Assembly: GCA_964600375.1 (NCBI GenBank)
Contig: CAZRKY010000001.1
Location: forward strand, 1 to 49,728
Reading direction: 5' to 3'
Source of the DNA: an uncultured Caulobacteraceae bacterium
GTDB lineage: Bacteria > Pseudomonadota > Alphaproteobacteria > Caulobacterales > Caulobacteraceae
DNA: 49,728 nucleotides
The notes beneath the pieces are model-generated. The model was not told the DNA's origin. It saw only the letters and a list, made by a program, of their open reading frames with translations, and made no database searches. The position numbers and the translations under genes were made by a program. The number at the start of each line of letters is the position of its first letter. Positions within the stretch are counted from its first letter, which is position 1. This document shows, in pieces, positions 1 to 49,728 of this stretch.

Positions 1-513
1 CGCGTCGACGGGTCAGGCTATCGCACCATGCTGCGCAACGACGCCTACTGGTTCATTCGCCTGGGCGCCGCGGTCGAGCGCGCCGACAACACCGCGCGCC
101 TGCTGGACGTGAAGTACCATCTGCTGCTGCCCGCCGAGGAGCGCGTCGGGGGCCAGTTCGACTACTTCCAGTGGACCACCCTGTTGCGCGAGGTCTCGGC
201 CCTGTCCGCCTACCGCTGGGTCTACCGCGACAACGTCAAGCCGTGGCTGGTGGCGGACCTGCTGGTGCTGAACCGGCAGATGCCCCGCTCGCTGGCCAGC
301 TGCCAGGCCTCGATCGTGCGCAACCTCGAGCGCCTGGCCGACGACTACGGCCGGCGCGGTCCGGCCCAGCGCCTGGCGGCGGCCCGCCTGCAGCAGTTCA
401 ACGAGGCGGACATGGCCCAGATCTTCCAGTCGGGCCTGCACGAGTACATCACCGCCTTCCTGTTCCAGAATAACCTGCTGGGCGAGACCATCAGCGAGCA
501 GTATCTGATCTGA
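1..513 (+). CDS. alpha-E domain (DUF403) protein, C-terminal part; 5' end lies outside the window
   Basis: Frame 1 is open from base 1 to the stop at 511-513. The translated tail (NDAYWFIRLGAAVERADNTARLLDVKYH...) resembles alpha-E proteins, which typically precede transglutaminase and Anbu genes. It sits 1 nt upstream of the next CDS. Confidence 0.75.
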   Translation, partial: RVDGSGYRTMLRNDAYWFIRLGAAVERADNTARLLDVKYHLLLPAEERVGGQFDYFQWTTLLREVSALSAYRWVYRDNVKPWLVADLLVLNRQMPRSLASCQASIVRNLERLADDYGRRGPAQRLAAARLQQFNEADMAQIFQSGLHEYITAFLFQNNLLGETISEQYLI

Positions 514-514
514 C

Positions 515-1345
515 ATGCGCATCCGCATCGATCACGAGACCAGCTACGGGTACGACCGTGCGGCCCGCTTCATCGTCCAGACGCTGCGCCTGACGCCGCG
601 CAACAGCCCGACCCAGCACGTCCACGACTGGCGCATCGATCTCGATGTCGACGCCCGCCTGCGCCAGGGCGAGGACGCCTACGGCAACATCGTCCACACC
701 CTCTATACCGACGCCCCCACCGAGCGCCTGACCATCCGGGTCAGCGGCGAGGTCGACACCACCGACACCGCCGGGGTGCTGCCCCCCGTCGCGGAGAAGC
801 TCTCGCCCCTGGTCTACCAGCGCGAGACCGCCCTTACCCACGCTACGCCCAAGCTGATCGCCTTCGCCGGCATGGCGGCCATGGCCGAGCCGCTGGACAC
901 GCTCCACCGCCTCAACCACCTGATCCACCAGGAAATCGCCTTCGAGGTCGGGGCGACCACGGCGACCCATACCGCCGCCGAGGTCCTGGCCCTGCGCCGC
1001 GGCGTCTGCCAGGACCACGCCCACCTGTTCATCGCCTGCGCACGCAAGCTGGGCTTCCCGGCGCGCTACGTCTCCGGCCATCTGCTGCGATCCGACGGCG
1101 AGACCCACCAGGACGCCGCCCACGCCTGGGCCGAGGCCTGGGTCGAAAGCCTCGGCTGGGTGGGCTTCGATCCGGCCAACGGCGTGTCGCCGACCGACGC
1201 CTATGTGCGGGTCGCCACGGGGCTCGACTATCTGGGCGCGGCGCCGGTGCGGGGCGCGGCCTACGGCGGCGGCGCCGAGCACCTTTCCGTGCGTCTGACG
1301 GTGCGGCAACTGCAGGCCGGCCAGCAAAGCCAGCAGCAGGCCTGA
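515..1345 (+). CDS. transglutaminase-like cysteine protease family protein (Bact_transglu_N + transglutaminase core)
   Basis: 276 aa. Core Cys motif RRGVCQDHAHLF, followed by the downstream His/Asp region (HAWAEAWV...GWVGFDPANG). Operon context with the alpha-E and Anbu genes. Confidence 0.85.
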   Translation: MRIRIDHETSYGYDRAARFIVQTLRLTPRNSPTQHVHDWRIDLDVDARLRQGEDAYGNIVHTLYTDAPTERLTIRVSGEVDTTDTAGVLPPVAEKLSPLVYQRETALTHATPKLIAFAGMAAMAEPLDTLHRLNHLIHQEIAFEVGATTATHTAAEVLALRRGVCQDHAHLFIACARKLGFPARYVSGHLLRSDGETHQDAAHAWAEAWVESLGWVGFDPANGVSPTDAYVRVATGLDYLGAAPVRGAAYGGGAEHLSVRLTVRQLQAGQQSQQQA

Positions 1346-1434
1346 ATGTTCAACCAACCCCCGCCGGTGCGAGGCCTCGTTAACCTCGAATCAGTTATGC
1401 CGGTGGGCAGTCAGGGACGGAGCTTGCGGGCCGG

Positions 1435-2238
1435 ATGACCTACTGCATCGGAATGCTGGTGAATGAAGGTCTGGCCATCATGGCCGACACCCGCACCAAC
1501 GCGGGGGTCGACAACATCGCCTCCTACCGAAAGCTCAACGTACTTGACAAGCCCGGCGAGCGGGTGATCGCGGTGGCCACCTCGGGCAACCTGTCCATGA
1601 CCCAGATGGCCCTGGCCCTGGTCGAACAGGGCATCGTCCTGCACGGCGAGACCGATCCCCAGACCCTGTCCAACGCCCCCACCATGTTCCGGGCCGCGGA
1701 ACTGGTCGGCCACGCCATGCTGCTGGCGCGCAAGAACATCTCGCCGTCGCTGTCGGCCGACACGCTGAAGGTCGACGGCAACATCCTGCTGGGCGGCCAG
1801 ATCGGCGACGGGCCGATGCAGCTCTACCTGATCTACAGCCAGGGCAACTTCATCGCCTGCGGGGCCGAGACCCCCTACCTGCAGATCGGCGAGTTCAAGT
1901 ACGGCAAGCCCATCCTCGAACGCGCCCTGCGCCACGACACGCCCCTGACCGAGGCGGTGAAGCTGGGCCTGCTGTCGGTGGACTCCACCCTGCGCTCGAA
2001 CATCTCGGTCGGCTTCCCGCTCGACACCCTGGTCCTGCGCAAGGGAACCCTGCGCGGCGTGCAGCGCCGCATCGAGCAGGACGATCCCTACTTCCACGAA
2101 CTGAGCCGCAGGTGGTCCGAGGCGCTCGCCGCCGCCCACCGCGCCATGCCAGAGCCCGAATGGCTGGCGCCCGCCAACGCCAACGCCGCGGCTCCGCCGG
2201 CCGAACCCGGGGCCAAGGGCCGGGCCGACCGCGCCTGA
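1435..2238 (+). CDS. proteasome-type protease, Anbu (ancestral beta subunit) family
   Basis: 267 aa starting MTYCIG, with Thr2 as the likely N-terminal nucleophile. The fold pattern is proteasome beta-like. Third member of the conserved alpha-E/transglutaminase/Anbu cluster. Confidence 0.85.
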   Translation: MTYCIGMLVNEGLAIMADTRTNAGVDNIASYRKLNVLDKPGERVIAVATSGNLSMTQMALALVEQGIVLHGETDPQTLSNAPTMFRAAELVGHAMLLARKNISPSLSADTLKVDGNILLGGQIGDGPMQLYLIYSQGNFIACGAETPYLQIGEFKYGKPILERALRHDTPLTEAVKLGLLSVDSTLRSNISVGFPLDTLVLRKGTLRGVQRRIEQDDPYFHELSRRWSEALAAAHRAMPEPEWLAPANANAAAPPAEPGAKGRADRA

Positions 2239-2346
2239 GGCCGCCCGGGGGCGCTTGACCCCCAACCCCGGATCAACGGACGCTTCTCGCCGCCGTCGCT
2301 GTGACCCTCGCGGCGGCGTCGCGACGACCGGCCTGCCGGGCGCCGT

Positions 2347-2399
2347 CTCCCTGTTCCGGGACCGCCGCTCCCTGTTCAGGGTGATGCGTTCTCCCTGTT
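2347..2399. repeat. three spaced copies of CTCCCTGTT (reverse complement of AACAGGGAG)
   Basis: Copies at 2347-2355, 2368-2376 and 2391-2399 with 21-23 bp spacing. A degenerate copy TCCCTGTT lies at 2487-2494. Confidence 0.9.
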
Positions 2400-2506
2400 A
2401 ATCGGCGCGCTGTGGCGGGTTTCGGCCTGGGCGCGGGCAGGAAAAGCGATTGGAAACAGGAGGATACCGGCCCACCCCTCCGTCCGTCCCTGTTTTCGCG
2501 CGGTCA

Positions 2507-2558
2507 GGAACAGGGAGGAACAGGGAGGAACAGGGAGAAAACAGGGAGAAACAGGGAG
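2507..2558. repeat. tandem array of five (G/A)(G/A)AACAGGGAG units, period 10-11 bp
   Basis: CAGGGAG at 2511, 2521, 2531, 2542 and 2552. The array is read directly and ends 8 nt before the recQ stop codon, in a convergent intergenic region. Confidence 0.95.
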
Positions 2559-2565
2559 CGGCGGC

Positions 2566-4425
2566 TCAGTTGTCCCGCACCAGCTTGAGGACCGCCGCGC
2601 CGTAGCGCGCCAGCTTGCCCTCGCCGACGCCGGCGACCTTGGCCAGCCGGGCCGCCGACTCCGGCCGGGCGCGGGCGATGTCGAGCAGGGTCTTGTCGTG
2701 GAAGATGACGTAGGGCGGCACGCCCTGGTCGGTCGCCACGTCCTTGCGCCAGGCGCGCAGGGCCTCGAACAGGGGCTTGTCGGCCTCGGGCACGGGGGTC
2801 ATGGGCTCGCGGGTCTTGCGGCCGCGGCGCGGGCGGGCGGCGTCGGCGGTCTCCAGGTCGCGGCGGGTCTCGACCTTCAGGTCGCCGCGGTAGACGGCCT
2901 TGACCAGGGCCGGGTCGCCCAGACCCAGCAAGGGCTTGCCGTCGTTGGGATCCTCGGCCAGCAGGCCCTCGTAGAGCAGGTGGTCGATCAGGTCCTTCCA
3001 GCCCTGGGCGGACAGCTCGCCGCCGATGCCGAAGGTGGTGAGCTCGGCTTCCCAGGGGGCGACGTCCCTGGTCTTGCCCAGCAGGTGGTCGACCACCCGG
3101 GTCTTGCCGAAGCGGCCGCCCAGGCGGTGGACGGCGCTGATGGCCTTCTGGGCCGACTGGCTCGCGTCGATGACGGTCGGGGGGCTGAGGCACAGGTCGC
3201 AGACGCCGCAGGGGGCCGCCTCGGCCTCGCCGAAGTAGTGGCGCACCGCCATGGCCCGGCAAGAGGCCCCGTCCAGCATGCGGAACAGCTGGCGGGCCTT
3301 GAGGATCTGGGCGGCCTTGACCTCCGGCTCCATAGGCCGGCCGTCGATGCGGCGCAGCGCCCAGGCGATGTCGGAGGGGCCGTAGAGGGTGATGCCGTCG
3401 GCGGGCTCGCCGTCGCGCCCGGCGCGGCCGATCTCCTGCCAGTAGGCCTCGATCGAGGAGGGCGGATCGGCGTGGATGACGAAGCGGACGTCGGGTTTGT
3501 CGACGCCCATGCCAAACGCGATGGTGGCCACCATGACCGCGCCGTCCTCGCCGAGGAAGCGGGCCAGGCGCCGGTCGCGCTCGCGGCCGTCGAGGCCTGC
3601 GTGGTAGGCGATGGCGGGGAATCCCCGGCCGAGCAGGTCGGACGCCAGCCGGTCGGCGCCGTCACGCGAGCCGCAGTAGACGACGCCCGACTGGCCCGGC
3701 CGCCGGGCCACCAGCTGGGCCACCGCCTCGTCGGTGCGGGCGCGGCTGGCGCTCTCCTTGCGCAGCGCCGAGAGCTGCAGGTTGGGGCGCGCGAAGCTGT
3801 CGACGAAGACCTTGGCCCCGCCCAGGCGAAGGGAGCGGACGATGTCCTCCCGCGTGCGGGCGTCGGCGGTGGCGGTCACCGCCAGGCGCGGCACGCCCGG
3901 GAAGAGCTCGGCCAGCCGGCCGAGGTCGCGGTAGTCGGGCCGGAAGTCGTGGCCCCACTGGGAGACGCAGTGGGCCTCGTCGATGGCGATGAGCGCCAGG
4001 TTCAGCCGCCCCAGCCGGTCGATCAGGTGCGGCTGGGCCAGGCCTTCGGGCGAGACGTAGAGGAGGTCCAGCTCGCCCGCCTCGGCCTGGCGCCAGATGG
4101 CCGAGCGCTCGTCCATCGAGACGTTGGAATCCAGCCGCGCCGCCGCCACCCCCTGCTGGCGCATGGCCGCGACCTGGTCGGCCATCAGGGCGATCAGGGG
4201 CGAGACGACGAGGCCGACGCCTTGCCGCATCATGGCGGGGATCTGGTAGCAGACGCTCTTGCCGCCGCCCGTCGGCAGCACCGCCAGGGCGTCGCGGCCG
4301 GCCAGAATCTCGGCGATCACCTCGGCCTGCAGCCCCCGGAACGACCGGTGGCCCCAGACGCGCTCCAGCAGGCCGCGCGCGGCCTCCAGGGGGTCTTCAC
4401 GGACGAGGGTCGAGTCGGGGAGCAT
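2566..4425 (-). CDS. recQ: ATP-dependent DNA helicase RecQ
   Basis: 619 aa. Walker A (LPTGGGKSVCYQIPA), DEAH box (IAIDEAHCVSQWGHDFRPDY), Zn-binding Cys cluster, and a C-terminal HRDC-like region (FEALRAWRKDVA...PPYVIFHDKTL). Confidence 0.95.
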   Translation of the reverse strand: MLPDSTLVREDPLEAARGLLERVWGHRSFRGLQAEVIAEILAGRDALAVLPTGGGKSVCYQIPAMMRQGVGLVVSPLIALMADQVAAMRQQGVAAARLDSNVSMDERSAIWRQAEAGELDLLYVSPEGLAQPHLIDRLGRLNLALIAIDEAHCVSQWGHDFRPDYRDLGRLAELFPGVPRLAVTATADARTREDIVRSLRLGGAKVFVDSFARPNLQLSALRKESASRARTDEAVAQLVARRPGQSGVVYCGSRDGADRLASDLLGRGFPAIAYHAGLDGRERDRRLARFLGEDGAVMVATIAFGMGVDKPDVRFVIHADPPSSIEAYWQEIGRAGRDGEPADGITLYGPSDIAWALRRIDGRPMEPEVKAAQILKARQLFRMLDGASCRAMAVRHYFGEAEAAPCGVCDLCLSPPTVIDASQSAQKAISAVHRLGGRFGKTRVVDHLLGKTRDVAPWEAELTTFGIGGELSAQGWKDLIDHLLYEGLLAEDPNDGKPLLGLGDPALVKAVYRGDLKVETRRDLETADAARPRRGRKTREPMTPVPEADKPLFEALRAWRKDVATDQGVPPYVIFHDKTLLDIARARPESAARLAKVAGVGEGKLARYGAAVLKLVRDN

Positions 4426-4643
4426 GGCGCGGTTGTGCCCGATCCCTGTGGGCTTGCGAAGACGGCGTTAACCGCTTGCGACGAAACGTGCCGCCCAAGC
4501 CCGCGACGCCTGCACGGCGCCTGCATGACGCGAGGACGGAACGGCGAATTCCCCGCCATGGTTTCGCCCGTAGCCGATGGTAGGCGACTGGGCTAAGCAT
4601 CGGGGCGGAACCTCCAGCCTGGGGTCCAGGGAGCAAGACCAGC

Positions 4644-6731
4644 ATGTCCAGCGGCGCGCCCGCCAAGCGGAAACGCAAGCCTTTGGAGGCGCTAGCCTAC
4701 TGGACCGCCGTGGTCGGCGTCTGGGGGCTCATATTCCTGGTGGCCTTCCTGGCCTTCTTCGCCCGCGGCCTGCCCGACACCTCCAAGCTCGACCAGCCCG
4801 AGGTGCAGCATTCGGTCACCTACCTGGACCGGTCCGGCGCCGTCCTGGCCGTGCGCGGCAGCCAGTCGGGTTCGCCGGTCAATGTCGACGAGCTCCCGGC
4901 CTACGTGCCTGCGGCCTTCATCGCGGTGGAGGATCGGCGCTTCTATCACCACCCCGGGTTCGACCCGATCGGCATGGCCCGGGCGCTGGCGCGCAACACC
5001 CGCGCCGGCCGCACCGTCGAAGGCGGCTCGACCCTGACCCAGCAGCTGGCCAAGAATCTCTTCCTGACGCCCGACCAGAACATGAAGCGCAAGATCCAGG
5101 AGATCATGCTGGCGGTCTGGCTGGAGGCCAAGTTCACCAAGAAGGAGATCCTGGCGCTCTACCTCAACCGGGTCTACTTCGGCGCCGGCGCGTACGGCAT
5201 CGAGGCCGCGGCCCAGCGCTATTTCGACAAGCCCGCCAAGGACCTGACCGTGGGCGAGGCCGCCCTGCTGGCGGGCCTGCTGAAGGCGCCGTCGCGCTAC
5301 AGCCCGGTCTCCGAATCCGAACGCGCCGCCGTTCGCGCCACCATCGTGCTCAACGAAATGGAGCGCGCCCGGGTCATCACGCCCGAACAACGCGCCGAGG
5401 CCGTGTCCCACCCGGTGCGCGTGTCGCGCACCCTGGCCACCGCCCACGCCTCCTACTTCGTCGACTGGCTCGACACCGAGATCCGCGCCCTGGTCGGCGA
5501 GCCGACCGAGGACCTGGTGGTCGAGACCACCCTGGACCTGCCGATCCAGACGGCCGCCGAACGCTCGGTCCAGGCCATCCTCAAGCGCGACAAGTCGCGC
5601 CGCGTCGAACAGGCCGCCCTGGTGGCGCTGGACGGCGAGGGCCGCGTGCGGGCCATGATCGGCGGCGGCAACTACGCCGACAGCCAGTTCAACCGCGCCG
5701 TCGACGCCCGCCGCCAGGCGGGCTCGGCCTTCAAGCCCTTCGTCTACCTCGCCGCGATGGAAGCGGGCATGACCCCCATGACGCCGGTGGTCGACGAGCC
5801 GATCAGCATCGGCAACTGGCAGCCCCGCAACTATTCGGGCGGCTACGCCGGGCCGATGAACCTGCAGGTGGCGCTGGCCCAGTCGGTCAACACCGTCGCG
5901 GCGCGCATCGCCGATACGGTGGGCCGCGACAACGTCGCGCGCGCCGCCCGGCGCCTCGGCATCACCTCGCCGATCGGCCTGCAGCCGTCCATGGCCCTCG
6001 GCGCTGTCGAAGTCTCGCCGCTGGAGATGGCCCAGGCCTACGCCGCCTTCGCCAATGGCGGCCTGCGCGTCCAGGCCCACGGCATCAACCGCATCCGCAC
6101 CCGCACGGGCCGGGTTCTCTACCAGTGGCGCGAGGGCGCCCAGGACGGCGGCCGCGTCTCGGTCATCGCCAACCCGTCGCTCAGCTACATGAACTACATG
6201 ATGCGCTCGGTGATGAGCCAGGGCACCGGCCGCGGCGCCGCCATCGCCGGCTACGACCTGGCCGGCAAGACCGGCACGACCTCCGACTACAAGGACGCCT
6301 GGTTCGTCGGCTACACCGGCGGCTTCGTGACCGCCGTCTGGGTCGGCAAGGACGACAACAAGCCGATGAAGGGCGTCTCGGGCGGCCAGTCTCCGGCCGC
6401 GATCTGGAAGGCCTTCATGTCGGCCGCCCTACCGCGGCTCTCGGTGGGCGCCATCCCCGCCGGCCCCAACCCGCCCGCCAACATGGGCGATCCGATCGGC
6501 GACCTGCTGGAAGGCATGGGCGAGTGGTTCCAGGGGTCCGGCGCCGACACGCCGCCGGTCGAGGGCGCCGCGCCCGGCGTCGATGACCCCGGCACCATGG
6601 CCCCGATCCCCAATCCCGAGCCCCGCGTCATCCAGCCTGACGAGCGCGACGATCCGGAGGCCGTGCCCGACCGCGCAGCTCCGCCGCCGCCGGACCCTAA
6701 GAAAAAGAAGGAAGAGCCGCTCTTCTTCTAG
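4644..6731 (+). CDS. class A penicillin-binding protein (PBP1A family transglycosylase/transpeptidase)
   Basis: 695 aa with an N-terminal TM helix. GT51 motifs are EDRRFYHHPG and GGSTLTQQLAKN. Transpeptidase motifs are SAFKPF (SxxK), SVN and KTGTT. Pro-rich, Lys-rich C-terminal tail. Confidence 0.92.
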   Translation: MSSGAPAKRKRKPLEALAYWTAVVGVWGLIFLVAFLAFFARGLPDTSKLDQPEVQHSVTYLDRSGAVLAVRGSQSGSPVNVDELPAYVPAAFIAVEDRRFYHHPGFDPIGMARALARNTRAGRTVEGGSTLTQQLAKNLFLTPDQNMKRKIQEIMLAVWLEAKFTKKEILALYLNRVYFGAGAYGIEAAAQRYFDKPAKDLTVGEAALLAGLLKAPSRYSPVSESERAAVRATIVLNEMERARVITPEQRAEAVSHPVRVSRTLATAHASYFVDWLDTEIRALVGEPTEDLVVETTLDLPIQTAAERSVQAILKRDKSRRVEQAALVALDGEGRVRAMIGGGNYADSQFNRAVDARRQAGSAFKPFVYLAAMEAGMTPMTPVVDEPISIGNWQPRNYSGGYAGPMNLQVALAQSVNTVAARIADTVGRDNVARAARRLGITSPIGLQPSMALGAVEVSPLEMAQAYAAFANGGLRVQAHGINRIRTRTGRVLYQWREGAQDGGRVSVIANPSLSYMNYMMRSVMSQGTGRGAAIAGYDLAGKTGTTSDYKDAWFVGYTGGFVTAVWVGKDDNKPMKGVSGGQSPAAIWKAFMSAALPRLSVGAIPAGPNPPANMGDPIGDLLEGMGEWFQGSGADTPPVEGAAPGVDDPGTMAPIPNPEPRVIQPDERDDPEAVPDRAAPPPPDPKKKKEEPLFF

Positions 6732-6783
6732 GGCCGCTTGACCATCGAGCGCGGATCAAGGGACGCTTTACAGGATCAGGCGC

Positions 6784-7509
6784 CTAGCGACCGATGGCGT
6801 GCAGGTCTGTTCCGTGCGTCTTGAGCCAGGCGCGGCCTTCCAGCCGCGGTCCGACCAGGGATTTCACCACCGCCCAGAAGCGGGGCGAGTGGTCGGCGTG
6901 GACCAGGTGGGCGACCTCGTGGGCGGCGACGTAGTCGAGCACCACGGGCGGGGCCAGGATCAGTCGCCAGCTGTAGCGGATCGACCCGCGCCCCGGCGTG
7001 CACGATCCCCAGCGGCTCTTCGGGTCCCCGAGGCCGGTAGTAGGGATCTTCAGGCCCAGCGTCCGGGCATGATGCGCGGTCCGCTCGGTGAGGTCCTTCA
7101 GCGCCTCCCGGCGCAGCAGGTTCTCGACCCGGCGCGCAAAGGCCGCGCCCTCGCCGCCCGAGACGATCACCGTCTCGCCCTCGTCGACCACCAGGCGGGC
7201 GGCCGAGGCGTTGGGAACGGCGGCCAGGAGGGTCGGAACCCCCCGCAGCGGCGCGTAGGTCCCCGGCGCGAAGGGCCTGGAGGGCGCACGGGCGGCCAGG
7301 CGCTCGGCGGCCCAGTCGGCCCGCTCCTTGGCGAAGCCGGCGGCCTCCGAAAGGCGGCGCTGCGAGGGCGCCACCGCCACGGCCTCGCCGCGGGCGGCGT
7401 CGATGCGGAGGGAAATGCGTCGCGCCCGGCGGTTCACCTTGAGCCGCACGCGCGTGCCGTTGATGTCGATCACGTCCCCGTCGGCGTAGCGGGGCCGGAA
7501 CAGGTTCAT
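6784..7509 (-). CDS. YgjP-like metal-dependent hydrolase (DUF45 / M48-SprT-like)
   Basis: 241 aa with an HEVAH zinc motif near the C-terminus followed by HSPRFW. Its start overlaps the phaZ stop (7506-7509). Confidence 0.8.
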   Translation of the reverse strand: MNLFRPRYADGDVIDINGTRVRLKVNRRARRISLRIDAARGEAVAVAPSQRRLSEAAGFAKERADWAAERLAARAPSRPFAPGTYAPLRGVPTLLAAVPNASAARLVVDEGETVIVSGGEGAAFARRVENLLRREALKDLTERTAHHARTLGLKIPTTGLGDPKSRWGSCTPGRGSIRYSWRLILAPPVVLDYVAAHEVAHLVHADHSPRFWAVVKSLVGPRLEGRAWLKTHGTDLHAIGR

Positions 7510-8780
7510 TCCGCGGCTGCCGCCAGGGACTGGATATCGTCGTTGAGGCGGATGAACTCGCAGATGCGCGGGTAGATTTCCTCGCGGAAGCGGCGGCCGT
7601 TGAAGACGCCGTAGTGGCCGATGCCGGGCTGCACGAGGATCTCGCGCTTGTCGGCCGGGATGTTGGTGCAGATGGCGTGGGCGGCCTGGGTCTGGCCGAC
7701 GCCGGAGATGTCGTCCTCGGCGCCCTCGACGGTCATCAGGGCGATGTCGCGGATCGCCGACAGGTCAATCTTGCGGCCGTCCTTGTGGACGAGCTCGCCC
7801 TTGGGAAGGAGGTGCTGCTGGAACACCACGTCGATGGTCTGGAGGTAGAATTCCTCGGTCAGGTCGAGCACCGACAGGTACTCGTTGTAGAACTCCATGT
7901 GCTTGTCGGCCTTGTCGCCGTCGCCCTTCACCAGGTTGTCGAAGTACTCGCGGTGAGCATCGACGTGGCGCTCCTCGTTCATCGACATGAAGCTGTAGAG
8001 CTGTACGAACCCGGGATAGACGCGCCGGCCGACGCCCGGGTAGGGCGGCGGCACGGTGTGGATCATGTTGGACTTGAACCAGGCGAAGGGCTTTTCCTCG
8101 GCCAGCTGGTTGGTCACCGTCGGCGACAGGCGCGCGTCGATCGGCGAGCCCATGAATGTCATCGACGCCGGGCGCGACGCCTCGTCATCGGCCGCCATCA
8201 GGGCGGCGGCGGCGAGCACGGGCGGGCCGGGCTGGCATACCGCGACGACGTGCGGCCGCGACCCGAGCGCGCGCATCATCTCGCGGACGTGGTCGATGTA
8301 GTCGTAGAAGTCGAAGCGGCCTTCCAGCACCGGCACGTTGCGGGCGTTGGACCAGTCGGCCACGTAGACCTCGTGGTCCTTGAGGAACTGCTTCACCGTC
8401 CCGCGCAGCAGGGTGGCGTAGTGGCCCGACAGGGGCGCCACGATCAGGACGGCGGGCTCGAAGGCGGCGCGGCCGGCGCGGCGCAGGTCATTGCGGTCGC
8501 GGGCGAAGTGGATCATCCGGCACCAGGGCGAGGACCAGGCGGTGACCTGGCGGACGCGGACGTCGACGCCTTCGATCTCGACCTTGTGGATGCCCCAGTC
8601 CGGCTTGCCGTAGCGCCGGGTCATGTTGGAGAACATCTCGGCCGAAGCGTACATCGTGCGGCCTACGGCCGTGTCGCTGGCCGGATTGGCGGACGATCCC
8701 CAGAACGACCTCGCCAGCTGCGCCGCCAACCTCAGGGGTGACGCGGCGTGGTAGGCGTATTCGTGGAGGGAATAGAGCAT
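7506..8780 (-). CDS. phaZ: intracellular polyhydroxyalkanoate (PHB) depolymerase
   Basis: 424 aa. The N-terminus MLYSLHEYAYHAASPLR... and the overall length are typical of the TIGR01849-type intracellular PhaZ as I remember it. Confidence 0.8.
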   Translation of the reverse strand: MLYSLHEYAYHAASPLRLAAQLARSFWGSSANPASDTAVGRTMYASAEMFSNMTRRYGKPDWGIHKVEIEGVDVRVRQVTAWSSPWCRMIHFARDRNDLRRAGRAAFEPAVLIVAPLSGHYATLLRGTVKQFLKDHEVYVADWSNARNVPVLEGRFDFYDYIDHVREMMRALGSRPHVVAVCQPGPPVLAAAALMAADDEASRPASMTFMGSPIDARLSPTVTNQLAEEKPFAWFKSNMIHTVPPPYPGVGRRVYPGFVQLYSFMSMNEERHVDAHREYFDNLVKGDGDKADKHMEFYNEYLSVLDLTEEFYLQTIDVVFQQHLLPKGELVHKDGRKIDLSAIRDIALMTVEGAEDDISGVGQTQAAHAICTNIPADKREILVQPGIGHYGVFNGRRFREEIYPRICEFIRLNDDIQSLAAAAE

Positions 8781-8810
8781 GAACGACCCGACTCGCGGTT
8801 CTGACTAAGG

Positions 8811-8841
8811 TGCAGCGCACCATAGATAGGGATGCGCTGCA
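8811..8841. promoter_or_regulatory. perfect 9-bp inverted repeat TGCAGCGCA-N13-TGCGCTGCA upstream of phaZ
   Basis: Arms at 8811-8819 and 8833-8841, 31-61 bp upstream of the phaZ ATG. No flanking T-tract on either strand, so an operator is more likely than a terminator. Confidence 0.4.
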
Positions 8842-8881
8842 AAAACATTATCGCCAAGGGCGTATTAAGGGGAATTATCGA

Positions 8882-9517
8882 TCAGCGTCCCTGCTGCATG
8901 GCGTCGCGGATAAGCTTGGCCGTCTGCTCCGGCGAAAGCCCGTAAGGCAATGGTGCGGCGAAGGCGCCGTCCGGTCTCATGAGATAGGCGACGGTGGAGT
9001 GATCCATCAGATAGTCGTCGCCTTCGCCCTTGCGGGCGTAGAAAACCTTGTAGGCCTTCGCGGCCGCCGAAACCTGGGCCTCGGTTCCCGTCAGACCCAC
9101 GGCCCCTCGCAAGCCGACGCTGTCGAGGTAGGCCTTCATCGACGCCGGCGTGTCGCGGGCCGGATCGACGGTGATGAAGACGACCTGCAGCGCCTCGCCT
9201 TGCGGACCCAGCAGCTGCCGGGTGGCCGCTAGGGTCTGGAGCGTGGTGGGGCAGACGTCGGGGCAGTAGGTGTAGCCGAAGAAGACCACGCTCCACTTCC
9301 CGGACAGAATGCGTTGGTCGCGGGCCACGCCGTTCTGGTCGACCAGCGAGAAGGGTCCGCCGATGTCCGGACGGCCGGTCGAGCGGACGGCGCCGGAAAC
9401 GCCGGCGTCGCTGACGGCGCCCAGCGGCCGGTCCTGCGTTATCTTCCAGGCGATGCCGCCGATGACGACTGCGGCCAGAAGACAAAGGGCTGAGACGATG
9501 ACGGGAAGACGGCTCAC
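8882..9517 (-). CDS. senC: SCO1/SenC family copper chaperone (thioredoxin fold)
   Basis: 211 aa with an N-terminal membrane anchor, a CPDVCP (CxxxC) motif and a downstream DHS motif. Divergent from regB, as in classic senC/regBA loci. Confidence 0.9.
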   Translation of the reverse strand: MSRLPVIVSALCLLAAVVIGGIAWKITQDRPLGAVSDAGVSGAVRSTGRPDIGGPFSLVDQNGVARDQRILSGKWSVVFFGYTYCPDVCPTTLQTLAATRQLLGPQGEALQVVFITVDPARDTPASMKAYLDSVGLRGAVGLTGTEAQVSAAAKAYKVFYARKGEGDDYLMDHSTVAYLMRPDGAFAAPLPYGLSPEQTAKLIRDAMQQGR

Positions 9518-9582
9518 TGGAAACTCCGCGGAAGTGGACGCGCGCCGTCGCTTGCCGGGCGCGGGGCCTGTATAGGCGAGCT

Positions 9583-10950
9583 ATGACGCCGTCCCAACCG
9601 TCAGAAAGCGAAAAGCTCCAGATCGGGCCCCGGGCCCCGCCGGCCCTGGAATGGGACGCGCCGCTCGAGCGCCGCGGGCGGCTGCGGCTGCAGACCCTGC
9701 TGCTGTTGCGCTGGATCGCCCTTATCGGCCAGCTGACCATCGTGCTCTTCGAGGGGTTTGTCCTCGATGTGCCCATGCCCTGGCTGCTTTGCATGCCGGT
9801 CATCGTCGCGGGCGCGGCCTTCAACCTGGCGATCGGGTTCGCGAACCGGGGCCGCAATCTGGCCGGCGATTCCGAGGCCGCCGCCCAGCTCAGCTTCGAC
9901 GTGGTCCAGTATGGGGCGCTGCTCTTCGCCCTGGGCGGGCTGAACAACCCGTTCACTGTGCTGCTCATCGCGCCCCCGGCGGTGGCGGCTGCAACCCTGT
10001 CGACGCGGCGCATGCTGGTAGTGGCTTCACTGGCGATCGTCACCGCCCTGGTGCTGTGGGCGTCACCCACGCCGCTGCCGTGGGCGGGCACGGAGGCAGC
10101 GCCGTTCCTGCCGGCCTCCTACAAGGCCGGACGCGCCATCGCGCTGATCCTGGGAATCGTCTTCACGACCGGATACGCGTGGCATGCCGCGGCGGAGGCG
10201 GCGCGGATGGAGTTGGCGCTGGCGGTCACCGAAGCGGTGCTCGCGCGGGAACAGCGGCTGTCGGCCCTGGGTGGCCTCGCGGCCGCGGCGGCCCACGAAC
10301 TGGGAACGCCGCTCGCCACCATCCAGGTCGTGGCCAAGGAGTTGCTGCGTTCTTCCCCTCCGGACGACCCGGTTGGGGAGGACGCGCGATTGCTGCTGCA
10401 GCAGGCCCAGCGCTGTCGTGACATCCTCAAGAGCCTCTCCGAGCGGAGCGAGGACGGCGACGCGGTCTACGCCCGACTTGGCCTTGCCCAGTTGCTGAAC
10501 GAGATTGTCGAGCCCTACCGCAAACTGGGGCCGCGGTTTGTCACGGCGGTCGAAGGCCCGCCGGGCGACTTTGTCCCCGACGTGCGGCGCCTCCCCGAGA
10601 TGGTGCACGCCTTCGCCGCCTTCGCCGAGAACGCGGCCGACTTCGCGCTCGACGAGGTCCGGGTCAGCGCCCGCTTCGACGAGAAGTCCATCGTCATTGA
10701 AACGCGGGACGACGGACCCGGGTTTGCGCCCGAGATCATCGCCAAGCTGGGAGAGCCCTACGTCACCTCGCGGCCCGCGGGCGAAGACTCCCCCTCCCAC
10801 CATCAGGGCATGGGTCTCGGCGTCTTCATCGCCAAGACGCTGCTGGAACGCGCCGGCGCGAAGGTGTCATTCGGCAACGATGAGGCCTACGGCGGAGCGG
10901 TGGTGACGGTTTCCTGGCCGAGGGAGATCATCGAAGCGCCAAGCGTTTGA
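9583..10950 (+). CDS. regB: redox-sensing histidine kinase RegB/PrrB/ActS
   Basis: 455 aa and multi-TM. Quinone-site heptapeptide GGLNNPF (GGxxNPF), H-box AAAAHELGTPLATI, and a conserved Cys in QRCRDIL. Followed by regA. Confidence 0.9.
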   Translation: MTPSQPSESEKLQIGPRAPPALEWDAPLERRGRLRLQTLLLLRWIALIGQLTIVLFEGFVLDVPMPWLLCMPVIVAGAAFNLAIGFANRGRNLAGDSEAAAQLSFDVVQYGALLFALGGLNNPFTVLLIAPPAVAAATLSTRRMLVVASLAIVTALVLWASPTPLPWAGTEAAPFLPASYKAGRAIALILGIVFTTGYAWHAAAEAARMELALAVTEAVLAREQRLSALGGLAAAAAHELGTPLATIQVVAKELLRSSPPDDPVGEDARLLLQQAQRCRDILKSLSERSEDGDAVYARLGLAQLLNEIVEPYRKLGPRFVTAVEGPPGDFVPDVRRLPEMVHAFAAFAENAADFALDEVRVSARFDEKSIVIETRDDGPGFAPEIIAKLGEPYVTSRPAGEDSPSHHQGMGLGVFIAKTLLERAGAKVSFGNDEAYGGAVVTVSWPREIIEAPSV

Positions 10951-11021
10951 CAATCATAACTTGAACCGAACACGGCACAGGCGATTATACAACTCGGCTG
11001 AACGCGTTCAGGGAACACCAA

Positions 11022-11600
11022 ATGACCGACAGCGCCGCCTTCGCCTCGATCGCCGATGAGGCCATCGCCGCCTTGCCCGACAAGAGCCTCATGGTGATGG
11101 ACGATGACGCGCCGCTGCGGACACGACTGGGCCGCGCGCTGGAGGCCCGGGGCTTCGTCGTCACGCTGGTGGGCTCGATAGCGGAAGCCATCGAGGCCCT
11201 TCGCTCGTCCCCCCCCGCCTTCGCCGTACTCGACATGCGGCTTGAGGACGGCAACGGGCTGAAGGTCGTTGAGGCGCTGCGTGAACAGCGCCCGGACAGC
11301 CGGGCGGTAATGCTCACCGGCTACGGCGCCATCGCCACCGCCGTTGCGGCCGTGAAGGCCGGCGCCGCCGACTACCTGTCCAAACCGGCTGACGCCGACG
11401 ATGTGGTGAAGGCGTTGCTGGCGCTGAAAGACGAGACCCCGGCGCCGCCGGAAAACCCCATGTCCGCTGACCGCGTGCGCTGGGAGCACATCCAGCGGGT
11501 CTACGAACTCTGCGGCCACAATGTCTCCGAGACCGCGCGGCGCCTGAACATGCACCGACGGACGCTGCAGCGGATCCTGGCCTATCGCGCGCCGAAATAG
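11022..11600 (+). CDS. regA: response regulator RegA/PrrA/ActR (receiver + Fis-type HTH)
   Basis: 192 aa. Receiver domain (VMDDD...DMRLEDGNG...) and a C-terminal HTH (NVSETARRLNMHRRTLQRIL) characteristic of RegA. Confidence 0.92.
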   Translation: MTDSAAFASIADEAIAALPDKSLMVMDDDAPLRTRLGRALEARGFVVTLVGSIAEAIEALRSSPPAFAVLDMRLEDGNGLKVVEALREQRPDSRAVMLTGYGAIATAVAAVKAGAADYLSKPADADDVVKALLALKDETPAPPENPMSADRVRWEHIQRVYELCGHNVSETARRLNMHRRTLQRILAYRAPK

Positions 11601-11686
11601 GCCCCACCGGCGAAATCTCCAGCGCGCTCGTCGCCTGATGCGATCTTGAGCTTGTGTGCCGCCGGGGCGCGGGTCAGGGTTGTGGG

Positions 11687-12106
11687 ATGATCGCTCTCCT
11701 CCTCGCCCTTGGCCTTGGCGCCCCTGCTGCGGCGGCGACGCCTGCTCCCGCCGAACGCTGCATGGCCATGGTCGCCGAGGGCGACAATGTCCGGCTGGTC
11801 GAGACGCCGCGCTTCACCCTGCTGAACGGACCGCTCACCCTGGTGCTGCCGGACGTGGGCGCCACGATCTCGGGGATCGAGTGCATCCGGTCCGACATCG
11901 TGCCGGCGGCGGGCGACATCCGGCTGCTGGTGCAGCATGGCCTTCCCCTGTTCATCGTGGAGGGCCAGCGGGTGCTGCTACTCTCGATTCCCGAAGGCCA
12001 GGTGCAGGCCCAGATGATGCGCGGGGCCCTGAGCGAAGACGAACGCACGCGCGTGCTGGCCAGGCTGGCGGAGTACGAGACCCAGGCCGCGGCCTCCGCG
12101 CGCTAG
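11687..12106 (+). CDS. hypothetical secreted protein
   Basis: ATG at 11687 gives MIALLLALGLGAPAAAA, a signal-peptide-like start. The track ORF starts at a GTG at 11654. No recognisable domain. Confidence 0.5.
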   Translation: MIALLLALGLGAPAAAATPAPAERCMAMVAEGDNVRLVETPRFTLLNGPLTLVLPDVGATISGIECIRSDIVPAAGDIRLLVQHGLPLFIVEGQRVLLLSIPEGQVQAQMMRGALSEDERTRVLARLAEYETQAAASAR

Positions 12107-13614
12107 AGGACCTGCTGGGCCAGGGCGCCCGCCGCCAGCAGCACCGCCAGGATGCCGGCGCCCAGCGCCCATCCGATCAGGGGATCGCGCGGCTGCTGCA
12201 CGACCACCGGGGCCTGCGGGGTCTCGGCCAGCCGAACGATGGCGCGGGCCGCGTTGATGATCTGGTCGATCGCGTCCTTCGCCTTGTTGATCGGGGACAG
12301 CTCGCGCGTCATCCAGCGTTCGACCACCGGCTTGGCCGCGGCCCACAGGTCATTGTCCGGATCGATGCGGCGGGCGACGCCCTCGACCGTCACCATGGTC
12401 TTTTGCAGCAGCACCAGTTCCGGGCGCAGGTGCATGTCGAACAGGGCGGTGATCTCGAACAGCTGACCCAGCAGGCGGCCCATGGACACCTCGGACGCGG
12501 GGCGGCCGATCACCGGCTCGCCGACCGAGCGCAGGGCCTGGGCGAACAGCTCCATAGACTGGCCGGCGGGCACGTAACCGGCGTCGAAGTGGGCCTTGGC
12601 GACCTGGACGTAGTCGCGATTGATGAAGCCCCACAGGATCTCGGCGAGATAGCGCCGCTCGTCCTTTGACAGCCGCCCGATGATTCCGAAGTCCACCGCC
12701 ACCAGCTTGTCCGGCGGGGTGACGAACAGGTTCCCCTCATGCAGGTCGGCGTGGAAGACCCCGTGGTCCAGGGCCTGGGACAGGAAGGCGCGCACGACGT
12801 TGTCGGCGAGGTTGCGGCGGTCCATGCCGGGCTGACCGGAGGCCGCGGCGTCCGACAGCTTCATGCCGGTCGCCCACTCCAGCGTCAGGCAGCGGCGGCC
12901 GACGCCTTCCCAGACCACAGCCGGCGCGCGCATGTAGTCGTCCTTGGCCATGACCGCGCCCAGCTCGTCGGCGGCGCCGGCCTCCATGCGCATGTCCAGC
13001 TCGAGCAACAGCGAGGTCGCCACCGTCTCGACGAAGGCCTGGGGTTCGAGGCGGCGGGCGACCGGGGCCATGGCGTGGACGATGTCGGCGCCCAAGCGCA
13101 TGACGGCGATGTCGTCGACCACCCGCTTCTCGATCTTCGGCCGCAGGATCTTCACCGCCACGCGGCGACCGTCCCTGAACGTCGCGGCATGGGCCTGGGC
13201 GAGGGATGCGGCCCCGCGGGGCACGTCGTCGAACTCCAGGAACAGGGCGTCGATCGGCTGGCCGAGCGTCGCTTCGATCTCGGCGCGGGCGATGGCGGCG
13301 GGGAAGGGCGGCAGGCGGTCCTTCAGGTGGCCGAGGTCGTTGGCGAACTGCAGGCCGAAGACGTCGGCGCGAGTGGCCAGGACCTGGCCAAGCTTGATGG
13401 CCACGGGCCCCAGCTTTTGCAGGGCACGGGCCACGCGCTCGCCGGGCCGGCCTTCGCTGGCGGCGCGGCCGGCGAACAGGCGCAGAAACCCGGCCAGCCA
13501 GCGGGCGGCGGGGGGCAGGTAGGGGTCGAGTTCGCGCGGCGCCAGGGCGTCGTGGCGGATCAGCACCCAGCCCGCCGCCATCAGTCGCGCGCCCGAGGCG
13601 ATGGGATTGGCCAT
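12103..13614 (-). CDS. ubiB: ubiquinone biosynthesis protein UbiB (ABC1/ADCK kinase-like)
   Basis: 503 aa with an ABC1 domain pattern (KLGQVLATR, VAVKILRP, HADLHEGN) and a C-terminal TM helix. Directly downstream of ubiE. Confidence 0.9.
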   Translation of the reverse strand: MANPIASGARLMAAGWVLIRHDALAPRELDPYLPPAARWLAGFLRLFAGRAASEGRPGERVARALQKLGPVAIKLGQVLATRADVFGLQFANDLGHLKDRLPPFPAAIARAEIEATLGQPIDALFLEFDDVPRGAASLAQAHAATFRDGRRVAVKILRPKIEKRVVDDIAVMRLGADIVHAMAPVARRLEPQAFVETVATSLLLELDMRMEAGAADELGAVMAKDDYMRAPAVVWEGVGRRCLTLEWATGMKLSDAAASGQPGMDRRNLADNVVRAFLSQALDHGVFHADLHEGNLFVTPPDKLVAVDFGIIGRLSKDERRYLAEILWGFINRDYVQVAKAHFDAGYVPAGQSMELFAQALRSVGEPVIGRPASEVSMGRLLGQLFEITALFDMHLRPELVLLQKTMVTVEGVARRIDPDNDLWAAAKPVVERWMTRELSPINKAKDAIDQIINAARAIVRLAETPQAPVVVQQPRDPLIGWALGAGILAVLLAAGALAQQVL

Positions 13615-13622
13615 GGCGCGTC

Positions 13623-14384
13623 CTAGACGGCCCAGCCGTGGTGCAGGGCGACCACGCCGCCGGAGTAGTTGGTGAAGCCGGTCTGTGAGAAACCCGCCTT
13701 GTCCATCATGCCGACCAGGGCCTTCTGGTCGGGGAAACGGCGGATGGACTCGACCAAGTATTGGTAGGAATCGCGGTCGCCGGCGACCAGGCCCCCCAGG
13801 GCCGGGATCACCTTGAAGGAGTAGGCGTCGTAGGCCTTGCGCATGGCGTCGGCGATGGGGCGGGAGAACTCCAGGCAGAGGAACCGGCCGCCGGGCTTCA
13901 GCACCCGGCGCGCCTCGCCCAGCGCCTGCTGCACGTCGGCCACGTTGCGCAGGCCGAAGGAGATGACATAGGCGTCGGCGAAGCCGTCCGGGAGCGGCAG
14001 GGCCATGGCGTCGCCGACGCCCCAGCTGATCTCGGGCTCGCCGCCCCTCTGACGTCCGGCGCGGACCATCTCGGCGTTGTAGTCGAGAAGGCAGACCCGC
14101 AGGTCCGGCCCGCCGCGGCGCTTCTGGACGGCGCGGGCGCGCTTGACCATGCGCCGGGCCATATCGCCGGTGCCGCCGGCGCAGTCGATGATGGTCTCGC
14201 CGGGCCGCGGGTTCAGCCGCGCGATCGCCATGTCTTTCCAGACCCGGTGCACGCCCGCGCTCATCAGGTCGTTCATCAGGTCGTAGCGGTCCGCTACGCG
14301 TTCGAACACGCCGCGCACCAGCGCGACCTTCTCGGTCGCGTCGACATCACGGAATCCAAAGGTGGATTTGGCTTCGCCGGTCAT
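13623..14384 (-). CDS. ubiE: demethylmenaquinone / 2-methoxy-6-polyprenyl-1,4-benzoquinol methyltransferase UbiE
   Basis: SAM motif [10 protein letters not shown] and the UbiE-type N-terminal region ([17 protein letters not shown]). I chose the ATG at 14384. The track start at 14423 adds an Arg-rich extension. Confidence 0.88.
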
Positions 14385-14424
14385 GGGCGCGGTTCTACTC
14401 CGCCAGCGGGTGCGGCGCAGCATA

Positions 14425-14457
14425 AAAAGACCGCCCGCGGCAGGCCGCGGGCGGTCA
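14425..14457 (-). terminator. intrinsic terminator downstream of ald
   Basis: On the minus strand: GACCGCCCGCGG-loop-CCGCGGGCGGTC followed by TTTTTAT. Confidence 0.75.
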
Positions 14458-14479
14458 ATGGCGTCGGGTCTGGGAGCGC

Positions 14480-15595
14480 CTACTGCTTCCAGGCCTTGTA
14501 GGGGTCTTCGAAGGCCATCCCCAGGGCTTCGGCGACGGCCGGGTGGGTGATCTTGCCGCCCAGTACGTTGAGGCCGCGCGCCAGGTGCGGGTCCTTTTTC
14601 AGGGCGTCCAGGCCGTTGTTGGCCAGGGCCAGGCCGAAGGGCAGGGTGGCGTTGTTGAGCGCCTCGGACGAGGTGCGCGGCGCGGCGCCCGGCATGTTGG
14701 CCACGCAGTAGTGGACGACGCCGTCGACGACGTAGGTGGGGTCGGCGTGGGTGGTGGCGTGGCTGGTTTCGAAGCAGCCGCCCTGGTCGATGGAAACGTC
14801 CACCAGCACGCTGCCGGGCTTCATGCGCTTGAGGTGTTCCTTCTTGACCAGCTTGGGCGCGGCGGCCCCGGCCGTGAGCACGGCGCCGATGACCACGTCG
14901 GCCTTCATGATCTCCTCCTCGATGGAATCGATGGCCGAATAGCGGGTGAGCACGCGGCCCAGGAAGATGTCGTCGATCTCGCGCATGCGGGGGATGGAAC
15001 GCTCCATCACCACCACTTCGGCGTTCAGGCCCATGGCCATGCGCGCGGCGTTGATGCCGACGACGCCGCCGCCCAGGACGACCACGCGGGCGGGCTGCAC
15101 GCCGGGCACGCCGCAGAGCAAGAGGCCCATGCCGCCGTTGTGCTTGAGCAGGGTCTCGGCGGCCGAGAAGACCGCGATGCGGCCGGCGACTTCGGACATG
15201 GGCGCCAGCAGCGGCAGGCCGCCGCGGGCGTCGGTGACCGTCTCATAGGCGATGGCGGCGCAGCCCGAGGCCAGGAGGCCCTTGGTCTGCTCGGGATCGG
15301 GCGCCAGGTGCAGGTAGGTGAAGAGGATGTGGTCCTTGGTCAGGCGCGCCCACTCGACGGGCTGCGGCTCCTTCACCTTCACGATCATCTGGGCTTCTTT
15401 GAAGATCGCGTCGGCGTCCGGCAGGATCTGGGCGCCGGCCTTGACGTAGACCTGATCGGGGAAGCCGGCGCCGCCGCCGGCGCCCTTCTCGATGAAGACC
15501 TCGTGACCGTTGGCGACGTACTCGCGGACGGCGGTGGGCGTCAGCCCGATGCGGTGTTCGTTCGGCTTGATTTCCTTCGGCACACCCACGCGCAT
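14480..15595 (-). CDS. ald: alanine dehydrogenase
   Basis: 371 aa. N-terminus [20 protein letters not shown] and a Rossmann motif [10 protein letters not shown]. Confidence 0.95.
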
Positions 15596-15781
15596 GGGGT
15601 CGTCTCCCTGAGTTCAGTTTCTGGTTGTTCGGTTGGCGCGCCGTTTAGCCCTTCACGCTACGGAAGCCTAGCCCCGAAACGGCGAGCGACCTGTTTTGGC
15701 TGCTGAGCGGCTGACGGGGCGGCAGAGGGCAGTCAAGGGCCGGCTGGCGCGCCGGAAACCCTTGCAGGAAAAGGGGCCTGG

Positions 15782-15799
15782 GTGTTTCACGTGAAACAC
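15782..15799. promoter_or_regulatory. perfect 18-bp palindrome GTGTTTCACGTGAAACAC
   Basis: Read directly. Lies in the ald upstream region, 187 bp from the ald ATG. It contains two GT-N3-AC half sites, a GntR-like operator shape. Confidence 0.45.
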
Positions 15800-15820
15800 G
15801 ACCGGTTCTGTCGTGGCGGG

Positions 15821-15884
15821 GAACAGGGTCAGCAACAGGCCCGGGAACAGGCTTGAACAGGTCCAGCAATCGGCGCCGAACAGG
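15821..15884 (+). repeat. five direct copies of (G)AACAGG with roughly helical spacing
   Basis: Copies start at 15821, 15834, 15845, 15855 and 15878. Non-coding, between the 2-hydroxyacid oxidase stop and the ald promoter region. Confidence 0.85.
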
Positions 15885-15891
15885 ACACCGT

Positions 15892-17052
15892 TCAGACCAG
15901 CAGGGCGCCGCGCGCGTCTGCCAGACTGGAGCAGCCTGACAGGGCGAGGGTCAGGTCCAGCTCGGCGATCAGGTTCCTCAGCACCCCCTCGACTCCGGCC
16001 TGCCCCTTCGCCGCCAGCCCGTAGACCCAGGGCCGGCCGACGCAGACCGCGTCGGCGCCGCGCGCCAGGGCCTTGAAGGCGTCGGCGCCGGTGCGGATGC
16101 CGGAATCGAACAGCACCGGGATGCGCCCGGCCACATGCTCGGCGCAGGCGTCCAACTGGGCGAAGGAGCCGACGGCGCCGTCGACCTGCCGCCCACCGTG
16201 GTTGGAGACGATGATGCCGTCAAAGCCGTGCTCGACCGCCAGGCGCGCGTCGTCCGGGTGCTGGATGCCTTTCAGCAGCACCGGCAGGTCGGTGTGGCGG
16301 CGGATGGTCTTGAGCTTGTCCCAGCTGAGGCTGGGGTCCGAGAAGATCTGGGTGAACAGGGCCGCGGCGGCCAGGGGGTTCTTCTCCGGCGGCTCGGCCA
16401 GCAGCGAGCGGAAGACCGGGTCGGAGGTGTACTGGGCGATGCCCTCGCCCTTGAGGAAGGGCAGGTGGGCTTGGTCGAGGTCGCGGCAGCGCCAGCCCAG
16501 GATGGTGGTGTCGAGCGTGATGACGATGGCCTCGCAGCCGGCCGTCTCGGCGCGCTTGACCAGCGACGCCACCAGCGCGTCCGACCGGCCCCAGTAGAGC
16601 TGGAACCACTTCGGACCTGGAGAAGCCGCGGCGATCTCCTCCATCGGGAACGAGGCCTGGTTGGAGATGATCATCGGCACGCCAGCCGCGGCCGCGCCGC
16701 GGGCCACGGCCAGGTCGGCGTCGGGGTGGGCGAGCGACATGACGCCGATCGGGCAGGTCAGGAACGGCGCCGCCAGCTTGCGGCCGAACAGGGTGGTGGA
16801 CAGGTCGCGGCTGGAACAGTCGATGGCCATGCGCGGCACGATCCGCAGGGCGTCCAGCGAGGCGCGATTGGCATGGTCGGTGGTCTCGCGTCCGGCGCCT
16901 CCGGCGATATAGGCCCAGGCCTCCTCCGACAGGGCCTCGCGCGCCATCCGCTCCAGGGCGGCGACGTCGAAGGGAAGCTCCGGCTTGCTGCCCTGCAGGC
17001 CCCGCAGATAGGTCTCGCCCTGACGGGCCGGGCCGGGTCCGATTTCGCTCAT
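15892..17052 (-). CDS. FMN-dependent alpha-hydroxy acid oxidase/dehydrogenase (lactate 2-monooxygenase / LldD-like)
   Basis: 386 aa from the ATG at 17052 (MSEIGPG...). Motifs SNHGGRQ and GADAVCVGRP. The remainder of the 1725-aa track ORF upstream is an antisense artefact of the A2M gene. Confidence 0.85.
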   Translation of the reverse strand: MSEIGPGPARQGETYLRGLQGSKPELPFDVAALERMAREALSEEAWAYIAGGAGRETTDHANRASLDALRIVPRMAIDCSSRDLSTTLFGRKLAAPFLTCPIGVMSLAHPDADLAVARGAAAAGVPMIISNQASFPMEEIAAASPGPKWFQLYWGRSDALVASLVKRAETAGCEAIVITLDTTILGWRCRDLDQAHLPFLKGEGIAQYTSDPVFRSLLAEPPEKNPLAAAALFTQIFSDPSLSWDKLKTIRRHTDLPVLLKGIQHPDDARLAVEHGFDGIIVSNHGGRQVDGAVGSFAQLDACAEHVAGRIPVLFDSGIRTGADAFKALARGADAVCVGRPWVYGLAAKGQAGVEGVLRNLIAELDLTLALSGCSSLADARGALLV

Positions 17053-17232
17053 GACAGTCCCCTTGCGAGGGGCAATGGCTAAGCCGTGACGCGGCCGCGC
17101 GCAACCGCCTCGCGGGCCGCCGGCCTCGGGCGGAAACCTGCAGGCGTAACTATATTTTTCCCAGGGCCGCCCGACCGATTGACCGGATAACAGGGTTACG
17201 CTTCTCTCAGCCATTCGGTGGGAGAGACGACG

Positions 17233-20200
17233 ATGGACTGGCGTACGAACAAGGTTCTGGCGCTGGCCGCCGCTGTTGTTCTGTTGCTGGGTTTCGGGGG
17301 CGGTTTTCTGGTCGCCAAGGCGGTTGACGGCGGGGGCCAGCGCGCCACCGTCGACGCTCGCGGCAACCCCATCCCGCAGAAGGGCATGTTCGACGGCTGG
17401 CTGTCCGGCTTCGGTCATCCGCGCGCGTCGAACGCGCCGCGCGCGCCGATCCTCAAGCCCGCCGGTTTCGCCGTCTGGCGCCAGCGCATCGAGACGACCG
17501 GCCCCAACCCGCGCGCCTGCGTCGAGTTCTCCCGCCCGCTGGATCCGTCCAAGCCCTACGCCGACTACGTCCTGGTCTCGCCCGACCCCGGCACGCCGCC
17601 GGCGGTGACGGTCAAGGGCTCGGAGCTGTGCCTGACCGGCCTGGGCTTCTACGACCGCCGCGTCACCTTCCTGAAGGGCCTGCCGGCCCGCGGCGGCGAG
17701 GTGCTGCGCGCCAACGCCGACGTCGACTTCGTGTTCGGCGAGAAGCCCCCCTACGTCGGTTTCGCCGGCGACGGCGTGATCCTGCCGCGCCAGGATTCCG
17801 ATGGCGTCGGCATCGAGACGGTCAACGTCCAGAAGATCAACATCGAGGTCTGGCGCGTCCCGGACCGCAACCTGGTCCGCAAGTCGATCTCCGCGCCGGA
17901 CGCCACGGGCGAAGACGAGTACGCCGGCGACTGGGGCGAGGACGCCGTCGGCGACGACGGCCGCCGCGTCTGGAAGGGCGAGGTCGCCGTGCGCGGCCAG
18001 GCCGGCCAGCGCACCACCACCGTCTTCCCGCTGGGCGCCGTGCTGCGCGACATGCGTCCCGGCGCCTATGTCATCAAGGTGCGCGACGGCACCGGCGGCC
18101 GCGACCTCGGCGACCCCGATTCCGACGAGAACCAGCCGGCCCAGGCGCGCCGCTGGATCCTGTTCACCGACATGGCGCTGGTTTCCTACACCGGCGCCGA
18201 CGGCCTGGACGTCACCGTCCGCTCGCTGAAGTCCGCCAAGCCGATGGCCGGCGTGCGCGTGGCCCTGGTGGCCCGTGACGGCGATGACCTGGCCACCGCC
18301 ATTTCCGACAGCCAGGGCCATGTCCGTTTCGCCCGTGCGCTGCTCGACGGCGAAGGTCCGGCAGACGCCAAGATGGTCATGGCCTACGGCCCGGGCCAGG
18401 ACTTCACCACCATGGACATCGAACGTCCGCCGGTGGACCTGTCCAACCAGGGTATCGGCGGCCGTCAGGCCGAGGGAGAGGCCATCACGGCCGGCCGCGC
18501 GGCGGCCGGGATCATGGACAGCTATGTCTATGTCGATCGCGGGGTCTATCGCCCCGGCGAGACCGTGCGGCTGGTCGCCCTGCTGCGCGACAACCAGGCC
18601 CGCGCGGTCACCAACCGCTCCGGCTTCCTCATCATCAAGCGTCCCTCGGGCGTGGAGGCCTTCCGCTATCGCTTCGACAAGCCCGCCCAGGGCTACGCCG
18701 CCGCCAACATCGTGCTCCCGGCCTCGGCGCCGCGCGGCCGCTGGACGGCGATCGTCCAGGCCGACGGGGTGGATGAACCGGTCGGCAAGGTCACCTTCGG
18801 GGTCGAGGACTTCGCGCCTCAGCGCCTGGCGGTCGAGATCGCCCGCGCGGCGTCCGCCACCCCCATCCGCGCCGACGAGAGCCGGCCGGTCGCTGTCGAC
18901 GCCCGCTTCCTCTACGGCGCGCCCGGCTCGGGCCTGCAGGTGCAGGGCGAGGCGCGGGTGAAGGTCGACTACGACCCCTTCCCCCGCTTCAAGGACTACC
19001 GCTGGGGCGACGAGCAGACCCCCTTCGAGGAGAAGCTCGTCACCCTGGCCGAGACCGTCACCGACGGCGACGGCCACGCCACCCTGGTGTTCAACTCGGC
19101 CGAGGCGGCGGACTCGCCCCAGCCTCTGAAGGCGCTGTTCACCGCCTCGGTGTTCGAACCGGGCGGCCGTCCGGTCGCCGAGGGAACCGAGATCAAGATC
19201 CACCGCCGCCCGCTGTTCCTGGGCGTGAAGGTCGATCCGGGCAACGATTCCGGCCGCCAGGACCCGACCGTCGGCTTCGACATCATCGGGGTGGACGCTA
19301 ACGGCGCGCGCATCGCCGCGCCCGGGGTCAACTGGACCATCATTTCCGAGAACTGGGACTACGACTGGTTCCAGCAGGACGGCCGCTGGCAATGGCGGCG
19401 GTCTTCGCGTGACGCCGTCGTCGCGCGCGGCGAGGTGAACGTCGGCGCCGGCGGTCCGGCCAAGCTGGCCCGGCGCCTGGGCTGGGGAGACTACCGCCTC
19501 GTGCTCGAGGACCCGAAGACCGGGGCCAGGACCGTCATCCGCTTCGCCGCGGGCTGGGGTGCGCCGGCCAAGGACGCCGAGGCGCCCGATTTCGTGCGTG
19601 TCTCCGCCGGATCGGCCCACTACGCCCAGGGCGACACCATCGAGGTGACGATCAAGGGCCCTTACGCCGGTGAGGCCCAGATCGCGGTCGCCACCGACCG
19701 GGTTCTGGCGCTGCGCAACATCAGCGTGCCCGCCGGCGGGACGACCGTGCGCATCAAGTCCGACCCGTCCTGGGGCGGCGGGGCCTACGTCATGGTCTCG
19801 CTGGTCCAGCCGCGAAACCCCGTGACCACGCCCAAGCCCCGCCGGGCCGTGGGGCTGGTCTATGTGCCCCTCGATCCCAAGGGACGAAAGCTCGGCATCG
19901 ATATCGGCACGCCCGAGCAGGTGCGCGGGCGAGAGCAGCTGGTCGTGCCGGTCCAGATCAACGGCCTGCCGTTCGGGCGCCGCGCCCGGGTGACCATTTC
20001 GGCGGTCGACCAGGGCATCCTGAACCTGACCAAGTTCGACTCCCCCGATCCGGTGAAGTGGTACTTCGGCAAGCGTGCGCTGGGCGTCGACTATCGTGAC
20101 GACTACGGCCGCCTGCTCGATCCCAACCTGGGCGCGCCCGCCGCCCTCAACTACGGCGCCGACGAGATCGGCGGCGAGGGGCTGACGGTCACGCCGATCA

Positions 20201-22242
20201 AGTCCGTGGCCCTGTGGTCCGGCGTGGTCGAGACGGGCCTGGACGGCAAGGCGCGCATCGTCCTGCCGGCGCCCGACTTCAACGGCGAGATGCGGATCAT
20301 GGCGGTGGCCTGGACCGAGGACGCCGTCGGCGCGCAATCCGAAAAGGTCGTGGTGCGCGAACCCGTGGTCGCCGACCTGGCCCTGCCGCGCTTCCTGGCG
20401 CCGGGCGACCAGGCCTTCGCGACACTTGAACTGCACAACCTCGAGGGCAAGCCCGGCGGCTACACCGCCGCAGTTGCCGGCGAGGGCGGGATCGCGTCCA
20501 CCTTCCGCAAGCTGTTCCAGCTGGTGGTCGGTCAGCGCATCGCCGAACGCCTGCCCATCAGCGCGCCCGCGCGCGCCGGCATCGGCAAGGTGAACTTCAC
20601 GCTGAACGGCCCGGGCTTCAACCAGACCCGCTCCTACGGTCTGCAGACCCGCGTCGGCTGGGGACCCGAGACCCGGGTGACCAATGAGCTGCAAAGGCCG
20701 GGCACGGCCTGGACCCCGCCGGCGTCGCTGCTGAGCGGCTTCCAGCCCGGTTCGGCCAGTCTCCACGTCAGCTACTCGCCGTTCCGCGGCTTCGACCCGG
20801 CGCCCATCGCCGCGGCCTTGTCGCGCTATCCCTACGGCTGCACCGAGCAGCTCGTTTCGGGCGCCTATCCGTGGCTCTACGTTTCCACTGGGACTGCGAA
20901 CCAGCGGTCGGTGCGCCGCGCCCACCCGTTGCTTTCCCAGGCGGTCGGGCGGCTGCTGGATCGCCAGGCGGCGGACGGCGCCTTCGGCCTCTGGCGCGTC
21001 GGCGACGGCGAGGCGGACGCCTGGCTGGGCGCCTACGCCACAGACTTCCTGATCGAGGCTCGCGCCCACGGCGCCCCGGTGCCGCAGTCCGCGCTCGACA
21101 AGGCGCTGAACGCCATGCGCCTGATCTCGCGTCCGGACGGCTGGGCCTCGGTCGGCTACCGGACCGAGTATCCGGAGTGGTGGGCGGGCGACAAGGACAA
21201 GTCCAAGGCCGCCACCGAGCGCATGCGCTCCCAGGCTTCAGCCTACGCGCTCTACGTCCTGGCCAAGGGCGGCAAGGGCGACCTGGCCCGCCTGCGCTGG
21301 TGGCACGACGTGCAGTTCCGCACCGAGAAGTCGCCGCTGGCCCGCGCCCAGATCGGGGCGGCGCTGGCCATGATGGGCGACCGCGCCCGGGCCCACTCGG
21401 CCTTCCGCCAGGCGGTCGAGACCCTGGGCTACCGCGAGGAGACCAGCTGGTACCAGTCGCCGCTCCGCGACCTGTCCGGAGTCATCGCGCTGGCCTACGA
21501 GGCCGGCGAGACCAACCTCGCCCGCGCCCTGCAGAAGCGTCTCGAGGACTCGGTGCGCGATCCGGACCAGCTCAACACCCAGGAACAGGCGCGCCTGCTG
21601 CAGGCCGCCCACTGGATGCTGCGCGCGGCCGGGACCATCCGCATCGACGCCACCGGCGCGACCCTGCTGGCCGATTCCGGCGGCGCGCGCCGCTGGGGCG
21701 TCGGCCAGCTGGCGGACGCCCGCTTCACCAACCGCGGCAGCGGGGCGCTGTGGCGGACCGTCACCGTGCTGGGGTCGCCCGCGGCCCAGCCGGGCTCGGC
21801 GTCGAACGGCCTGACGGTGCAGAAGTCGTTCTTCACCATGCAGGGCGGGATGGTGAACCCCGCCACCCTGCAGCAGGGCGACCGCATGGTCATCCGGGTG
21901 TCGGGGCGGTCCAACCAGGGCCGGACCACGCCGCTGGTGATCGACGACGCCCTGCCGGCCGGGTTCGAGATCGAGACCGTGCTGAGCCCCGAGGACGCCA
22001 AGGACGGGCCGTTCAAGTTCCTGGGCGAGCTGTCGCAGACCGACGCCCAGGAGATGCGCGACGACCGCTATGTCGCGGCCTTCGACCTGGCGGGCGGTCA
22101 GCCCTATGCGGTGGCCTATGTGGTGCGGGCGGTGACGCCGGGCAGCTTCTACCTGCCCGGACCCGAGGCGCGCGACATGTACCGGCCGGGCGTCTTCGCC
22201 CGGACCACGGGCGGCCGCACCACGATCGCGGCGGGGAATTGA
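17233..22242 (+). CDS. bacterial alpha-2-macroglobulin family protein with intact thioester
   Basis: About 1669 aa. ATG at 17233 is preceded by GGGAGAG, and there is an N-terminal TM anchor. Thioester motif GCTEQ (CTEQ codons 20839-20850). Followed by pbpC, the classic yfhM-pbpC pairing. Confidence 0.92.
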   Translation: MDWRTNKVLALAAAVVLLLGFGGGFLVAKAVDGGGQRATVDARGNPIPQKGMFDGWLSGFGHPRASNAPRAPILKPAGFAVWRQRIETTGPNPRACVEFSRPLDPSKPYADYVLVSPDPGTPPAVTVKGSELCLTGLGFYDRRVTFLKGLPARGGEVLRANADVDFVFGEKPPYVGFAGDGVILPRQDSDGVGIETVNVQKINIEVWRVPDRNLVRKSISAPDATGEDEYAGDWGEDAVGDDGRRVWKGEVAVRGQAGQRTTTVFPLGAVLRDMRPGAYVIKVRDGTGGRDLGDPDSDENQPAQARRWILFTDMALVSYTGADGLDVTVRSLKSAKPMAGVRVALVARDGDDLATAISDSQGHVRFARALLDGEGPADAKMVMAYGPGQDFTTMDIERPPVDLSNQGIGGRQAEGEAITAGRAAAGIMDSYVYVDRGVYRPGETVRLVALLRDNQARAVTNRSGFLIIKRPSGVEAFRYRFDKPAQGYAAANIVLPASAPRGRWTAIVQADGVDEPVGKVTFGVEDFAPQRLAVEIARAASATPIRADESRPVAVDARFLYGAPGSGLQVQGEARVKVDYDPFPRFKDYRWGDEQTPFEEKLVTLAETVTDGDGHATLVFNSAEAADSPQPLKALFTASVFEPGGRPVAEGTEIKIHRRPLFLGVKVDPGNDSGRQDPTVGFDIIGVDANGARIAAPGVNWTIISENWDYDWFQQDGRWQWRRSSRDAVVARGEVNVGAGGPAKLARRLGWGDYRLVLEDPKTGARTVIRFAAGWGAPAKDAEAPDFVRVSAGSAHYAQGDTIEVTIKGPYAGEAQIAVATDRVLALRNISVPAGGTTVRIKSDPSWGGGAYVMVSLVQPRNPVTTPKPRRAVGLVYVPLDPKGRKLGIDIGTPEQVRGREQLVVPVQINGLPFGRRARVTISAVDQGILNLTKFDSPDPVKWYFGKRALGVDYRDDYGRLLDPNLGAPAALNYGADEIGGEGLTVTPIKSVALWSGVVETGLDGKARIVLPAPDFNGEMRIMAVAWTEDAVGAQSEKVVVREPVVADLALPRFLAPGDQAFATLELHNLEGKPGGYTAAVAGEGGIASTFRKLFQLVVGQRIAERLPISAPARAGIGKVNFTLNGPGFNQTRSYGLQTRVGWGPETRVTNELQRPGTAWTPPASLLSGFQPGSASLHVSYSPFRGFDPAPIAAALSRYPYGCTEQLVSGAYPWLYVSTGTANQRSVRRAHPLLSQAVGRLLDRQAADGAFGLWRVGDGEADAWLGAYATDFLIEARAHGAPVPQSALDKALNAMRLISRPDGWASVGYRTEYPEWWAGDKDKSKAATERMRSQASAYALYVLAKGGKGDLARLRWWHDVQFRTEKSPLARAQIGAALAMMGDRARAHSAFRQAVETLGYREETSWYQSPLRDLSGVIALAYEAGETNLARALQKRLEDSVRDPDQLNTQEQARLLQAAHWMLRAAGTIRIDATGATLLADSGGARRWGVGQLADARFTNRGSGALWRTVTVLGSPAAQPGSASNGLTVQKSFFTMQGGMVNPATLQQGDRMVIRVSGRSNQGRTTPLVIDDALPAGFEIETVLSPEDAKDGPFKFLGELSQTDAQEMRDDRYVAAFDLAGGQPYAVAYVVRAVTPGSFYLPGPEARDMYRPGVFARTTGGRTTIAAGN

Positions 22243-22273
22243 CGACGGCGTGAACGACTTGTGTGGGCGTGTG

Positions 22274-22414
22274 CCTTCTCCCCTTGCGGGAGAAGGTGGG
22301 TCTCGAAGAGACCCGGATGAGGGGTGCTGACGCATGGCTGGCAAGCGTCGCGCCGACACCCCTCACCCGACCAGGCAAGCCGGCCCACCCTCTCCCTCAA
22401 GGGGAGAGGGGAGG
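22274..22414. repeat. inverted pair of short GC-rich hairpin repeats (alphaproteobacterial REP-like element)
   Basis: Left copy CCTTCTCCCCTTGCGGGAGAAGG...TGAGGGGTG (22274-22326). Right copy CACCCCTCA...CCCTCTCCCTCAAGGGGAGAGGG (22357-22414). Each copy contains a 9-bp stem hairpin. Confidence 0.7.
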
Positions 22415-24484
22415 CTTCTGCGCAGACTTCGCGACAGCTCGATCCTTGTGCGCAGGATAACCTTCGCCGCCGGCGGCCTGCTGGCCTGTCAGGTGCTGCT
22501 GGCGGCGGTCGACCTCGCCCTGCCGCCGGACATGGGCCGGGCCGAGCGGTCCTCGCCCGTGGCGCTGGACCGGCACGGCGCCTGGCTGCGCGCCCTGCCG
22601 GTGGAGAACGGCCGCTGGCGGATCCGGGCCGACCTGGCGCGCACCGACCGGACGTTCCTGAAGCGGCTCGTCGCGGTCGAGGACGAGCGGTTCTACTGGC
22701 ACTTCGGGGTCGACCCGGTCTCGATGATCCGCGCGCTGGTCGGCAATGCGCGGGCCGGCGAGATCACCTCGGGCGGCTCGACCATCACCATGCAGACGGT
22801 GCGCCTGCTGGAGCCGCGGCCCCGCAACCTCGGCTCCAAGCTCATCGAGATCATCCGCGCCGCCCAGCTGGAGGCGCGCCTCAGCAAGCGCGAGATCCTG
22901 GCGCTGTACCTGACGCTGGCCCCCTACGGCGGCAATCTGGAAGGGGTGCGGGCGGCCTCCCTCAGCTGGTTCGGCCATGAGCCGGAAAGCCTGACCACCG
23001 GCGAGCAGGCGCTGCTCATCGCCTTGCCGCAGTCGCCCGAGTCCCGCCGCCCGGACCGCCGCCCGAAGATCGCCGCCGCCGCCCGCGATGCGGTGCTGGA
23101 ACGCATGCGGCGAGCCGGCCTGATCGATGACTTCATCGTCGCCGAGGCCTCCAGCGAGCCGCTACCGACCGCGCGCGCAGCGTTCCCGCGCCTGGCCTGG
23201 CACGCGGCCGGAAGGCTGGCCGCAGCCGCGCCCCTGAGCCAGGCCACGGTGCACACCACCCTCGACGCCGGCCTGCAGGCGCGGCTGGAGGAGTTCGCCC
23301 GCGACGCCGCCCGCACCCAGGGACCGGAATCGACCGTGGCCATCGTGGTGGTTGACCTGAAGACGCGCGGCGTACTGGCCTCGGTGGGCTCCGGCGGGCT
23401 GGACCGGCCGGGCGGCTGGGTGGACATGACGCGGGCGCTGCGCTCGCCCGGGTCGGCGCTGAAGCCCTTTGTCTACGCCATGGCCTTCGATCAGGGCATC
23501 GCCGCGCCCGACACCCTGGTGCAGGACGCCGCCATGCGCTTCGGCGACTACCAGCCGGAGAACTTCGACCACATGTTCCACGGGCAGGTGACGGCCCGCG
23601 AGGCGTTGATGCACTCGCTGAACGTGCCGGCGGTGGCCATGCTGGCCCGCATCGGGCCGGAGGCCTTCGCCGCGCGGCTGGAATCGACGGGGATTCGGCT
23701 GGTGCGCCCGCGCATCCGCGACCGGGCCGCGGGCCTGGCGCTGGCGCTGGGCGGGGCGGGGATCACGATCCAGGATCTGGCGGTGCTCTATGCGGCGCTG
23801 GGGGACGAAGGGTTGGCCAAGCCGCTGGCCTGGACCCTGGCGGAGGCCGAGAAGCGCCAGCGCGCGCACGGGGTGCGGCTGGTGCGCGCCGAGGCGGCGT
23901 CGCAGGTGCTCGACATCCTGCGCGACACCCCGCCGCCGCGGGGCCGCGCGCCGGGCGCCCTGATGTCGCGCGGGCCGCGCATCGCCTGGAAGACCGGCAC
24001 CTCCTACGGTTTTCGCGACGCGCTGGCGGCGGGCGTCGGCGGGGGCAAGGTGGTGGTCGTCTGGACCGGCCGCGCCGACGGCGGGGCCCGGGGCGGCCTG
24101 ACCGGGCGCGATGCGGCCGCGCCCATGCTGTTCGATGTCTTCGACGTGTTGGATGCGCCGACCCGGGCGCCCCCGCCGGTGGCCCCGCGCGGCGCGCCCT
24201 CGGCGCTCACCACTCTGCGAGACCAGGCTGAAGGGCCGGTGATGATCTTCCCGCCCGATGGCGCCGTGGTGCAGGTCGAGGCCGCCGGGGACGCCAGTCG
24301 CGGCCTGGTGCTGGCCGCCCGCGGCGAGAACCTGACCTGGTACGTCGACGGCCTGCCGCTGGAGGCCGATCCGATCTCGGGCCGGGTGGTGTGGCGACCG
24401 CGCACGCCTGGCTTCTATCGCCTGGCGGTAGTCGACGCCCAGGGCCGCGAGGCGTCGTCGAAGGTACGGGTGCGGACGCCCTAG
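22334..24484 (+). CDS. pbpC: penicillin-binding protein 1C
   Basis: GT51 motifs (EDERFYWHFG, GGSTITMQ), SxxK (SALKPF) and a PbpC-type C-terminal beta domain. The start is uncertain because the ATG at 22334 reads through the repeat element. An in-frame GTG at 22448 lies just before the TM helix. Confidence 0.88.
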   Translation: MAGKRRADTPHPTRQAGPPSPSRGEGRLLRRLRDSSILVRRITFAAGGLLACQVLLAAVDLALPPDMGRAERSSPVALDRHGAWLRALPVENGRWRIRADLARTDRTFLKRLVAVEDERFYWHFGVDPVSMIRALVGNARAGEITSGGSTITMQTVRLLEPRPRNLGSKLIEIIRAAQLEARLSKREILALYLTLAPYGGNLEGVRAASLSWFGHEPESLTTGEQALLIALPQSPESRRPDRRPKIAAAARDAVLERMRRAGLIDDFIVAEASSEPLPTARAAFPRLAWHAAGRLAAAAPLSQATVHTTLDAGLQARLEEFARDAARTQGPESTVAIVVVDLKTRGVLASVGSGGLDRPGGWVDMTRALRSPGSALKPFVYAMAFDQGIAAPDTLVQDAAMRFGDYQPENFDHMFHGQVTAREALMHSLNVPAVAMLARIGPEAFAARLESTGIRLVRPRIRDRAAGLALALGGAGITIQDLAVLYAALGDEGLAKPLAWTLAEAEKRQRAHGVRLVRAEAASQVLDILRDTPPPRGRAPGALMSRGPRIAWKTGTSYGFRDALAAGVGGGKVVVVWTGRADGGARGGLTGRDAAAPMLFDVFDVLDAPTRAPPPVAPRGAPSALTTLRDQAEGPVMIFPPDGAVVQVEAAGDASRGLVLAARGENLTWYVDGLPLEADPISGRVVWRPRTPGFYRLAVVDAQGREASSKVRVRTP

Positions 24485-26163
24485 TCCGGGATGTTGTCGA
24501 GATCCCTGCCCTTGGTCTCGGGCAGGAACAGGACCGCCACGATGATGGCCAGCAGGGTGAAGCCCACCGGGTACCAGAGCCCGAAGTAGATATCGCCCGA
24601 GCCCGCCATCATGGCGAAGGCCGCCGCCGGCAGGAAGCCGCCGACCCAGCCGGTGCCGATGTTGTAGGGCACGCCCATGCCGGTGTAGCGCACCCGCGTC
24701 GGAAACAGCTCGACCAGGGCCGAGGCCTGCGGCCCGTAGAGCGCCGTGGCGGCGACGACGAAGACCAGCATGATGGCGAACAGGGTCTTCATGTCGGTCT
24801 GGGCTGGGTCGGCCTTCTCTGGATAGCCGTGGGCGCGCAGGGCGGCCGAGACCTCGGCCTCGACCGAGGTCCTGAGCGCCTTCAGCGCGTCCTTGTCCAG
24901 GCCCCGTCCGTCGCGTGAGGCGATGGTCTGGTCGCCGACGGTGACCGTGGCGATCGAGCCCGCCGGGCCGGCGCGGTTCTCGTAGGAGACGCCGGCGTTG
25001 GTCAGGTAGCCCTTGGCGATGTCGCAGGAGGAGGCGAAGGTCGCCTTGCCGACGGGGTCGAACTGCAGGGAGCAACTGGCCGGATCGGCGGTCACCACCA
25101 CCGGGGCGGCGCGCTGGGCATCGGCCAGGGCGGGATTGCCGGCGCGGGTCATGTAGTGGAAGGCCGAGGTGCCGAAGCTGGGCACGAAGGCGGCGGCGGC
25201 CAGGATCATGCCGAACAGCATCACCGGCTTGCGTCCGATCTTGTCCGAGAGCCAGCCGAAGAAGACGTAGAGGAAGGCCGAGACGGCGGTCGAGCCGACC
25301 ATCAGCTGCAGCACCACGCTGTCGTCCAGCTTGATGATCTTCTGCATGAAGAACTGGCTGTAGAAGAAGGCGCAGTACCAGACCGCGCCCTGGGCGATCA
25401 TGACCCCGAACAGGACCAGCAGCACCTTCCTGAGGTTTACCCACTTGAAGAAGGTCTCGCTGACCGGCGCGCGGGGGTGGTGGGCGCTCTCCTCCTCCAT
25501 CTTCCTGAAGGCGGGGCTCTCGCCCAGCTTCATGCGGATCCATAGCGAGATCAGCAGCAGGAGCGACGACAGCACGAACGGAATGCGCCAGCCCCAGCCG
25601 TCCTCGAAGGCCTCCTTGCCCATGATCTCGCGGCAGGCCCAGATGACCAGCAGGGCGCCGATCAGGCCGAGCGCGGCGGACGTCTGGATGAAGCTGGTCA
25701 TCAGGCCGCGCTTCTTCGCCGGGGCGTGTTCGGCGACGTAGATGGCGGCCCCGCCGTACTCTCCGCCCAGCGCGAAGCCCTGGATCATGCGCAGGATGAT
25801 CAGACCGATGGGCGCCGCCATGCCTATGGCGTTGTAGTCGGGCAGGAGGCCGATCCCCACGGTGGCCAGGCCCATGGCGGTGATGGTCACCAGGAAGGCG
25901 CCCTTGCGCCCCTTCATGTCGCCGAAGACGCCGAACACCAGGGCCCCCAGCGGGCGCACGAAGAAGCCGACCGCGAAAGTCGCCAGCGCCAGAATGAAGC
26001 CGGTCGCCTCGCTGACCCCGGCATAGAAGTGCTTGGCGATGATGGTGGCGAGCGATCCGAAGACGAAGAAGTCGTACCATTCGAAGGCCGTGCCGGCGGC
26101 CGAGGCCGCGACGACGGTCGTCAGGCCGGGTTCCTTGTCGGCCGCCTTGCCCTGATCGCTCAT
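24481..26163 (-). CDS. MFS transporter (metabolite:H+ symporter, ProP/KgtP-like) with a large extra loop
   Basis: 560 aa from the ATG at 26163 (SD GGGGGAA). MHS-type N-terminus (FEWYDFFVFG) and 12 predicted TM helices. A soluble insert of about 120 aa lies between TM9 and TM10 (about 24790-25149). Confidence 0.85.
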   Translation of the reverse strand: MSDQGKAADKEPGLTTVVAASAAGTAFEWYDFFVFGSLATIIAKHFYAGVSEATGFILALATFAVGFFVRPLGALVFGVFGDMKGRKGAFLVTITAMGLATVGIGLLPDYNAIGMAAPIGLIILRMIQGFALGGEYGGAAIYVAEHAPAKKRGLMTSFIQTSAALGLIGALLVIWACREIMGKEAFEDGWGWRIPFVLSSLLLLISLWIRMKLGESPAFRKMEEESAHHPRAPVSETFFKWVNLRKVLLVLFGVMIAQGAVWYCAFFYSQFFMQKIIKLDDSVVLQLMVGSTAVSAFLYVFFGWLSDKIGRKPVMLFGMILAAAAFVPSFGTSAFHYMTRAGNPALADAQRAAPVVVTADPASCSLQFDPVGKATFASSCDIAKGYLTNAGVSYENRAGPAGSIATVTVGDQTIASRDGRGLDKDALKALRTSVEAEVSAALRAHGYPEKADPAQTDMKTLFAIMLVFVVAATALYGPQASALVELFPTRVRYTGMGVPYNIGTGWVGGFLPAAAFAMMAGSGDIYFGLWYPVGFTLLAIIVAVLFLPETKGRDLDNIPD

Positions 26164-26221
26164 GGTTTCCCCCGTTTTCCGCAAGGGTCTACCACGCCGC
26201 CCGGGCTTGGCAATCGGGCAA

Positions 26222-26252
26222 GCCAAAGGCCCCGCAGCAGGGCCGCGGGGCC
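26222..26252 (-). terminator. possible intrinsic terminator after the entericidin-like gene
   Basis: GGCCCCGC / GCGGGGCC stem (26228-26252) followed on the minus strand by only TTTGG, a weak T-tract. Confidence 0.4.
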
Positions 26253-26274
26253 TTCGAAAGTCCGGGTCGTGGGC

Positions 26275-26418
26275 CTAGTTGTGCGGCGTCGCCTCGGTGG
26301 CGACGTCGGAGACGGCGTCGCCGGTGGCGGAGACGTCTTCACCAACGCCCCGCATGGTGTTGCAGGCGGCGGTGGTGAGCGCGGCGGCGGCGGCGAGAAT
26401 GACGAAAAACGTACGCAT
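26275..26418 (-). CDS. entericidin EcnA/B family small lipoprotein
   Basis: 47 aa from the ATG at 26418 (SD GGAGG): MRTFFVILAAAAALTTAACNTMRGVGEDVSATGDAVS.... Lipobox TAAC followed by the CNTxxGxGxD pattern. Confidence 0.8.
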   Translation of the reverse strand: MRTFFVILAAAAALTTAACNTMRGVGEDVSATGDAVSDVATEATPHN

Positions 26419-26447
26419 TGGGATTTTGCCTCCAGTTGTACGACCCA

Positions 26448-26472
26448 AACGATCAGGCCGCCTCGGAGTTCC
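26448..26472 (-). promoter_or_regulatory. EcfG/SigT-type promoter GGAAC-N16-CGTT for the entericidin-like gene
   Basis: The plus strand shows AACG (26448-26451), N16, GTTCC (26468-26472). Most of the motif lies inside the last codons of phyK. Confidence 0.7.
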
Positions 26473-28192
26473 CGTTCTCCACGGCCTCTTGCGCGCTGAG
26501 ATCCGGCGTCGGGAAGGTGAGGCGCGCGACAAGGCCGCCGTTCGGCCCCTTCACCACCTCGGAGTGGCCCCTCAGCTGGCGCGCGAAGGCCGTCATCAGC
26601 GTGCGGCCAACGCCGCCGCGCACGTCATCCTGCTCCATCAGGATGCCGGGCCCGTCGTCCTCGACTTCCAGGGTCGTGTCGGCCTCGGCCACCTTGAAGC
26701 GAACCCTCAGTGTGCCGCCCCGGTCGTTGAAGGCGTGTTTCTGGGCGTTGGTGATGGCCTCGACGGCCCAGAGCGCCAGGGGCGCCAGCTTGTCCGGGTC
26801 AATGACCAGGTCATCCACATCCAGCTCGGTGCGCACCAGCGGCCCCCGGCCCAGGTCCCCCTGCAGCAGCTGGGCGATGAGCTCTTCGAGGAATTGGCGC
26901 ACGTCGGCGCGGCGCAGGTCAGGGCTCTGGTAGAGCGCCCGGTAGATGAGGGCCAGGGCGGTTATCCGCTGGCGCGTGTCGCTCATCGCCGCCCGGGCGG
27001 CCGGATCGGTCAGAGACCGCTGCTGCATGTTGAGCAGGCTGGAGATGACCTGCAGGTTGTTCTTCACCCGGTGGTGGATCTCGCGCATCAGCGCGTCCTT
27101 GTGGGCGATGCTCTCGTGCAGGGAGTGGTCGCGCGCGTCGATGGCGTCGGCCATCTGGTCGAGCGTGATGGCCAGGGTGCGGATCTCAAGCGGGGCATTG
27201 CGCGCCTGCACCGGACGGACGGTGAAACGGCCCTTGGCGTAGACCCGCGCGATCCGGTCCAGATAGCCCAGCCAGCGGATCACCACCCGCTCGGTCACCA
27301 CCAGCACCGCGACGACCGCGAACAACCAGGCCAGGATGGGCAGGATCAGGCTGACGAACGGGTTCAGTCGCGCCCAGCTGAACAGGCCCTGGGCCGGCGC
27401 GGACAGCAACACGAAGACGTCCTGGCCTACCAGCGGCGCGCCGGCATAGACGTGCGTCCGGCCGGACGTGTCACGCCCGTAGAAGAGCGCCGATCCATCG
27501 TCGTCGGCCTGGGCGGTCCAGTGCCGAGGCACGCCGCGGAAAGCTTCCATATCCGTTGCGGTCAGGATCGAGCCGGAGGCGTCGATGATCGCGACCTCTG
27601 AATTGTCCGGCATGTCCCTGTCGCCGGCCACCGGGCGCAGGGCTGACAGGGGAATGACCGCCAGGAAGGCGCCGTCAAAGGCCCCGTTCGCCCGCTCCGA
27701 GCGAATGGCGGCGATGAGCGCGGGCTCGGGACCGAACACGCCGCTGGGCGCGCGGGTGACGGTCAGGCCGGCGCCGTCCTTCAGACGATCGAACCAATCC
27801 CCGGCCGCCCCGACCCGGCTATAGGCCACCGGCGCGCTGGAGCAGAGAAGCTTGCCGTTCGCACCGAAGCGCACCAGCGCATCCAGTCCGGCGACGCGTC
27901 CGGCGAGGCCGCCGAGGCGATCCTGACAGGTGGGACCGGTCGATTCCGGCCCCAGGGCGTCGAGCAGCACCACCGCGCCGTCGATGCGCGCGCGAGCGCT
28001 GGCCGCGCTGCGCTCGGCGCCCAGCAGCAGGTCCGATCGCTGGTGCTGGGCCTCCCGCTTGAACGCTTCAGCCGACTGGAGTCCGCTCAGCGCCAGCACC
28101 GGCAAGAGAGCCAGCGACAGCGCCATGAACAGGCGGAATCGAATGGTCTGGAGCCTGCGTCCGCGCGCCGGTCGCGGTCCGAGCAGCCTCAC
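26453..28192 (-). CDS. phyK: HisKA_2/HWE-type sensor histidine kinase, PhyK-like (GSR kinase)
   Basis: 579 aa with a GTG start preceded by GAGGTGA. Two TM helices flank a periplasmic domain. H-box HHRVKNNLQVISSLLNMQ. Starts 8 nt downstream of sigT, as in the Caulobacter nepR-sigT-phyK operon. Confidence 0.82.
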   Translation of the reverse strand: MRLLGPRPARGRRLQTIRFRLFMALSLALLPVLALSGLQSAEAFKREAQHQRSDLLLGAERSAASARARIDGAVVLLDALGPESTGPTCQDRLGGLAGRVAGLDALVRFGANGKLLCSSAPVAYSRVGAAGDWFDRLKDGAGLTVTRAPSGVFGPEPALIAAIRSERANGAFDGAFLAVIPLSALRPVAGDRDMPDNSEVAIIDASGSILTATDMEAFRGVPRHWTAQADDDGSALFYGRDTSGRTHVYAGAPLVGQDVFVLLSAPAQGLFSWARLNPFVSLILPILAWLFAVVAVLVVTERVVIRWLGYLDRIARVYAKGRFTVRPVQARNAPLEIRTLAITLDQMADAIDARDHSLHESIAHKDALMREIHHRVKNNLQVISSLLNMQQRSLTDPAARAAMSDTRQRITALALIYRALYQSPDLRRADVRQFLEELIAQLLQGDLGRGPLVRTELDVDDLVIDPDKLAPLALWAVEAITNAQKHAFNDRGGTLRVRFKVAEADTTLEVEDDGPGILMEQDDVRGGVGRTLMTAFARQLRGHSEVVKGPNGGLVARLTFPTPDLSAQEAVENGNSEAA

Positions 28193-28199
28193 GGCCGGA

Positions 28200-28784
28200 T
28201 CACCTCGCGCCGCTTAGACGGTCCGCATCGGCGAGGATCGAGCCCATCGCCTCCCCGGCCGGGGTTCCGTCGCGCTCATAGGCGCCGGCTTCCAGCGAGG
28301 CCTGCACGGCCCGCCGGGCGCGACTGACTCGCGATTTCACAGTGCCCACGGCGCACCCGCAGATTTCGGCGGCTTCCTCGTAGGCAAATCCGCCGGCGCC
28401 GACCAGGACCAGGGCTTCCCGCTGTTCGTCGGGCAGGGTCTTCAGCGCCTGGCGCAGTTCGTCCAGGGCGAGTGGGGCGGACGGGTCGTCGATGGCCATC
28501 AGGGTGCGTTCGGCGGCCTCCTGATCGAGTTGGGTCTGGCGCCAGGACCGGCGCTTCTCCGAGTAGAACTGGTTGCGCAGGATCATGAAGGTCCAGGCCT
28601 TCATGTTGGTGCCCATCTGGTAGCTGGCCCGCGCGTCCCAGGCCTTCAGCATCGCGTCCTGGGCCAGGTCGTCGGCCGCGGTGGCGTTGCCGCACAGCGT
28701 GCGCGCAAAGGCGCGCAGGTGCGGGATCAGGGTCACCAGCTCCTTGCGGAAGCGTTCGTCGTCTGTGGAGGCCTGGCCTGCCAT
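28200..28784 (-). CDS. sigT: ECF sigma factor, EcfG family (general stress response sigma)
   Basis: 194 aa with sigma-70 regions 2 and 4 (DDLAQDAMLKAW, EAAEICGCAVGTVKSRVSRAR). Start overlaps the nepR stop. Context with nepR and phyR. Confidence 0.9.
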   Translation of the reverse strand: MAGQASTDDERFRKELVTLIPHLRAFARTLCGNATAADDLAQDAMLKAWDARASYQMGTNMKAWTFMILRNQFYSEKRRSWRQTQLDQEAAERTLMAIDDPSAPLALDELRQALKTLPDEQREALVLVGAGGFAYEEAAEICGCAVGTVKSRVSRARRAVQASLEAGAYERDGTPAGEAMGSILADADRLSGAR

Positions 28785-28993
28785 CAGGACCCGCCCTTCG
28801 ACTTGTCGTCGGCGCGGCGGAGGATGTCGAGGAAGTCGTCAGGCACTGGTTCGTTCACCACCTGATCGAACATCTGGCGCAGCTTCACGCCGATGGCCTG
28901 CTGCCGAAGCCGAGCCTCGTCGAGCGCCTGATCGTCTCGCTCCGGCGCGGGGCGTGGGGATTCGCTGTGATCAATCATGACTTTACGGCGCAT
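28784..28993 (-). CDS. nepR: anti-sigma factor NepR
   Basis: 69 aa. Conserved NepR core (LRQMFDQVVNEPVPDDFLDILRRAD). Alternative start at 28978. Confidence 0.85.
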   Translation of the reverse strand: MRRKVMIDHSESPRPAPERDDQALDEARLRQQAIGVKLRQMFDQVVNEPVPDDFLDILRRADDKSKGGS

Positions 28994-29071
28994 GGGACGC
29001 GCGCCGTCTTTCCGAAAGCGTGTGATTTCATAATATTACGCGCCGCCCCCTGGCTTGCTTGACCCGCGACT

Positions 29072-29097
29072 AACGCAGTCCCCGTCCTTACGGTTCC
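29072..29097 (-). promoter_or_regulatory. EcfG/SigT-type promoter GGAAC-N17-CGTT for nepR-sigT-phyK (autoregulation)
   Basis: The plus strand shows AACG (29072-29075), N17, GTTCC (29093-29097), about 80 bp upstream of the nepR ATG. Confidence 0.75.
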
Positions 29098-29138
29098 CCG
29101 GCAAGCCAAAATAAAGTGAAGCTTGCCCGGATTCGAGC

Positions 29139-29163
29139 GGAACCATAACGCTCTGACCTCATT
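29139..29163 (+). promoter_or_regulatory. imperfect EcfG-type promoter GGAAC-N16-CATT upstream of phyR
   Basis: GGAAC at 29139-29143 and CATT at 29160-29163, one mismatch in the -10 element. Orientation and distance to phyR are correct. Confidence 0.45.
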
Positions 29164-29248
29164 ATGATGTTCGGCAGGGGCGCGCACGCGCATGCGCCCC
29201 GCCATGATTTTTAGTCAGCACTGCAACTTGCGTGTCGGGGAAATGAAC

Positions 29249-30046
29249 ATGGGTCTTCTGGCCAGACTGGCGCCGCATCTGCCTTACGTCCGCCGCTATG
29301 CGCGGGCGCTCACCGGTGATCAGAAAACCGGCGACAACTACGTCCGCGTGGCGCTGGAGGCCCTGGCCGCCGGCGAGCGCAGCCTGGACGAGGGCCTTTC
29401 GCCGCGGGTGTCGCTCTACCACGTGTTCCACGCCATCTGGTGCTCCACCGGCGCCCAGCTGGAAAGCGAAGACACTGGGCTCGGCGCCCCCGACGAGGCG
29501 GCCCGCCGCTTGATGCGGATCGCCCCCCGGTCGCGCCAGGCCTTCCTGCTCACCGCGCTTGAGGGCTTCACCCCCTCTGAGGCCGCCCAGATCCTCGGCG
29601 GCGACGTCACCGAAGTCGAGCAGCTGATCGGCGAGGCCCAGGCCGAAATCGATGCCGAACTGGCGACCGACGTGCTGATCATCGAGGACGAACCGGTCAT
29701 CGCCTCCGATATCGAGGCCCTGGTCCGCGAGCTCGGCCACACGGTCATCGATGTGGCCGCCACCCACAACGAGGCCATCGACTCGGTCGCGCGCAAGCGG
29801 CCCGGCCTTGTGCTGGCGGATATCCAGCTGGCCGACGGCTCCTCGGGCATCGACGCGGTGAAGGACATCCTGACCAAGTTCGACGTGCCGGTGATCTTCA
29901 TCACGGCCTTCCCCGAGCGCCTGCTGACCGGCGAGCGTCCCGAGCCGACCTTCTTGATCACCAAGCCCTTCCAGCCCGAAACGGTGAAGGCGGCGATCGG
30001 CCAGGCGCTCTTCTTCCACCCGGTCCGCACCCGCGAAGCGGCCTAG
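29249..30046 (+). CDS. phyR: anti-anti-sigma response regulator PhyR (sigma-like domain + receiver)
   Basis: N-terminus MGLLARLAPHLPYVRRYARALTGDQ, typical of PhyR. C-terminal receiver (VLIIEDEP...LADIQLADGSSG...). Alternative ATG at 29243. Confidence 0.92.
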   Translation: MGLLARLAPHLPYVRRYARALTGDQKTGDNYVRVALEALAAGERSLDEGLSPRVSLYHVFHAIWCSTGAQLESEDTGLGAPDEAARRLMRIAPRSRQAFLLTALEGFTPSEAAQILGGDVTEVEQLIGEAQAEIDAELATDVLIIEDEPVIASDIEALVRELGHTVIDVAATHNEAIDSVARKRPGLVLADIQLADGSSGIDAVKDILTKFDVPVIFITAFPERLLTGERPEPTFLITKPFQPETVKAAIGQALFFHPVRTREAA

Positions 30047-30071
30047 CGACCCTGAACGGCCCCGACCCTTG

Positions 30072-30108
30072 GTCCTCCGGCTCTCGTGAGCCGGAGGACT
30101 TTCTTTTG
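30072..30108 (+). terminator. intrinsic terminator after phyR
   Basis: GTCCTCCGGCTC-TCGT-GAGCCGGAGGAC followed by TTTCTTTTG. Confidence 0.8.
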
Positions 30109-30112
30109 CGCG

Positions 30113-30391
30113 CTAGGAGCCGGACCGCTGCCGGATCGGCGGATCGGCCGGGGTGTTGAAGTCAGACGCCTCGGCGGCCTGGGCCTGCGGACTGTCCTCG
30201 GTGGCGGCGAACGGGCCCATGTGCAGGCCCCACACGACCAGGAAGGCGGCGACCACCAGGACCAGGGAGGTGGCCAGGATCCAGACGACGTGGGTGCCAC
30301 GGCGGCCCTGACGCACGTACTGGGCCTCGACGGGCCGGCCTTCATGCACGGCGTCGGCGGCCTGGGAATGGGGATCGAGAGCCTGGGTCAT
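30113..30391 (-). CDS. small single-pass membrane protein (hypothetical, GSR-associated)
   Basis: 92 aa from the ATG at 30391, preceded by the strong SD GAGGAGAA. One TM helix (VVWILATSLVLVVAAFLVVWGL). Has its own EcfG-type promoter. Confidence 0.7.
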   Translation of the reverse strand: MTQALDPHSQAADAVHEGRPVEAQYVRQGRRGTHVVWILATSLVLVVAAFLVVWGLHMGPFAATEDSPQAQAAEASDFNTPADPPIRQRSGS

Positions 30392-30420
30392 CGCTTTTCT
30401 CCTCTTCGTGCGAAGAGGGG

Positions 30421-30445
30421 AACGAACGTGGGGCGGGGCCGTTCC
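30421..30445 (-). promoter_or_regulatory. EcfG/SigT-type promoter GGAAC-N16-CGTT for the small membrane protein
   Basis: Reverse complement of 30421-30445 is GGAAC GGCCCCGCCCCACGTT CGTT. The -10 element lies about 30 nt upstream of the ATG. Confidence 0.7.
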
Positions 30446-30503
30446 CGCCGAACCCTTGTGGAACAAGGGGTTCGCGCCGACAGAAAAAAATTGCGACTTT
30501 TCC

Positions 30504-30528
30504 GGAACCCATGCGCCCGGCTGCCGTT
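30504..30528 (+). promoter_or_regulatory. EcfG/SigT-type promoter GGAAC-N16-CGTT driving a non-coding transcript
   Basis: GGAAC at 30504-30508, N16, CGTT at 30525-30528. No ORF follows before the terminator at about 30621-30655. Confidence 0.75.
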
Positions 30529-30534
30529 TACATG

Positions 30535-30650
30535 ATGCGGAGGCGGTGACGCCCCCCCCGACTTGAGACTGGCCTAGCCAGTCTACCGTCTCCGCACCTT
30601 ATTCTCGATGATGCGACTTCGGCGGGCTCCCCAGGGAGCCCGCCTTTTCG
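30535..30650 (+). ncRNA. gsrN: SigT-dependent small RNA, GsrN-like (C-rich unpaired region + intrinsic terminator)
   Basis: Promoter-to-terminator unit of about 115 nt. Outer stem 30538-30548 / 30585-30595 encloses an unpaired C8 tract (30552-30559) and the hairpin AGACTGG/CCAGTCT (30566-30584). Terminator stem GGCGGGCTCC/GGAGCCCGCC plus TTTTCGTTGTT. The ends are estimates. Confidence 0.65.
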
Positions 30651-30666
30651 TTGTTCGCGTGGGCTG

Positions 30667-31125
30667 TCAGCGCGGCGTGACGGTCAGGAACACTTCCGCG
30701 CGGCGACGGACGGGGTCGTCCTGGCCCTGGGCCGTCGTGGCCCCGGCTTCGCCGTTTGCGTCGATTTCGAAGGACGGCGCGGGAAGGCCCTGTTGCCGAA
30801 GGGCGCCGGCCACGGCGACGGCGCGTTGCTGCGACAGGGTCAGGTTGGCCTGGGAGCCGCCGGTGGCGTCGGAAAGCCCCACCACCCTGGCCCGGGTGAT
30901 GTTGCAGTCCCTGAGCGCGCGCCCGGTCTCCTGGATCAATTGTCCGGCCGGCCGGGTGAGGCGATTGGAATTCTCGCTGAAATAGACCGTGAACTGGGTG
31001 TCCACACAGGCGCTTTCGGTGCGGACCAGGTCTGAACGCGTCCGCACCAGGTGTCCGCACCCGGCCGCCGACACGCCGAAACCCACCACCACGACCGCCA
31101 GAACCGCTACCGCCGACTTGCTCAT
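30667..31125 (-). CDS. OmpA/MotB C-terminal domain lipoprotein
   Basis: 152 aa from the ATG at 31125 (SD GGAGGG). Signal peptide with lipobox SAAGC. OmpA-like segment (TVYFSENSNRL...NLTLSQQRAVAVAGAL...RRAEVF). Confidence 0.8.
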   Translation of the reverse strand: MSKSAVAVLAVVVVGFGVSAAGCGHLVRTRSDLVRTESACVDTQFTVYFSENSNRLTRPAGQLIQETGRALRDCNITRARVVGLSDATGGSQANLTLSQQRAVAVAGALRQQGLPAPSFEIDANGEAGATTAQGQDDPVRRRAEVFLTVTPR

Positions 31126-31263
31126 CGCACCCTCCATGGCAAAGCTTGCTTGCCCCCTGATAGCGCGTGGCGGCGAATTTTGTTCATTTTCTGTGGAACC
31201 CGCATTCGCGTGACGGGCGAGAGCGCTGGAAAGCCCTGTGGCTTTCGGGACCTATGCCAATCC

Positions 31264-31278
31264 TTAACCGTGCGTTAA
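31264..31278. promoter_or_regulatory. TTAA-N7-TTAA (CtrA-box-like) site
   Basis: TTAACCGTGCGTTAA read directly, about 76 bp upstream of the ATG at 31354. Confidence 0.35.
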
Positions 31279-31353
31279 TCTTGATGATGAGTACGGGACC
31301 GGCGCTCGCCCTGGAGGTGGGGCGGCCGGCAGGGGTTCAAGGAGAGGGTCACC

Positions 31354-31818
31354 ATGCGTTTTCCACAAGCGGCGCACATGCCGGACGACGGCCACGGACA
31401 CGGCCACGGCCATGACGATCACGGCCACAGCGCGCCTGCAGCCGCCACCAGCTCAAGCGCCGTGGATGCGCCGGTCTGGGCGCGTCGCCAAGGCCGCAGC
31501 GGCGGGGGCGCCGGCATTTTCGGCATCCTGTTCTTCCTCCTGGCCATCTTCGGCATCCTGTCGATCGCGCTAGCGGTCATGGACAAGTCGTTCGCCGCGG
31601 GCGGCGCCCGTATCGATGGCTGGATCAAGCCGGCCGTTGACCAGATCGCCAAGATGACCGGCAAGGCCGGCGCCAAGGCCGAGGACGCCGCCGGTGACGC
31701 CGCCGCCGCCGCGGGCGACGCGGCCGAAGCCGCCGGCGACGCCGCGGAATCTGCCGGCGACGCCGCCCAGGAAGCCACGGCCCCGGCCGCCGCGCCTGCC
31801 GCTCCGGCCAAGAAATAG
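31354..31818 (+). CDS. hypothetical membrane protein with His-rich N-terminus and Ala/Asp heptad-repeat C-terminus
   Basis: 154 aa, SD AAGGAGAG. N-terminal DDGHGHGHGHDDHGH, one TM helix (IFGILFFLLAIFGILSIALAV), and a C-terminal (A)GDAAxxA x4 repeat. Confidence 0.7.
   Translation: MRFPQAAHMPDDGHGHGHGHDDHGHSAPAAATSSSAVDAPVWARRQGRSGGGAGIFGILFFLLAIFGILSIALAVMDKSFAAGGARIDGWIKPAVDQIAKMTGKAGAKAEDAAGDAAAAAGDAAEAAGDAAESAGDAAQEATAPAAAPAAPAKK
31687..31770 (+). repeat. in-frame 21-bp imperfect tandem repeat x4 (GDAAxxA heptads)
   Basis: GG(T/C)GAC starts at 31693, 31714, 31735 and 31756. Confidence 0.8.
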
Positions 31819-31857
31819 GGCTTCGGCCGGCCTTTTTGGCCGTCTGCAAGCTTGACA

Positions 31858-31882
31858 GGAACCGGCGCCCCGCGCGCACGTT
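31858..31882 (+). promoter_or_regulatory. EcfG/SigT-type promoter GGAAC-N16-CGTT for the lipid-kinase/phosphoesterase operon
   Basis: GGAAC at 31858-31862 and CGTT at 31879-31882. The ATG at 31891 is only 8 nt past the -10 element, which implies a leaderless or near-leaderless mRNA. Confidence 0.65.
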
Positions 31883-31890
31883 CGGTCGTG

Positions 31891-32835
31891 ATGACTGATG
31901 CGGGCGGGGCCCTTCCAACCTTGAAACTGACGCCGCACGCGCGACTCGAGCGCGTGGAGGTCGTCATCAATCCTGCGTCCGGCGGCGTGGGCCCGACGGC
32001 TGCGGCCGAATGTGAGGCCCTGTGCAAGGCCTTCGACGGCGCCGACTGGAACCTGGTCGAGGTCCAGCCCGGCGGTGTGGACAAGGCCGTCCAGGACGCC
32101 GTGGACGCCAAGCCCGACCTTGTGATCATCCTGGCCGGCGACGGCACGGCTCGCGCCGCCGCCACCCTGGCCGGTCCGCACGGCCCCATGGTCGCGCCGC
32201 TGCCCGGCGGCACCATGAACATGCTGCCCAAGGCCCTCTACGGGACCGCCGACTGGAAGGCGGCCCTGAACCTCGCCCTGACGGAGGGCGTCGAGCGCCC
32301 GGTAGCGGGCGGCGAGGTCGACGGCATCAGCTTCTTCTGCGCCGCCATCCTGGGCGCGCCCGCCCTGTGGGCCCCGGCGCGGGAGGCCGTTCGCTCCGGC
32401 GCTCCCCGTCTGGCCTGGCTCTACGCCAAGCGGGCGCTGCGCCGCGCCTTCGCCGGCCATATCCGTTTCCAGCTCGACAACGGGGTGGTCTGCAAGGGCG
32501 AGGCGCTGGCGCTCATCACCCCCCTGATCTCCCGGGCGCTGGAAACCCCGTCGGGCCTGGAATCGGCGGTGATGAACCTGTCGGGCGCCAGCGAGGCCTT
32601 CCGTCTGGCGGCCACCGCGCTGTTCTCGGACTGGCGCAGCGACCCGTCTGTCGAGACCAAGGTGGTGCGCCACGCCGTCGCCTGGGCCCACCACGAGATG
32701 CCGGCCATCCTCGACGGGGAGAGCGTCCACCTGGGCAAGCGCGCGACCGTGACCTTCGTCCCCTGCGCGTTCCGCACCCTGGCGCCGAAGGTCGCCAACT
32801 CCGCCATTTCCCTCGCCCCTGAGGCCCAGGGCTGA
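31891..32835 (+). CDS. diacylglycerol/lipid kinase family protein (DAGK_cat, YegS/BmrU-like)
   Basis: 314 aa from the ATG at 31891. Motifs VVINPASGG, AGDGT and PGGTMN. The track start (TTG at 31852) lies upstream of the predicted promoter. Confidence 0.78.
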   Translation: MTDAGGALPTLKLTPHARLERVEVVINPASGGVGPTAAAECEALCKAFDGADWNLVEVQPGGVDKAVQDAVDAKPDLVIILAGDGTARAAATLAGPHGPMVAPLPGGTMNMLPKALYGTADWKAALNLALTEGVERPVAGGEVDGISFFCAAILGAPALWAPAREAVRSGAPRLAWLYAKRALRRAFAGHIRFQLDNGVVCKGEALALITPLISRALETPSGLESAVMNLSGASEAFRLAATALFSDWRSDPSVETKVVRHAVAWAHHEMPAILDGESVHLGKRATVTFVPCAFRTLAPKVANSAISLAPEAQG

Positions 32836-33665
32836 TGGGTCGAATCTTTCACTTCTCGGACGTCCACTTCGGGGCCGAACACAAGGCCGCGGTCGCCGCG
32901 GCCCTGGCCCATGCCCATGCCAATGAGCGCGATCTGGTCCTGATCACTGGCGACATCACGCAGCAGGGCTACCGCCGGGAGTTCGCCGCCGCGGCAGAGT
33001 GGATCGCCGCCATGCCCGAGCCGGTGTTCGTGGTCACCGGCAACCACGACGTGCCCTACTGGGATCCGTTCGCGCGCGTCTTCGCGCCCTGGAAGCGGTT
33101 CGAGCACTACGTGGGGGTCCCCGCCTTCGACCACCAGTTCGACGCGCCGGGGCTATCGGTGCGGGGGGTCAACACCGCCCGCGGCTGGCAGATGCGCACC
33201 AACTGGTCCAAGGGCGTCATCGACCTCGACCAGACCCGCCGCGCCGCCTACGCCCTGGCCAATGCGCCCGAGGGGGCGCTCAAGATCCTGGCCTGCCACC
33301 ATCCGCTGATCGAGATGATCGGCGCGCCGATGAGCGGCGAGGTGATCCGTGGTCAAGCGGCGGCGAAGATCTTCACCGATTGCGGCGTGGATCTGATCAT
33401 GACCGGTCACGTCCATGTCCCGTTCGCCCTGCCGATCACCATGGGCGACAAGTGCTCCTACGGCGTGGGCGCCGGGACCCTCTCCATGCGTGAGCGCGGC
33501 ATGCCGCCCGGCTTCAACTGCGTCGAATGGGATGACGCCACGGTGACGGTCACCGCGCTGGGCTGGGCCGGGTCGCACTTCGAGTCCCAGAGAACCTGGC
33601 ATCTGGAGCGGCGGACAACGACGAAAGCCGCGGCGTTGCGAGCCGCGGCTTCCATTCCGTCCTAG
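32835..33665 (+). CDS. metallophosphoesterase (calcineurin-like)
   Basis: 276 aa. Motifs HFSDVHFG, GDITQ, GNHD and GHVH. Start overlaps the upstream stop (TGATG). Confidence 0.88.
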   Translation: MGRIFHFSDVHFGAEHKAAVAAALAHAHANERDLVLITGDITQQGYRREFAAAAEWIAAMPEPVFVVTGNHDVPYWDPFARVFAPWKRFEHYVGVPAFDHQFDAPGLSVRGVNTARGWQMRTNWSKGVIDLDQTRRAAYALANAPEGALKILACHHPLIEMIGAPMSGEVIRGQAAAKIFTDCGVDLIMTGHVHVPFALPITMGDKCSYGVGAGTLSMRERGMPPGFNCVEWDDATVTVTALGWAGSHFESQRTWHLERRTTTKAAALRAAASIPS

Positions 33666-33678
33666 GCGACGCGGGCCG

Positions 33679-33855
33679 CTAGACCCGGGTGCCGCGACCC
33701 CTGAACGCGCCCGCGATCAGCGAAACCACGAACAGCACGATAAAGACGAAGAACAGGATCTTGGCGATGTCCATGGACACGCCGGCCACGCCGCCGAAGC
33801 CGAGGAAGGCGGCGATCAGCGCGACAATCAAGAAACCCAAGGCCCAGCGAAGCAT
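33679..33855 (-). CDS. DUF1328 (YtjA-like) small membrane protein
   Basis: Not in the ORF track (58 aa). My translation is [66 protein letters not shown], with its own EcfG-type promoter. Confidence 0.8.
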
Positions 33856-33905
33856 GTCGTATCTCCTGAAAGTTACGGCCCTGCGGCGGGCCGTTCGGAG
33901 ATAAC

Positions 33906-33930
33906 AACGTTGGCGGAGGCCCTGCGTTCC
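33906..33930 (-). promoter_or_regulatory. EcfG/SigT-type promoter GGAAC-N16-CGTT for the DUF1328 gene
   Basis: The plus strand shows AACG (33906-33909), N16, GTTCC (33926-33930). It starts 3 nt after the stop codon of the upstream membrane-protein gene. Confidence 0.72.
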
Positions 33931-33933
33931 GGC

Positions 33934-34335
33934 CTAGCGACGGCGCTTGGGACCTTCGTCCGAGGGCGCGCCGCTGAGGGCGGCGGCGACGATGGTGGCG
34001 AGCGCCGGGTTGCGCAGGAAGATGAAGCCCGCGGCCAGCCCCGCCGCGGTCGCCGCGATGGGGCGCTCCTTGGCGAAGCCGATCAACCGGTGGGTCAGGC
34101 TCTCAGGCTCCGGCTCCGGCGCCGAGCGGAACATCGGCTTGCCGAAGGCCAGCAGGCCTACGATGCCGGCCCCGACCGCCATGATCGCGGCGAGCACGAG
34201 CGCCGCTCCCCAGTTCGGCAGGACCTGGACAAGGCCGTACCAGGCGGCGCTGCCCAGGGCCGTGACGCAGAGGATCACAGCCGTCGCGATCGCCGCGATG
34301 GCTGCGACCTTCGCCGCGATGCGACCTCCGATCAA
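33934..34335 (-). CDS. small multi-TM membrane protein (YqjE / holin-X-like, tentative)
   Basis: 133 aa and hydrophobic. TTG start overlaps the TGA of the DUF883 gene (TTGA). The family assignment rests on synteny with the DUF883 gene, as in yqjD-yqjE. Confidence 0.55.
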   Translation of the reverse strand: MIGGRIAAKVAAIAAIATAVILCVTALGSAAWYGLVQVLPNWGAALVLAAIMAVGAGIVGLLAFGKPMFRSAPEPEPESLTHRLIGFAKERPIAATAAGLAAGFIFLRNPALATIVAAALSGAPSDEGPKRRR

Positions 34336-34613
34336 CGGCGGCCGCCCGCCAGCAGCATGCCGATGACCACGCCGATTCCGACGGCGGTCAGGGTCGAGAC
34401 GATGGGCTTCTCCTGGACGCGCTCGGTGACGTAGCGCTGGGCGGTCTCGAGCTGGTCGGAGGCTTCGTCGTAGTACTCGCGGGCCCGCTCGCGGAATTCG
34501 CCGGCGCGTTCGCGCACGGCCTGTTCGGCGCGCAGGGCGAACTCGCGGACGCGGCGTTCTTCTTCGCTCAGGCCGTTGGCGCGGTCAGCGGCGGCTTTGG
34601 ATTGGGCGGCCAT
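34332..34613 (-). CDS. DUF883 (ElaB/YqjD/YgaM) membrane-anchored stress protein
   Basis: 93 aa, SD AGGAGAAG. Charged helical N-terminus and a C-terminal anchor (TLTAVGIGVVIGMLLAGGRR). Confidence 0.85.
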   Translation of the reverse strand: MAAQSKAAADRANGLSEEERRVREFALRAEQAVRERAGEFRERAREYYDEASDQLETAQRYVTERVQEKPIVSTLTAVGIGVVIGMLLAGGRR

Positions 34614-34658
34614 GGTAGCTTCTCCTGGAATTGGGTGCGAAGGCAGCCCCGACGCGTC

Positions 34659-34683
34659 AACGCGCCGCGACCGCCACCGTTCC
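34659..34683 (-). promoter_or_regulatory. EcfG/SigT-type promoter GGAAC-N16-CGTT for the DUF883 operon
   Basis: The plus strand shows AACG (34659-34662), N16, GTTCC (34679-34683), about 46 bp upstream of the ATG at 34613. Confidence 0.72.
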
Positions 34684-34810
34684 GAGACCTCCTACGCCCA
34701 AACCGGTTTCAAGTCTCCAAAGATTTCCGTAAGCGCTTACATAAATGACGCAAGGGCATTCCCTCGCCGCGACGCTGGCCTCGGCGCGGACCTGGGCTTA
34801 TGAGTCGGCC

Positions 34811-35446
34811 ATGAGCCTCCTCCTGCACGGCTACTGGCGCTCCGGGACCTCCTACCGCACCCGCATCGCGCTGAACCTCAAGGGCCTCGACTACGACCAG
34901 CTGGGCGTCGACCTGCGCGCCGGCGACCAGCGGTCCGACGCCTTCCTGGCGCTCAATCCTCAAGGCCTGGTCCCCGCCCTCGAACACGACGGCGGTGTGC
35001 TGACCCAGAGCCCGGCCATAATCGAATGGCTGGACGAGCGGTGGCCCGAGCCGCCGCTGCTGCCCCGCGATCCCGACGCCCGCGCCACGGTGCGCGCCAT
35101 GGCGGCGATCATCGGCTGTGACATCCACCCCCTGAACAACCTGCGGGTCCTCAAGGCGATCCGCGAACTGGGCGCCGACGAGCCCGGGACCAATGCCTGG
35201 GCGGGCCGCTGGATCGCCGCGGGATTCGACGCGCTGGAGGCGATGATCGCCCGCCACGGCGACGGCTGGGCCCATGGGGCCGCGCCGGGGCTGGTGGAAT
35301 GCTACCTGATCCCGCAGGTCTATTCGGCGCGCCGCTTTGCCGTCGACCTCTCCCCCTGGCCGCTGATCGGCGCCATAGACCGGCGCGCCGCCGAACACTC
35401 CGCCATCGCGGCGGCCCACCCTGACCTGCAGCCGGACGCCGACTGA
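34811..35446 (+). CDS. maiA: maleylacetoacetate isomerase (zeta-class GST)
   Basis: 211 aa from the ATG at 34811: MSLLLHGYWRSGTSYRTRIALNLKGLDY..., the GST zeta signature. Confidence 0.85.
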   Translation: MSLLLHGYWRSGTSYRTRIALNLKGLDYDQLGVDLRAGDQRSDAFLALNPQGLVPALEHDGGVLTQSPAIIEWLDERWPEPPLLPRDPDARATVRAMAAIIGCDIHPLNNLRVLKAIRELGADEPGTNAWAGRWIAAGFDALEAMIARHGDGWAHGAAPGLVECYLIPQVYSARRFAVDLSPWPLIGAIDRRAAEHSAIAAAHPDLQPDAD

Positions 35447-36072
35447 TGCTGGATGAGCTGAAACGCCGCAATCGCGACTGGGCCGCCTCCAAGACCCTGG
35501 TCGACCCTGAGTTCTTCGCCCGCCTGGTCAGCCAGCAGGCCCCCGACTACCTCTGGATCGGCTGTTCCGACAGCCGGGTTCCGGCCAACGAGATCGTCGG
35601 GCTGGATCCCGGCGAGATGTTCGTCCACCGCAACGTCGCCAACCTGGCCCCGCCCCAGGACGCGAACTACCTCTCGGTGCTGCAGTACGCGCTCGAGGTG
35701 CTCGGCATCGAGCATGTGCTGGTGGTGGGGCACTACGGCTGCGGGGGCGTGCGGGCGGCGGTGGAGAGCACCGACCACGGGCTCATCGATCACTGGCTCT
35801 CGCCCGTGCGCGAGACCGCCCATGACCACCGCGACGAATTGGCGGCCATCGGCGGGGACGCGCGGCTGGACCGGCTTTGCGAGCTGAACGTGATGCGCCA
35901 GGTCCGCAACGTCGCCTCCAACCCCTTCGTCACCAAGGCGTGGAAGGACGGCCGCAAGCTGTGCGTGCACGGCTGGGTCTATTCCCTCGCCGACGGTCTG
36001 GTCCACGATCTGAACGTCACGGTCGGCGGGCCGGACGATTTCCAGCGCCACTTCGAAAACCAGCCCTGCTAG
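35446..36072 (+). CDS. can: beta-class carbonic anhydrase
   Basis: 208 aa with motifs CSDSR and HYGCGG. Start overlaps the maiA stop. Confidence 0.9.
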   Translation: MLDELKRRNRDWAASKTLVDPEFFARLVSQQAPDYLWIGCSDSRVPANEIVGLDPGEMFVHRNVANLAPPQDANYLSVLQYALEVLGIEHVLVVGHYGCGGVRAAVESTDHGLIDHWLSPVRETAHDHRDELAAIGGDARLDRLCELNVMRQVRNVASNPFVTKAWKDGRKLCVHGWVYSLADGLVHDLNVTVGGPDDFQRHFENQPC

Positions 36073-36172
36073 GGGTTTGGACAGCTTGAGCGTCCCGAAA
36101 TCGGACGGCTCAGCGGTTCCTTAAGGTTTACGCCCCACGTTTGGGGAGACCAGGAACCGTCGGAGGCGCGCC

Positions 36173-37306
36173 ATGTCGCGGGCCGCAGCTCAAGTCGCCG
36201 CCAAGGCCGCCCCGGGTTCGGGCCGCGTCCGCGCGGCCGCGGTTCCCACCTACGCCGCCGCCCTCAAATCGGCCCGGATGGCCGTGGGCGCGACCATCAC
36301 CGATCGCAACGGCGTCACGCGCCTTGACCTCTGCAACGCCGAGGGCGCGGTGCTGCTGGGCTGGGCCGACGCCCGGGTCGAGAACGCGGTCGCCGGCATC
36401 CGGCCTGACCACCACTGCCAGGCGGAGGCCGCCGAGCGCATCGGCATGCTGCTGCCCTGCGCCGAGGCTGTTGCCTTCCGTTCGCACCTCAATCACGCTC
36501 TGGCCGACGCCCTGTCGGCGGCCAAGACCCTGACCGGCCGCGACGGCGCCTTCTTCTGCGACGACGAGACTACCGCCCGCGGCGATGGCGAGGCGGTCAC
36601 CGCCGCGCTGCAGCGCCACGCCGGGCAGGTCGCCGCCCTGGTCATCCGCCCGATGGAGGCGACCCGCGATTTCCTGGTGACGGCGCGCAAGCTGACCCGC
36701 CGCGACGGCGTGCTGCTGATCTTCGACGAAAGCCGCACCGCGCTTCGCGTCCACAAGGGCGGGTCCCAAGGGCTTCACGGGGTGGTCCCCGACATCGCCT
36801 TGCTCGGCCCGTCCATCGCCAATGGCCGGCCAATCGCCGCCATCGCCGGCCGCGTCGAGCCCATGCGCTTGCTCAGCGCCAGCGGTGACCGGGTCCCGGG
36901 ATCGGCGCTCGCCGCCGCCTGCGCCACCCTGGACCGCGTCGCCCGGGACGACGTGCCCGAGACCCTGACCCTGCGCGGGGCCGAGATCGAAGCCGAGGTG
37001 TCCGCCCGCCTGGATCGCACCGGCGCGGCTCGCTGGCTGGGCCTTTACGGGGACCCGACCTGGAGCCTGATGGCCGCCAATCCCCGCGCCGGTTTCGACG
37101 GTGAGGCGATGGAAGCCGCCCTGGCCCTGGCCCTCTACGAAAAGGGCGTGCTCAGCTTCGGCGCCCATGTCGCCTCCATGGCGCTGAACGAGGCCGCCAT
37201 GTCGCGCCTGCTGGCCGCCTATGACGCGGTGTTGCCGCCCTTGGTCGAGCGCGCTGCCGCCGGGGACTTCGACCGCCGTCTGCGCAGGAGCGCGCTGGCG
37301 CGATGA
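36173..37306 (+). CDS. class-III aminotransferase / GSA-aminomutase-like protein lacking the PLP lysine (probable pseudoenzyme)
   Basis: 377 aa. Aligns by eye to HemL-type sequences (FDESRTALR...VVPDIALLGPSIANGRP), but the Schiff-base Lys position is Pro (codon 36809-36811) and the SGTEA-type motif is degenerate. Confidence 0.65.
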   Translation: MSRAAAQVAAKAAPGSGRVRAAAVPTYAAALKSARMAVGATITDRNGVTRLDLCNAEGAVLLGWADARVENAVAGIRPDHHCQAEAAERIGMLLPCAEAVAFRSHLNHALADALSAAKTLTGRDGAFFCDDETTARGDGEAVTAALQRHAGQVAALVIRPMEATRDFLVTARKLTRRDGVLLIFDESRTALRVHKGGSQGLHGVVPDIALLGPSIANGRPIAAIAGRVEPMRLLSASGDRVPGSALAAACATLDRVARDDVPETLTLRGAEIEAEVSARLDRTGAARWLGLYGDPTWSLMAANPRAGFDGEAMEAALALALYEKGVLSFGAHVASMALNEAAMSRLLAAYDAVLPPLVERAAAGDFDRRLRRSALAR

Positions 37307-38220
37307 TCCGCACCGCAGACCTTGGACTGGGTGCGGCCCAGTTCGGACTCGACTACGGCGTGTCAAACGCCCGCGGCCGCGTTCCGGAGGACGAGGTCCG
37401 CCTCATCCTCGACACCGCCGCGGCCAACCAGGTCGGTTTCGTCGACACCGCTCCGGCCTATGGCGATTCCGAGCGGGTCCTGGGCCAGAGCTGGCCTTTC
37501 CCGAGCCCCTTCCGGGTGGTCACCAAGACGGTGGCGATCGGCGAGGGCCTGGACCGGGTCGAGACCCGCGCCCGCCGCTCGCTGGAGAAGATGGGCCTGT
37601 CGCGCGGCCACGCCCTGCTGGTGCATTCCGCCGAGGACCTGCTGGGTCCCGACGGTCCGGCGCTATGGGACCGCCTTCAGGGGCTGAAGGACGAGGGCCT
37701 GTTCCAGAAGATCGGCGTCTCCTGCTACGGATCGGACGAGCCGGTGCACCTGGCCCGACGTTTCCGGCCGGACCTGATCCAGCTGCCCTGTTCGCTGCTC
37801 GACCAGCGCCCGGATCGGGACGGGACCCTGCGGTCGCTCGCGGACCTGGGGGTCGAGATCCACCTGCGCTCGATCTTCCTGCAGGGCCTGCTGTTCCTCG
37901 ACCGCGACCAGCTGCCCCCGGCCCTCTCCGACGCCGGCCCGCGCCTGTCGCGCATTCGCCGGGCGCTCGCCGAAGCGGGCGCCGATCCGTTGCAGGCGGC
38001 GCTGGCCTACGCCCAGACCCGGCCCGGGGCCGCTGCCGTGATCCTGGGCGTAACCTCGGCGGCCGAGCTGCGCGCCATCCTGGCCGCCGCGGCCACGCCC
38101 GTGCCCGACCTCGACTGGGCGGCCCTGGCGCTCGATCACCCGGTTGCGCTGGATCCCCGGCGCTGGACCGAGGCGCCGGCGCCCCGGTCCAACGTTACCC
38201 GGCTCAGTAGCGCAGCCTGA
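37303..38220 (+). CDS. aldo/keto reductase family oxidoreductase
   Basis: 305 aa. AKR N-terminal pattern (LGLGAAQFG...FVDTAPAYGDSE). Start overlaps the upstream stop (ATGA). Confidence 0.85.
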   Translation: MIRTADLGLGAAQFGLDYGVSNARGRVPEDEVRLILDTAAANQVGFVDTAPAYGDSERVLGQSWPFPSPFRVVTKTVAIGEGLDRVETRARRSLEKMGLSRGHALLVHSAEDLLGPDGPALWDRLQGLKDEGLFQKIGVSCYGSDEPVHLARRFRPDLIQLPCSLLDQRPDRDGTLRSLADLGVEIHLRSIFLQGLLFLDRDQLPPALSDAGPRLSRIRRALAEAGADPLQAALAYAQTRPGAAAVILGVTSAAELRAILAAAATPVPDLDWAALALDHPVALDPRRWTEAPAPRSNVTRLSSAA

Positions 38221-40054
38221 TCCCGGCGTAGGCCGAGCGCCCCGGCTGGCCGTAGCCGGCCGCCTCCTGGTAGTGGGCGTCGGTCAGGTTCTCGATCCGC
38301 GCCGTCAGCTTCACCCGCGCTGTCAGGGCATAGCCCGCCGCCAGGTCTACGGTGGCGAAGCCCGGCCGCTCGCCGGTCCCGAACCCGATCACGTCGCGCT
38401 GTTCGCTCTCGGCGCGGAGGGTGAGCGCCCCGTCCAGACGCTCGCCCGCCCAGAACAGGCTGACCGACCCGCTGTGCTCGGGCGCGCGCAACAGGCGCAG
38501 GCCGGTGGAATTATCGACCGCGTCGGTGAAGGCGTAGCCGGCCTTGACGCTGAACCCCGCCCCCAGGTCCGCCCGCAGGTCGGCCTCGACCCCGTCGGTC
38601 GAGGTCGAGGCGATGTTCTCGTAGTGGCCCCCGACGTAGGAAATCTGGTCGCTGACATCGAGGTGGTAGCCGGTGACCGAGGCCTCGAAGCGGCGCCCGG
38701 CCGAGCGCCAGCCCAGGGTCGCGTCCCAGCCTTCGGCGGTTTCCGGCGACAGGGCGACCGCGGGCGTGAAGCAGAAATCGCAGACGATCTGGCTGATGGT
38801 CGGGGTCTTGAACCCCTGGCCGAACGAGGCGGTGGCGCGCCAGCCCCTGCCCAGGTCGGCCATCAGCGACAGCCGCACGGTCGTCTCGCCGTCGAAGTCT
38901 TCGGGCGCGTCATGGCGCAGGCCCAGCGTCGCGCTCAGCCGGTCGTTGGGGCTGAAGCGGCCGACGGCGAACACCGAGGTCGTGGCCAGGGCCGCGTCGG
39001 TGAAGCTGGCGTCGCCCCGGATGCGCTCGTGCTCGACCCCGGCCACCAGGCCCCACGCCTCGCCGGCCTGATCATGCTCGGCCGTCCAGCGCCAGACCTG
39101 CCGATCGCCGGTGAAGGCGCCCGGGAAGCTGCCGAAGCTCTCGCGCGCGATGTCGTAGAGGCTGACGCTGAGACTGTGGGTCAGGCCCCAGGGACCGTCG
39201 ATGCGGGCGCGGGCGAAGCCCGACCAGGTCCGCGTCTCCGCCCGGTCGGCGGTGTCGACCAGCACATAGAGCGGCGGCGGGAAGCCGTCGGTCTCGATCC
39301 CGGCGGCGCTGTAGCGCAGGCGACCGTCCATTTCGATCGCCGGGGACAGGCGCGCCCGCCCGGCCACGCCCGCCGTCCAGGTCTCGAAGCCGTCCTCCTC
39401 GCGGGCGCCGTCGGCCTCGTCGGCCTGGGAGACGCCATCGGTGCGGAAGGCCGAGACAAAGGCCGAAACCGCGTGATCGGGCCCCCGGGCCCCAACCGAG
39501 ACGAACCCGCGCAGGGTGGCGAACGATCCGCCCTCGACGGTCGCCGACAGCCCCTCGGCCTCGCGGGTGGTGAAGCTGATCACCCCGCCGATGGCGGCCG
39601 AGCCCCACAGCGAGCCCTGGGGTCCCGACAGGATCTCGATGCGCTCGACCTGGGCCAGGTCCAGGCTGGAGAAGTCATAGGCCCCCGATGGCGTGGCGGG
39701 GTCGTTCATGGGCACGCCGTCGATCAGCACCAGGGTCTTGTCGGTCGAGGCGCCGCGGATCCGCACCGAGGTAAGGCCCCCGAACGCACCTTCGGAATAG
39801 AGCCCCAGGCCCGGCACGGTGTTGAGCACGTCAGCGGCGAAGCTCGCCTGCAGCGCCTCGATCTGGTCGGCGGAGATCACCCGCAGGCCCGGCGCGTCGG
39901 CGGGGGTGGTGGGCAGGCGGCCGACGGTGATCACCGCCTCCTCGACCTCCGTCGGGTCGTCGGCCAGGGCCGCGCCGGCGGGCAGCAGCATCGCCGCCGT
40001 CAGGGCGGCTAACAGGGCGTGGGGGCAGGCTGAAGCCGGTGGTCGAAAGCGCAT
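38204..40054 (-). CDS. btuB: TonB-dependent receptor, BtuB-like (cobalamin/corrinoid uptake)
   Basis: 616 aa with a signal peptide, a plug domain and a C-terminal aromatic residue (...AGIRLRY). A cobalamin riboswitch lies in the 5' leader. Confidence 0.88.
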   Translation of the reverse strand: MRFRPPASACPHALLAALTAAMLLPAGAALADDPTEVEEAVITVGRLPTTPADAPGLRVISADQIEALQASFAADVLNTVPGLGLYSEGAFGGLTSVRIRGASTDKTLVLIDGVPMNDPATPSGAYDFSSLDLAQVERIEILSGPQGSLWGSAAIGGVISFTTREAEGLSATVEGGSFATLRGFVSVGARGPDHAVSAFVSAFRTDGVSQADEADGAREEDGFETWTAGVAGRARLSPAIEMDGRLRYSAAGIETDGFPPPLYVLVDTADRAETRTWSGFARARIDGPWGLTHSLSVSLYDIARESFGSFPGAFTGDRQVWRWTAEHDQAGEAWGLVAGVEHERIRGDASFTDAALATTSVFAVGRFSPNDRLSATLGLRHDAPEDFDGETTVRLSLMADLGRGWRATASFGQGFKTPTISQIVCDFCFTPAVALSPETAEGWDATLGWRSAGRRFEASVTGYHLDVSDQISYVGGHYENIASTSTDGVEADLRADLGAGFSVKAGYAFTDAVDNSTGLRLLRAPEHSGSVSLFWAGERLDGALTLRAESEQRDVIGFGTGERPGFATVDLAAGYALTARVKLTARIENLTDAHYQEAAGYGQPGRSAYAGIRLRY

Positions 40055-40209
40055 GGCGCAGGGTCCTTTCGGAATACCCGCGCGGCGCCGCGTGGCGATG
40101 AGGATTGAGGCGACAACGCCGGCGCGCCGCCCGGCGGTCGCCTCGACGGAGGACGCCCCGTCGAGACAGGGATCCTCACGCGCCCAAGGTCTGGTCCCGG
40201 ACCACGGGT

Positions 40210-40435
40210 CGAGCGACGGCGGCGGCAGGTCTCCTGGCTTCGCGGGTCAACAGCCGTTCGTCCTCGCCTTCCCGGCCCGAAATCCTGGCCAGTGGCGCCG
40301 CCCCAAGCGGGGGCGGACGGACGAGGGCCTCGCCGCTCACAGTTGCGGGCACAGCCGCGGATTAGGGGCAGGGCCCCGCACCGCATTCCCATCTTGGCCC
40401 CCCGTTAAAGGGGGAACCGCCTGGGCACCGGTATG
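40210..40435 (-). promoter_or_regulatory. cobalamin (B12) riboswitch
   Basis: The minus strand reads GGTGCCCAGG...AAGATGGGAATGCGGTG...AATCCGCGGCTGTGCCCGCAACTGTGA...GCCACTGGCC...GGGAAGGCG...GAAGCCAGGAGACCTGCC. The B12 box is at 40224-40239. The boundaries are approximate. Confidence 0.85.
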
Positions 40436-40494
40436 GCGGAGGGGGAAGGGGGAGGCAAGGGAGCCGGGAGCAGCGCCGCAAACGCGGTCTTCCC

Positions 40495-40527
40495 CAAAGC
40501 AAAAGGGCCCGCACGATGCGCGGGCCC
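40495..40527 (-). terminator. intrinsic terminator after msrA
   Basis: On the minus strand: GGGCCCGC-loop-GCGGGCCC followed by TTTTGCTTTG. Confidence 0.7.
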
Positions 40528-40552
40528 TTCCAACCTCAGTCACTCAAGACGC

Positions 40553-41206
40553 CTACGCCCCGGCGCTCACCTTCAGCCCGATGGGACACACAACGCCCGT
40601 CCCGCCGATGCCGCAGTAGCCGGCCGGGTTCTTGGCCAGGTAGCCCTGGTGGTAGCCCTCGGCGTAGTAGAACTCGGGTGCCTCGGCGATCTCGGTGGTG
40701 ATCGTGCCCAGGCCGCGCGCCGTCAGCGCCTGCTGGTAGGCGTCGCTGGACGCCTCGGCTGCGGCGCGCTGGGCGTCGTCCACCCAGTAGATGGCCGAGC
40801 GGTACTGGGTGCCGTGGTCGCCGCCCTGGCGCATGCCCTGGGTGGGGTCGTGGTTTTCCCAGAAGGCCTTTAGAAGTTGGTCGTAGGTGATGACCTTCGG
40901 ATCGAAGACGACCTTCACCGCCTCGGTGTGGCCGGTGCGGCCGGTGCAGGCTTCCTCATAGGTCGGGTTGGGGGTGATGCCGCCCTGGTAGCCGACGGCG
41001 GTGACCCAGACGCCCGGCAGTTGCCAGAAGATCCGCTCGACCCCCCAGAAACAGCCCATACCGAAATAGGCGGTCTCGAAGCCGTCGGGATAGGGCCCCT
41101 TGAGCGGTTGGCCCAGGACGAAGTGGTCGCCGTCGGTGGGGATGGGGGCGTCGCGGCCGGGCAGGGCGGTTTCGCGGGTGGGCAGGTCTTTGGGCTTGCC
41201 GAACAT
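40553..41206 (-). CDS. msrA: peptide-methionine (S)-S-oxide reductase MsrA
   Basis: 217 aa with active site GMGCFWGVE and the [11 protein letters not shown] motif. Confidence 0.93.
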
Positions 41207-41400
41207 GGAGGTCCTCCGGGGGAGCGCGTTGGCACAGGATATGGGGATTTTGCGCGGGCTTGCATCCCGCGCCGTCGACCTCGAATTACGGGCGAATTGG
41301 CCCGAAGGTTACATCTGGCCCTCAAGCCGCCTTGCCGCCCCGCGCGCCTTGCTTTATTGCGCCCCGTTCGCGGTCGGAATCCCGGTTCCACCGACGTGCT

Positions 41401-41490
41401 GGAGAGGTGGCCGAGTGGTCGATGGCGCACGCTTGGAAAGCGTGTATAGGGGAAACTCTATCGTGGGTTCGAATCCCACTCTCTCCGCCA
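41401..41490 (+). tRNA. tRNA-Ser (anticodon GGA), CCA encoded
   Basis: GGAGAGG...CCGAGTGGTC (D arm), anticodon loop TTGGAAA, a long variable arm, T arm GGGTTCGAATCCC, and acceptor end CTCTCCGCCA. Confidence 0.9.
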
Positions 41491-41659
41491 CCCACCCGTC
41501 GAGATTTTCTCCGGGCTGAGGGCGTCCCAGAAACCCCCCGAAATTCCCGGGACTTCAACCCGGACAACCGCCGTAGCTCCCCGATTGATGTGCGTTTCAA
41601 CCCCAGTTCTGGGGGCAATATCCCTGCCTGGTCTCCGCCCGTCCCGGATGTAGTGGAGT

Positions 41660-41853
41660 TTCCCTGCTATCAGGGAATCTACAGGGAAGAGTCGCCAGAA
41701 AGGTCGCTTTTCGAGGGGTATCGACCCCCGACGTCCCTCGCAGACCCTTGTCCCGCAAGGGTCCCCGGACCTCTAACCCCCAATACCCTGTTCCAGACGG
41801 AACAGGGAATTGTGTTCGGTGGATCAGGGAACGGCCGAAATCAGATCAGGGAA
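41660..41853. repeat. cluster of CAGGGAA / TTCCCTG heptamers between tRNA-Ser and the recombinase gene
   Basis: Forward CAGGGAA at 41671, 41682, 41803, 41825 and 41847. Reverse TTCCCTG at 41660 and CCCTGTTCC at 41786. These include the inverted pairs TTCCCTG-N4-CAGGGAA and CCCTGTTCC-N4-GGAACAGGG. Confidence 0.9.
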
Positions 41854-43474
41854 ATCCCAGCACTGCGCGCTGGTCGCTCCAAGCCGCCGGCAGGGGTTGG
41901 TTGAGGAGCCCATGCAGGGTGAGCCCCCGGGGTTGGCGACCCTCAAGGATCGCGGACTGGATATCGGGGGCCAGGAAGGCTATCCGGATCAGGATCCGGT
42001 CGTAGGCGCTCTGGGGGGCTTCACCCATCCCCCCTCGGGGCCCGGACCGCCCCCCGCGCAGAAGGGCATGGGCAGCTTTGAGGCCTGCGATCAGGGTGGG
42101 GTCTGGCTTAGCGCAGTCCCTTTTCCCGAAGGGGTCCGAGAGCCAAACGCGCCCCCCCCGGACCTTCAGGCGGATGGGCAGGGTGAAGATCAGGAGTCCC
42201 GCGTCATCCGCCAGCCTAAGGGTCTCCCCCGACTGCAGGTTGGGACGCAGCATCTCCAGGGCAGCTTCGCGTCCCGGACCCTTGCGGGACAACGCTTCCC
42301 GCTTGATCAGCAGGGTGATTTGCTGGGGCAGGATATCGACCCGCCCGATCAGTCTCGCAATCGTCCCGGACGCTTGTCCCGTAAGCCTCTGGAGACTTGC
42401 GATGACCAGATCCTCGATGGCGTCGGAAGGGACCCTCCGGATCGTCTCAGGGTCAGGGGGGAGGGGTTCACCCCTCAGGAGGGAGGTGCTGACGTAGTAT
42501 CGATAGATCTTGCTGGGACCCTTGCGGGTGAAGCAGGGGGACATCGGTTGACCCCTGTCATCAAACAGGAGTCCCTTGAGGATCATGGGTCTGACGGTGG
42601 TCGTGCGTCCCTTTCGCTCCCGGGTCCTGTCGCGAATTCCCTGCTGCACCCGTTCGAACGTATCTGGGTCGATGATGGGGGGATGGGCACCCGGGTAGCT
42701 GAGGGTCTTGTGGGGGATGTGACCCAAGTAGACCCGGTTCTTCAGGAGGTGGAACAGGGCGCCCCTGCTGAAGGTGGCGCCCCCCATTTGTCGGCCGCGG
42801 GTCGACGTCCAGGACTTGGATCGAATACCCCGCTCCTCAAGCCAGGCCCTCAAGGCGTGGACCGACCCCATGATCAGGTACTGATCGAAGATGAGCCGGA
42901 CGGTCTCCGCCTCGGCGGGATTGATGACCAGAGCCCGGGTCTGCGGATCGTTCGGAGGGTCGTAGCCGAGGGGTAGGTTGCCCCCCATCCACATGCCTCT
43001 CGCCTTGGAGGCTGCGATCTTGTCGCGGATCCGCTCTCCGGTGACCTCGCGCTCGAACTGGGCAAAGGACAGCAGCACATTGAGGGTCAGGCGCCCCATC
43101 GAGGTGGTCGTGTTGAACGCCTGTGTGACCGACACAAAGCTTGAACCGGCCTTGTCGAGGATATCGACGATGCGGGCGAAGTCGGTGAGCGAGCGGGTCA
43201 GGCGGTCGACCTTGTAGACCACGATGACGTCGATCAGACCCTTGCTCACGTCAGCCATCAACTGGGTCAGGGCGGGGCGGTCCATACTCCCCCCTGAGAA
43301 CCCCCCGTCATCGTAGATGGTCGAGAGCGCCACCCACCCTTCCCCAGCCTGCGACAGGACGTAGGCCTCGCAGGCTTCTCGCTGGGCGTGCAGGCTGTTG
43401 AACCCCTGCTCGAGGCCTTCCTCAGAGCTCTTGCGAGTGTAGATCGCGCACCGCACGCGGCCGGGAGCCTTCAT
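41846..43474 (-). CDS. large serine recombinase (resolvase/invertase N-domain + recombinase + zinc-ribbon domains)
   Basis: 542 aa from the ATG at 43474 (SD GGGAGGAG). Catalytic region RCAIYTRKSSEEG...YKVDRLTRS... Confidence 0.9.
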   Translation of the reverse strand: MKAPGRVRCAIYTRKSSEEGLEQGFNSLHAQREACEAYVLSQAGEGWVALSTIYDDGGFSGGSMDRPALTQLMADVSKGLIDVIVVYKVDRLTRSLTDFARIVDILDKAGSSFVSVTQAFNTTTSMGRLTLNVLLSFAQFEREVTGERIRDKIAASKARGMWMGGNLPLGYDPPNDPQTRALVINPAEAETVRLIFDQYLIMGSVHALRAWLEERGIRSKSWTSTRGRQMGGATFSRGALFHLLKNRVYLGHIPHKTLSYPGAHPPIIDPDTFERVQQGIRDRTRERKGRTTTVRPMILKGLLFDDRGQPMSPCFTRKGPSKIYRYYVSTSLLRGEPLPPDPETIRRVPSDAIEDLVIASLQRLTGQASGTIARLIGRVDILPQQITLLIKREALSRKGPGREAALEMLRPNLQSGETLRLADDAGLLIFTLPIRLKVRGGRVWLSDPFGKRDCAKPDPTLIAGLKAAHALLRGGRSGPRGGMGEAPQSAYDRILIRIAFLAPDIQSAILEGRQPRGLTLHGLLNQPLPAAWSDQRAVLGFP

Positions 43475-43878
43475 GGCTGCTCCTCCCGAAGCCCGAAGAA
43501 CCGGGGTCCGTTCCACTTGGTCCCAGTGATCGCGCGGGCGACGGCGGATAGGCTCGGGTAGGTCTCGCCCTCCCAGACGAACCCGTCGGCGGTCGTCTCC
43601 ACGTCGTGGCACCGGCCCTGCCATTCCCTGGTGATCTTCAACCCGACAGACAGCCGCGAGGGGCCCGCCGCGGGCCTGGGCTGCCGAAGGACGCGTCGCA
43701 CCGACGAGGGGATATCGCCCCAGGCGTCAGACTGGATGCGCCAGGCCAGCAGGAGGCAGAGAAGCTCTTTGGAGCGGAGCCGAGGTGGCTCACCAATGCG
43801 TTCGCGCCAGACCCTGCGCAGGCCCTCGAGGTCCAGGCGTTCGAGCGCCTGGACCTCCGTTGTGATCGCATCAGCCAT
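43471..43878 (-). CDS. DUF2924 domain protein (recombinase-associated)
   Basis: 135 aa from the ATG at 43878. Pattern LEGLRRVWRERIGEPPRLRSKELL...ITGTKWNGPRFFGL. Overlaps both neighbouring genes. Confidence 0.8.
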   Translation of the reverse strand: MADAITTEVQALERLDLEGLRRVWRERIGEPPRLRSKELLCLLLAWRIQSDAWGDIPSSVRRVLRQPRPAAGPSRLSVGLKITREWQGRCHDVETTADGFVWEGETYPSLSAVARAITGTKWNGPRFFGLREEQP

Positions 43879-44210
43879 CAGTCGGCCTTCGGGGCGATCC
43901 GGTAGATGCGTTGGCCGTCGACCTTCTCCGAGGCGACGTCGTGGCCGAGCTTCTTCTTGATGGACCCGGCCAGGGCGCCGCGCACCGAGTGGGCTTGCCA
44001 CGAGGTCGCTTCGATCGCCTGAGCGATGGTCATGCCTTCGGCGCGCTGGAGCAGATCGATCAGGATCGCGAGCTTGCTCTTGGGGCGCTCAGTCACCGTC
44101 GGGGTCGCGGCGGCAGAGGGCTGGGGTTGGTCGTCGGGCGTACGAGGTGCGGCCTTCTTGGGGGTGGCCTTGGCTTGCTTGGCGCACGGCGCAGTCTTGG
44201 GCTTGGTCAT
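43878..44210 (-). CDS. DUF3489 domain protein
   Basis: 110 aa. Lys/Pro-rich N-terminus followed by SKLAILIDLLQRAEGMTIAQAIEATSWQAHSVRGALAG, a winged-helix-like segment. Confidence 0.78.
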   Translation of the reverse strand: MTKPKTAPCAKQAKATPKKAAPRTPDDQPQPSAAATPTVTERPKSKLAILIDLLQRAEGMTIAQAIEATSWQAHSVRGALAGSIKKKLGHDVASEKVDGQRIYRIAPKAD

Positions 44211-44423
44211 GGTGTCCTCGTCTTTGCGTGAGGCGCGACTGCCGCGCCCCTACTGAGACGAGCCCGGGCGGACCGGGCTTGAGGACGACGTGACCAACGC
44301 TCCCTTCAGCGCCGAAGTCGAGTGCAGAAATTGGCATTCACTTTTGTGCGCGATCCTAGTCTGCGAATCGGGCAGAATGTTCGCAATATGTTCTGGCATT
44401 GCTACGCTTGAGGGGGCGGCTCA

Positions 44424-45056
44424 ATGGAAACGGTTGAAGTGGCAGATTTCCGTCACGCCACTGCGTACCTGGTGGGCCGCATGGCCTATCCGGCTCCTTC
44501 GGAGATCCTGCGCGCGGAGCGGGCCGCCGGTATTCTCGCTGCGCATCAACTGGCGCGACGCCGGCCGGCGGATTTCGACTGGCGCGATGCACCGCAGGAA
44601 ATCTCACAGATCCTCTGCATTGGCCGCCGGCCACCCAAAGATCGGTTTGTCGAGCGCCTCAATCATCGAATGTTTGCCGCACAGGTCGCCGGGCCACTCA
44701 TCGCTCGCGAACTTGGGCTAGAGCTGCCGAAGAACGCGCCCACCTCTCTTGGCGAGTCCATCGACCAAGCCTTGGTCGATCGCGAAGGCAACGACGATGA
44801 CAATTTCAAAGGCCGCATCTGGAACCCATCCTTCCCGATGCTTCACTACGCCTTGGCTTTCGCCATGCTCTCCAAGCGCATCCTGGATGAAGGCAACATG
44901 CCTCACGACGGGATCATTGGGTTAGCTTCAAGCCGAGTGTTCTTCGACGCTTGGCTGAAGGCTGCCGCTGCCTTGAAGCCGGTGATTGAACGCCTGTGGT
45001 CCAGGCACGTGGCGCACAACCCGCTTAGGGACGTTCAGTTCGCAATCGCCGCCTGA
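44424..45056 (+). CDS. hypothetical protein (island cargo, no recognisable domain)
   Basis: 210-aa ORF in the lowest-GC stretch of the window. No competing ORF of similar quality overlaps it. Confidence 0.55.
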   Translation: METVEVADFRHATAYLVGRMAYPAPSEILRAERAAGILAAHQLARRRPADFDWRDAPQEISQILCIGRRPPKDRFVERLNHRMFAAQVAGPLIARELGLELPKNAPTSLGESIDQALVDREGNDDDNFKGRIWNPSFPMLHYALAFAMLSKRILDEGNMPHDGIIGLASSRVFFDAWLKAAAALKPVIERLWSRHVAHNPLRDVQFAIAA

Positions 45057-45125
45057 TTGGCAAAAAGTGACCCCCGATCCGGGGTGGATCTTCTGGCCTG
45101 ATGCCCCGCAGCAGCGGAGGCCGCC

Positions 45126-46472
45126 ATGGCACAGAAGACCCACCCCAGCCCGATCCGTACGCTCAGCGTAGAGAGCGTCCCGATCAACCAACTGACGCTC
45201 GACGAGCTCAATCCTCGCATCCATCGCCCGGCGCACGTCCGGCAGATCGCCGAGAGCATCCGGGTCACCGGATACAATGCGCCGATCCTGATTGATCGGG
45301 ACGGCAAGGTTCTCTCTGGCCACGGTCGTGTGAAGGCGTGTCTGCTGCTCGGCCTTACCGAAATCCCCGCGATCAGATTGGAGCATCTCACGCCGGAACA
45401 GGCGCGGGCTTTCTCGATCGCCGAGAACCGGCTCGTTGAAGCTGGCGAGTGGGACAAGCGCGTCCTGGCCAACCATTTCAAGGCGCTCTGCGCGGTCGAC
45501 CTTGATTTCAGTCTGGAGGTTACCGGCTTCTCGACGCCAGAGATCGACCTGATGATCGAAGGCCTGGACCTCGACGGCTCTGGCGCTGACCCGGACGATG
45601 AGATGCTGGAGCCGGCGTTGAAGACGGTCACGCGCCCAGGTGACTTGTGGACTCTTGGCCGCCATCGGCTGCTGTGCGGCAACGCGCTGCAGCGTGAAAG
45701 CTACCTCACCCTGCTCGATGGACGCCTCGCCGACGTCGTGTTCAGCGACCCGCCCTACAACGTCCGGATTCAAGGTCACGTCAGCGGCAAGGGTCGCAGG
45801 CGACACCGAGAGTTTGCAATGGCGTCAGGTGAGATGTCGGACGCGGAGTTCGCGACCTTCCTGACCCAGGCGGCGCAACTGATGGCGGCTCACAGCCGCG
45901 ACGGCTCAGTCCATTTCCTCTGCATCGACTGGCGCCACCTCTTCACCCTGATCTCCGCGGGGAGGGCGGCATACGACGACCTGCTGAACCTCTGCGTCTG
46001 GACCAAGAACAACGGCGGGATGGGGTCTCTTTACCGTTCGGCCCACGAGTTCGTGGCGGTGTTCCGCAAGGGTCCCGGGCCCCACCGGAACAACGTCGAA
46101 CTGGGACGCCACGGCCGCAATCGAACCAACGTCTGGGCCTACCCGGGAGCCAATAGCTTCGTGCGTTCCTCGGAGGAGGGGGATCTCCTCGCCCAACATC
46201 CGACGCCCAAGCCCGTGCAGATGGTCGCGGACGCCTTGCTGGACGTGTCGGCTCGCGCAGACGTCGTTCTCGATCCCTTCGTCGGCTCCGGCTCGACCTT
46301 GGTCGCCGCGGAGCGGGTCGGGCGTGTCTGCTGCGGCATGGACCTCGATCCCGCCTACATCGATCTCGCGATCCGCAGGTGGGAACGACTGACCGGTGAA
46401 GCCGCGATCCTGGGCGCCACCGGCGAAACCTTCAGCCAGCGCCTGGAGGAGCCGTCCGATGCCGAAATCTAG
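45126..46472 (+). CDS. ParB-like nuclease domain fused to a beta-class N6A/N4C DNA methyltransferase
   Basis: 448 aa. N-terminal ParB/Srx-like region (LDELNPRIH...GHGRVKA), motif IV SDPPYN, and motif I at the C-terminus (DPFVGSGST). Confidence 0.88.
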   Translation: MAQKTHPSPIRTLSVESVPINQLTLDELNPRIHRPAHVRQIAESIRVTGYNAPILIDRDGKVLSGHGRVKACLLLGLTEIPAIRLEHLTPEQARAFSIAENRLVEAGEWDKRVLANHFKALCAVDLDFSLEVTGFSTPEIDLMIEGLDLDGSGADPDDEMLEPALKTVTRPGDLWTLGRHRLLCGNALQRESYLTLLDGRLADVVFSDPPYNVRIQGHVSGKGRRRHREFAMASGEMSDAEFATFLTQAAQLMAAHSRDGSVHFLCIDWRHLFTLISAGRAAYDDLLNLCVWTKNNGGMGSLYRSAHEFVAVFRKGPGPHRNNVELGRHGRNRTNVWAYPGANSFVRSSEEGDLLAQHPTPKPVQMVADALLDVSARADVVLDPFVGSGSTLVAAERVGRVCCGMDLDPAYIDLAIRRWERLTGEAAILGATGETFSQRLEEPSDAEI

Positions 46473-46857
46473 AGACTACAAGGTCGGCTTCGCTCGTCCG
46501 CCCAAAGCCAGTCAGTTCAAACGCGGACACTCCGGTAATCCGTCTGGGCGCCCGAAAGGCTCGCGCGGCGTGAGCGCCATCATCGCCAAGGCGCTGGCCG
46601 AGAAGGTGGTCGTCACCGAGCAGGGCCAGCGCCGCGAGATCAGCAAGCTGGAGGCCGCCGCCAAGCAGCTCGCCAACCAGGCGGCCGGCGGCGACCAGAG
46701 GGCGGCTAAGCTGGTCATGGGGATGTTGCTGCAGGCTGAGGACAAGGCGTCAGGCGATGCCCCTGAGGTCGACGTGGAGGCCCGCCGTGCACGCGACCGC
46801 GAGGTGATGACCTCGCTGGCCCACCTCCTCACTCAGAAGAAGGAAGCAGACCAATGA
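46459..46857 (+). CDS. DUF5681 protein, putative small terminase subunit
   Basis: 132 aa from the ATG at 46459: MPKSRDYKVGFARPPKASQFKRGHSGNPSGRPKG.... Sits immediately upstream of, and overlaps, the large terminase gene. Confidence 0.7.
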   Translation: MPKSRDYKVGFARPPKASQFKRGHSGNPSGRPKGSRGVSAIIAKALAEKVVVTEQGQRREISKLEAAAKQLANQAAGGDQRAAKLVMGMLLQAEDKASGDAPEVDVEARRARDREVMTSLAHLLTQKKEADQ

Positions 46858-48509
46858 GCGCTGAGTCTGATCTGCCCGCGCGCCTTGCAGAGTACCTGCC
46901 CGACGACATGCTCGAGATCCTGATCCGCAGCGACTTTGCGACCTTTGTGCGCAAGACGTTCGAGACGCTGAACCCGGGTGTGCGGCTGCACTGGTCGCCC
47001 TACCTCGACTACCTCTGCGCCAAGCTTCACGACCTCGCCATGGGTCGCATCAAGCGTCTCATCATCATGATGCCGCCGCGGCACCTGAAGTCCTGCTGCG
47101 CCAACGTCGCGCTCACGGCCTTCTTCCTCGGTCATTTTCCGCAGAAGGACATCATGTCGGTCAGCTACTCAGGCGACCTCGCCAAGGGCTTTGGCGAGGA
47201 TGTCCGCAAGGTCATGCTGAGCGACTGGTATCGAAAGGCGTTCGACACCCGTCTGGCTTCCGTGCGTGCGCCGGCGAGCGCCCTTCGGACCACAGCGGGC
47301 GGAGTACGGCGCGCCACTTCGATCGATGGGACTGCAACCGGTGTAGGTGCGGATCTGCTGATCTTCGACGATCCCCAGAAGCCGGGCGAGATCCTCTCCG
47401 AAGCGGTCCGCAACAACACCAACCACGCCTACGAGAATACCTTCCTGAGCCGGCGCAACGACCCGAACAGCTGTGGCGTCCTGGTCATCATGCAGCGGCT
47501 GCACGAGGAGGATTTCATCGGCCACGTGATGGCTCTTGAGACCGGCTGGGAGTTCGTCCGGCTGCCCGCCATCGCCGAGGACGATGAAGAGGTAACGTAC
47601 ACGTCGGCTCTGGGTGAAAAGGTCTATCAGCGGGCCGAAGGCGAGCCGCTGAACCCGTCGCGCATTTCGCTCGAGGAGTTGGCCAACATCCAGTCCGCTT
47701 CAGGCGAGGCGGTCTGGGCGGCGCAATACCAACAGCGCCCGACGCCGGCTGGCGGCGGGTTGATCAAGCTCGCCTGGTTCCGACGCTACCGGGATGCGCC
47801 CCTCAGGTTCACGCAGATCATCCAATCTTGGGACACCGCATCCAGCATCGCACAATGGTCCTGCTACAGCGTGTGCACGACCTGGGGCGTTGATGGCCAG
47901 GACATCTACCTCCTCGATGTTTATCGTGAGCGTCTCCTTTTCCCTGACCTCAGGCGCGAAATCTGCCGCCTCGCCGAGAAATGGCAGGCGACGGAGGTCA
48001 TCATCGAGGATGCCGCCTCGGGCCAACAGATACTCCAGGACCTTGCTCAAACGGGTTTCCATCTCGCCCGCGGCGTCAAGCCCGTAGGCGACAAGCAGAC
48101 CCGTATGGCCAACCAGACGGCCCTGATCGAATCCGGCCGAGTCCTGATCCCCGAAGAGGCGCCCTGGCTGGCGGAGTTCCTGCATGAACTCGTGATGTTC
48201 CCGAATGGGCGCTACGACGACCAGGTCGACTCTACGTCCCAAGGCCTAGCCCAACTGAACTACCGGCATATCCCCGGCTGGAATGTCCGAGAGTACTACC
48301 GGCAAGAGAGCGAACGCATTCTTGGCAGAGGATCCGGGCCCGACGAGATCCTGCGGATCCAAGGTCCGGAAGGTGTGGGCCAGTCCTACGGGGAAGGCTT
48401 CGACTACCGCCCGCAGCCGGACGGGTATTTCCATATGCGCAAGGACCACGCCATCATGCACTCCGGCAGGATGGGCTGGACGCTCATCGATCAGCCTAGC
48501 GATTGGTGA
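46854..48509 (+). CDS. phage terminase large subunit
   Basis: 551 aa. Deviant Walker A MPPRHLKS, Walker B LLIFDDP, and the C-terminal nuclease motif DDQVDS. Confidence 0.88.
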   Translation: MSAESDLPARLAEYLPDDMLEILIRSDFATFVRKTFETLNPGVRLHWSPYLDYLCAKLHDLAMGRIKRLIIMMPPRHLKSCCANVALTAFFLGHFPQKDIMSVSYSGDLAKGFGEDVRKVMLSDWYRKAFDTRLASVRAPASALRTTAGGVRRATSIDGTATGVGADLLIFDDPQKPGEILSEAVRNNTNHAYENTFLSRRNDPNSCGVLVIMQRLHEEDFIGHVMALETGWEFVRLPAIAEDDEEVTYTSALGEKVYQRAEGEPLNPSRISLEELANIQSASGEAVWAAQYQQRPTPAGGGLIKLAWFRRYRDAPLRFTQIIQSWDTASSIAQWSCYSVCTTWGVDGQDIYLLDVYRERLLFPDLRREICRLAEKWQATEVIIEDAASGQQILQDLAQTGFHLARGVKPVGDKQTRMANQTALIESGRVLIPEEAPWLAEFLHELVMFPNGRYDDQVDSTSQGLAQLNYRHIPGWNVREYYRQESERILGRGSGPDEILRIQGPEGVGQSYGEGFDYRPQPDGYFHMRKDHAIMHSGRMGWTLIDQPSDW

Positions 48510-48717
48510 CTGACCCCTCAGCCCGAGCCGCAAGAACCGACATGGCGCGGGCGAGCACCTCGATGTCGCGCCCCGCTGCGACAAGGACGTCGGCGCGGTT
48601 TGCTGAGGCGCCCTCCACAGCCCTGGAGAGGGCCAGGCCGACGGTGTCTTCCATTATCTCGCCGATGGCCGTCCCCAGCGCACTGAGGCCCGCGCTTGCG
48701 GTTTCCCGATCGATCAT
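48496..48717 (-). CDS. hypothetical small protein downstream of the XRE regulator
   Basis: 73 aa from the ATG at 48717 (SD GAGGAGG). Its 3' end overlaps the terminase 3' end by 14 nt. Confidence 0.5.
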   Translation of the reverse strand: MIDRETASAGLSALGTAIGEIMEDTVGLALSRAVEGASANRADVLVAAGRDIEVLARAMSVLAARAEGSVTNR

Positions 48718-48774
48718 CTCGCGGCCTCCTCGAAGGCGACACACGGGCCGATTTGCGGGGCTAGTCGATGCGGA

Positions 48775-48987
48775 TCATTCGTCCGGCGTCAAAAGGGCTA
48801 CCGGGGTCGATCCCAGGGCCTGGGCGAGCTCGTAGAGGCTGACGATGGTCGGGTTGCGCCGACCGCGCTCAAGGTCGCTGATGTACTGCTGGCCAAACCC
48901 TGAGCGCGCCGACAGCTGCTCCTGGGTCAGCCCCGCCTCTTGCCGAAGCTTCCGGACGTTTCGCCCTACCAGTCGCCGCATATCCAT
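48775..48987 (-). CDS. XRE-family helix-turn-helix transcriptional regulator
   Basis: 70 aa: NVRKLRQEAGLTQEQLSARSGFGQQYISDLERGRRNPT, a canonical HTH_XRE sequence. Confidence 0.88.
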   Translation of the reverse strand: MDMRRLVGRNVRKLRQEAGLTQEQLSARSGFGQQYISDLERGRRNPTIVSLYELAQALGSTPVALLTPDE

Positions 48988-49058
48988 GCGGTCGGGTTTG
49001 ACTGTCTCGGCGAACCGAGTTTATCCACTATAATATGTAGGCGACCGGGGAGTGACCC

Positions 49059-49728
49059 ATGCGGGTATTGGCAGGTCTGTTGGTTGCGGCGCTTCTGACC
49101 GCATCGGGGGAACCCGCTGCCGCCGCTCCTCGCGCTCCGGAGGTCCAGGTAACCACGGACCAGTTCTCCAAGGACGTGATCTTCCTTGGACCCCGGCAAA
49201 TCATCAATCCGTTTGGCGGGACGATCCGGGACTACCGCCTGCGCAGTTGGGTGAACAAGGAGACCAAGGCGGTCGAGCATCAGCTCTATGTCGAGATCAG
49301 CTACACCGGGAGTTGGCGCTGGTACTCCACCGCGGCCGACGATACGGCCCAAGACCTGCCGGTGACGCGGGTCGGCTCAAACGTCTCGTCCTGCTCCTTC
49401 GGGTGTTCGCTGTCCGAAACCGTCGGGGTGGCCCTGACCGATGAAACCCTCCGCCGGCGGGCGGCCAGCGGGATGCAGATCAAGATCAGTGCCCGCAGCG
49501 GTGACGGCTTGATCATCGACCTCTCGGCGCTGCAGATCGGGCTCCAATTGACGGCGATCGATCGGTATCTCGGGGTCAGCACGGCCGCCGACCCGGCCGC
49601 CGCAGTCCTGGTGACCCCAGGAGCAACGCTGGGGGCCGACCTCGGGGCGGACTTCGATGAGGTGCCCAATTATGCCCGGAACCCGTTAACGCGGACGGGT
49701 GGAGCTCTGGTGACCTGGGTAAAGCGAG
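49059..49728 (+). CDS. secreted hypothetical protein, 3' end outside the window
   Basis: Frame-3 ORF absent from the track because it has no stop in the window. My translation begins MRVLAGLLVAALLTASGEPAAAAP (signal peptide) and stays open to 49728. Divergent from the XRE gene, across an AT-rich region with TATAAT. Confidence 0.6.
   Translation, partial: MRVLAGLLVAALLTASGEPAAAAPRAPEVQVTTDQFSKDVIFLGPRQIINPFGGTIRDYRLRSWVNKETKAVEHQLYVEISYTGSWRWYSTAADDTAQDLPVTRVGSNVSSCSFGCSLSETVGVALTDETLRRRAASGMQIKISARSGDGLIIDLSALQIGLQLTAIDRYLGVSTAADPAAAVLVTPGATLGADLGADFDEVPNYARNPLTRTGGALVTWVKR

What the first reader, a model, noticed from the sequence alone, without database searches (positions are those of the whole stretch)
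2347..2558. Opposed arrays of a GGAACAGGGAG-type decamer in the convergent Anbu / recQ intergenic region
Five head-to-tail units (GGAACAGGGAG x3, then AAACAGGGAG x2) occur with a 10-10-11-10 bp period at 2507-2558, about one helical turn per unit. About 110 bp upstream are three copies of the reverse complement CTCCCTGTT(CC/CA/AA) spaced 21-23 bp apart (2347-2399). Degenerate copies lie in between (AACAGGAGG at 2455-2463, TCCCTGTT at 2487-2494). The region is non-coding and sits between two convergent stop codons, so it is not a promoter for either flank. The units are far too short and spacer-free to be a CRISPR array. Helically phased direct repeats facing inverted copies resemble iterons or multi-site binding platforms for a DNA-binding protein, for example a recombinase accessory, partition or nucleoid protein. 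The same core recurs at two other non-coding loci in this window (15.8 kb and 41.7 kb).
Basis: seen in the sequence. Interest (0 to 1): 0.62.

Follow-up and report, generated by a model that had tools for sequence, protein, structure and literature searches.

The report
Orphan two-armed protein-binding repeat module
The repeats between Anbu and recQ are real and form a stray copy of a conserved two-armed DNA module that, elsewhere in this window and in many related mobile elements, sits beside a large serine integrase gene, so it is most likely a docking platform for a mobile-element DNA-binding protein, not a replication origin or slippage junk.

Summary
AACAGGGAG starts at 2509, 2519, 2529, 2540 and 2550. 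CTCCCTGTT starts at 2347, 2368 and 2391, and TCCCTGTT lies at 2487. The 8-mer occurs 10 times in the window against 0.65 expected.

The six-base core clusters at only two places in 49.7 kb: this spacer, and 41621-41853. The second cluster lies between tRNA-Ser and the stop of a large serine recombinase (LSR) gene, which is followed by DUF2924 and DUF3489 genes.

Both clusters, and many loci elsewhere, share one geometry. One arm has three units at 21-23 bp. A gap of about 85-105 bp follows. The other arm is a palindrome or tandem run at 10-12 bp.

In eight related LSR elements the units are nearly invariant (28 of 35 columns) while the rest drifts (12 of 259 columns). DUF3489 models as a winged helix with a basic tail.

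Most copies in other Alphaproteobacteria have no recombinase within the fetched stretch of at most 8 kb, and they often abut a gene's stop codon. Close relatives carry different, shorter arrays at the same recQ end.

Best reading (0.5): a solo, hypervariable copy of a mobile-element protein-binding platform. The binder and the function are inferred, not shown. Rivals are a 3'-end or terminator element, a MITE-like repeat, and iterons.

The parts
2347..2399 (.). Spaced arm (P2): three CTCCCTGTT units starting at 2347, 2368 and 2391 (21 and 23 bp apart), inverted relative to the tandem arm
   Evidence: the same 21-22 bp three-unit arm is seen in other modules
2400..2486 (.). Centre of the module (68% G+C), with one degenerate unit AAACAGGAGG at 2454-2463. 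Its sequence is not shared with other modules
2487..2494 (.). Single inverted unit TCCCTGTT, 14 bp from the tandem run. With the first tandem unit it forms the palindrome or hairpin part of arm P1
   Evidence: homologous hairpins CCCCTGTT/AACAGGGG (L114) and CGCTGTT/AACAGCG (L113) lie at the same recQ end
2507..2558 (+). Tandem arm (P1): five AACAGGGAG units with periods 10, 10, 11 and 10, ending 8 bp from the recQ stop codon. On the recQ mRNA strand it reads (CUCCCUGUU)5 with no A and 5 G in 52 nt
2362..2376 (.). Left arm of a perfect 15-nt inverted repeat, CCGCCGCTCCCTGTT; its partner lies at 2550-2564
   Evidence: I1
2550..2564 (.). Right arm of the perfect 15-nt inverted repeat, AACAGGGAGCGGCGG
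   Evidence: I1
1435..2238 (+). Left flank: proteasome-like (Anbu-type) gene, stop at 2236-2238
2566..4425 (-). Right flank: recQ helicase gene, stop at 2566-2568
41621..41853 (.). Second module in the window. It reads TCCCTG; TTCCCTGctaTCAGGGAAtctACAGGGAAG; about 100 bp; CCCTGTTCCagacGGAACAGGGAA; then ATCAGGGAA twice at 22 bp, the last copy overlapping the recombinase stop codon
41401..41490 (+). tRNA-Ser(GGA), the probable integration target of the adjacent element
   Evidence: L115 shows the same order of LSR, motif field, tRNA-Ser(GGA)
41846..43624 (-). Large serine recombinase gene (Resolvase + Recombinase domains)
43471..44001 (-). DUF2924 gene upstream of the recombinase
   Evidence: no structural relative found
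43878..44210 (-). DUF3489 gene: disordered basic tail plus winged helix-turn-helix. It is the candidate binder of the units (inferred)
15820..15884 (+). Weaker relative: five GAACAGG units at 10-23 bp spacing beside an 18-bp perfect palindrome. Only the short core is shared

Best explanation
The Anbu/recQ spacer holds a solo copy of a conserved, non-coding, two-armed DNA module built from the unit AACAGGGA(G/A).

- Arm P1 is a palindrome plus a head-to-tail run with one unit per helical turn. Here that is one inverted unit plus five tandem units abutting the recQ stop.
- Arm P2 is three units spaced two helical turns apart. The two arms are separated by about 95 bp.

The units are recognition sites for a sequence-specific DNA-binding protein. 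That protein loads side by side on one face of the helix on both arms and probably wraps or loops the roughly 200-bp segment into one complex.

The module is a hallmark of a family of integrative phage-like elements that encode a large serine recombinase with DUF2924 and DUF3489 partners. One such element sits at tRNA-Ser in this same window and carries its own copy of the module between the tRNA and the recombinase stop. The most likely binder is therefore an element-encoded protein. The small winged-helix DUF3489 protein is the leading candidate, then the recombinase or DUF2924.

The recQ copy has no recombinase beside it. It is an orphan: either a relic, or a copy dispersed in the manner of a mobile element. 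Its unit number changes quickly by slippage or unequal exchange.

Shown: the repeats, their non-random clustering, the shared geometry, selective conservation of the units, the link to LSR elements, and the fold of DUF3489.

Inferred: that a protein binds, which protein it is, that the DNA is wrapped, and what the orphan copy does.
For: 1. Within 49.7 kb the core CAGGGA/TCCCTG clusters only at 2348-2557 (9 copies) and 41621-41853 (7 copies). The background is 0.24 per 300 bp.

2. The second cluster lies between tRNA-Ser(GGA) and the stop of an LSR gene, followed by DUF2924 and DUF3489 genes.

3. The geometry is shared:
- recQ: <<< [21,23] | 95 | <>>>>> [24,10,10,11,10]
- LSR-linked L230: <<< [21,22] | 97 | <<>
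- LSR-linked L229: <<< | 97 | <<
- LSR-linked L186: >> | 98 | >>>
- LSR-linked L004: <>> | 98 | >>>
- solo L033: <<< [22,22] | 86 | <>>>>

4. Among 42 DUF2924-selected viral loci, all four motif clusters lie about 60-320 bp downstream of the LSR stop. L115 repeats the window's order of LSR, motif field, tRNA-Ser(GGA).

5. Phylogenetic footprint: in eight related LSR-element modules, 28 of 35 unit columns are invariant against 12 of 259 other columns. Spacers between units are not conserved, while unit positions and the 21-22 bp phase are.

6. DUF3489 models as a disordered basic tail plus a three-helix, beta-hairpin winged helix (mean pLDDT 71.6, about 85-90 over the folded part). Its best PDB matches are ArsR/SmtB, MarR and NolR type DNA binders, and TubR.

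7. Only the motif, not the intervening sequence, is shared between the two modules of the window. That fits a common binder rather than a recent duplication.
Against: No binding experiment exists, and the choice of binder rests on gene neighbourhood only.

Of 111 genome loci found through the tandem pair, only L003 and L078 have an LSR homologue within the fetched stretch of at most 8 kb. The module therefore lives mostly apart from recombinase genes.

Many compact LSR elements show no repeated motif upstream of their methylase gene, and L117 has a different palindrome downstream of its LSR. Yet the putative recognition helix of DUF3489 is invariant in all 24 homologues. That sits awkwardly with DUF3489 as the specificity determinant.

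Large serine integrases studied so far use short, simple att sites without accessory sites (my knowledge of Bxb1 and phiC31).

Palindrome spacers vary (4, 6, 10 and 14 nt), which suits hairpins better than a rigid dimer.

The outer units of solo modules often lie 5-40 bp after a stop codon, in the orientation that puts the pyrimidine strand on the mRNA. That would also fit an RNA-level 3'-end function.
Confidence: 0.5

Rival explanations
1. RNA or transcription-level 3'-end element. The module would be a bidirectional terminator or insulator between converging transcription units. Each incoming mRNA first carries C/U-rich CUCCCUGUU repeats, which resemble a Rho loading site. It then meets the complementary AACAGGGAG copies, which fold back into a hairpin that pauses polymerase or blocks 3' exonucleases.
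For: Orientation is nearly always <<<...>>>, so transcripts from both sides read the pyrimidine strand first.

The outer unit lies 5-40 bp after the stop of a long ORF in at least 15 loci. These include recQ (8 bp), the LSR gene (overlap), L103 (9), L061 (8), L058 (5), L036 (10) and L023 (14).

The recQ-strand arm has 24 C, 23 U, 5 G and 0 A in 52 nt.

The recQ-strand RNA folds to -107 kcal/mol with z = -3.3.

The hairpin at the recQ end keeps complementarity through changes in relatives: TCCCTGTT/AACAGGGA, CCCCTGTT/AACAGGGG and CGCTGTT/AACAGCG.

Sphingomonas copies have a hairpin followed by a T-run (L103 and L065).
Against: No consensus intrinsic terminator is found in the window copy. The plus-strand fold is not better than shuffles (z = -0.9).

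RNA structure does not explain an invariant 8-mer with unconserved spacers and fixed 21-22 bp phasing.

In compact LSR elements all units point the same way as the downstream operon, so the RNA there would be purine-rich and not Rho-like.

There is no Rfam match.
Confidence: 0.2
2. Miniature non-autonomous mobile element (MITE-like). The arms would be sub-terminal binding sites for a transposase or recombinase supplied in trans. The element spreads as a roughly 200-bp unit into intergenic DNA, preferentially just downstream of genes.
For: Several loci per genome occur in several Alphaproteobacteria: 5 loci in Sphingomonas oligophenolica, 6 in MAG MFD04780.bin.2.141, and 4 in the 70% G+C MAG JANNVY.

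Whole-module similarity exists between paralogous copies: L065/L103 are 81% identical over 184 bp, and L001/L076 are 97% identical over 432 bp.

There are terminal inverted repeats, here 15 nt and perfect. L001, L076 and L016 carry 130-190 bp inverted arms with four units each.

Flanking genes are unrelated from locus to locus.

Metagenome contigs break at the array, and depth rises 5-20 fold over 2492-2565 in complex samples.

The asymmetric ends (packed against spaced sites) recall Tn7 and Mu-type ends (my knowledge).
Against: No target-site duplication is visible at 2346/2347 or 2564/2565. No clean empty site was found.

No transposase recurs next to the modules. The IS5 and IS66 copies seen are ordinary neighbours.

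Orthologous copies persist across Sphingomonas species at about 90% flank identity (L014/L067, L011/L088), so recent mobility is not evident.

This rival overlaps the best explanation, because it also needs a protein that binds the units.
Confidence: 0.15
3. True iterons. The module would be an origin, a copy-control (titration) locus, or a centromere, bound by a phage or plasmid initiator or a partition adaptor.
For: The same half-sites form classical iterons in enterobacterial-type phage contigs. There, 19-bp palindromes ATCCCTGAAAACAGGGAT recur at about 22-bp period inside Phage_rep_O genes, followed by an AT-rich stretch.

The P1 palindromes TCCCTG-N4-CAGGGA in alphaproteobacterial modules have the same 6+4+6 geometry.

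Two clusters of 10-11 bp repeats recall plasmid R1 parC, and TubR is among the fold matches of DUF3489.
Against: No initiator or partition gene lies beside the recQ module, whose neighbours are Anbu and recQ.

The centre is 68% G+C and there is no DnaA box.

Profile comparison finds no relation between DUF3489 or DUF2924 and the O family (probability 0.2%).

Several copies per chromosome at gene ends is not origin behaviour.
Confidence: 0.07
4. Neutral minisatellite. A terminator-like hairpin at the recQ end has been expanded by replication slippage and has no function of its own.
For: Copy number and even unit sequence differ between close relatives. L114 (RecQ 96% identical) has an 80-bp spacer with one hairpin plus AACAGCGGAAT twice. 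L113 (81%) has AACAGCGG four times plus AACAGGGAAT twice.

Exact recent expansions exist elsewhere: seven copies of TCCCTGTTatc in L061, and a 21-bp unit duplicated in L103.
Against: Slippage does not create three inverted units with unrelated 12-14 bp spacers 95 bp away.

It also does not explain the same geometry in unrelated loci and elements, or the near-invariance of units against drifting spacers.
Confidence: 0.05

Closest known systems
Arm-type and directionality-factor sites of phage attachment regions (lambda attP P/P' arms and Xis sites; P2 Cox and 186 Apl boxes)
   Same: Short (about 9 bp) direct repeats, one per helical turn or every second turn. They sit in two arms beside a crossover site next to a tRNA gene and are bound by small winged-helix proteins that bend DNA. 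The window's second module sits exactly there.
   Different: Those systems use tyrosine integrases; here the enzyme is a large serine recombinase. The recQ copy has no integrase and no identified crossover core. This comparison draws on my knowledge of the lambda, P2 and 186 systems and was not tested here.
Accessory sites of small serine resolvases (Tn3/gamma-delta res sites II-III; Sin site II with HU/IHF)
   Same: A serine recombinase whose reaction is organised by extra binding sites spread over 100-200 bp, which wrap DNA into a defined synaptic complex.
   Different: Large serine integrases (Bxb1, phiC31) are described as needing only att sites of about 40-50 bp. The units here are not obviously recombinase half-sites. 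Binding is untested.
Lambda-type origin iterons bound by the O initiator (Pfam Phage_rep_O)
   Same: The same half-sites TCCCTG/CAGGGA, the same 6+4+6 palindrome, and about 22-bp phasing. These were found in Phage_rep_O genes of viral contigs L171, L179, L192 and others.
   Different: The module is not inside an initiator gene and has no AT-rich unwinding element in the window copy. Most units are half-sites only. DUF3489 and DUF2924 show no profile similarity to O.
Dispersed intergenic repeats: MITEs, REP/BIME, the Caulobacter CIR family, and terminator-like repeats such as pneumococcal SPRITE (listed in PMC3184786)
   Same: Non-coding and about 200 bp, with inverted arms and several copies per genome. 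They are often found between convergent genes, and assemblies break at them.
   Different: The module is built from phased copies of one 8-9-mer rather than one long palindrome. No GANTC site is present, although I recall that CIR is defined by one. The CIR paper is not held, so this could not be checked against its consensus. There is no associated RAYT or transposase.
Plasmid centromeres made of iterated repeats (R1 parC/ParR; tubC/TubR)
   Same: Two clusters of 10-12 bp direct repeats bound cooperatively by a small dimeric DNA-binding protein. TubR appears among the fold matches of DUF3489 (rank 37).
   Different: No partition NTPase gene lies nearby. The module is chromosomal, multi-copy, and sits next to integration genes.

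Membership tests
CRISPR array | Repeats of 23-50 bp separated by unique spacers of similar length | tested here: not met
   Units are 9-11 bp and head to tail with no spacers
Replication-origin iterons | Cognate initiator gene at or beside the repeats | tested here: not met
   The neighbours are Anbu and recQ. The O-type initiators that carry the same half-sites are in unrelated enterobacterial-type phage contigs
Replication-origin iterons | Adjacent AT-rich unwinding element and DnaA boxes | tested here: not met
   The centre is 68% G+C and no DnaA-like 9-mer is found with up to 2 mismatches
Replication-origin iterons | Helically phased repeated binding sites | tested here: met
   Periods of 10-11 bp and 21-23 bp
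Attachment-region accessory (arm) sites of an integrative element | Recombinase gene and crossover core adjacent to the repeats | tested here: not met
   Not met at recQ, where no recombinase lies within 2 genes and no core-like sequence is found. Met for the sister module at 41621-41853, which has tRNA-Ser plus LSR
Attachment-region accessory (arm) sites of an integrative element | Same unit and same arm geometry as in bona fide element copies | tested here: met
   Geometry table; units invariant in eight LSR-element modules
Attachment-region accessory (arm) sites of an integrative element | Binding by integrase or accessory protein, and an effect on recombination | not testable with these tools
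   Needs EMSA or footprinting and in vivo integration/excision assays
MITE | Terminal inverted repeats | tested here: met
   15-nt perfect inverted repeat at 2362-2376 / 2550-2564, plus inverted unit arrays
MITE | Target-site duplication and a filled/empty site polymorphism | tested here: inconclusive
   No direct repeat is seen at the edges. Relatives carry other arrays (L114, L113) or a different neighbour gene (L112), so there is no clean empty site
MITE | Parent autonomous element with the same ends | tested here: inconclusive
Intrinsic (Rho-independent) terminator | G+C-rich hairpin followed by a U-tract | tested here: not met
   Zero terminator-like sites in 2000-2900. The hairpin TCCCTGTT-N14-AACAGGGA has no T-run after it
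Rho-dependent terminator (rut site) | C-rich, G-poor, unstructured RNA of 60-80 nt downstream of the stop codon | tested here: inconclusive
   Composition fits on the recQ strand (24 C, 5 G, 0 A in 52 nt). Function cannot be tested here, and the orientation is wrong in LSR-element copies
Known RNA families (Rfam 15) | Covariance-model match | tested here: not met
   No match with E up to 1 in 2000-2900
Caulobacter CIR repeats | Conserved inverted repeat carrying a GANTC methylation site (from memory of Chen & Shapiro 2003) | tested here: not met
   No GANTC in 2239-2565. The defining paper could not be read

The most novel reading that the evidence does not exclude
The P1/P2 module would be the DNA scaffold of a three-protein integration machine made of a large serine recombinase, DUF2924 and the winged-helix protein DUF3489. 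Unlike every characterised large serine integrase, this machine would depend on arm-type accessory sites. The many solo modules at gene ends would be non-autonomous passengers or decoys that the same machine recognises. That would be a new class of miniature elements serviced by serine integrases, widespread in Alphaproteobacteria.
Probability: 0.2. Interest if true: 0.8.

Novelty: new variant of a known kind. Interest (0 to 1): 0.55.

Why it matters
If a prophage-encoded protein does load on these phased units, large serine integrases of this family would use accessory DNA architecture. That property is thought to belong to tyrosine integrases and small resolvases. It bears on how their directionality is set and on their use as genome-engineering tools.

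It would also give a function to two widespread domains of unknown function, DUF3489 and DUF2924. The DUF2924-recombinase gene pairing is also reported in Wolbachia (PMC10299305).

The solo copies define a dispersed repeat family in Alphaproteobacteria for which I found no published name. The family breaks short-read assemblies and marks fast-changing gene ends such as the recQ 3' end.

For this window alone the practical message is modest. The array is not a regulator of Anbu or recQ and is not an origin.

Tried and rejected
- Literature search by the raw 9-mers returned only primer hits. The CIR paper is not held.
- Rfam found nothing, and the consensus promoter/terminator scan found nothing.
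- A recurrent flanking gene family around arrays was sought and none was found. The IS5 and IS66 copies near some arrays look incidental.
- Alphaproteobacterial LexA box (GAAC-N7-GAAC, from memory). The units give GAAC-N6-GAAC and only one N7 step, which ends in AAAC, so this was rejected by inspection.
- CsrA-type GGA sponge RNA and anti-Shine-Dalgarno ideas were dropped, because the units occur on both strands within one module and are phased as DNA.
- Homology of DUF3489 or DUF2924 to the lambda O family: none by hhalign. PDB sequence search gave nothing useful, and the DUF2924 fold has no match.
- A conserved 45-bp hairpin segment lies next to P1 in compact LSR elements (candidate crossover core). 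It is absent from the window.
- Extended similarity between the two modules of the window: only the unit itself is shared.
- A repeated motif upstream of the methylase gene in other compact LSR elements: none found.
- Many viral-contig hits to the triple motif are other things. These include (GGAACAG)n 7-bp runs in high-G+C contigs, O-gene iterons, and low-G+C tandem repeats. They should not be counted as members.
Full report
**What is there.** The spacer between a proteasome-like (Anbu-type) gene (1435-2238, +) and recQ (2566-4425, -) is 327 bp and non-coding.

It contains, from left to right:
- three CTCCCTGTT units starting at 2347, 2368 and 2391 (21 and 23 bp apart);
- an 87-bp centre with one degenerate unit (2454-2463);
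- one more inverted unit, TCCCTGTT (2487-2494);
- after 14 bp, five head-to-tail AACAGGGAG units at 2509, 2519, 2529, 2540 and 2550. The last ends 8 bp from the recQ stop codon.

The 8-mer occurs 10 times in the window against 0.65 expected, and none of 100 shuffles reaches that count. Tandem Repeats Finder and the repeat finder agree, and they add a perfect 15-nt inverted repeat at 2362-2376 / 2550-2564.

**The second copy in the window.** Mapping the six-base core CAGGGA/TCCCTG over all 49.7 kb gives only two clusters, this spacer and 41621-41853.

The second cluster lies between tRNA-Ser(GGA) (41401-41490) and the stop codon of a 592-aa large serine recombinase gene (41846-43624, minus strand; Resolvase + Recombinase domains). 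Upstream of that gene are a DUF2924 gene and a DUF3489 gene. On the other strand come a ParB_N-methylase, DUF5681 and a large terminase. This is a phage-like element integrated at the tRNA.

Its repeat field reads as follows:
- TTCCCTGctaTCAGGGAAtctACAGGGAAG;
- about 100 bp;
- CCCTGTTCCagacGGAACAGGGAA;
- ATCAGGGAA twice at 22 bp, the last copy overlapping the recombinase stop.

Apart from the unit itself, no sequence is shared between the two fields.

**A conserved two-armed geometry.** Alphaproteobacteria were heavily represented, and several genomes had 3-6 loci each, including Sphingomonas spp., uncultured MAGs and a 70% G+C MAG.

Reading these loci and the viral contigs fetched through the window's DUF2924 protein or through a triple-unit pattern shows one recurring plan. 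One arm has three units at 21-22 bp. A start-to-start gap of about 85-105 bp follows. The other arm is a palindrome and/or a tandem run at 10-12 bp.

Examples from the table:
- recQ: <<< [21,23] | 95 | <>>>>> [24,10,10,11,10]
- solo L033: <<< [22,22] | 86 | <>>>>
- LSR-linked L230: <<< [21,22] | 97 | <<>
- LSR-linked L229: <<< | 97 | <<
- LSR-linked L186: >> | 98 | >>>
- LSR-linked L004: <>> | 98 | >>>

The recQ field is thus an ordinary member of this family, with its tandem half expanded to five units.

**Link to serine-recombinase elements.** In IMG/VR the window's DUF2924 retrieves 42 loci. Most show the compact gene order methylase, DUF5681, terminase, DUF3489, DUF2924, LSR. All four motif clusters in that set lie about 60-320 bp downstream of the LSR stop. 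L115 repeats the window's order of LSR, field, tRNA-Ser(GGA).

In circularly permuted contigs (L186, L165, L229, L267, L271, L230, L164, L237) the elements run in this order:
- a conserved hairpin-containing segment of about 45 bp;
- P1;
- a gap of about 97 bp (unit start to unit start);
- P2;
- the next operon.

Aligning eight such modules gives a clear footprint. 28 of 35 unit columns are invariant against 12 of 259 other columns, and the 21-22 bp spacing is kept while the spacers drift. This is the strongest evidence that the units are read sequence-specifically, and as DNA.

An earlier follow-up in this scan, on another genome (e1-1524720), reached a similar reading. I used it as a lead and re-derived the association independently here.

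**Candidate binder.** DUF3489, modelled from 24 homologues, has a disordered basic tail followed by helix-helix-helix-beta-hairpin. The folded part has pLDDT of about 85-90. Its PDB neighbours are ArsR/SmtB, MarR and NolR type winged-helix DNA binders, and TubR.

DUF2924 folds confidently but matches nothing solved. Neither protein is related by profile to the lambda O family.

One caution applies. The putative recognition helix of DUF3489 (W-Q-x-H-S-V-R-G) is invariant in all homologues. Yet some elements lack the AACAGGGA field in the DNA available, and L117 shows a different palindrome. The assignment of the binder therefore remains an inference.

**Solo copies and the recQ end.** Only 2 of the 111 genome loci have an LSR homologue within the fetched stretch of at most 8 kb, and flanking genes are unrelated from locus to locus. 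Most modules are therefore orphans.

Paralogous copies can share the whole roughly 180-bp sequence (L065/L103 at 81%; L001/L076 at 97% over 432 bp). The module thus behaves as a dispersed repeat. Orthologous copies also persist between Sphingomonas species.

Solo modules are oriented <<<...>>> almost without exception. Their outer unit often lies 5-40 bp after the stop of a long ORF.

At the recQ end itself, relatives of this uncultured Caulobacteraceae bacterium (RecQ about 71% identical to Brevundimonas) differ sharply:
- L114 (RecQ 96% identical) has only 80 bp, reading CCCCTGTTttcgatAACAGGGG plus AACAGCGGAAT twice.
- L113 (81%) has 437 bp, with four TCCCTGTT, two AACAGGGAAT and four AACAGCG(G/C) units.
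- L112 (87%) has no array and a different neighbour gene.

The position is thus conserved, while the content turns over fast. The hairpin halves change together.

In bioreactor and wastewater metagenomes that hold this organism, contigs break at the array. Depth over 2492-2565 rises up to about 20-fold in complex samples.

**Weighing mechanisms.** Three features point to a DNA-binding platform: helical phasing, invariant units with free spacers, and the fixed inter-arm distance (95 bp, or about 9 helical turns). The neighbourhood evidence points to the serine-recombinase elements as its home. I put this at 0.5.

An RNA-level 3'-end role is at 0.2. In its favour:
- pyrimidine-rich, Rho-site-like repeats followed by a fold-back;
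- the recQ-strand fold has z = -3.3;
- composition of 24 C, 23 U, 5 G and 0 A in 52 nt.

It explains the stop-codon proximity and the orientation rule. It does not explain the footprint or the same-sense orientation in the compact elements. No consensus terminator is present.

A MITE-like reading (0.15) explains the dispersal. It lacks a target duplication, an empty site and a parent element.

Strict iterons (0.07) are unlikely, for three reasons:
- no initiator gene lies beside the module;
- the centre is G+C-rich;
- there is no DnaA box.

Even so, the same half-sites do form genuine lambda-O-type iterons (ATCCCTGAAAACAGGGAT at about 22-bp period inside Phage_rep_O genes) in enterobacterial-type phage contigs.

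Pure slippage (0.05) cannot make the inverted, spaced arm.

**Limits.** Loci were selected by the motif, so cross-phylum hits may be unrelated. This applies to Pedobacter, to the 7-bp runs in high-G+C viral contigs that I take to be actinophage-like, and to giant-virus MAGs.

Noticed in passing
window 15782-15799: The perfect 18-bp palindrome GTGTTTCACGTGAAACAC matches, from memory, the ParB-binding parS consensus TGTTTCACGTGAAACA. It sits about 20 bp upstream of the GAACAGG array.
   Followed up: no
window 41401-49728: A phage-like element is integrated at tRNA-Ser(GGA). On the minus strand it carries LSR, DUF2924 and DUF3489. On the plus strand it carries an unknown 210-aa ORF, ParB_N-methylase, DUF5681 and the large terminase. 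Its right end lies beyond the window.
   Followed up: partly
L116-L156, L164, L165, L186, L229, L267, L271 (IMG/VR): Many 4-8 kb viral contigs show a compact six-gene order: methylase, DUF5681, terminase, DUF3489, DUF2924, LSR. A conserved segment of about 45 bp, GACTGCGTGGTGGCGGACGCAGTC...CGAACCGGTCTC, lies next to arm P1. It may be the crossover core. These could be small satellites or ends of prophages.
   Followed up: partly
L171, L179, L192, L193, L202-L204, L231, L245, L249, L253, L254, L262, L270: Enterobacterial-G+C phage contigs carry 3-6 palindromic iterons ATCCCTGAAAACAGGGAT at about 22-bp period inside Phage_rep_O genes, followed by an AT-rich stretch. This is a lambda-ori arrangement that uses the same half-sites as the module.
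   Followed up: partly
L240, L200, L209, L173, L259, L234, L243, L239, L242: High-G+C viral contigs carry runs of the 7-bp unit GGAACAG (up to about 14 copies). In several of them CTCAC-containing repeats precede the run. This is probably a separate kind of repeat.
   Followed up: no
L049, L051, L054, L055, L063, L069, L073, L093, L098: Pedobacter and Daejeonella (Bacteroidota, about 40% G+C) carry 3-5 AACAGGGA(G/C) units at an 11-bp period, several loci per genome. In L069 and L093 the units lie about 60-70 bp upstream of a TAnnTTTG-type promoter element. The relation to the alphaproteobacterial module is unknown.
   Followed up: no
L001 3994-4422, L076 2621-3051, L016 4401-4999: Elements of 430-620 bp are bounded by inverted arms of 130-190 bp, each carrying four units (two at 22 bp and two tandem). 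Two 97%-identical copies occur in one MAG. An IS66-family end abuts the arm in L013 and L016.
   Followed up: partly
L113 4861-4935, L114 3125-3175: A variant unit AACAGCGG(AAT) forms tandem runs directly after the recQ stop in relatives. In Sphingomonas orthologues, single units switch between CTCCCTGTT and CTCGCTGTT. The consensus may therefore be AACAGSG.
   Followed up: partly
window 40553-41206 versus the contig of P0004: msrA lies next to recQ in an 84%-identical relative. In the window it lies next to tRNA-Ser and the prophage module, 38 kb from recQ. The two modules bracket that 38-kb segment, which raises the possibility of a rearrangement between them.
   Followed up: no
window 2511-2556: Five GGG tracts are separated by 7-8 nt on the plus strand, giving a weak G-quadruplex-forming pattern directly beside recQ. 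This is probably incidental, since the same units occur at many other genes.
   Followed up: no

Follow-up and report, generated by a model that had tools for sequence, protein, structure and literature searches.

In a 49,728-nt stretch from an uncultured Caulobacteraceae bacterium (the window, a 49.7-kb contig), we identified a region that is very probably a general stress response (GSR) locus to which a conserved set of GSR effector genes is joined, with promoters of the SigT/EcfG type. A scan of both strands for GGAAC-N16/17-CGTT returned eight exact matches, comprising seven sites and one palindromic mirror, and all of these lay within 26448-34683 (8.2 kb). The remaining 41,319 bases of the window contained no exact GGAAC-N16/17-CGTT. 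These results agree with an earlier sequence-only reading, which had listed the same seven sites and strands without the mirror (30419-30443, + strand), had seen none in the other intergenic regions it scanned, and had estimated less than one chance occurrence per window. Indeed, dinucleotide shuffles of the window gave an expectation of 0.69 matches (maximum 4), and block shuffles restricted to the 8.4-kb region gave 0.095 (maximum 3 in 5000). Sites with one mismatch, taken as a class, occurred at chance level.

All seven exact sites lay between genes or at a gene end, in the correct orientation. Counted from the motif's last T, the start codon was 29 nt away for ecn, 78 nt for nepR, 29 nt for a 92-aa gene, 8 nt for dagk, 50 nt for the DUF1328 gene and 45 nt for the DUF883 gene, with 10 nt to the RNA 5′ end of gsrN and 82-88 nt from a variant site to phyR; the sequence-only reading had proposed 8-100 nt. 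When compared within the window, the sites had mutually unrelated spacers and flanks, and hence they are not copies of a repeat. The assignment of the motifs as EcfG/SigT-type promoters is well supported. The motifs, their statistics, their orientation and their conservation at orthologous positions were observed directly, and we infer their reading by SigT, the transcription start points and the roles of the effector genes.

Core regulators and their promoters

The nepR-sigT-phyK / phyR core had been recognised from the letters alone and stands, since NepR, PhyR and PhyK all pass their NCBIfam cut-offs. The phyK gene (26453-28192, - strand) encodes a HisKA_2/HWE sensor histidine kinase (Pfam HisKA_2) that matched the PhyK equivalog NF051872 with 807.7 bits (cut-off 750). 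The ECF sigma factor encoded by sigT (ecfG; 28200-28784, -) has the Pfam domains Sigma70_r2, Sigma70_r4_2 and PhyR_sigma2 and is 76-87% identical to the product of the sigma gene that nearly all relatives carry at this position; no EcfG-specific NCBIfam model scored above its cut-off. The sigT start overlaps by 1 nt the stop of nepR (28784-28993, -), which encodes the anti-sigma factor (Pfam PF18557); the protein scored 109.7 bits with the NCBIfam model 'anti-sigma T factor NepR' (cut-off 100). Upstream of this operon is an exact GGAAC-N17-CGTT (29072-29097, -), and an exact motif was present on this side in 72 of 78 relatives. A motif on the sigma-encoding operon is as expected of an autoregulated ECF sigma factor. 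Conserved coding sequence can also create the motif: relatives repeatedly show a match on the antisense strand of nepR because the NepR peptide is conserved.

The anti-anti-sigma response regulator gene phyR (29252-30046, +; Pfam PhyR_sigma2, PhyR_sigma-like and Response_reg) matched the NCBIfam PhyR family with 375 bits (cut-off 240). Its start is at 29246 or 29252, and start alignment showed that the ATG at 29252 is conserved in relatives. The near match in front of phyR that had been pointed out earlier, GGAAC-N16-CATT (29139-29163, +), is present and departs from the consensus at a conserved -10 base. This one-mismatch site is credible as a probable phyR promoter with a weakened -10 only because relatives carry the exact motif at the aligned position (an exact motif was found upstream of phyR in 74 of 80 relatives' loci); one of the two closest relatives (L085) has CGTG at that place. 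A terminator-like hairpin (30071-30100) separates phyR from the convergent 92-aa gene.

It is unlikely, at roughly the level of an outside chance, that some or all of these sites are read by another sigma factor of overlapping specificity, such as a SigU-like EcfG paralogue encoded elsewhere. Many ECF sigma factors share GGAAC at -35 and CGT at -10, and this genome is known from 49.7 kb, so paralogues may lie elsewhere. C. crescentus has a SigT-dependent paralogue, SigU, which is needed by at least one gene, CC_3466 (PMC3073932). However, the sigT operon itself bears the motif, sigT was the sole ECF sigma gene found in the 25-36 kb stretch examined, and sigT-dependence has been reported in C. 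crescentus for the counterparts of ecn (CC_3473) and phyR (PMC3073932) and for gsrN (PMC5869019). A paralogue would in any case act downstream of SigT, in the same response.

Effector genes and the small RNA GsrN

Pfam and NCBIfam searches agreed with the gene identities proposed by the sequence-only reading. Beyond phyK, a 47-aa entericidin-like lipoprotein gene (ecn; 26275-26418, -; Pfam PF08085, 30.9 bits, with an NCBIfam entericidin B match below cut-off) is followed by a terminator-like hairpin (26228-26244). The -35 of its promoter, an exact GGAAC-N16-CGTT (26448-26472, -), lies inside the last phyK codons and the -10 overlaps the phyK stop; an exact upstream motif was found in 52 of 60 relatives. 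On the other side of phyR, an ORF encodes a 92-aa single-pass membrane protein (30113-30391, -) that had no family match in Pfam or NCBIfam. Homologues occupy the same position in 40 relatives, 39 of which have an exact motif upstream. In the window this promoter (30421-30445, -) is palindromic and is also read as the + strand mirror at 30419; the palindrome at this position is kept in none of the relatives, and the mirror is therefore probably not used.

An sRNA left unnamed in the sequence-only reading was identified by Rfam as the GSR small RNA GsrN (30537-30644, +; RF01529 'CC3552', 90.3 bits with a gathering score of 50), with a full-length match starting at 30539, 10-11 nt after the -10 of an exact motif (30504-30528, +). 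The predicted transcription start site (TSS) is 9-10 nt past the -10, as in C. crescentus. The 5′ loop is C-rich (CCCCCCCC), and an intrinsic terminator occupies 30621-30644. All 48 gsrN homologues found have a GGAAC-type -35 at a fixed distance, and their motifs were exact in 25 cases, with one mismatch in 22 (20 of them in the first -10 base, nGTT) and two mismatches in one.

Two genes within the island are without a credible motif here. For the OmpA-like lipoprotein gene (30667-31137, -; Pfam OmpA) no exact EcfG motif was found, the best candidate being TGAAC-N16-CGCT with two mismatches (31162-31186, -); in relatives, an exact motif on this side usually precedes a small glycine-zipper gene or a 114-aa gene, neither of which the window has. 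The second gene encodes a conserved 154-aa membrane protein (31354-31818, +) with one TM segment, a His-rich N-terminus and an Ala/Asp-rich tail, for which Pfam and NCBIfam searches gave no family. It is 71% and 65% identical to its homologues in the two closest relatives (L085 and L084, respectively) and 33% in Brevundimonas intermedia (L081). An EcfG motif upstream was not found in this genome, whereas in Phenylobacterium-type loci the homologue is the first gene behind an EcfG promoter. The intergenic region between the two genes has a TTAA-N7-TTAA (31264-31278), which matches the CtrA-box consensus and is not an EcfG element. It is the single exact occurrence in the window (0.00 expected) and is kept in both closest relatives within a conserved block of ~80 nt, but was absent from the remaining fetched loci (1.43 Mb scanned in total).

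The next exact motif (31858-31882, +) precedes a lipid-kinase/phosphoesterase operon (dagk-mpe). Its -10 is separated from the ATG by 8 nt, so that the mRNA is predicted to be leaderless, and this geometry is shared with the two closest relatives and B. intermedia. The 314-aa DAGK_cat-family lipid kinase (31891-32835, +; Pfam PF00781) has a GDGT that is invariant across 44 homologues, and its AlphaFold model (pLDDT 83) resembles DgkB, YegS and sphingosine kinase 1 (TM 0.6-0.7). The start of the 276-aa calcineurin-like metallophosphoesterase gene (32835-33665, +; Pfam PF00149) overlaps the kinase stop by 1 nt; the model of its product (pLDDT 87) resembles GpdQ, Rv0805, Lmo2642 and SMPDL3. Kinase and phosphoesterase are paired in about 29 of 34 loci carrying either gene, and in each of the five loci that were examined one gene at a time. 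The exact motif accompanies the operon in three contexts: beside phyR, in a separate cluster (B. intermedia) and alone in unrelated surroundings (Peiella). The link between this operon and the GSR, which the sequence-only reading had drawn, is thus supported in silico. The leaderless geometry in this clade, together with promoter retention, is the one modestly new element here.

The remaining effectors are small proteins on the - strand. A DUF1328 small membrane protein gene (33679-33855; Pfam PF07043, 60.9 bits; NCBIfam NF010228, 82.9 bits against a cut-off of 71) has an exact motif (33906-33930) that begins 4 nt past the upstream gene's stop. This motif is exact in 24 of 29 relatives, and also in B. 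intermedia away from phyR. A DUF883/ElaB-YqjD-like gene (34332-34613) gave weak matches (Pfam DUF883_C, 21.9 bits; NCBIfam ElaB, 21 bits), and overlaps by 4 nt the second gene of its operon, encoding a 133-aa YqjE/Holin-X-like membrane protein (33934-34335; Pfam PF07332, 27.1 bits, slightly under the cut-off of 28.4). The DUF883 gene is at the same position in 34 relatives, and the exact motif of the operon promoter (34659-34683) was found in 30 of these.

The island across Caulobacteraceae

The same sites recur at orthologous positions in about 80 Caulobacteraceae loci. Over 1.35 Mb, 446 exact motifs were counted, and these were restricted to -5 to +7 kb around phyR; beyond, the density was 0-0.03 per kb. 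Among the 43 relatives with roughly full +/-10 kb sequence, 20 had 7-11 exact motifs in the same arrangement, and Caulobacter segnis has the whole island, including gsrN, with 11 exact motifs in 9 kb. The sequence-only reading had called this concentration unusual and expanded, which did not hold: the comparison of synteny that it suggested shows an arrangement common in Caulobacteraceae and not peculiar to this genome. The two closest relatives have the same seven sites as the window, with spacers that differ at six of them and a (near-)identical dagk spacer.

It is very improbable that the cluster is an island peculiar to this genome, whether gained by horizontal transfer or expanded recently. 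The window looks enlarged when set against C. crescentus, the only well-studied reference, but gene order and motif positions are shared by about 30 Phenylobacterium/Caulobacter loci, the two closest relatives and C. segnis. Synteny extends to the genes on either side (MFS transporter, maleylacetoacetate isomerase-like GST and carbonic anhydrase), and the GC content of 0.67-0.70, like the 0.69-0.73 of the flanks, gives no hint of acquisition. In C. crescentus the island is divided into a sigT locus, with just ecn-phyK-sigT-nepR / phyR, and a gsrN locus whose genes follow the order seen in the island's right half; this points to a rearrangement in C. crescentus. That gsrN lies near the GSR locus in Caulobacteraceae has been published, with C. 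crescentus as the named exception (Tien et al. 2018, PMC5869019). In B. intermedia, dagk-mpe, DUF1328 and DUF883 keep their motifs and the block was not called beside phyR.

Global 5′-RACE in C. crescentus placed TSSs 33-35 nt past the motif's first G and 9-10 nt beyond its last T (PMC4287350, dataset S14). Those with a SigT motif include ecn (CCNA_03587), nepR, phyR (the P2 TSS), the OmpA-like CCNA_03669, and CCNA_03674, which by C. segnis synteny is the probable counterpart of the DUF883 gene. It is highly improbable that the matches are chance hits, a dispersed repeat or side effects of coding conservation instead of promoters. The antisense match in the relatives' nepR, the ecn -35 in phyK codons and the unneeded mirror at 30419 show that such matches arise, but the excess over both shuffles, the placement and orientation of the seven sites, their unrelated spacers, their conservation at orthologous positions despite spacers differing at six of seven sites in the closest relatives, and the mapped C. 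crescentus TSSs all speak against it.

Our preferred reading is a joined GSR locus and effector block under SigT/EcfG promoters. The mechanism, which we infer for this bacterium, is the one known in C. crescentus and in other Alphaproteobacteria. Stress would cause PhyR to be phosphorylated through a pathway that includes the kinase PhyK, and PhyR~P would bind the anti-sigma factor NepR to free SigT/EcfG, which would direct RNA polymerase to GGAAC-N16/17-CGTT promoters. Eight units would be driven in this way: nepR-sigT-phyK, in a positive autoregulation, phyR from its weakened -10, ecn, the 92-aa gene, GsrN as the post-transcriptional arm of the GSR, dagk-mpe as a translationally coupled operon on a leaderless mRNA, DUF1328, and DUF883 with the YqjE-like gene. 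As judged from gene order and motif positions, the joined GSR island is the layout that prevails in Caulobacter and Phenylobacterium and its clustering is inherited, with C. crescentus and Brevundimonas as variants split into two parts.

Gene content and EcfG motifs of the GSR locus

The gene map of the general stress response (GSR) locus was derived from the ORF listing and profile searches (Pfam and NCBIfam, with Rfam for the sRNA). On the minus strand lie genes for an MFS transporter (24481-26226), a 47-aa entericidin-like lipoprotein (ecn; 26275-26418), PhyK (26453-28192; NCBIfam equivalog, 807.7 bits against a cut-off of 750), SigT (28200-28784; assigned from its ECF domains and canonical position) and NepR (28784-28993; 'anti-sigma T factor NepR', 109.7 bits, cut-off 100), next to phyR on the plus strand (29252-30046; PhyR family, 375 bits, cut-off 240). 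With an ECF sigma factor, NepR, PhyR and the HWE/HisKA_2 kinase PhyK, the partner-switch module is complete at the locus. Beyond phyR are genes for a 92-aa single-pass membrane protein (30113-30391, -), an sRNA (30539-30643, +), an OmpA-like lipoprotein (30667-31137, -) and a 154-aa membrane protein of no family (31354-31818, +), a DAGK_cat kinase gene (31891-32835, +; PF00781, 47.6 bits) that overlaps a metallophosphoesterase gene (32835-33665, +) by one base, and, on the minus strand, genes for a DUF1328 protein (33679-33855), a YqjE/Holin-X-like membrane protein (33934-34335) and a DUF883-like protein (34332-34613). A GST-type isomerase gene and then a carbonic anhydrase gene follow from 34745 on the plus strand. 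The same families (entericidin, DUF883, YqjE-like and DUF1328) are represented in E. coli by ecnB, yqjD-yqjE, elaB and ytjA, which are dispersed and controlled by the general stress sigma factor RpoS, rather than by a group 4 ECF sigma factor as in the window.

In C. crescentus and other Alphaproteobacteria, the PhyR/NepR/SigT partner switch is established. At this locus, PhyR~P would sequester NepR, NepR sequestration would free SigT, and free SigT would transcribe from GGAAC-N16/17-CGTT (EcfG/SigT) promoters. All regulators, a motif before the sigma operon and a motif before six further units are directly visible in the window, and the motif ahead of the sigT-encoding operon would give autoregulation.

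A search of both strands for GGAAC-N16/17-CGTT returned eight exact matches, which correspond to seven sites plus the opposite-strand reading (30419-30443, +) of a palindromic site at 30421-30445 (-). These are the seven sites, in position and strand, that the sequence-only reading had reported, and its near match before phyR is also present (GGAAC-N16-CATT, 29139-29163). That reading had estimated fewer than one chance occurrence in the window and had seen no motif in the other intergenic regions it scanned; in agreement, dinucleotide-preserving shuffles gave a mean of 0.69 exact matches per window (maximum 4), and the remaining 41.3 kb contained none on either strand. In shuffles that kept local composition, 0.095 matches were expected in the 8.4-kb region (maximum 3 in 5000 trials), and the chance that seven independent, randomly scattered sites would all fall within one 8.2-kb span is ~2e-5. 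Relaxed motifs (one mismatch, or GGAAC-N16/17-DGTT) were not above chance outside the island in a scan of the window. One such near match, a palindromic GGAAC-N17-GGTT at 4538-4565 between recQ (2566-4425, -) and a class A penicillin-binding protein gene (4644-6731, +), was rejected as being at chance level for the relaxed pattern.

All eight sites face the next gene or RNA and lie 8-88 nt from its start codon or 5′ end, within the 8-100 nt first proposed. From the last T of the motif, the distance to the start is 29 nt for ecn, 78 nt for nepR, 82-88 nt for phyR, 29 nt for the 92-aa gene, 10 nt for the sRNA, 8 nt for the kinase gene, 50 nt for the DUF1328 gene and 45 nt for the DUF883 gene. 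Outside the -35 and -10 elements the eight sites are unrelated in sequence; on the basis of these unrelated spacers and flanks, together with normal composition, an origin from a repeat or mobile element was rejected. Horizontal acquisition of the whole island was likewise rejected, as its GC content is like that of the flanks, ORF and profile searches found no mobility genes within 26-35 kb, and its synteny is family-wide.

Published work in C. crescentus bears on the function of these sites. Global 5′-RACE identified 26 cell-cycle-regulated transcription start sites with a SigT motif, including those of ecn (CCNA_03587), nepR, phyR, CCNA_03669 and CCNA_03674; most of the 25-nt motifs begin at -33 to -35 (PMC4287350, dataset S14), so transcription starts 9-10 nt past the last T. 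Microarrays showed that phyR and the entericidin homologue CC_3473 are sigT-dependent (PMC3073932). The strain table in Tien et al. 2018 lists deletions of CCNA_03668, 03669 and 03587 (PMC5869019), which appear to belong to their ten 'strongly sigma-T-regulated' deletion genes. The reading of the window sites as EcfG promoters is well supported. We infer that SigT itself, and not a SigU-like paralogue, reads each site, and likewise infer the transcription start positions in the window.

The palindrome at 30419-30445 can match on both strands, its plus-strand reading pointing at the sRNA gene, and in Erythrobacter litoralis DSM 8509 a shared palindromic EcfG site (GGAACG...CGTTCC-type) serves nepR-ecfG and gsrP divergently (bioRxiv 10.1101/641647). 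Unlike that site, the window palindrome belongs to the promoter of the 92-aa gene and is not conserved: no relative is palindromic at this position. The sRNA gene also has its own promoter 85 nt downstream, and bidirectional use of the window palindrome is unlikely. Among the fetched loci of relatives, two have a single palindromic site between nepR and phyR, like that of E. litoralis (L054, 9897-9923; L058, 1362-1388).

A further match lies antisense within the nepR coding region, with one mismatch in the window (28831-28855, +) and exact in many relatives (GGAACTCGTCCGG.AC....TCGTT; e.g. L005, 9626-9650, and L012, 9611-9635). It arises because the conserved NepR peptide NEPVPD(D/E)F is read on the other strand, and illustrates that conserved coding sequence can mimic the EcfG motif.

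Elsewhere in the window we noted a cobalamin riboswitch (RF00174, 86 bits; 40207-40436, -) and a tRNA-Ser(GGA) (41401-41490) followed by DNA of lower GC content (0.63-0.66 versus ~0.70). This stretch encodes a large serine recombinase (41846-43624, -), a ParB_N/DNA methylase (45126-46472) and a terminase large subunit (46854-48509), and 41401-49728 probably represents a prophage that inserted at the tRNA and continues beyond the end of the contig.

Conservation and rearrangement among relatives

Conservation was assessed by a PhyR-protein scan of one genome per species, from which the best 80 of more than 521 loci, given as Caulobacteraceae, were taken together with flanks of up to 10 kb; these 80 did not include C. 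crescentus. The best 80 loci contained 446 exact motifs in 1.35 Mb, compared with ~19 expected at the window shuffle rate. Within this set the motifs were confined to -5 to +7 kb of phyR, with a density of 0-0.03 per kb beyond, and an exact motif preceded the orthologues of ecn (52/60), nepR (72/78), phyR (74/80), the 92-aa gene (39/40), the DUF1328 gene (24/29) and the DUF883 gene (30/34). About 30 Phenylobacterium and Caulobacter loci reproduced the full gene order seen in the window and had 7-11 motifs. The sequence-only reading had described an unusual, expanded island of eight promoters. Its motif observation was confirmed and its promoter interpretation stands as well supported, but its claim of an unusual concentration was not supported, the arrangement being the one common in the family: in the synteny comparison it had proposed, the island was not peculiar to the window and was contiguous in Caulobacter and Phenylobacterium loci, including C. 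segnis.

The closest relatives of the window locus, L084 and L085, were found through the kinase protein (75-79% identical) and share the flanking genes and all seven sites with the window. Six of the seven spacers differ from those in the window; the kinase spacer is identical in L085 and differs by two bases in L084. At phyR, the window near match aligns with exact motifs of other genomes, and L085 carries another single-base variant, CGTG. Sites have been kept at orthologous positions where the surrounding non-coding sequence has diverged. Like the window, L084 and L085 lack an exact site at the OmpA-like gene and at the 154-aa gene.

Comparison with known loci indicated that the island consists of two modules, with C. 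crescentus as the exception. In Brevundimonas, only the left part adjoins phyR (MFS, ecn, phyK, sigT, nepR, phyR, small membrane protein gene and gsrN). In B. intermedia the genes of the right part are clustered separately and encode OmpA, a glycine-zipper protein, a 111-aa homologue of the 154-aa protein, the kinase, the phosphoesterase, DUF1328 and GST, with four exact motifs in corresponding places and genes of 137 and 114 aa in the YqjE-like and DUF883-like positions. In Peiella, the kinase/phosphoesterase pair stands alone among housekeeping genes and has retained its exact motif. As the block remains intact in Brevundimonas although it lies apart from the regulators, the promoters can be kept without sigT close by.

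C. segnis (CP027850, 4.425-4.435 Mb) has the entire island in one piece, with 11 exact motifs over 9 kb where 0.34 would be expected. It shares with the window ecn, phyK, sigT, nepR, phyR, gsrN (99 bits in C. segnis) and the genes for small membrane proteins and the OmpA-like, DAGK-like, metallophosphoesterase, DUF1328, YqjE-like and DUF883-like proteins. C. segnis additionally has a second 86-aa gene, a 114-aa gene with an EcfG motif ahead of ompA and an Fe-SOD gene; it lacks the 154-aa gene, and its kinase gene has a 33-nt leader, compared with none predicted in the window.

The C. crescentus genes CC_3473-CC_3477 (CCNA_03587-03591) are identical to the window in content, order and orientation, with GGAAC-N16/17-CGTT before ecn, nepR and phyR in both. 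However, the C. crescentus GSR locus ends at phyR, whereas it is contiguous with the right part in the window and most relatives; the small membrane protein gene, gsrN, the OmpA-like and DUF883-like genes and their neighbours are ~86 kb away (3.830-3.838 versus 3.742-3.745 Mb). After gsrN, the order in C. segnis is OmpA, ..., Fe-SOD, two small genes, a PAS-HWE kinase, ..., aminopeptidase N, and C. crescentus has matching genes in CCNA_03669 (outer membrane protein), 03672 (superoxide dismutase), 03674, 03675 (PAS kinase) and 03680 (aminopeptidase N). From this match in order, the window island equates to two C. crescentus loci ~86 kb apart. Consistent with this, Tien et al. noted that gsrN typically adjoins the GSR regulators in Caulobacteraceae, with C. 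crescentus 'a notable exception' (PMC5869019). The window thus looked special because the published reference is rearranged.

Two further observations came from the fetched loci. Around its phyR, a Hyphomonadaceae MAG (L077) has ten exact motifs within 10.8 kb; the genes there differ in part and include a distant DAGK-like gene, a DUF1328 gene and an entericidin-like gene, so clustering of EcfG promoters around GSR regulators reaches beyond Caulobacteraceae. Three loci from MAGs labelled Parcubacteria (L002), Alsobacter soli (L023) and Neptunomonas phycophila (L050) encode PhyR proteins 79-84% identical to that of the window and carry typical Caulobacteraceae GSR regions (in L050 the left, Brevundimonas-type part only); these contigs are probably mis-binned, or their bins mislabelled.

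The GsrN sRNA and the ompA intergenic region

The window sRNA matches RF01529 ('CC3552') at full length (model positions 1-106; 90.3 bits, gathering threshold 50), with the CCCCCCCC tract as its C-rich 5′ loop, inside the first loop of the model. Its EcfG promoter is at 30504-30528 and an intrinsic (Rho-independent) terminator at 30621-30644. Tien et al. gave the name gsrN to ccna_R0081, from the screen of Landt et al. 2008, and in C. crescentus this gene (3,830,125-3,830,250, beside CCNA_03668/03669) has a consensus sigma-T site and is sigT-dependent (PMC5869019). Because Tien et al. refer to Landt et al. 2008 for ccna_R0081, and because gsrN adjoins CCNA_03668/03669 (~CC_3552), RF01529 would be GsrN (CCNA_R0081), and through it the window sRNA is taken to be GsrN. 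The two share the covariance match, 5′ C-rich loop, EcfG promoter, terminator and GSR-adjacent position, and show no material difference. By analogy with the 9-10 nt spacing in C. crescentus, the window transcript is predicted to start at 30537-30538; the Rfam model starts at 30539. Each of the 48 gsrN homologues found has a GGAAC-type motif at a fixed distance from the RNA start; the motif is exact in 25, deviates at one base in 22 and at two bases in one. Of these 23 variants, 20 differ at the first -10 base, so the gsrN -10 element is really nGTT.

Upstream of the OmpA-like and 154-aa genes, the EcfG search gave two-mismatch matches only. A degenerate EcfG site was rejected here, the region being occupied instead by a conserved block with a CtrA-box consensus. 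Exact motifs are absent at the OmpA-like gene in the window (30667-31350), L084 and L085, and present at C. crescentus CCNA_03669 and in most relatives. In C. segnis and B. intermedia this motif precedes a 113-114-aa gene upstream of ompA (the glycine-zipper gene in B. intermedia) that is absent from the window, where one deletion probably removed both the small gene and the promoter. The CtrA-box consensus TTAA-N7-TTAA (TTAACCGTGCGTTAA) lies at 31264-31278, 76 nt upstream of the 154-aa gene, as the sole exact occurrence in the window (0.00 expected). It is kept in L084 and L085 within a conserved block of ~80 nt and is absent from the other fetched loci (1.43 Mb in total); Phenylobacterium-type loci have two divergent EcfG motifs in the same intergenic region. 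In the window clade, cell-cycle control may have replaced stress control at this position.

The lipid-kinase/phosphoesterase operon and the core of the response

The sequence-only reading had tied a DAGK-like kinase and a phosphoesterase to the GSR. This link has held up as judged from promoter sequences, with an EcfG motif consistently kept ahead of the pair, including in B. intermedia and Peiella. The kinase has a DAGK catalytic domain (PF00781), a GDGT motif (GGDGT-type, nucleotide-binding) that is invariant among homologues, and a predicted two-domain fold (model pLDDT 83) that resembles DgkB, YegS and sphingosine kinase 1 (TM about 0.6-0.72, 13-20% identity). The phosphoesterase model (pLDDT 87) resembles GpdQ, Rv0805, Lmo2642 and sphingomyelinase-like SMPDL3 proteins. 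Neither protein reached an NCBIfam equivalog cut-off, and a sequence search of the PDB gave no match for the kinase and one weak match for the phosphoesterase. As fold searches gave assignments at superfamily level only, naming specific enzymes was rejected. Unlike the window kinase, DgkB, YegS, sphingosine kinase and the Caulobacter ceramide kinase CpgB (CCNA_01218) are not known to be paired with a GpdQ/Rv0805-like phosphodiesterase. In the literature searched, no published link of EcfG to a lipid kinase, DUF883, DUF1328 or metallophosphoesterase was found.

From the C. crescentus spacing, the kinase mRNA is predicted to start at 31891-31892, i.e. on the A of the ATG (31891), which would make it leaderless. 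The distance of 8-9 nt from motif to ATG also occurs in L084, L085 and B. intermedia, and probably in the relative L061. Other Caulobacter loci have kinase leaders of 13-46 nt, and in Phenylobacterium-type loci the promoter precedes the 154-aa gene homologue and is thus 300-490 nt upstream. An AAGCTT a few bases 5′ of the kinase-operon -35 element is conserved in the window (31848-31853, where it follows a hairpin after the 154-aa gene), B. intermedia (L081), L083, L084 and L085.

That the pair functions in lipid head-group turnover is no more than a reasonable guess. A fuller reading, which we consider rather improbable when taken as a whole, is that the operon is a conserved direct sigma-EcfG effector module of Caulobacteraceae, leaderless in the window clade, that turns over or remodels the head groups of membrane lipids under stress (for example, the phosphodiesterase would release diacylglycerol or ceramide and the kinase would re-phosphorylate the released lipid), and that the co-location of up to ten EcfG units has been selected rather than being neutral synteny. 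Such selection might, for instance, favour rapid capture of newly synthesized sigma factor close to its source, or co-inheritance.

Signalling in the alphaproteobacterial GSR is already well understood; the protective action of its regulon is much less so, and no peroxide phenotype resulted when ten strongly sigT-regulated genes of C. crescentus were deleted one at a time (PMC5869019). Our findings leave the current understanding of GSR function unchanged. What is modestly new is the family-wide conservation of an 8-11-promoter block, the apparently consistent EcfG control of the lipid-kinase/phosphodiesterase operon, and the predicted leaderless transcript of this operon in the window clade. 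A caution for the field is that the locus of the model organism, C. crescentus, is rearranged and not typical. The compact effector set (small envelope proteins, GsrN and the lipid-kinase/phosphodiesterase pair) travels with the regulators in Caulobacter, Phenylobacterium and related lineages, and the EcfG promoter has stayed with the enzyme pair at each place to which the pair has moved. It is therefore reasonable to regard the block as a candidate for the conserved core of the GSR, and the enzyme pair as a concrete lead to a biochemical output.

Follow-up and report, generated by a model that had tools for sequence, protein, structure and literature searches.

The segment at positions 30537-30653 (forward strand) of the window, by which we mean the entire 49,728-nt stretch of Caulobacteraceae DNA analyzed here, is very likely an orthologue of gsrN, the gene for the GSR sRNA of the Caulobacteraceae (Rfam RF01529, 'CC3552'; ccna_R0081 in C. 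crescentus). Family membership, the promoter motif, a secondary structure backed by covariation and conserved synteny are what the analysis has established for this locus, while EcfG dependence, processing, Hfq involvement, targets and phenotype are carried over from work on C. crescentus and would apply here by homology. A first-pass annotation made from the sequence had proposed a GsrN-like sRNA at this place, and the proposal is borne out by a full-length match to RF01529, by alignment with C. crescentus gsrN, by promoter spacing and by synteny.

A scan of the whole window with Rfam 15 at gathering thresholds returned three matches, among them RF01529 at 30539-30643 (+) with 90.3 bits and E = 2.3e-13. 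The covariance-model comparison that the first-pass annotation had suggested thus gave a score well above the gathering score of 50, and it did so end to end (model positions 1-106 of 106). All ten homologous loci tested, on Caulobacter, Brevundimonas and Phenylobacterium contigs, were matched by the same model with 67-103 bits, a range that includes the window. We equate RF01529 with GsrN on the grounds of sequence concordance, of the mapping of the 'Landt probe (62-89)' onto GsrN and of the statement that ccna_R0081 is an sRNA of Landt et al. 2008. This RNA, first seen in that study, is preceded by a consensus sigma-T site and was named gsrN by Tien et al. 2018 (PMC5869019).

For a direct comparison the C. 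crescentus gene and its promoter were taken from the gene blocks and GsrN-numbered probes in supplementary file 12 of PMC5869019, from which a 106-nt RNA was reconstructed. In a global alignment 82 of 117 positions are identical to the window (70%), and in the 5' half 48 of 61 (79%), with a common core of the form ACG-Cn-GACUUGAGACUGGC; the 3' half is only moderately similar. Homologues were collected by scanning 185,579 species genomes for the pattern ACGCCC-N0-4-CCCGACTTGAG, which returned at least 120 loci. At least 64 of them carry the outer-stem arm directly upstream of the pattern and are gsrN homologues; their labels are mostly Caulobacter, Brevundimonas, Phenylobacterium and Caulobacteraceae, with a few broader or foreign MAG labels. 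The remaining listed loci are bare pattern matches from unrelated phyla. A covariance model of our own (R1), built from an alignment of 59 homologues (A1), scored the window at 111.7 bits (30537-30653) and separated 55 sources at 75-133 bits from all else at 28 bits or less, the latter group comprising the pattern-only matches from unrelated phyla. Neither RF01529 nor R1 detected a second copy of gsrN in the window.

The family, its promoter and structure, its usual position at the side of phyR and the way it acts have been in the literature since 2018, and the family is catalogued in Rfam, so all of this is known and the locus opens no new question. It does annotate gsrN in one further Caulobacteraceae genome. 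Note that a standard Rfam scan picks up this gene, and that reading the sequence alone was sufficient to recognize a GSR-linked sRNA.

The gsrN locus and its neighbours

The genes and promoters that surround gsrN in the window are the following.

26453-28192, minus strand: HisKA_2/HWE-type sensor histidine kinase of the GSR locus, PhyK-like (Pfam HisKA_2 1.1e-26, HWE_HK, HATPase_c)
28200-28784, minus strand: ecfG/sigT, ECF sigma factor (Pfam Sigma70_r2/r4_2), in an operon with nepR (28200-28993)
28784-28993, minus strand: nepR (Pfam NepR 2.3e-16)
29072-29097, minus strand: EcfG promoter of the nepR-ecfG operon (promoter scan)
29192-30046, plus strand: phyR, anti-anti-sigma response regulator (Pfam PhyR_sigma2 1.4e-23, PhyR_sigma-like 4.3e-21, Response_reg)
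30113-30391, minus strand: small membrane-protein gene, divergent (ORF), with its own EcfG-type promoter at 30421-30445 (minus strand)
30667-31137, minus strand: OmpA-family gene, probable lipoprotein, convergent with gsrN (Pfam OmpA, E = 4.8e-13)
31852-32835, plus strand: DAGK-type kinase (Pfam)

Both neighbours named in the first-pass annotation, phyR on one side and a convergent OmpA-like gene on the other, are confirmed by their Pfam domains. phyR, for which the ATG near 29246 is the probable true start, ends 491 nt upstream of gsrN (at 30046). The stop codon of the OmpA-like gene had been placed about 15 nt from the terminator, which is approximately right: it occupies 30667-30669, which leaves 22 nt to the terminator stem and 11 nt to the last position of the T tail.

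As evidenced by tblastn searches with the window proteins, the order kinase (-), ecfG (-), nepR (-), phyR (+), small membrane protein (-), gsrN (+), OmpA-like (-) and DAGK (+) is found in most of the listed loci that are sufficiently long. PhyR is encoded upstream of gsrN in 52 of 64 listed loci, and the OmpA-like gene follows directly downstream on the opposite strand in at least 43; in one locus (L020) both are reversed, with PhyR on the other side and the OmpA-like gene upstream. A homologue of the small membrane protein lies between phyR and gsrN in at least 35 loci, and an EcfG-type site precedes its gene in 15 of 34 listed loci. In a Caulobacter-like MAG (L100), phyR is absent from the 3.4 kb upstream of gsrN, and it does not occur in the approximately 0.9 kb of upstream sequence at hand for a C. 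vibrioides MAG (L025). Nevertheless, both retain the small membrane-protein, OmpA-like and DAGK neighbours. Homologues of gsrN in the Caulobacteraceae usually adjoin the GSR locus, and C. crescentus, where the gene is located far away, has been described as the exception (PMC5869019), a remark with which the situation in L100 is consistent.

Promoter, transcript and fold

The elements of the gsrN unit itself are listed in the order of their coordinates.

30484-30490, plus strand: A7 tract, 13 nt upstream of the -35 box (read directly)
30504-30528, plus strand: EcfG/SigT-type promoter GGAAC-N16-CGTT, -35 at 30504-30508, -10 at 30525-30528
30537-30653, plus strand: gsrN gene (GsrN sRNA), 5' end by homology, 3' end inside the T tail
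30537-30547, plus strand: 5' arm of the outer stem (GCGGAGGCGGU), pairing with 30585-30595 in MFE and centroid folds
30548-30565, plus strand: single-stranded C-rich recognition loop GACG-C8-GACUUG, 18 unpaired nt, C8 at 30552-30559
30566-30584, plus strand: inner hairpin (AGACUGGC-CUA-GCCAGUCU; RNAfold)
30585-30595, plus strand: 3' arm of the outer stem (ACCGUCUCCGC; fold and alignment)
30596-30620, plus strand: linker, mostly single-stranded (fold), with the conserved motif UUCUCGAUGAUG at 30602-30613
30621-30655, plus strand: intrinsic terminator, stem and tail TTTTCGTTGTT, with a 10-bp GC stem at 30621-30644

The perfect EcfG-type promoter of the first-pass annotation is present exactly as described, with both boxes separated by a 16-nt spacer. 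It is one of eight GGAAC-N16/17-CGTT sites in the window, where 0.69 are expected and none of 100 dinucleotide-preserving shuffles reaches eight; the window is a compact island of EcfG-type promoters and could provide a regulon reference for this lineage. All 64 homologues among the matches listed have an unchanged GGAAC, with a spacer of 16 or 17 nt, and in the same 64 the -10 box reads nGTT with an invariant GTT (CGTT in 34, TGTT in 16, GGTT in 10 and AGTT in 4). The distance from CGTT to the position homologous to nt 1 of the Rfam model and the probe numbering is 10 nt, the same as in C. crescentus gsrN. When the 64 listed homologues are anchored on GGAAC, the only other conserved upstream feature is a block aAAAAaatt that usually ends 12-15 nt before the -35 box. 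The C. crescentus promoter has an A7 tract as well, located 12-13 nt upstream of GGAAC in both cases, and this tract resembles an UP element, a role it may have by inference.

Judged from the homologous start mapped in C. crescentus, transcription is predicted to begin at 30537-30539. According to some primer names in the supplement of Tien et al., the RNA would start 2 nt farther upstream, at the G of GCGAAGG; as the published cleavage site T54 agrees with this numbering too, we give the start as a range. The 3' end is predicted near 30648-30655, so that the transcript would measure approximately 110-118 nt.

RNAfold yields -60.3 kcal/mol for 30537-30655 (z = -6.6, with none of 200 shuffles equally stable) and recovers the outer stem, the open C-rich loop, the inner hairpin, the linker and the terminator that had been predicted on paper. 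The outer stem consists of 11 bp and contains the one G-U pair noted before. The single-stranded state of the C8 tract is likewise corroborated by the fold and by base-pair probabilities, with unpaired probabilities of about 0.7-0.99 along the loop. For the inner hairpin the proposed 7 bp hold in the covariation analysis, but RNAfold adds an eighth pair. The terminator has 9 G-C pairs in its 10-bp stem, followed by TTTTCGTTGT, and was found independently by a terminator scan. If the transcript starts at 30539 instead of 30537, the MFE fold of the full-length RNA shifts to one that engages some of the C tract in pairing with the 5' end; the outer stem is nevertheless favoured by covariation and by the way the predicted 5' isoform folds. 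The predicted 5' isoform, 30539-30596, keeps stem and open loop at -27.1 kcal/mol (z = -3.6). Cleavage of C. crescentus GsrN (T54) takes place in the region that corresponds to the 3' arm of the outer stem, and the window RNA may be processed there as well.

The RNAalifold consensus of the 59 aligned sequences is identical to the single-sequence fold, and the alignment clearly supports the published secondary structure of GsrN by covariation. Standard pairs occupy 97.2% of the cells, compared to 35-55% if the partners are slid by 1-3 columns, and 15 of 26 base pairs have changed on both sides, with none of 500 shuffles reaching the observed values. In the outer stem every cell is paired across all 59 sequences, and three pairs show double changes. 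One such change, from G-C to A-U, occurs in five sequences with a C. vibrioides-type stem, two of which are Phenylobacterium; another, at 30547/30585, is a compensated change of the window alone, which has U-A where the other 58 of the 59 aligned sequences have C-G. Compensatory changes affect six of seven consensus pairs in the inner hairpin, with 99.8% of the cells paired, and six of eight in the terminator. The element ACG-C(6-9)-GACUUGAG is found in every homologue, although this invariance is by construction, as the element was the search pattern. Within it, the C tract varies: among the matches listed, 65 sequences have 6 nt in 5 cases, 7 in 22, 8 in 36 and 9 in 2, making C8 the commonest length. 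The linker motif UUCUCGAUGAUG is retained in most of the listed homologues.

Alternative readings

Four other interpretations of the locus were weighed against the assignment as gsrN. The fallback of the first-pass annotation was a different, undescribed EcfG-dependent sRNA that would be GsrN-like merely in its C-rich loop, and we give this almost no credence. It is true that the linker and terminator half resembles C. crescentus GsrN only loosely and that the C tract counts 8 nt rather than 6, but RF01529 is matched over its full length and far above the family threshold, a continuous series of homologues connects the window to C. vibrioides-type sequence, eight is the prevailing tract length (36 of 65 listed sequences), and promoter spacing and synteny are unchanged. 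The fallback is excluded by the RF01529 match, the C. crescentus alignment, model R1 and the ten-locus test. Highly improbable, too, is a decayed or silent copy of gsrN that kept its sequence and lost its function; no particular observation speaks for it. The promoter is a perfect consensus, every helix is intact, the outer-stem change specific to the window is compensated (U-A at 30547/30585), the terminator is strong, and this is the only gsrN copy in the window.

A cis-acting element in place of a trans-acting sRNA, either a shared, bidirectional terminator plus 3' UTR of the OmpA-like gene or an antisense regulator of its read-through transcripts, appears very unlikely to us. The stop codon of that gene is only 22 nt away from the terminator stem, no other obvious terminator is available to it, and the pairing of gsrN with the OmpA-like gene is retained where gsrN lies away from phyR (L025 and L100). 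On the minus strand, however, no T run follows the hairpin, and the most conserved parts, promoter and C-rich loop, are located well away from the OmpA-like gene and contribute nothing to termination. Moreover, the C. crescentus RNA works in trans from an ectopic locus (PMC5869019), and across 43 loci the loop is complementary to the beginning of the OmpA-like gene over just 5-7 nt, at varying positions and without conservation. That a small protein is translated from the locus, starting for instance at the ATGATG in the linker (30608) or at another at 30533, we regard as exceedingly improbable. The statement of the first-pass annotation that the gap has no ORF does not hold literally, as two mechanical ORFs, 30408-30566 (+) and 30608-30985 (+), overlap it. 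The second of these begins at the linker ATGATG and spans 125 aa in the mechanical ORF list, and the GATGATG motif is conserved; the reading frame, however, is not. Depending on the homologue, an ORF opened by the linker ATG has anything from 3 to more than 200 codons, the peptides are unrelated, and eight homologues lack an ATG there, on which grounds a coding role of this motif was rejected. Insertions and deletions of 1-3 nt, located in the C tract and in the loops of the hairpins, disrupt any frame, an upstream Shine-Dalgarno sequence is absent, the ORF crosses the terminator and runs antisense to the OmpA-like gene, and sequence changes follow compensatory base pairing, not codons.

Proposed mode of action and related systems

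With the assignment as gsrN, the mode of action would be that of the C. crescentus system. Under stress, phosphorylated PhyR would sequester NepR and free sigma-EcfG (SigT), which would then transcribe gsrN from the promoter at 30504-30528. In the transcript of about 112-117 nt the outer stem would keep the GACG-C8-GACUUG loop single-stranded, followed by the inner hairpin, the single-stranded linker and the intrinsic terminator, and the exposed loop may pair with G-rich stretches in mRNA leaders and alter their translation or stability. The RNA is probably stabilized by Hfq and probably cleaved close to the 3' arm of the outer stem, leaving a stable 5' half that carries the loop. In C. crescentus, sigma-T directly activates gsrN, and Hfq stabilizes the RNA of about 100 nt, from which cleavage produces a stable 5' isoform of 51-54 nt; this 5' part is needed for survival of peroxide and osmotic stress and is sufficient for survival of peroxide (PMC5869019; bioRxiv 10.1101/344820). 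The C-rich loop pairs there with the first nucleotides of the katG mRNA and with the osrP leader, activating both, and the activation of KatG and OsrP confers protection against peroxide and osmotic stress (PMC5869019; bioRxiv 10.1101/344820).

The Pfam-scanned ORFs and the gene map of the window contain neither a catalase-peroxidase nor an OsrP-like 332-aa glycine-zipper protein. Raw duplex energies between the loop and the leaders that follow downstream of the eight EcfG sites, calculated without an accessibility model or background, range from -14 to -26 kcal/mol, with the nepR-ecfG leader as the best at -25.9 kcal/mol. The sigT and nepR mRNAs of C. crescentus co-purify with GsrN, without evidence of regulation (PMC5869019), and we take the nepR-ecfG leader as a lead only. 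Short complementarities to the loop inside the window are at chance level. The OmpA-like mRNA was considered as a target and rejected: an 8-nt complement of the loop (CAAGTCGG) is located 17 nt into its coding sequence, but since the 43 homologous loci show only scattered matches of 5-7 nt and the complement is not conserved, it is probably due to chance.

Three features of the gsrN module would go beyond the published description, a reading that we consider rather unlikely. The A tract that most of the listed homologues conserve 12-15 nt upstream of the -35 box could be an UP-like booster of an ECF-sigma promoter. The gene might form a functional unit with the flanking EcfG-regulated envelope genes, as the small membrane-protein, OmpA-like and DAGK neighbours are kept even where gsrN is separated from phyR; convergent transcription through the shared hairpin, coupling the expression of GsrN and the OmpA-like protein, would be an example. 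Finally, the linker motif UUCUCGAUGAUG could act as a second seed or as a site for Hfq or RNase E. The literature searched contained no description of such roles for the A tract, the envelope-gene unit or the linker motif, and even if true they would leave the identity of the element unchanged.

C. crescentus GsrN shares with the window RNA the SigT/EcfG promoter with identical spacing from the -10 box to the start and the upstream A tract, the outer stem around a single-stranded ACG-Cn-GACUUGAG loop, the inner hairpin, the single-stranded linker containing UGAUG and the intrinsic terminator, a length of about 106-117 nt, and the small membrane-protein, OmpA-like and DAGK neighbours. It differs in its C tract (6 nt, 8 in the window), in the outer stem, where A-U replaces the G-C of the window in a compensated manner, and in the hairpin loop (GAAA, CUA in the window). 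The linker and terminator sequences have diverged, and gsrN is directly beside phyR in the window but far from the GSR locus in C. crescentus (PMC5869019). The gsrN genes predicted in Brevundimonas and Phenylobacterium (Tien et al. 2018, Fig. 9) belong to the same family and, as in the window, lie downstream of phyR behind an EcfG site. The GsrN-like sRNAs proposed for Rhizobiaceae, Brucella, Bradyrhizobium and Rhodopseudomonas are also EcfG-dependent, encoded beside ecfG, nepR and phyR, and equipped with an exposed 5' loop (Tien et al. 2018). These, however, were proposed from position, promoter and transcriptome without detectable homology, whereas the window RNA is a homologue of true GsrN in both sequence and structure.

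Outside this group, sRNAs with C-rich loops include the staphylococcal RNAIII and Rsa sRNAs and Salmonella CyaR. Helicobacter RepG, in work attributed to Pernitzsch in 2014, is reportedly a further case. The pairing of such loops with G-rich mRNA sites has been cited in connection with GsrN (Geissmann 2009, Papenfort 2008, Romilly 2014 and Sharma 2010, in PMC5869019). The principle of recognition is alike, but sequence, promoter type and taxonomy are unrelated to the window RNA, and the likeness is one of analogy only. Within the Caulobacteraceae, the linker of the window RNA (CCUUAUUCUCGAUGAUGCGACU) is closest, among the matches listed, to those of two unclassified MAGs, L088 and L105, and then to the Brevundimonas type. 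Unclassified Caulobacteraceae MAGs also supply the nearest loci overall among these matches, none of which comes from the same organism, and look-ups of the exact OmpA-like protein and of a 208-aa protein encoded at 35446-36072 gave no record. For the neighbouring proteins, the best identities among the same matches are 86-90% for PhyR and 68% for the kinase, the latter to L105.

EcfG-type promoters in and around the GSR locus

A search for the strict EcfG-type motif (GGAAC-N16/17-CGTT) returned 8 occurrences within 8.3 kb of the general stress response (GSR) locus (window 26448-34683), where 0.69 would be expected for the entire window. The 8 motifs correspond to 7 distinct sites, and for 6 of these a downstream gene was assigned by reading the ORF lists.

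26448-26472, minus strand: upstream of an MFS transporter and within the 3'-terminal part of the kinase gene
29072-29097, minus strand: upstream of nepR-ecfG
30421-30445, minus strand: upstream of the small membrane-protein gene
30504-30528, plus strand: the main gsrN promoter, upstream of gsrN
31858-31882, plus strand: slightly inside the listed DAGK-type ORF, at its 5' end
33906-33930, minus strand: upstream of an ORF of 58-81 aa
34659-34683, minus strand: upstream of two genes in succession, for a DUF883/glycine-zipper protein and a holin-like membrane protein

As the site at 31858-31882 is located inside the listed DAGK-type ORF, the real start of this gene may be further downstream. Taken as a whole, the window looks like a compact GSR-regulon island.

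The small membrane-protein gene has a palindromic EcfG site (GGAACG...CGTTCC, 30419-30445), so that the consensus is matched on both strands at this promoter. From about 85 nt ahead of the main promoter, its plus-strand copy would drive transcription toward gsrN. Between the two lies an inverted repeat (30447-30477) with a fold z of only -1.6. Upstream of the gsrN -35 box, at a distance of 12-15 nt, lies an A tract (30484-30490 in the window) that is conserved in most of the 64 homologues among the matches listed; the C. crescentus gsrN promoter likewise has one. The tract looks like an UP element attached to an ECF-sigma promoter, and the published passages on GsrN that were searched contain no mention of it.

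Leaders of the neighboring genes

Among the leaders downstream of EcfG sites, that of nepR-ecfG (28994-29071, minus strand) ranks first by raw duplex energy for pairing with the C-rich GsrN loop (-25.9 kcal/mol); this leader includes GGGGGCGGCG. The study by Tien et al. on C. crescentus GsrN (PMC5869019) reports that the sigT and nepR mRNAs co-purify with the sRNA, without evidence of regulation. The leader of the small membrane-protein gene (30392-30420, minus strand) is short and is predicted to form a 7-bp hairpin, CCUCUUC-GCAC-GAAGAGG (-10.6 kcal/mol, z = -2.6). This hairpin contains part of the Shine-Dalgarno sequence GAGGAG and may mask the ribosome-binding site.

Arrangement of gsrN in homologous loci

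In an uncultured Caulobacter MAG (L020, gsrN at 6715-6833) the sRNA gene is reversed among the same neighbors, with the OmpA-like and DAGK genes upstream and the small membrane-protein gene and phyR downstream, all flipped with respect to gsrN. This arrangement indicates a local inversion confined to the sRNA gene. In a Phenylobacterium MAG (L038) the terminator hairpin and tail (GGCGGACCTTCGGGTCCGCCCGATCTCTTGG) are duplicated in tandem downstream of gsrN, approximately 12 nt apart.

Four further gsrN copies have neither phyR nor ecfG in the upstream sequence available. This sequence measures 4.3 kb, 3.4 kb and only about 0.9 kb in L088, L100 and L025, respectively; the fourth locus, L008, shows none of the usual gsrN neighbors. 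In spite of this absence L100 and L025 (the C. vibrioides type) retain the small membrane-protein, OmpA-like and DAGK neighbors. A full Caulobacteraceae-type GSR locus with gsrN was also found in MAGs labeled 'Parcubacteria group' (L033) and 'Alsobacter soli' (L059). Their PhyR proteins are 83-84% identical to that of the window, and both contigs were probably mis-binned.

Other features of the window

40207-40436, minus strand: cobalamin riboswitch (RF00174, 86 bits)
41401-41490, plus strand: tRNA-Ser, anticodon GGA, with a long variable arm

The riboswitch immediately precedes a TonB-dependent receptor gene (38204-40054, minus strand), an ordinary BtuB-type arrangement. Elsewhere in the window (17218-24484, plus strand) the gene for a bacterial alpha-2-macroglobulin (1674 aa) precedes that for a PBP1C-type penicillin-binding protein, a common gene pair.
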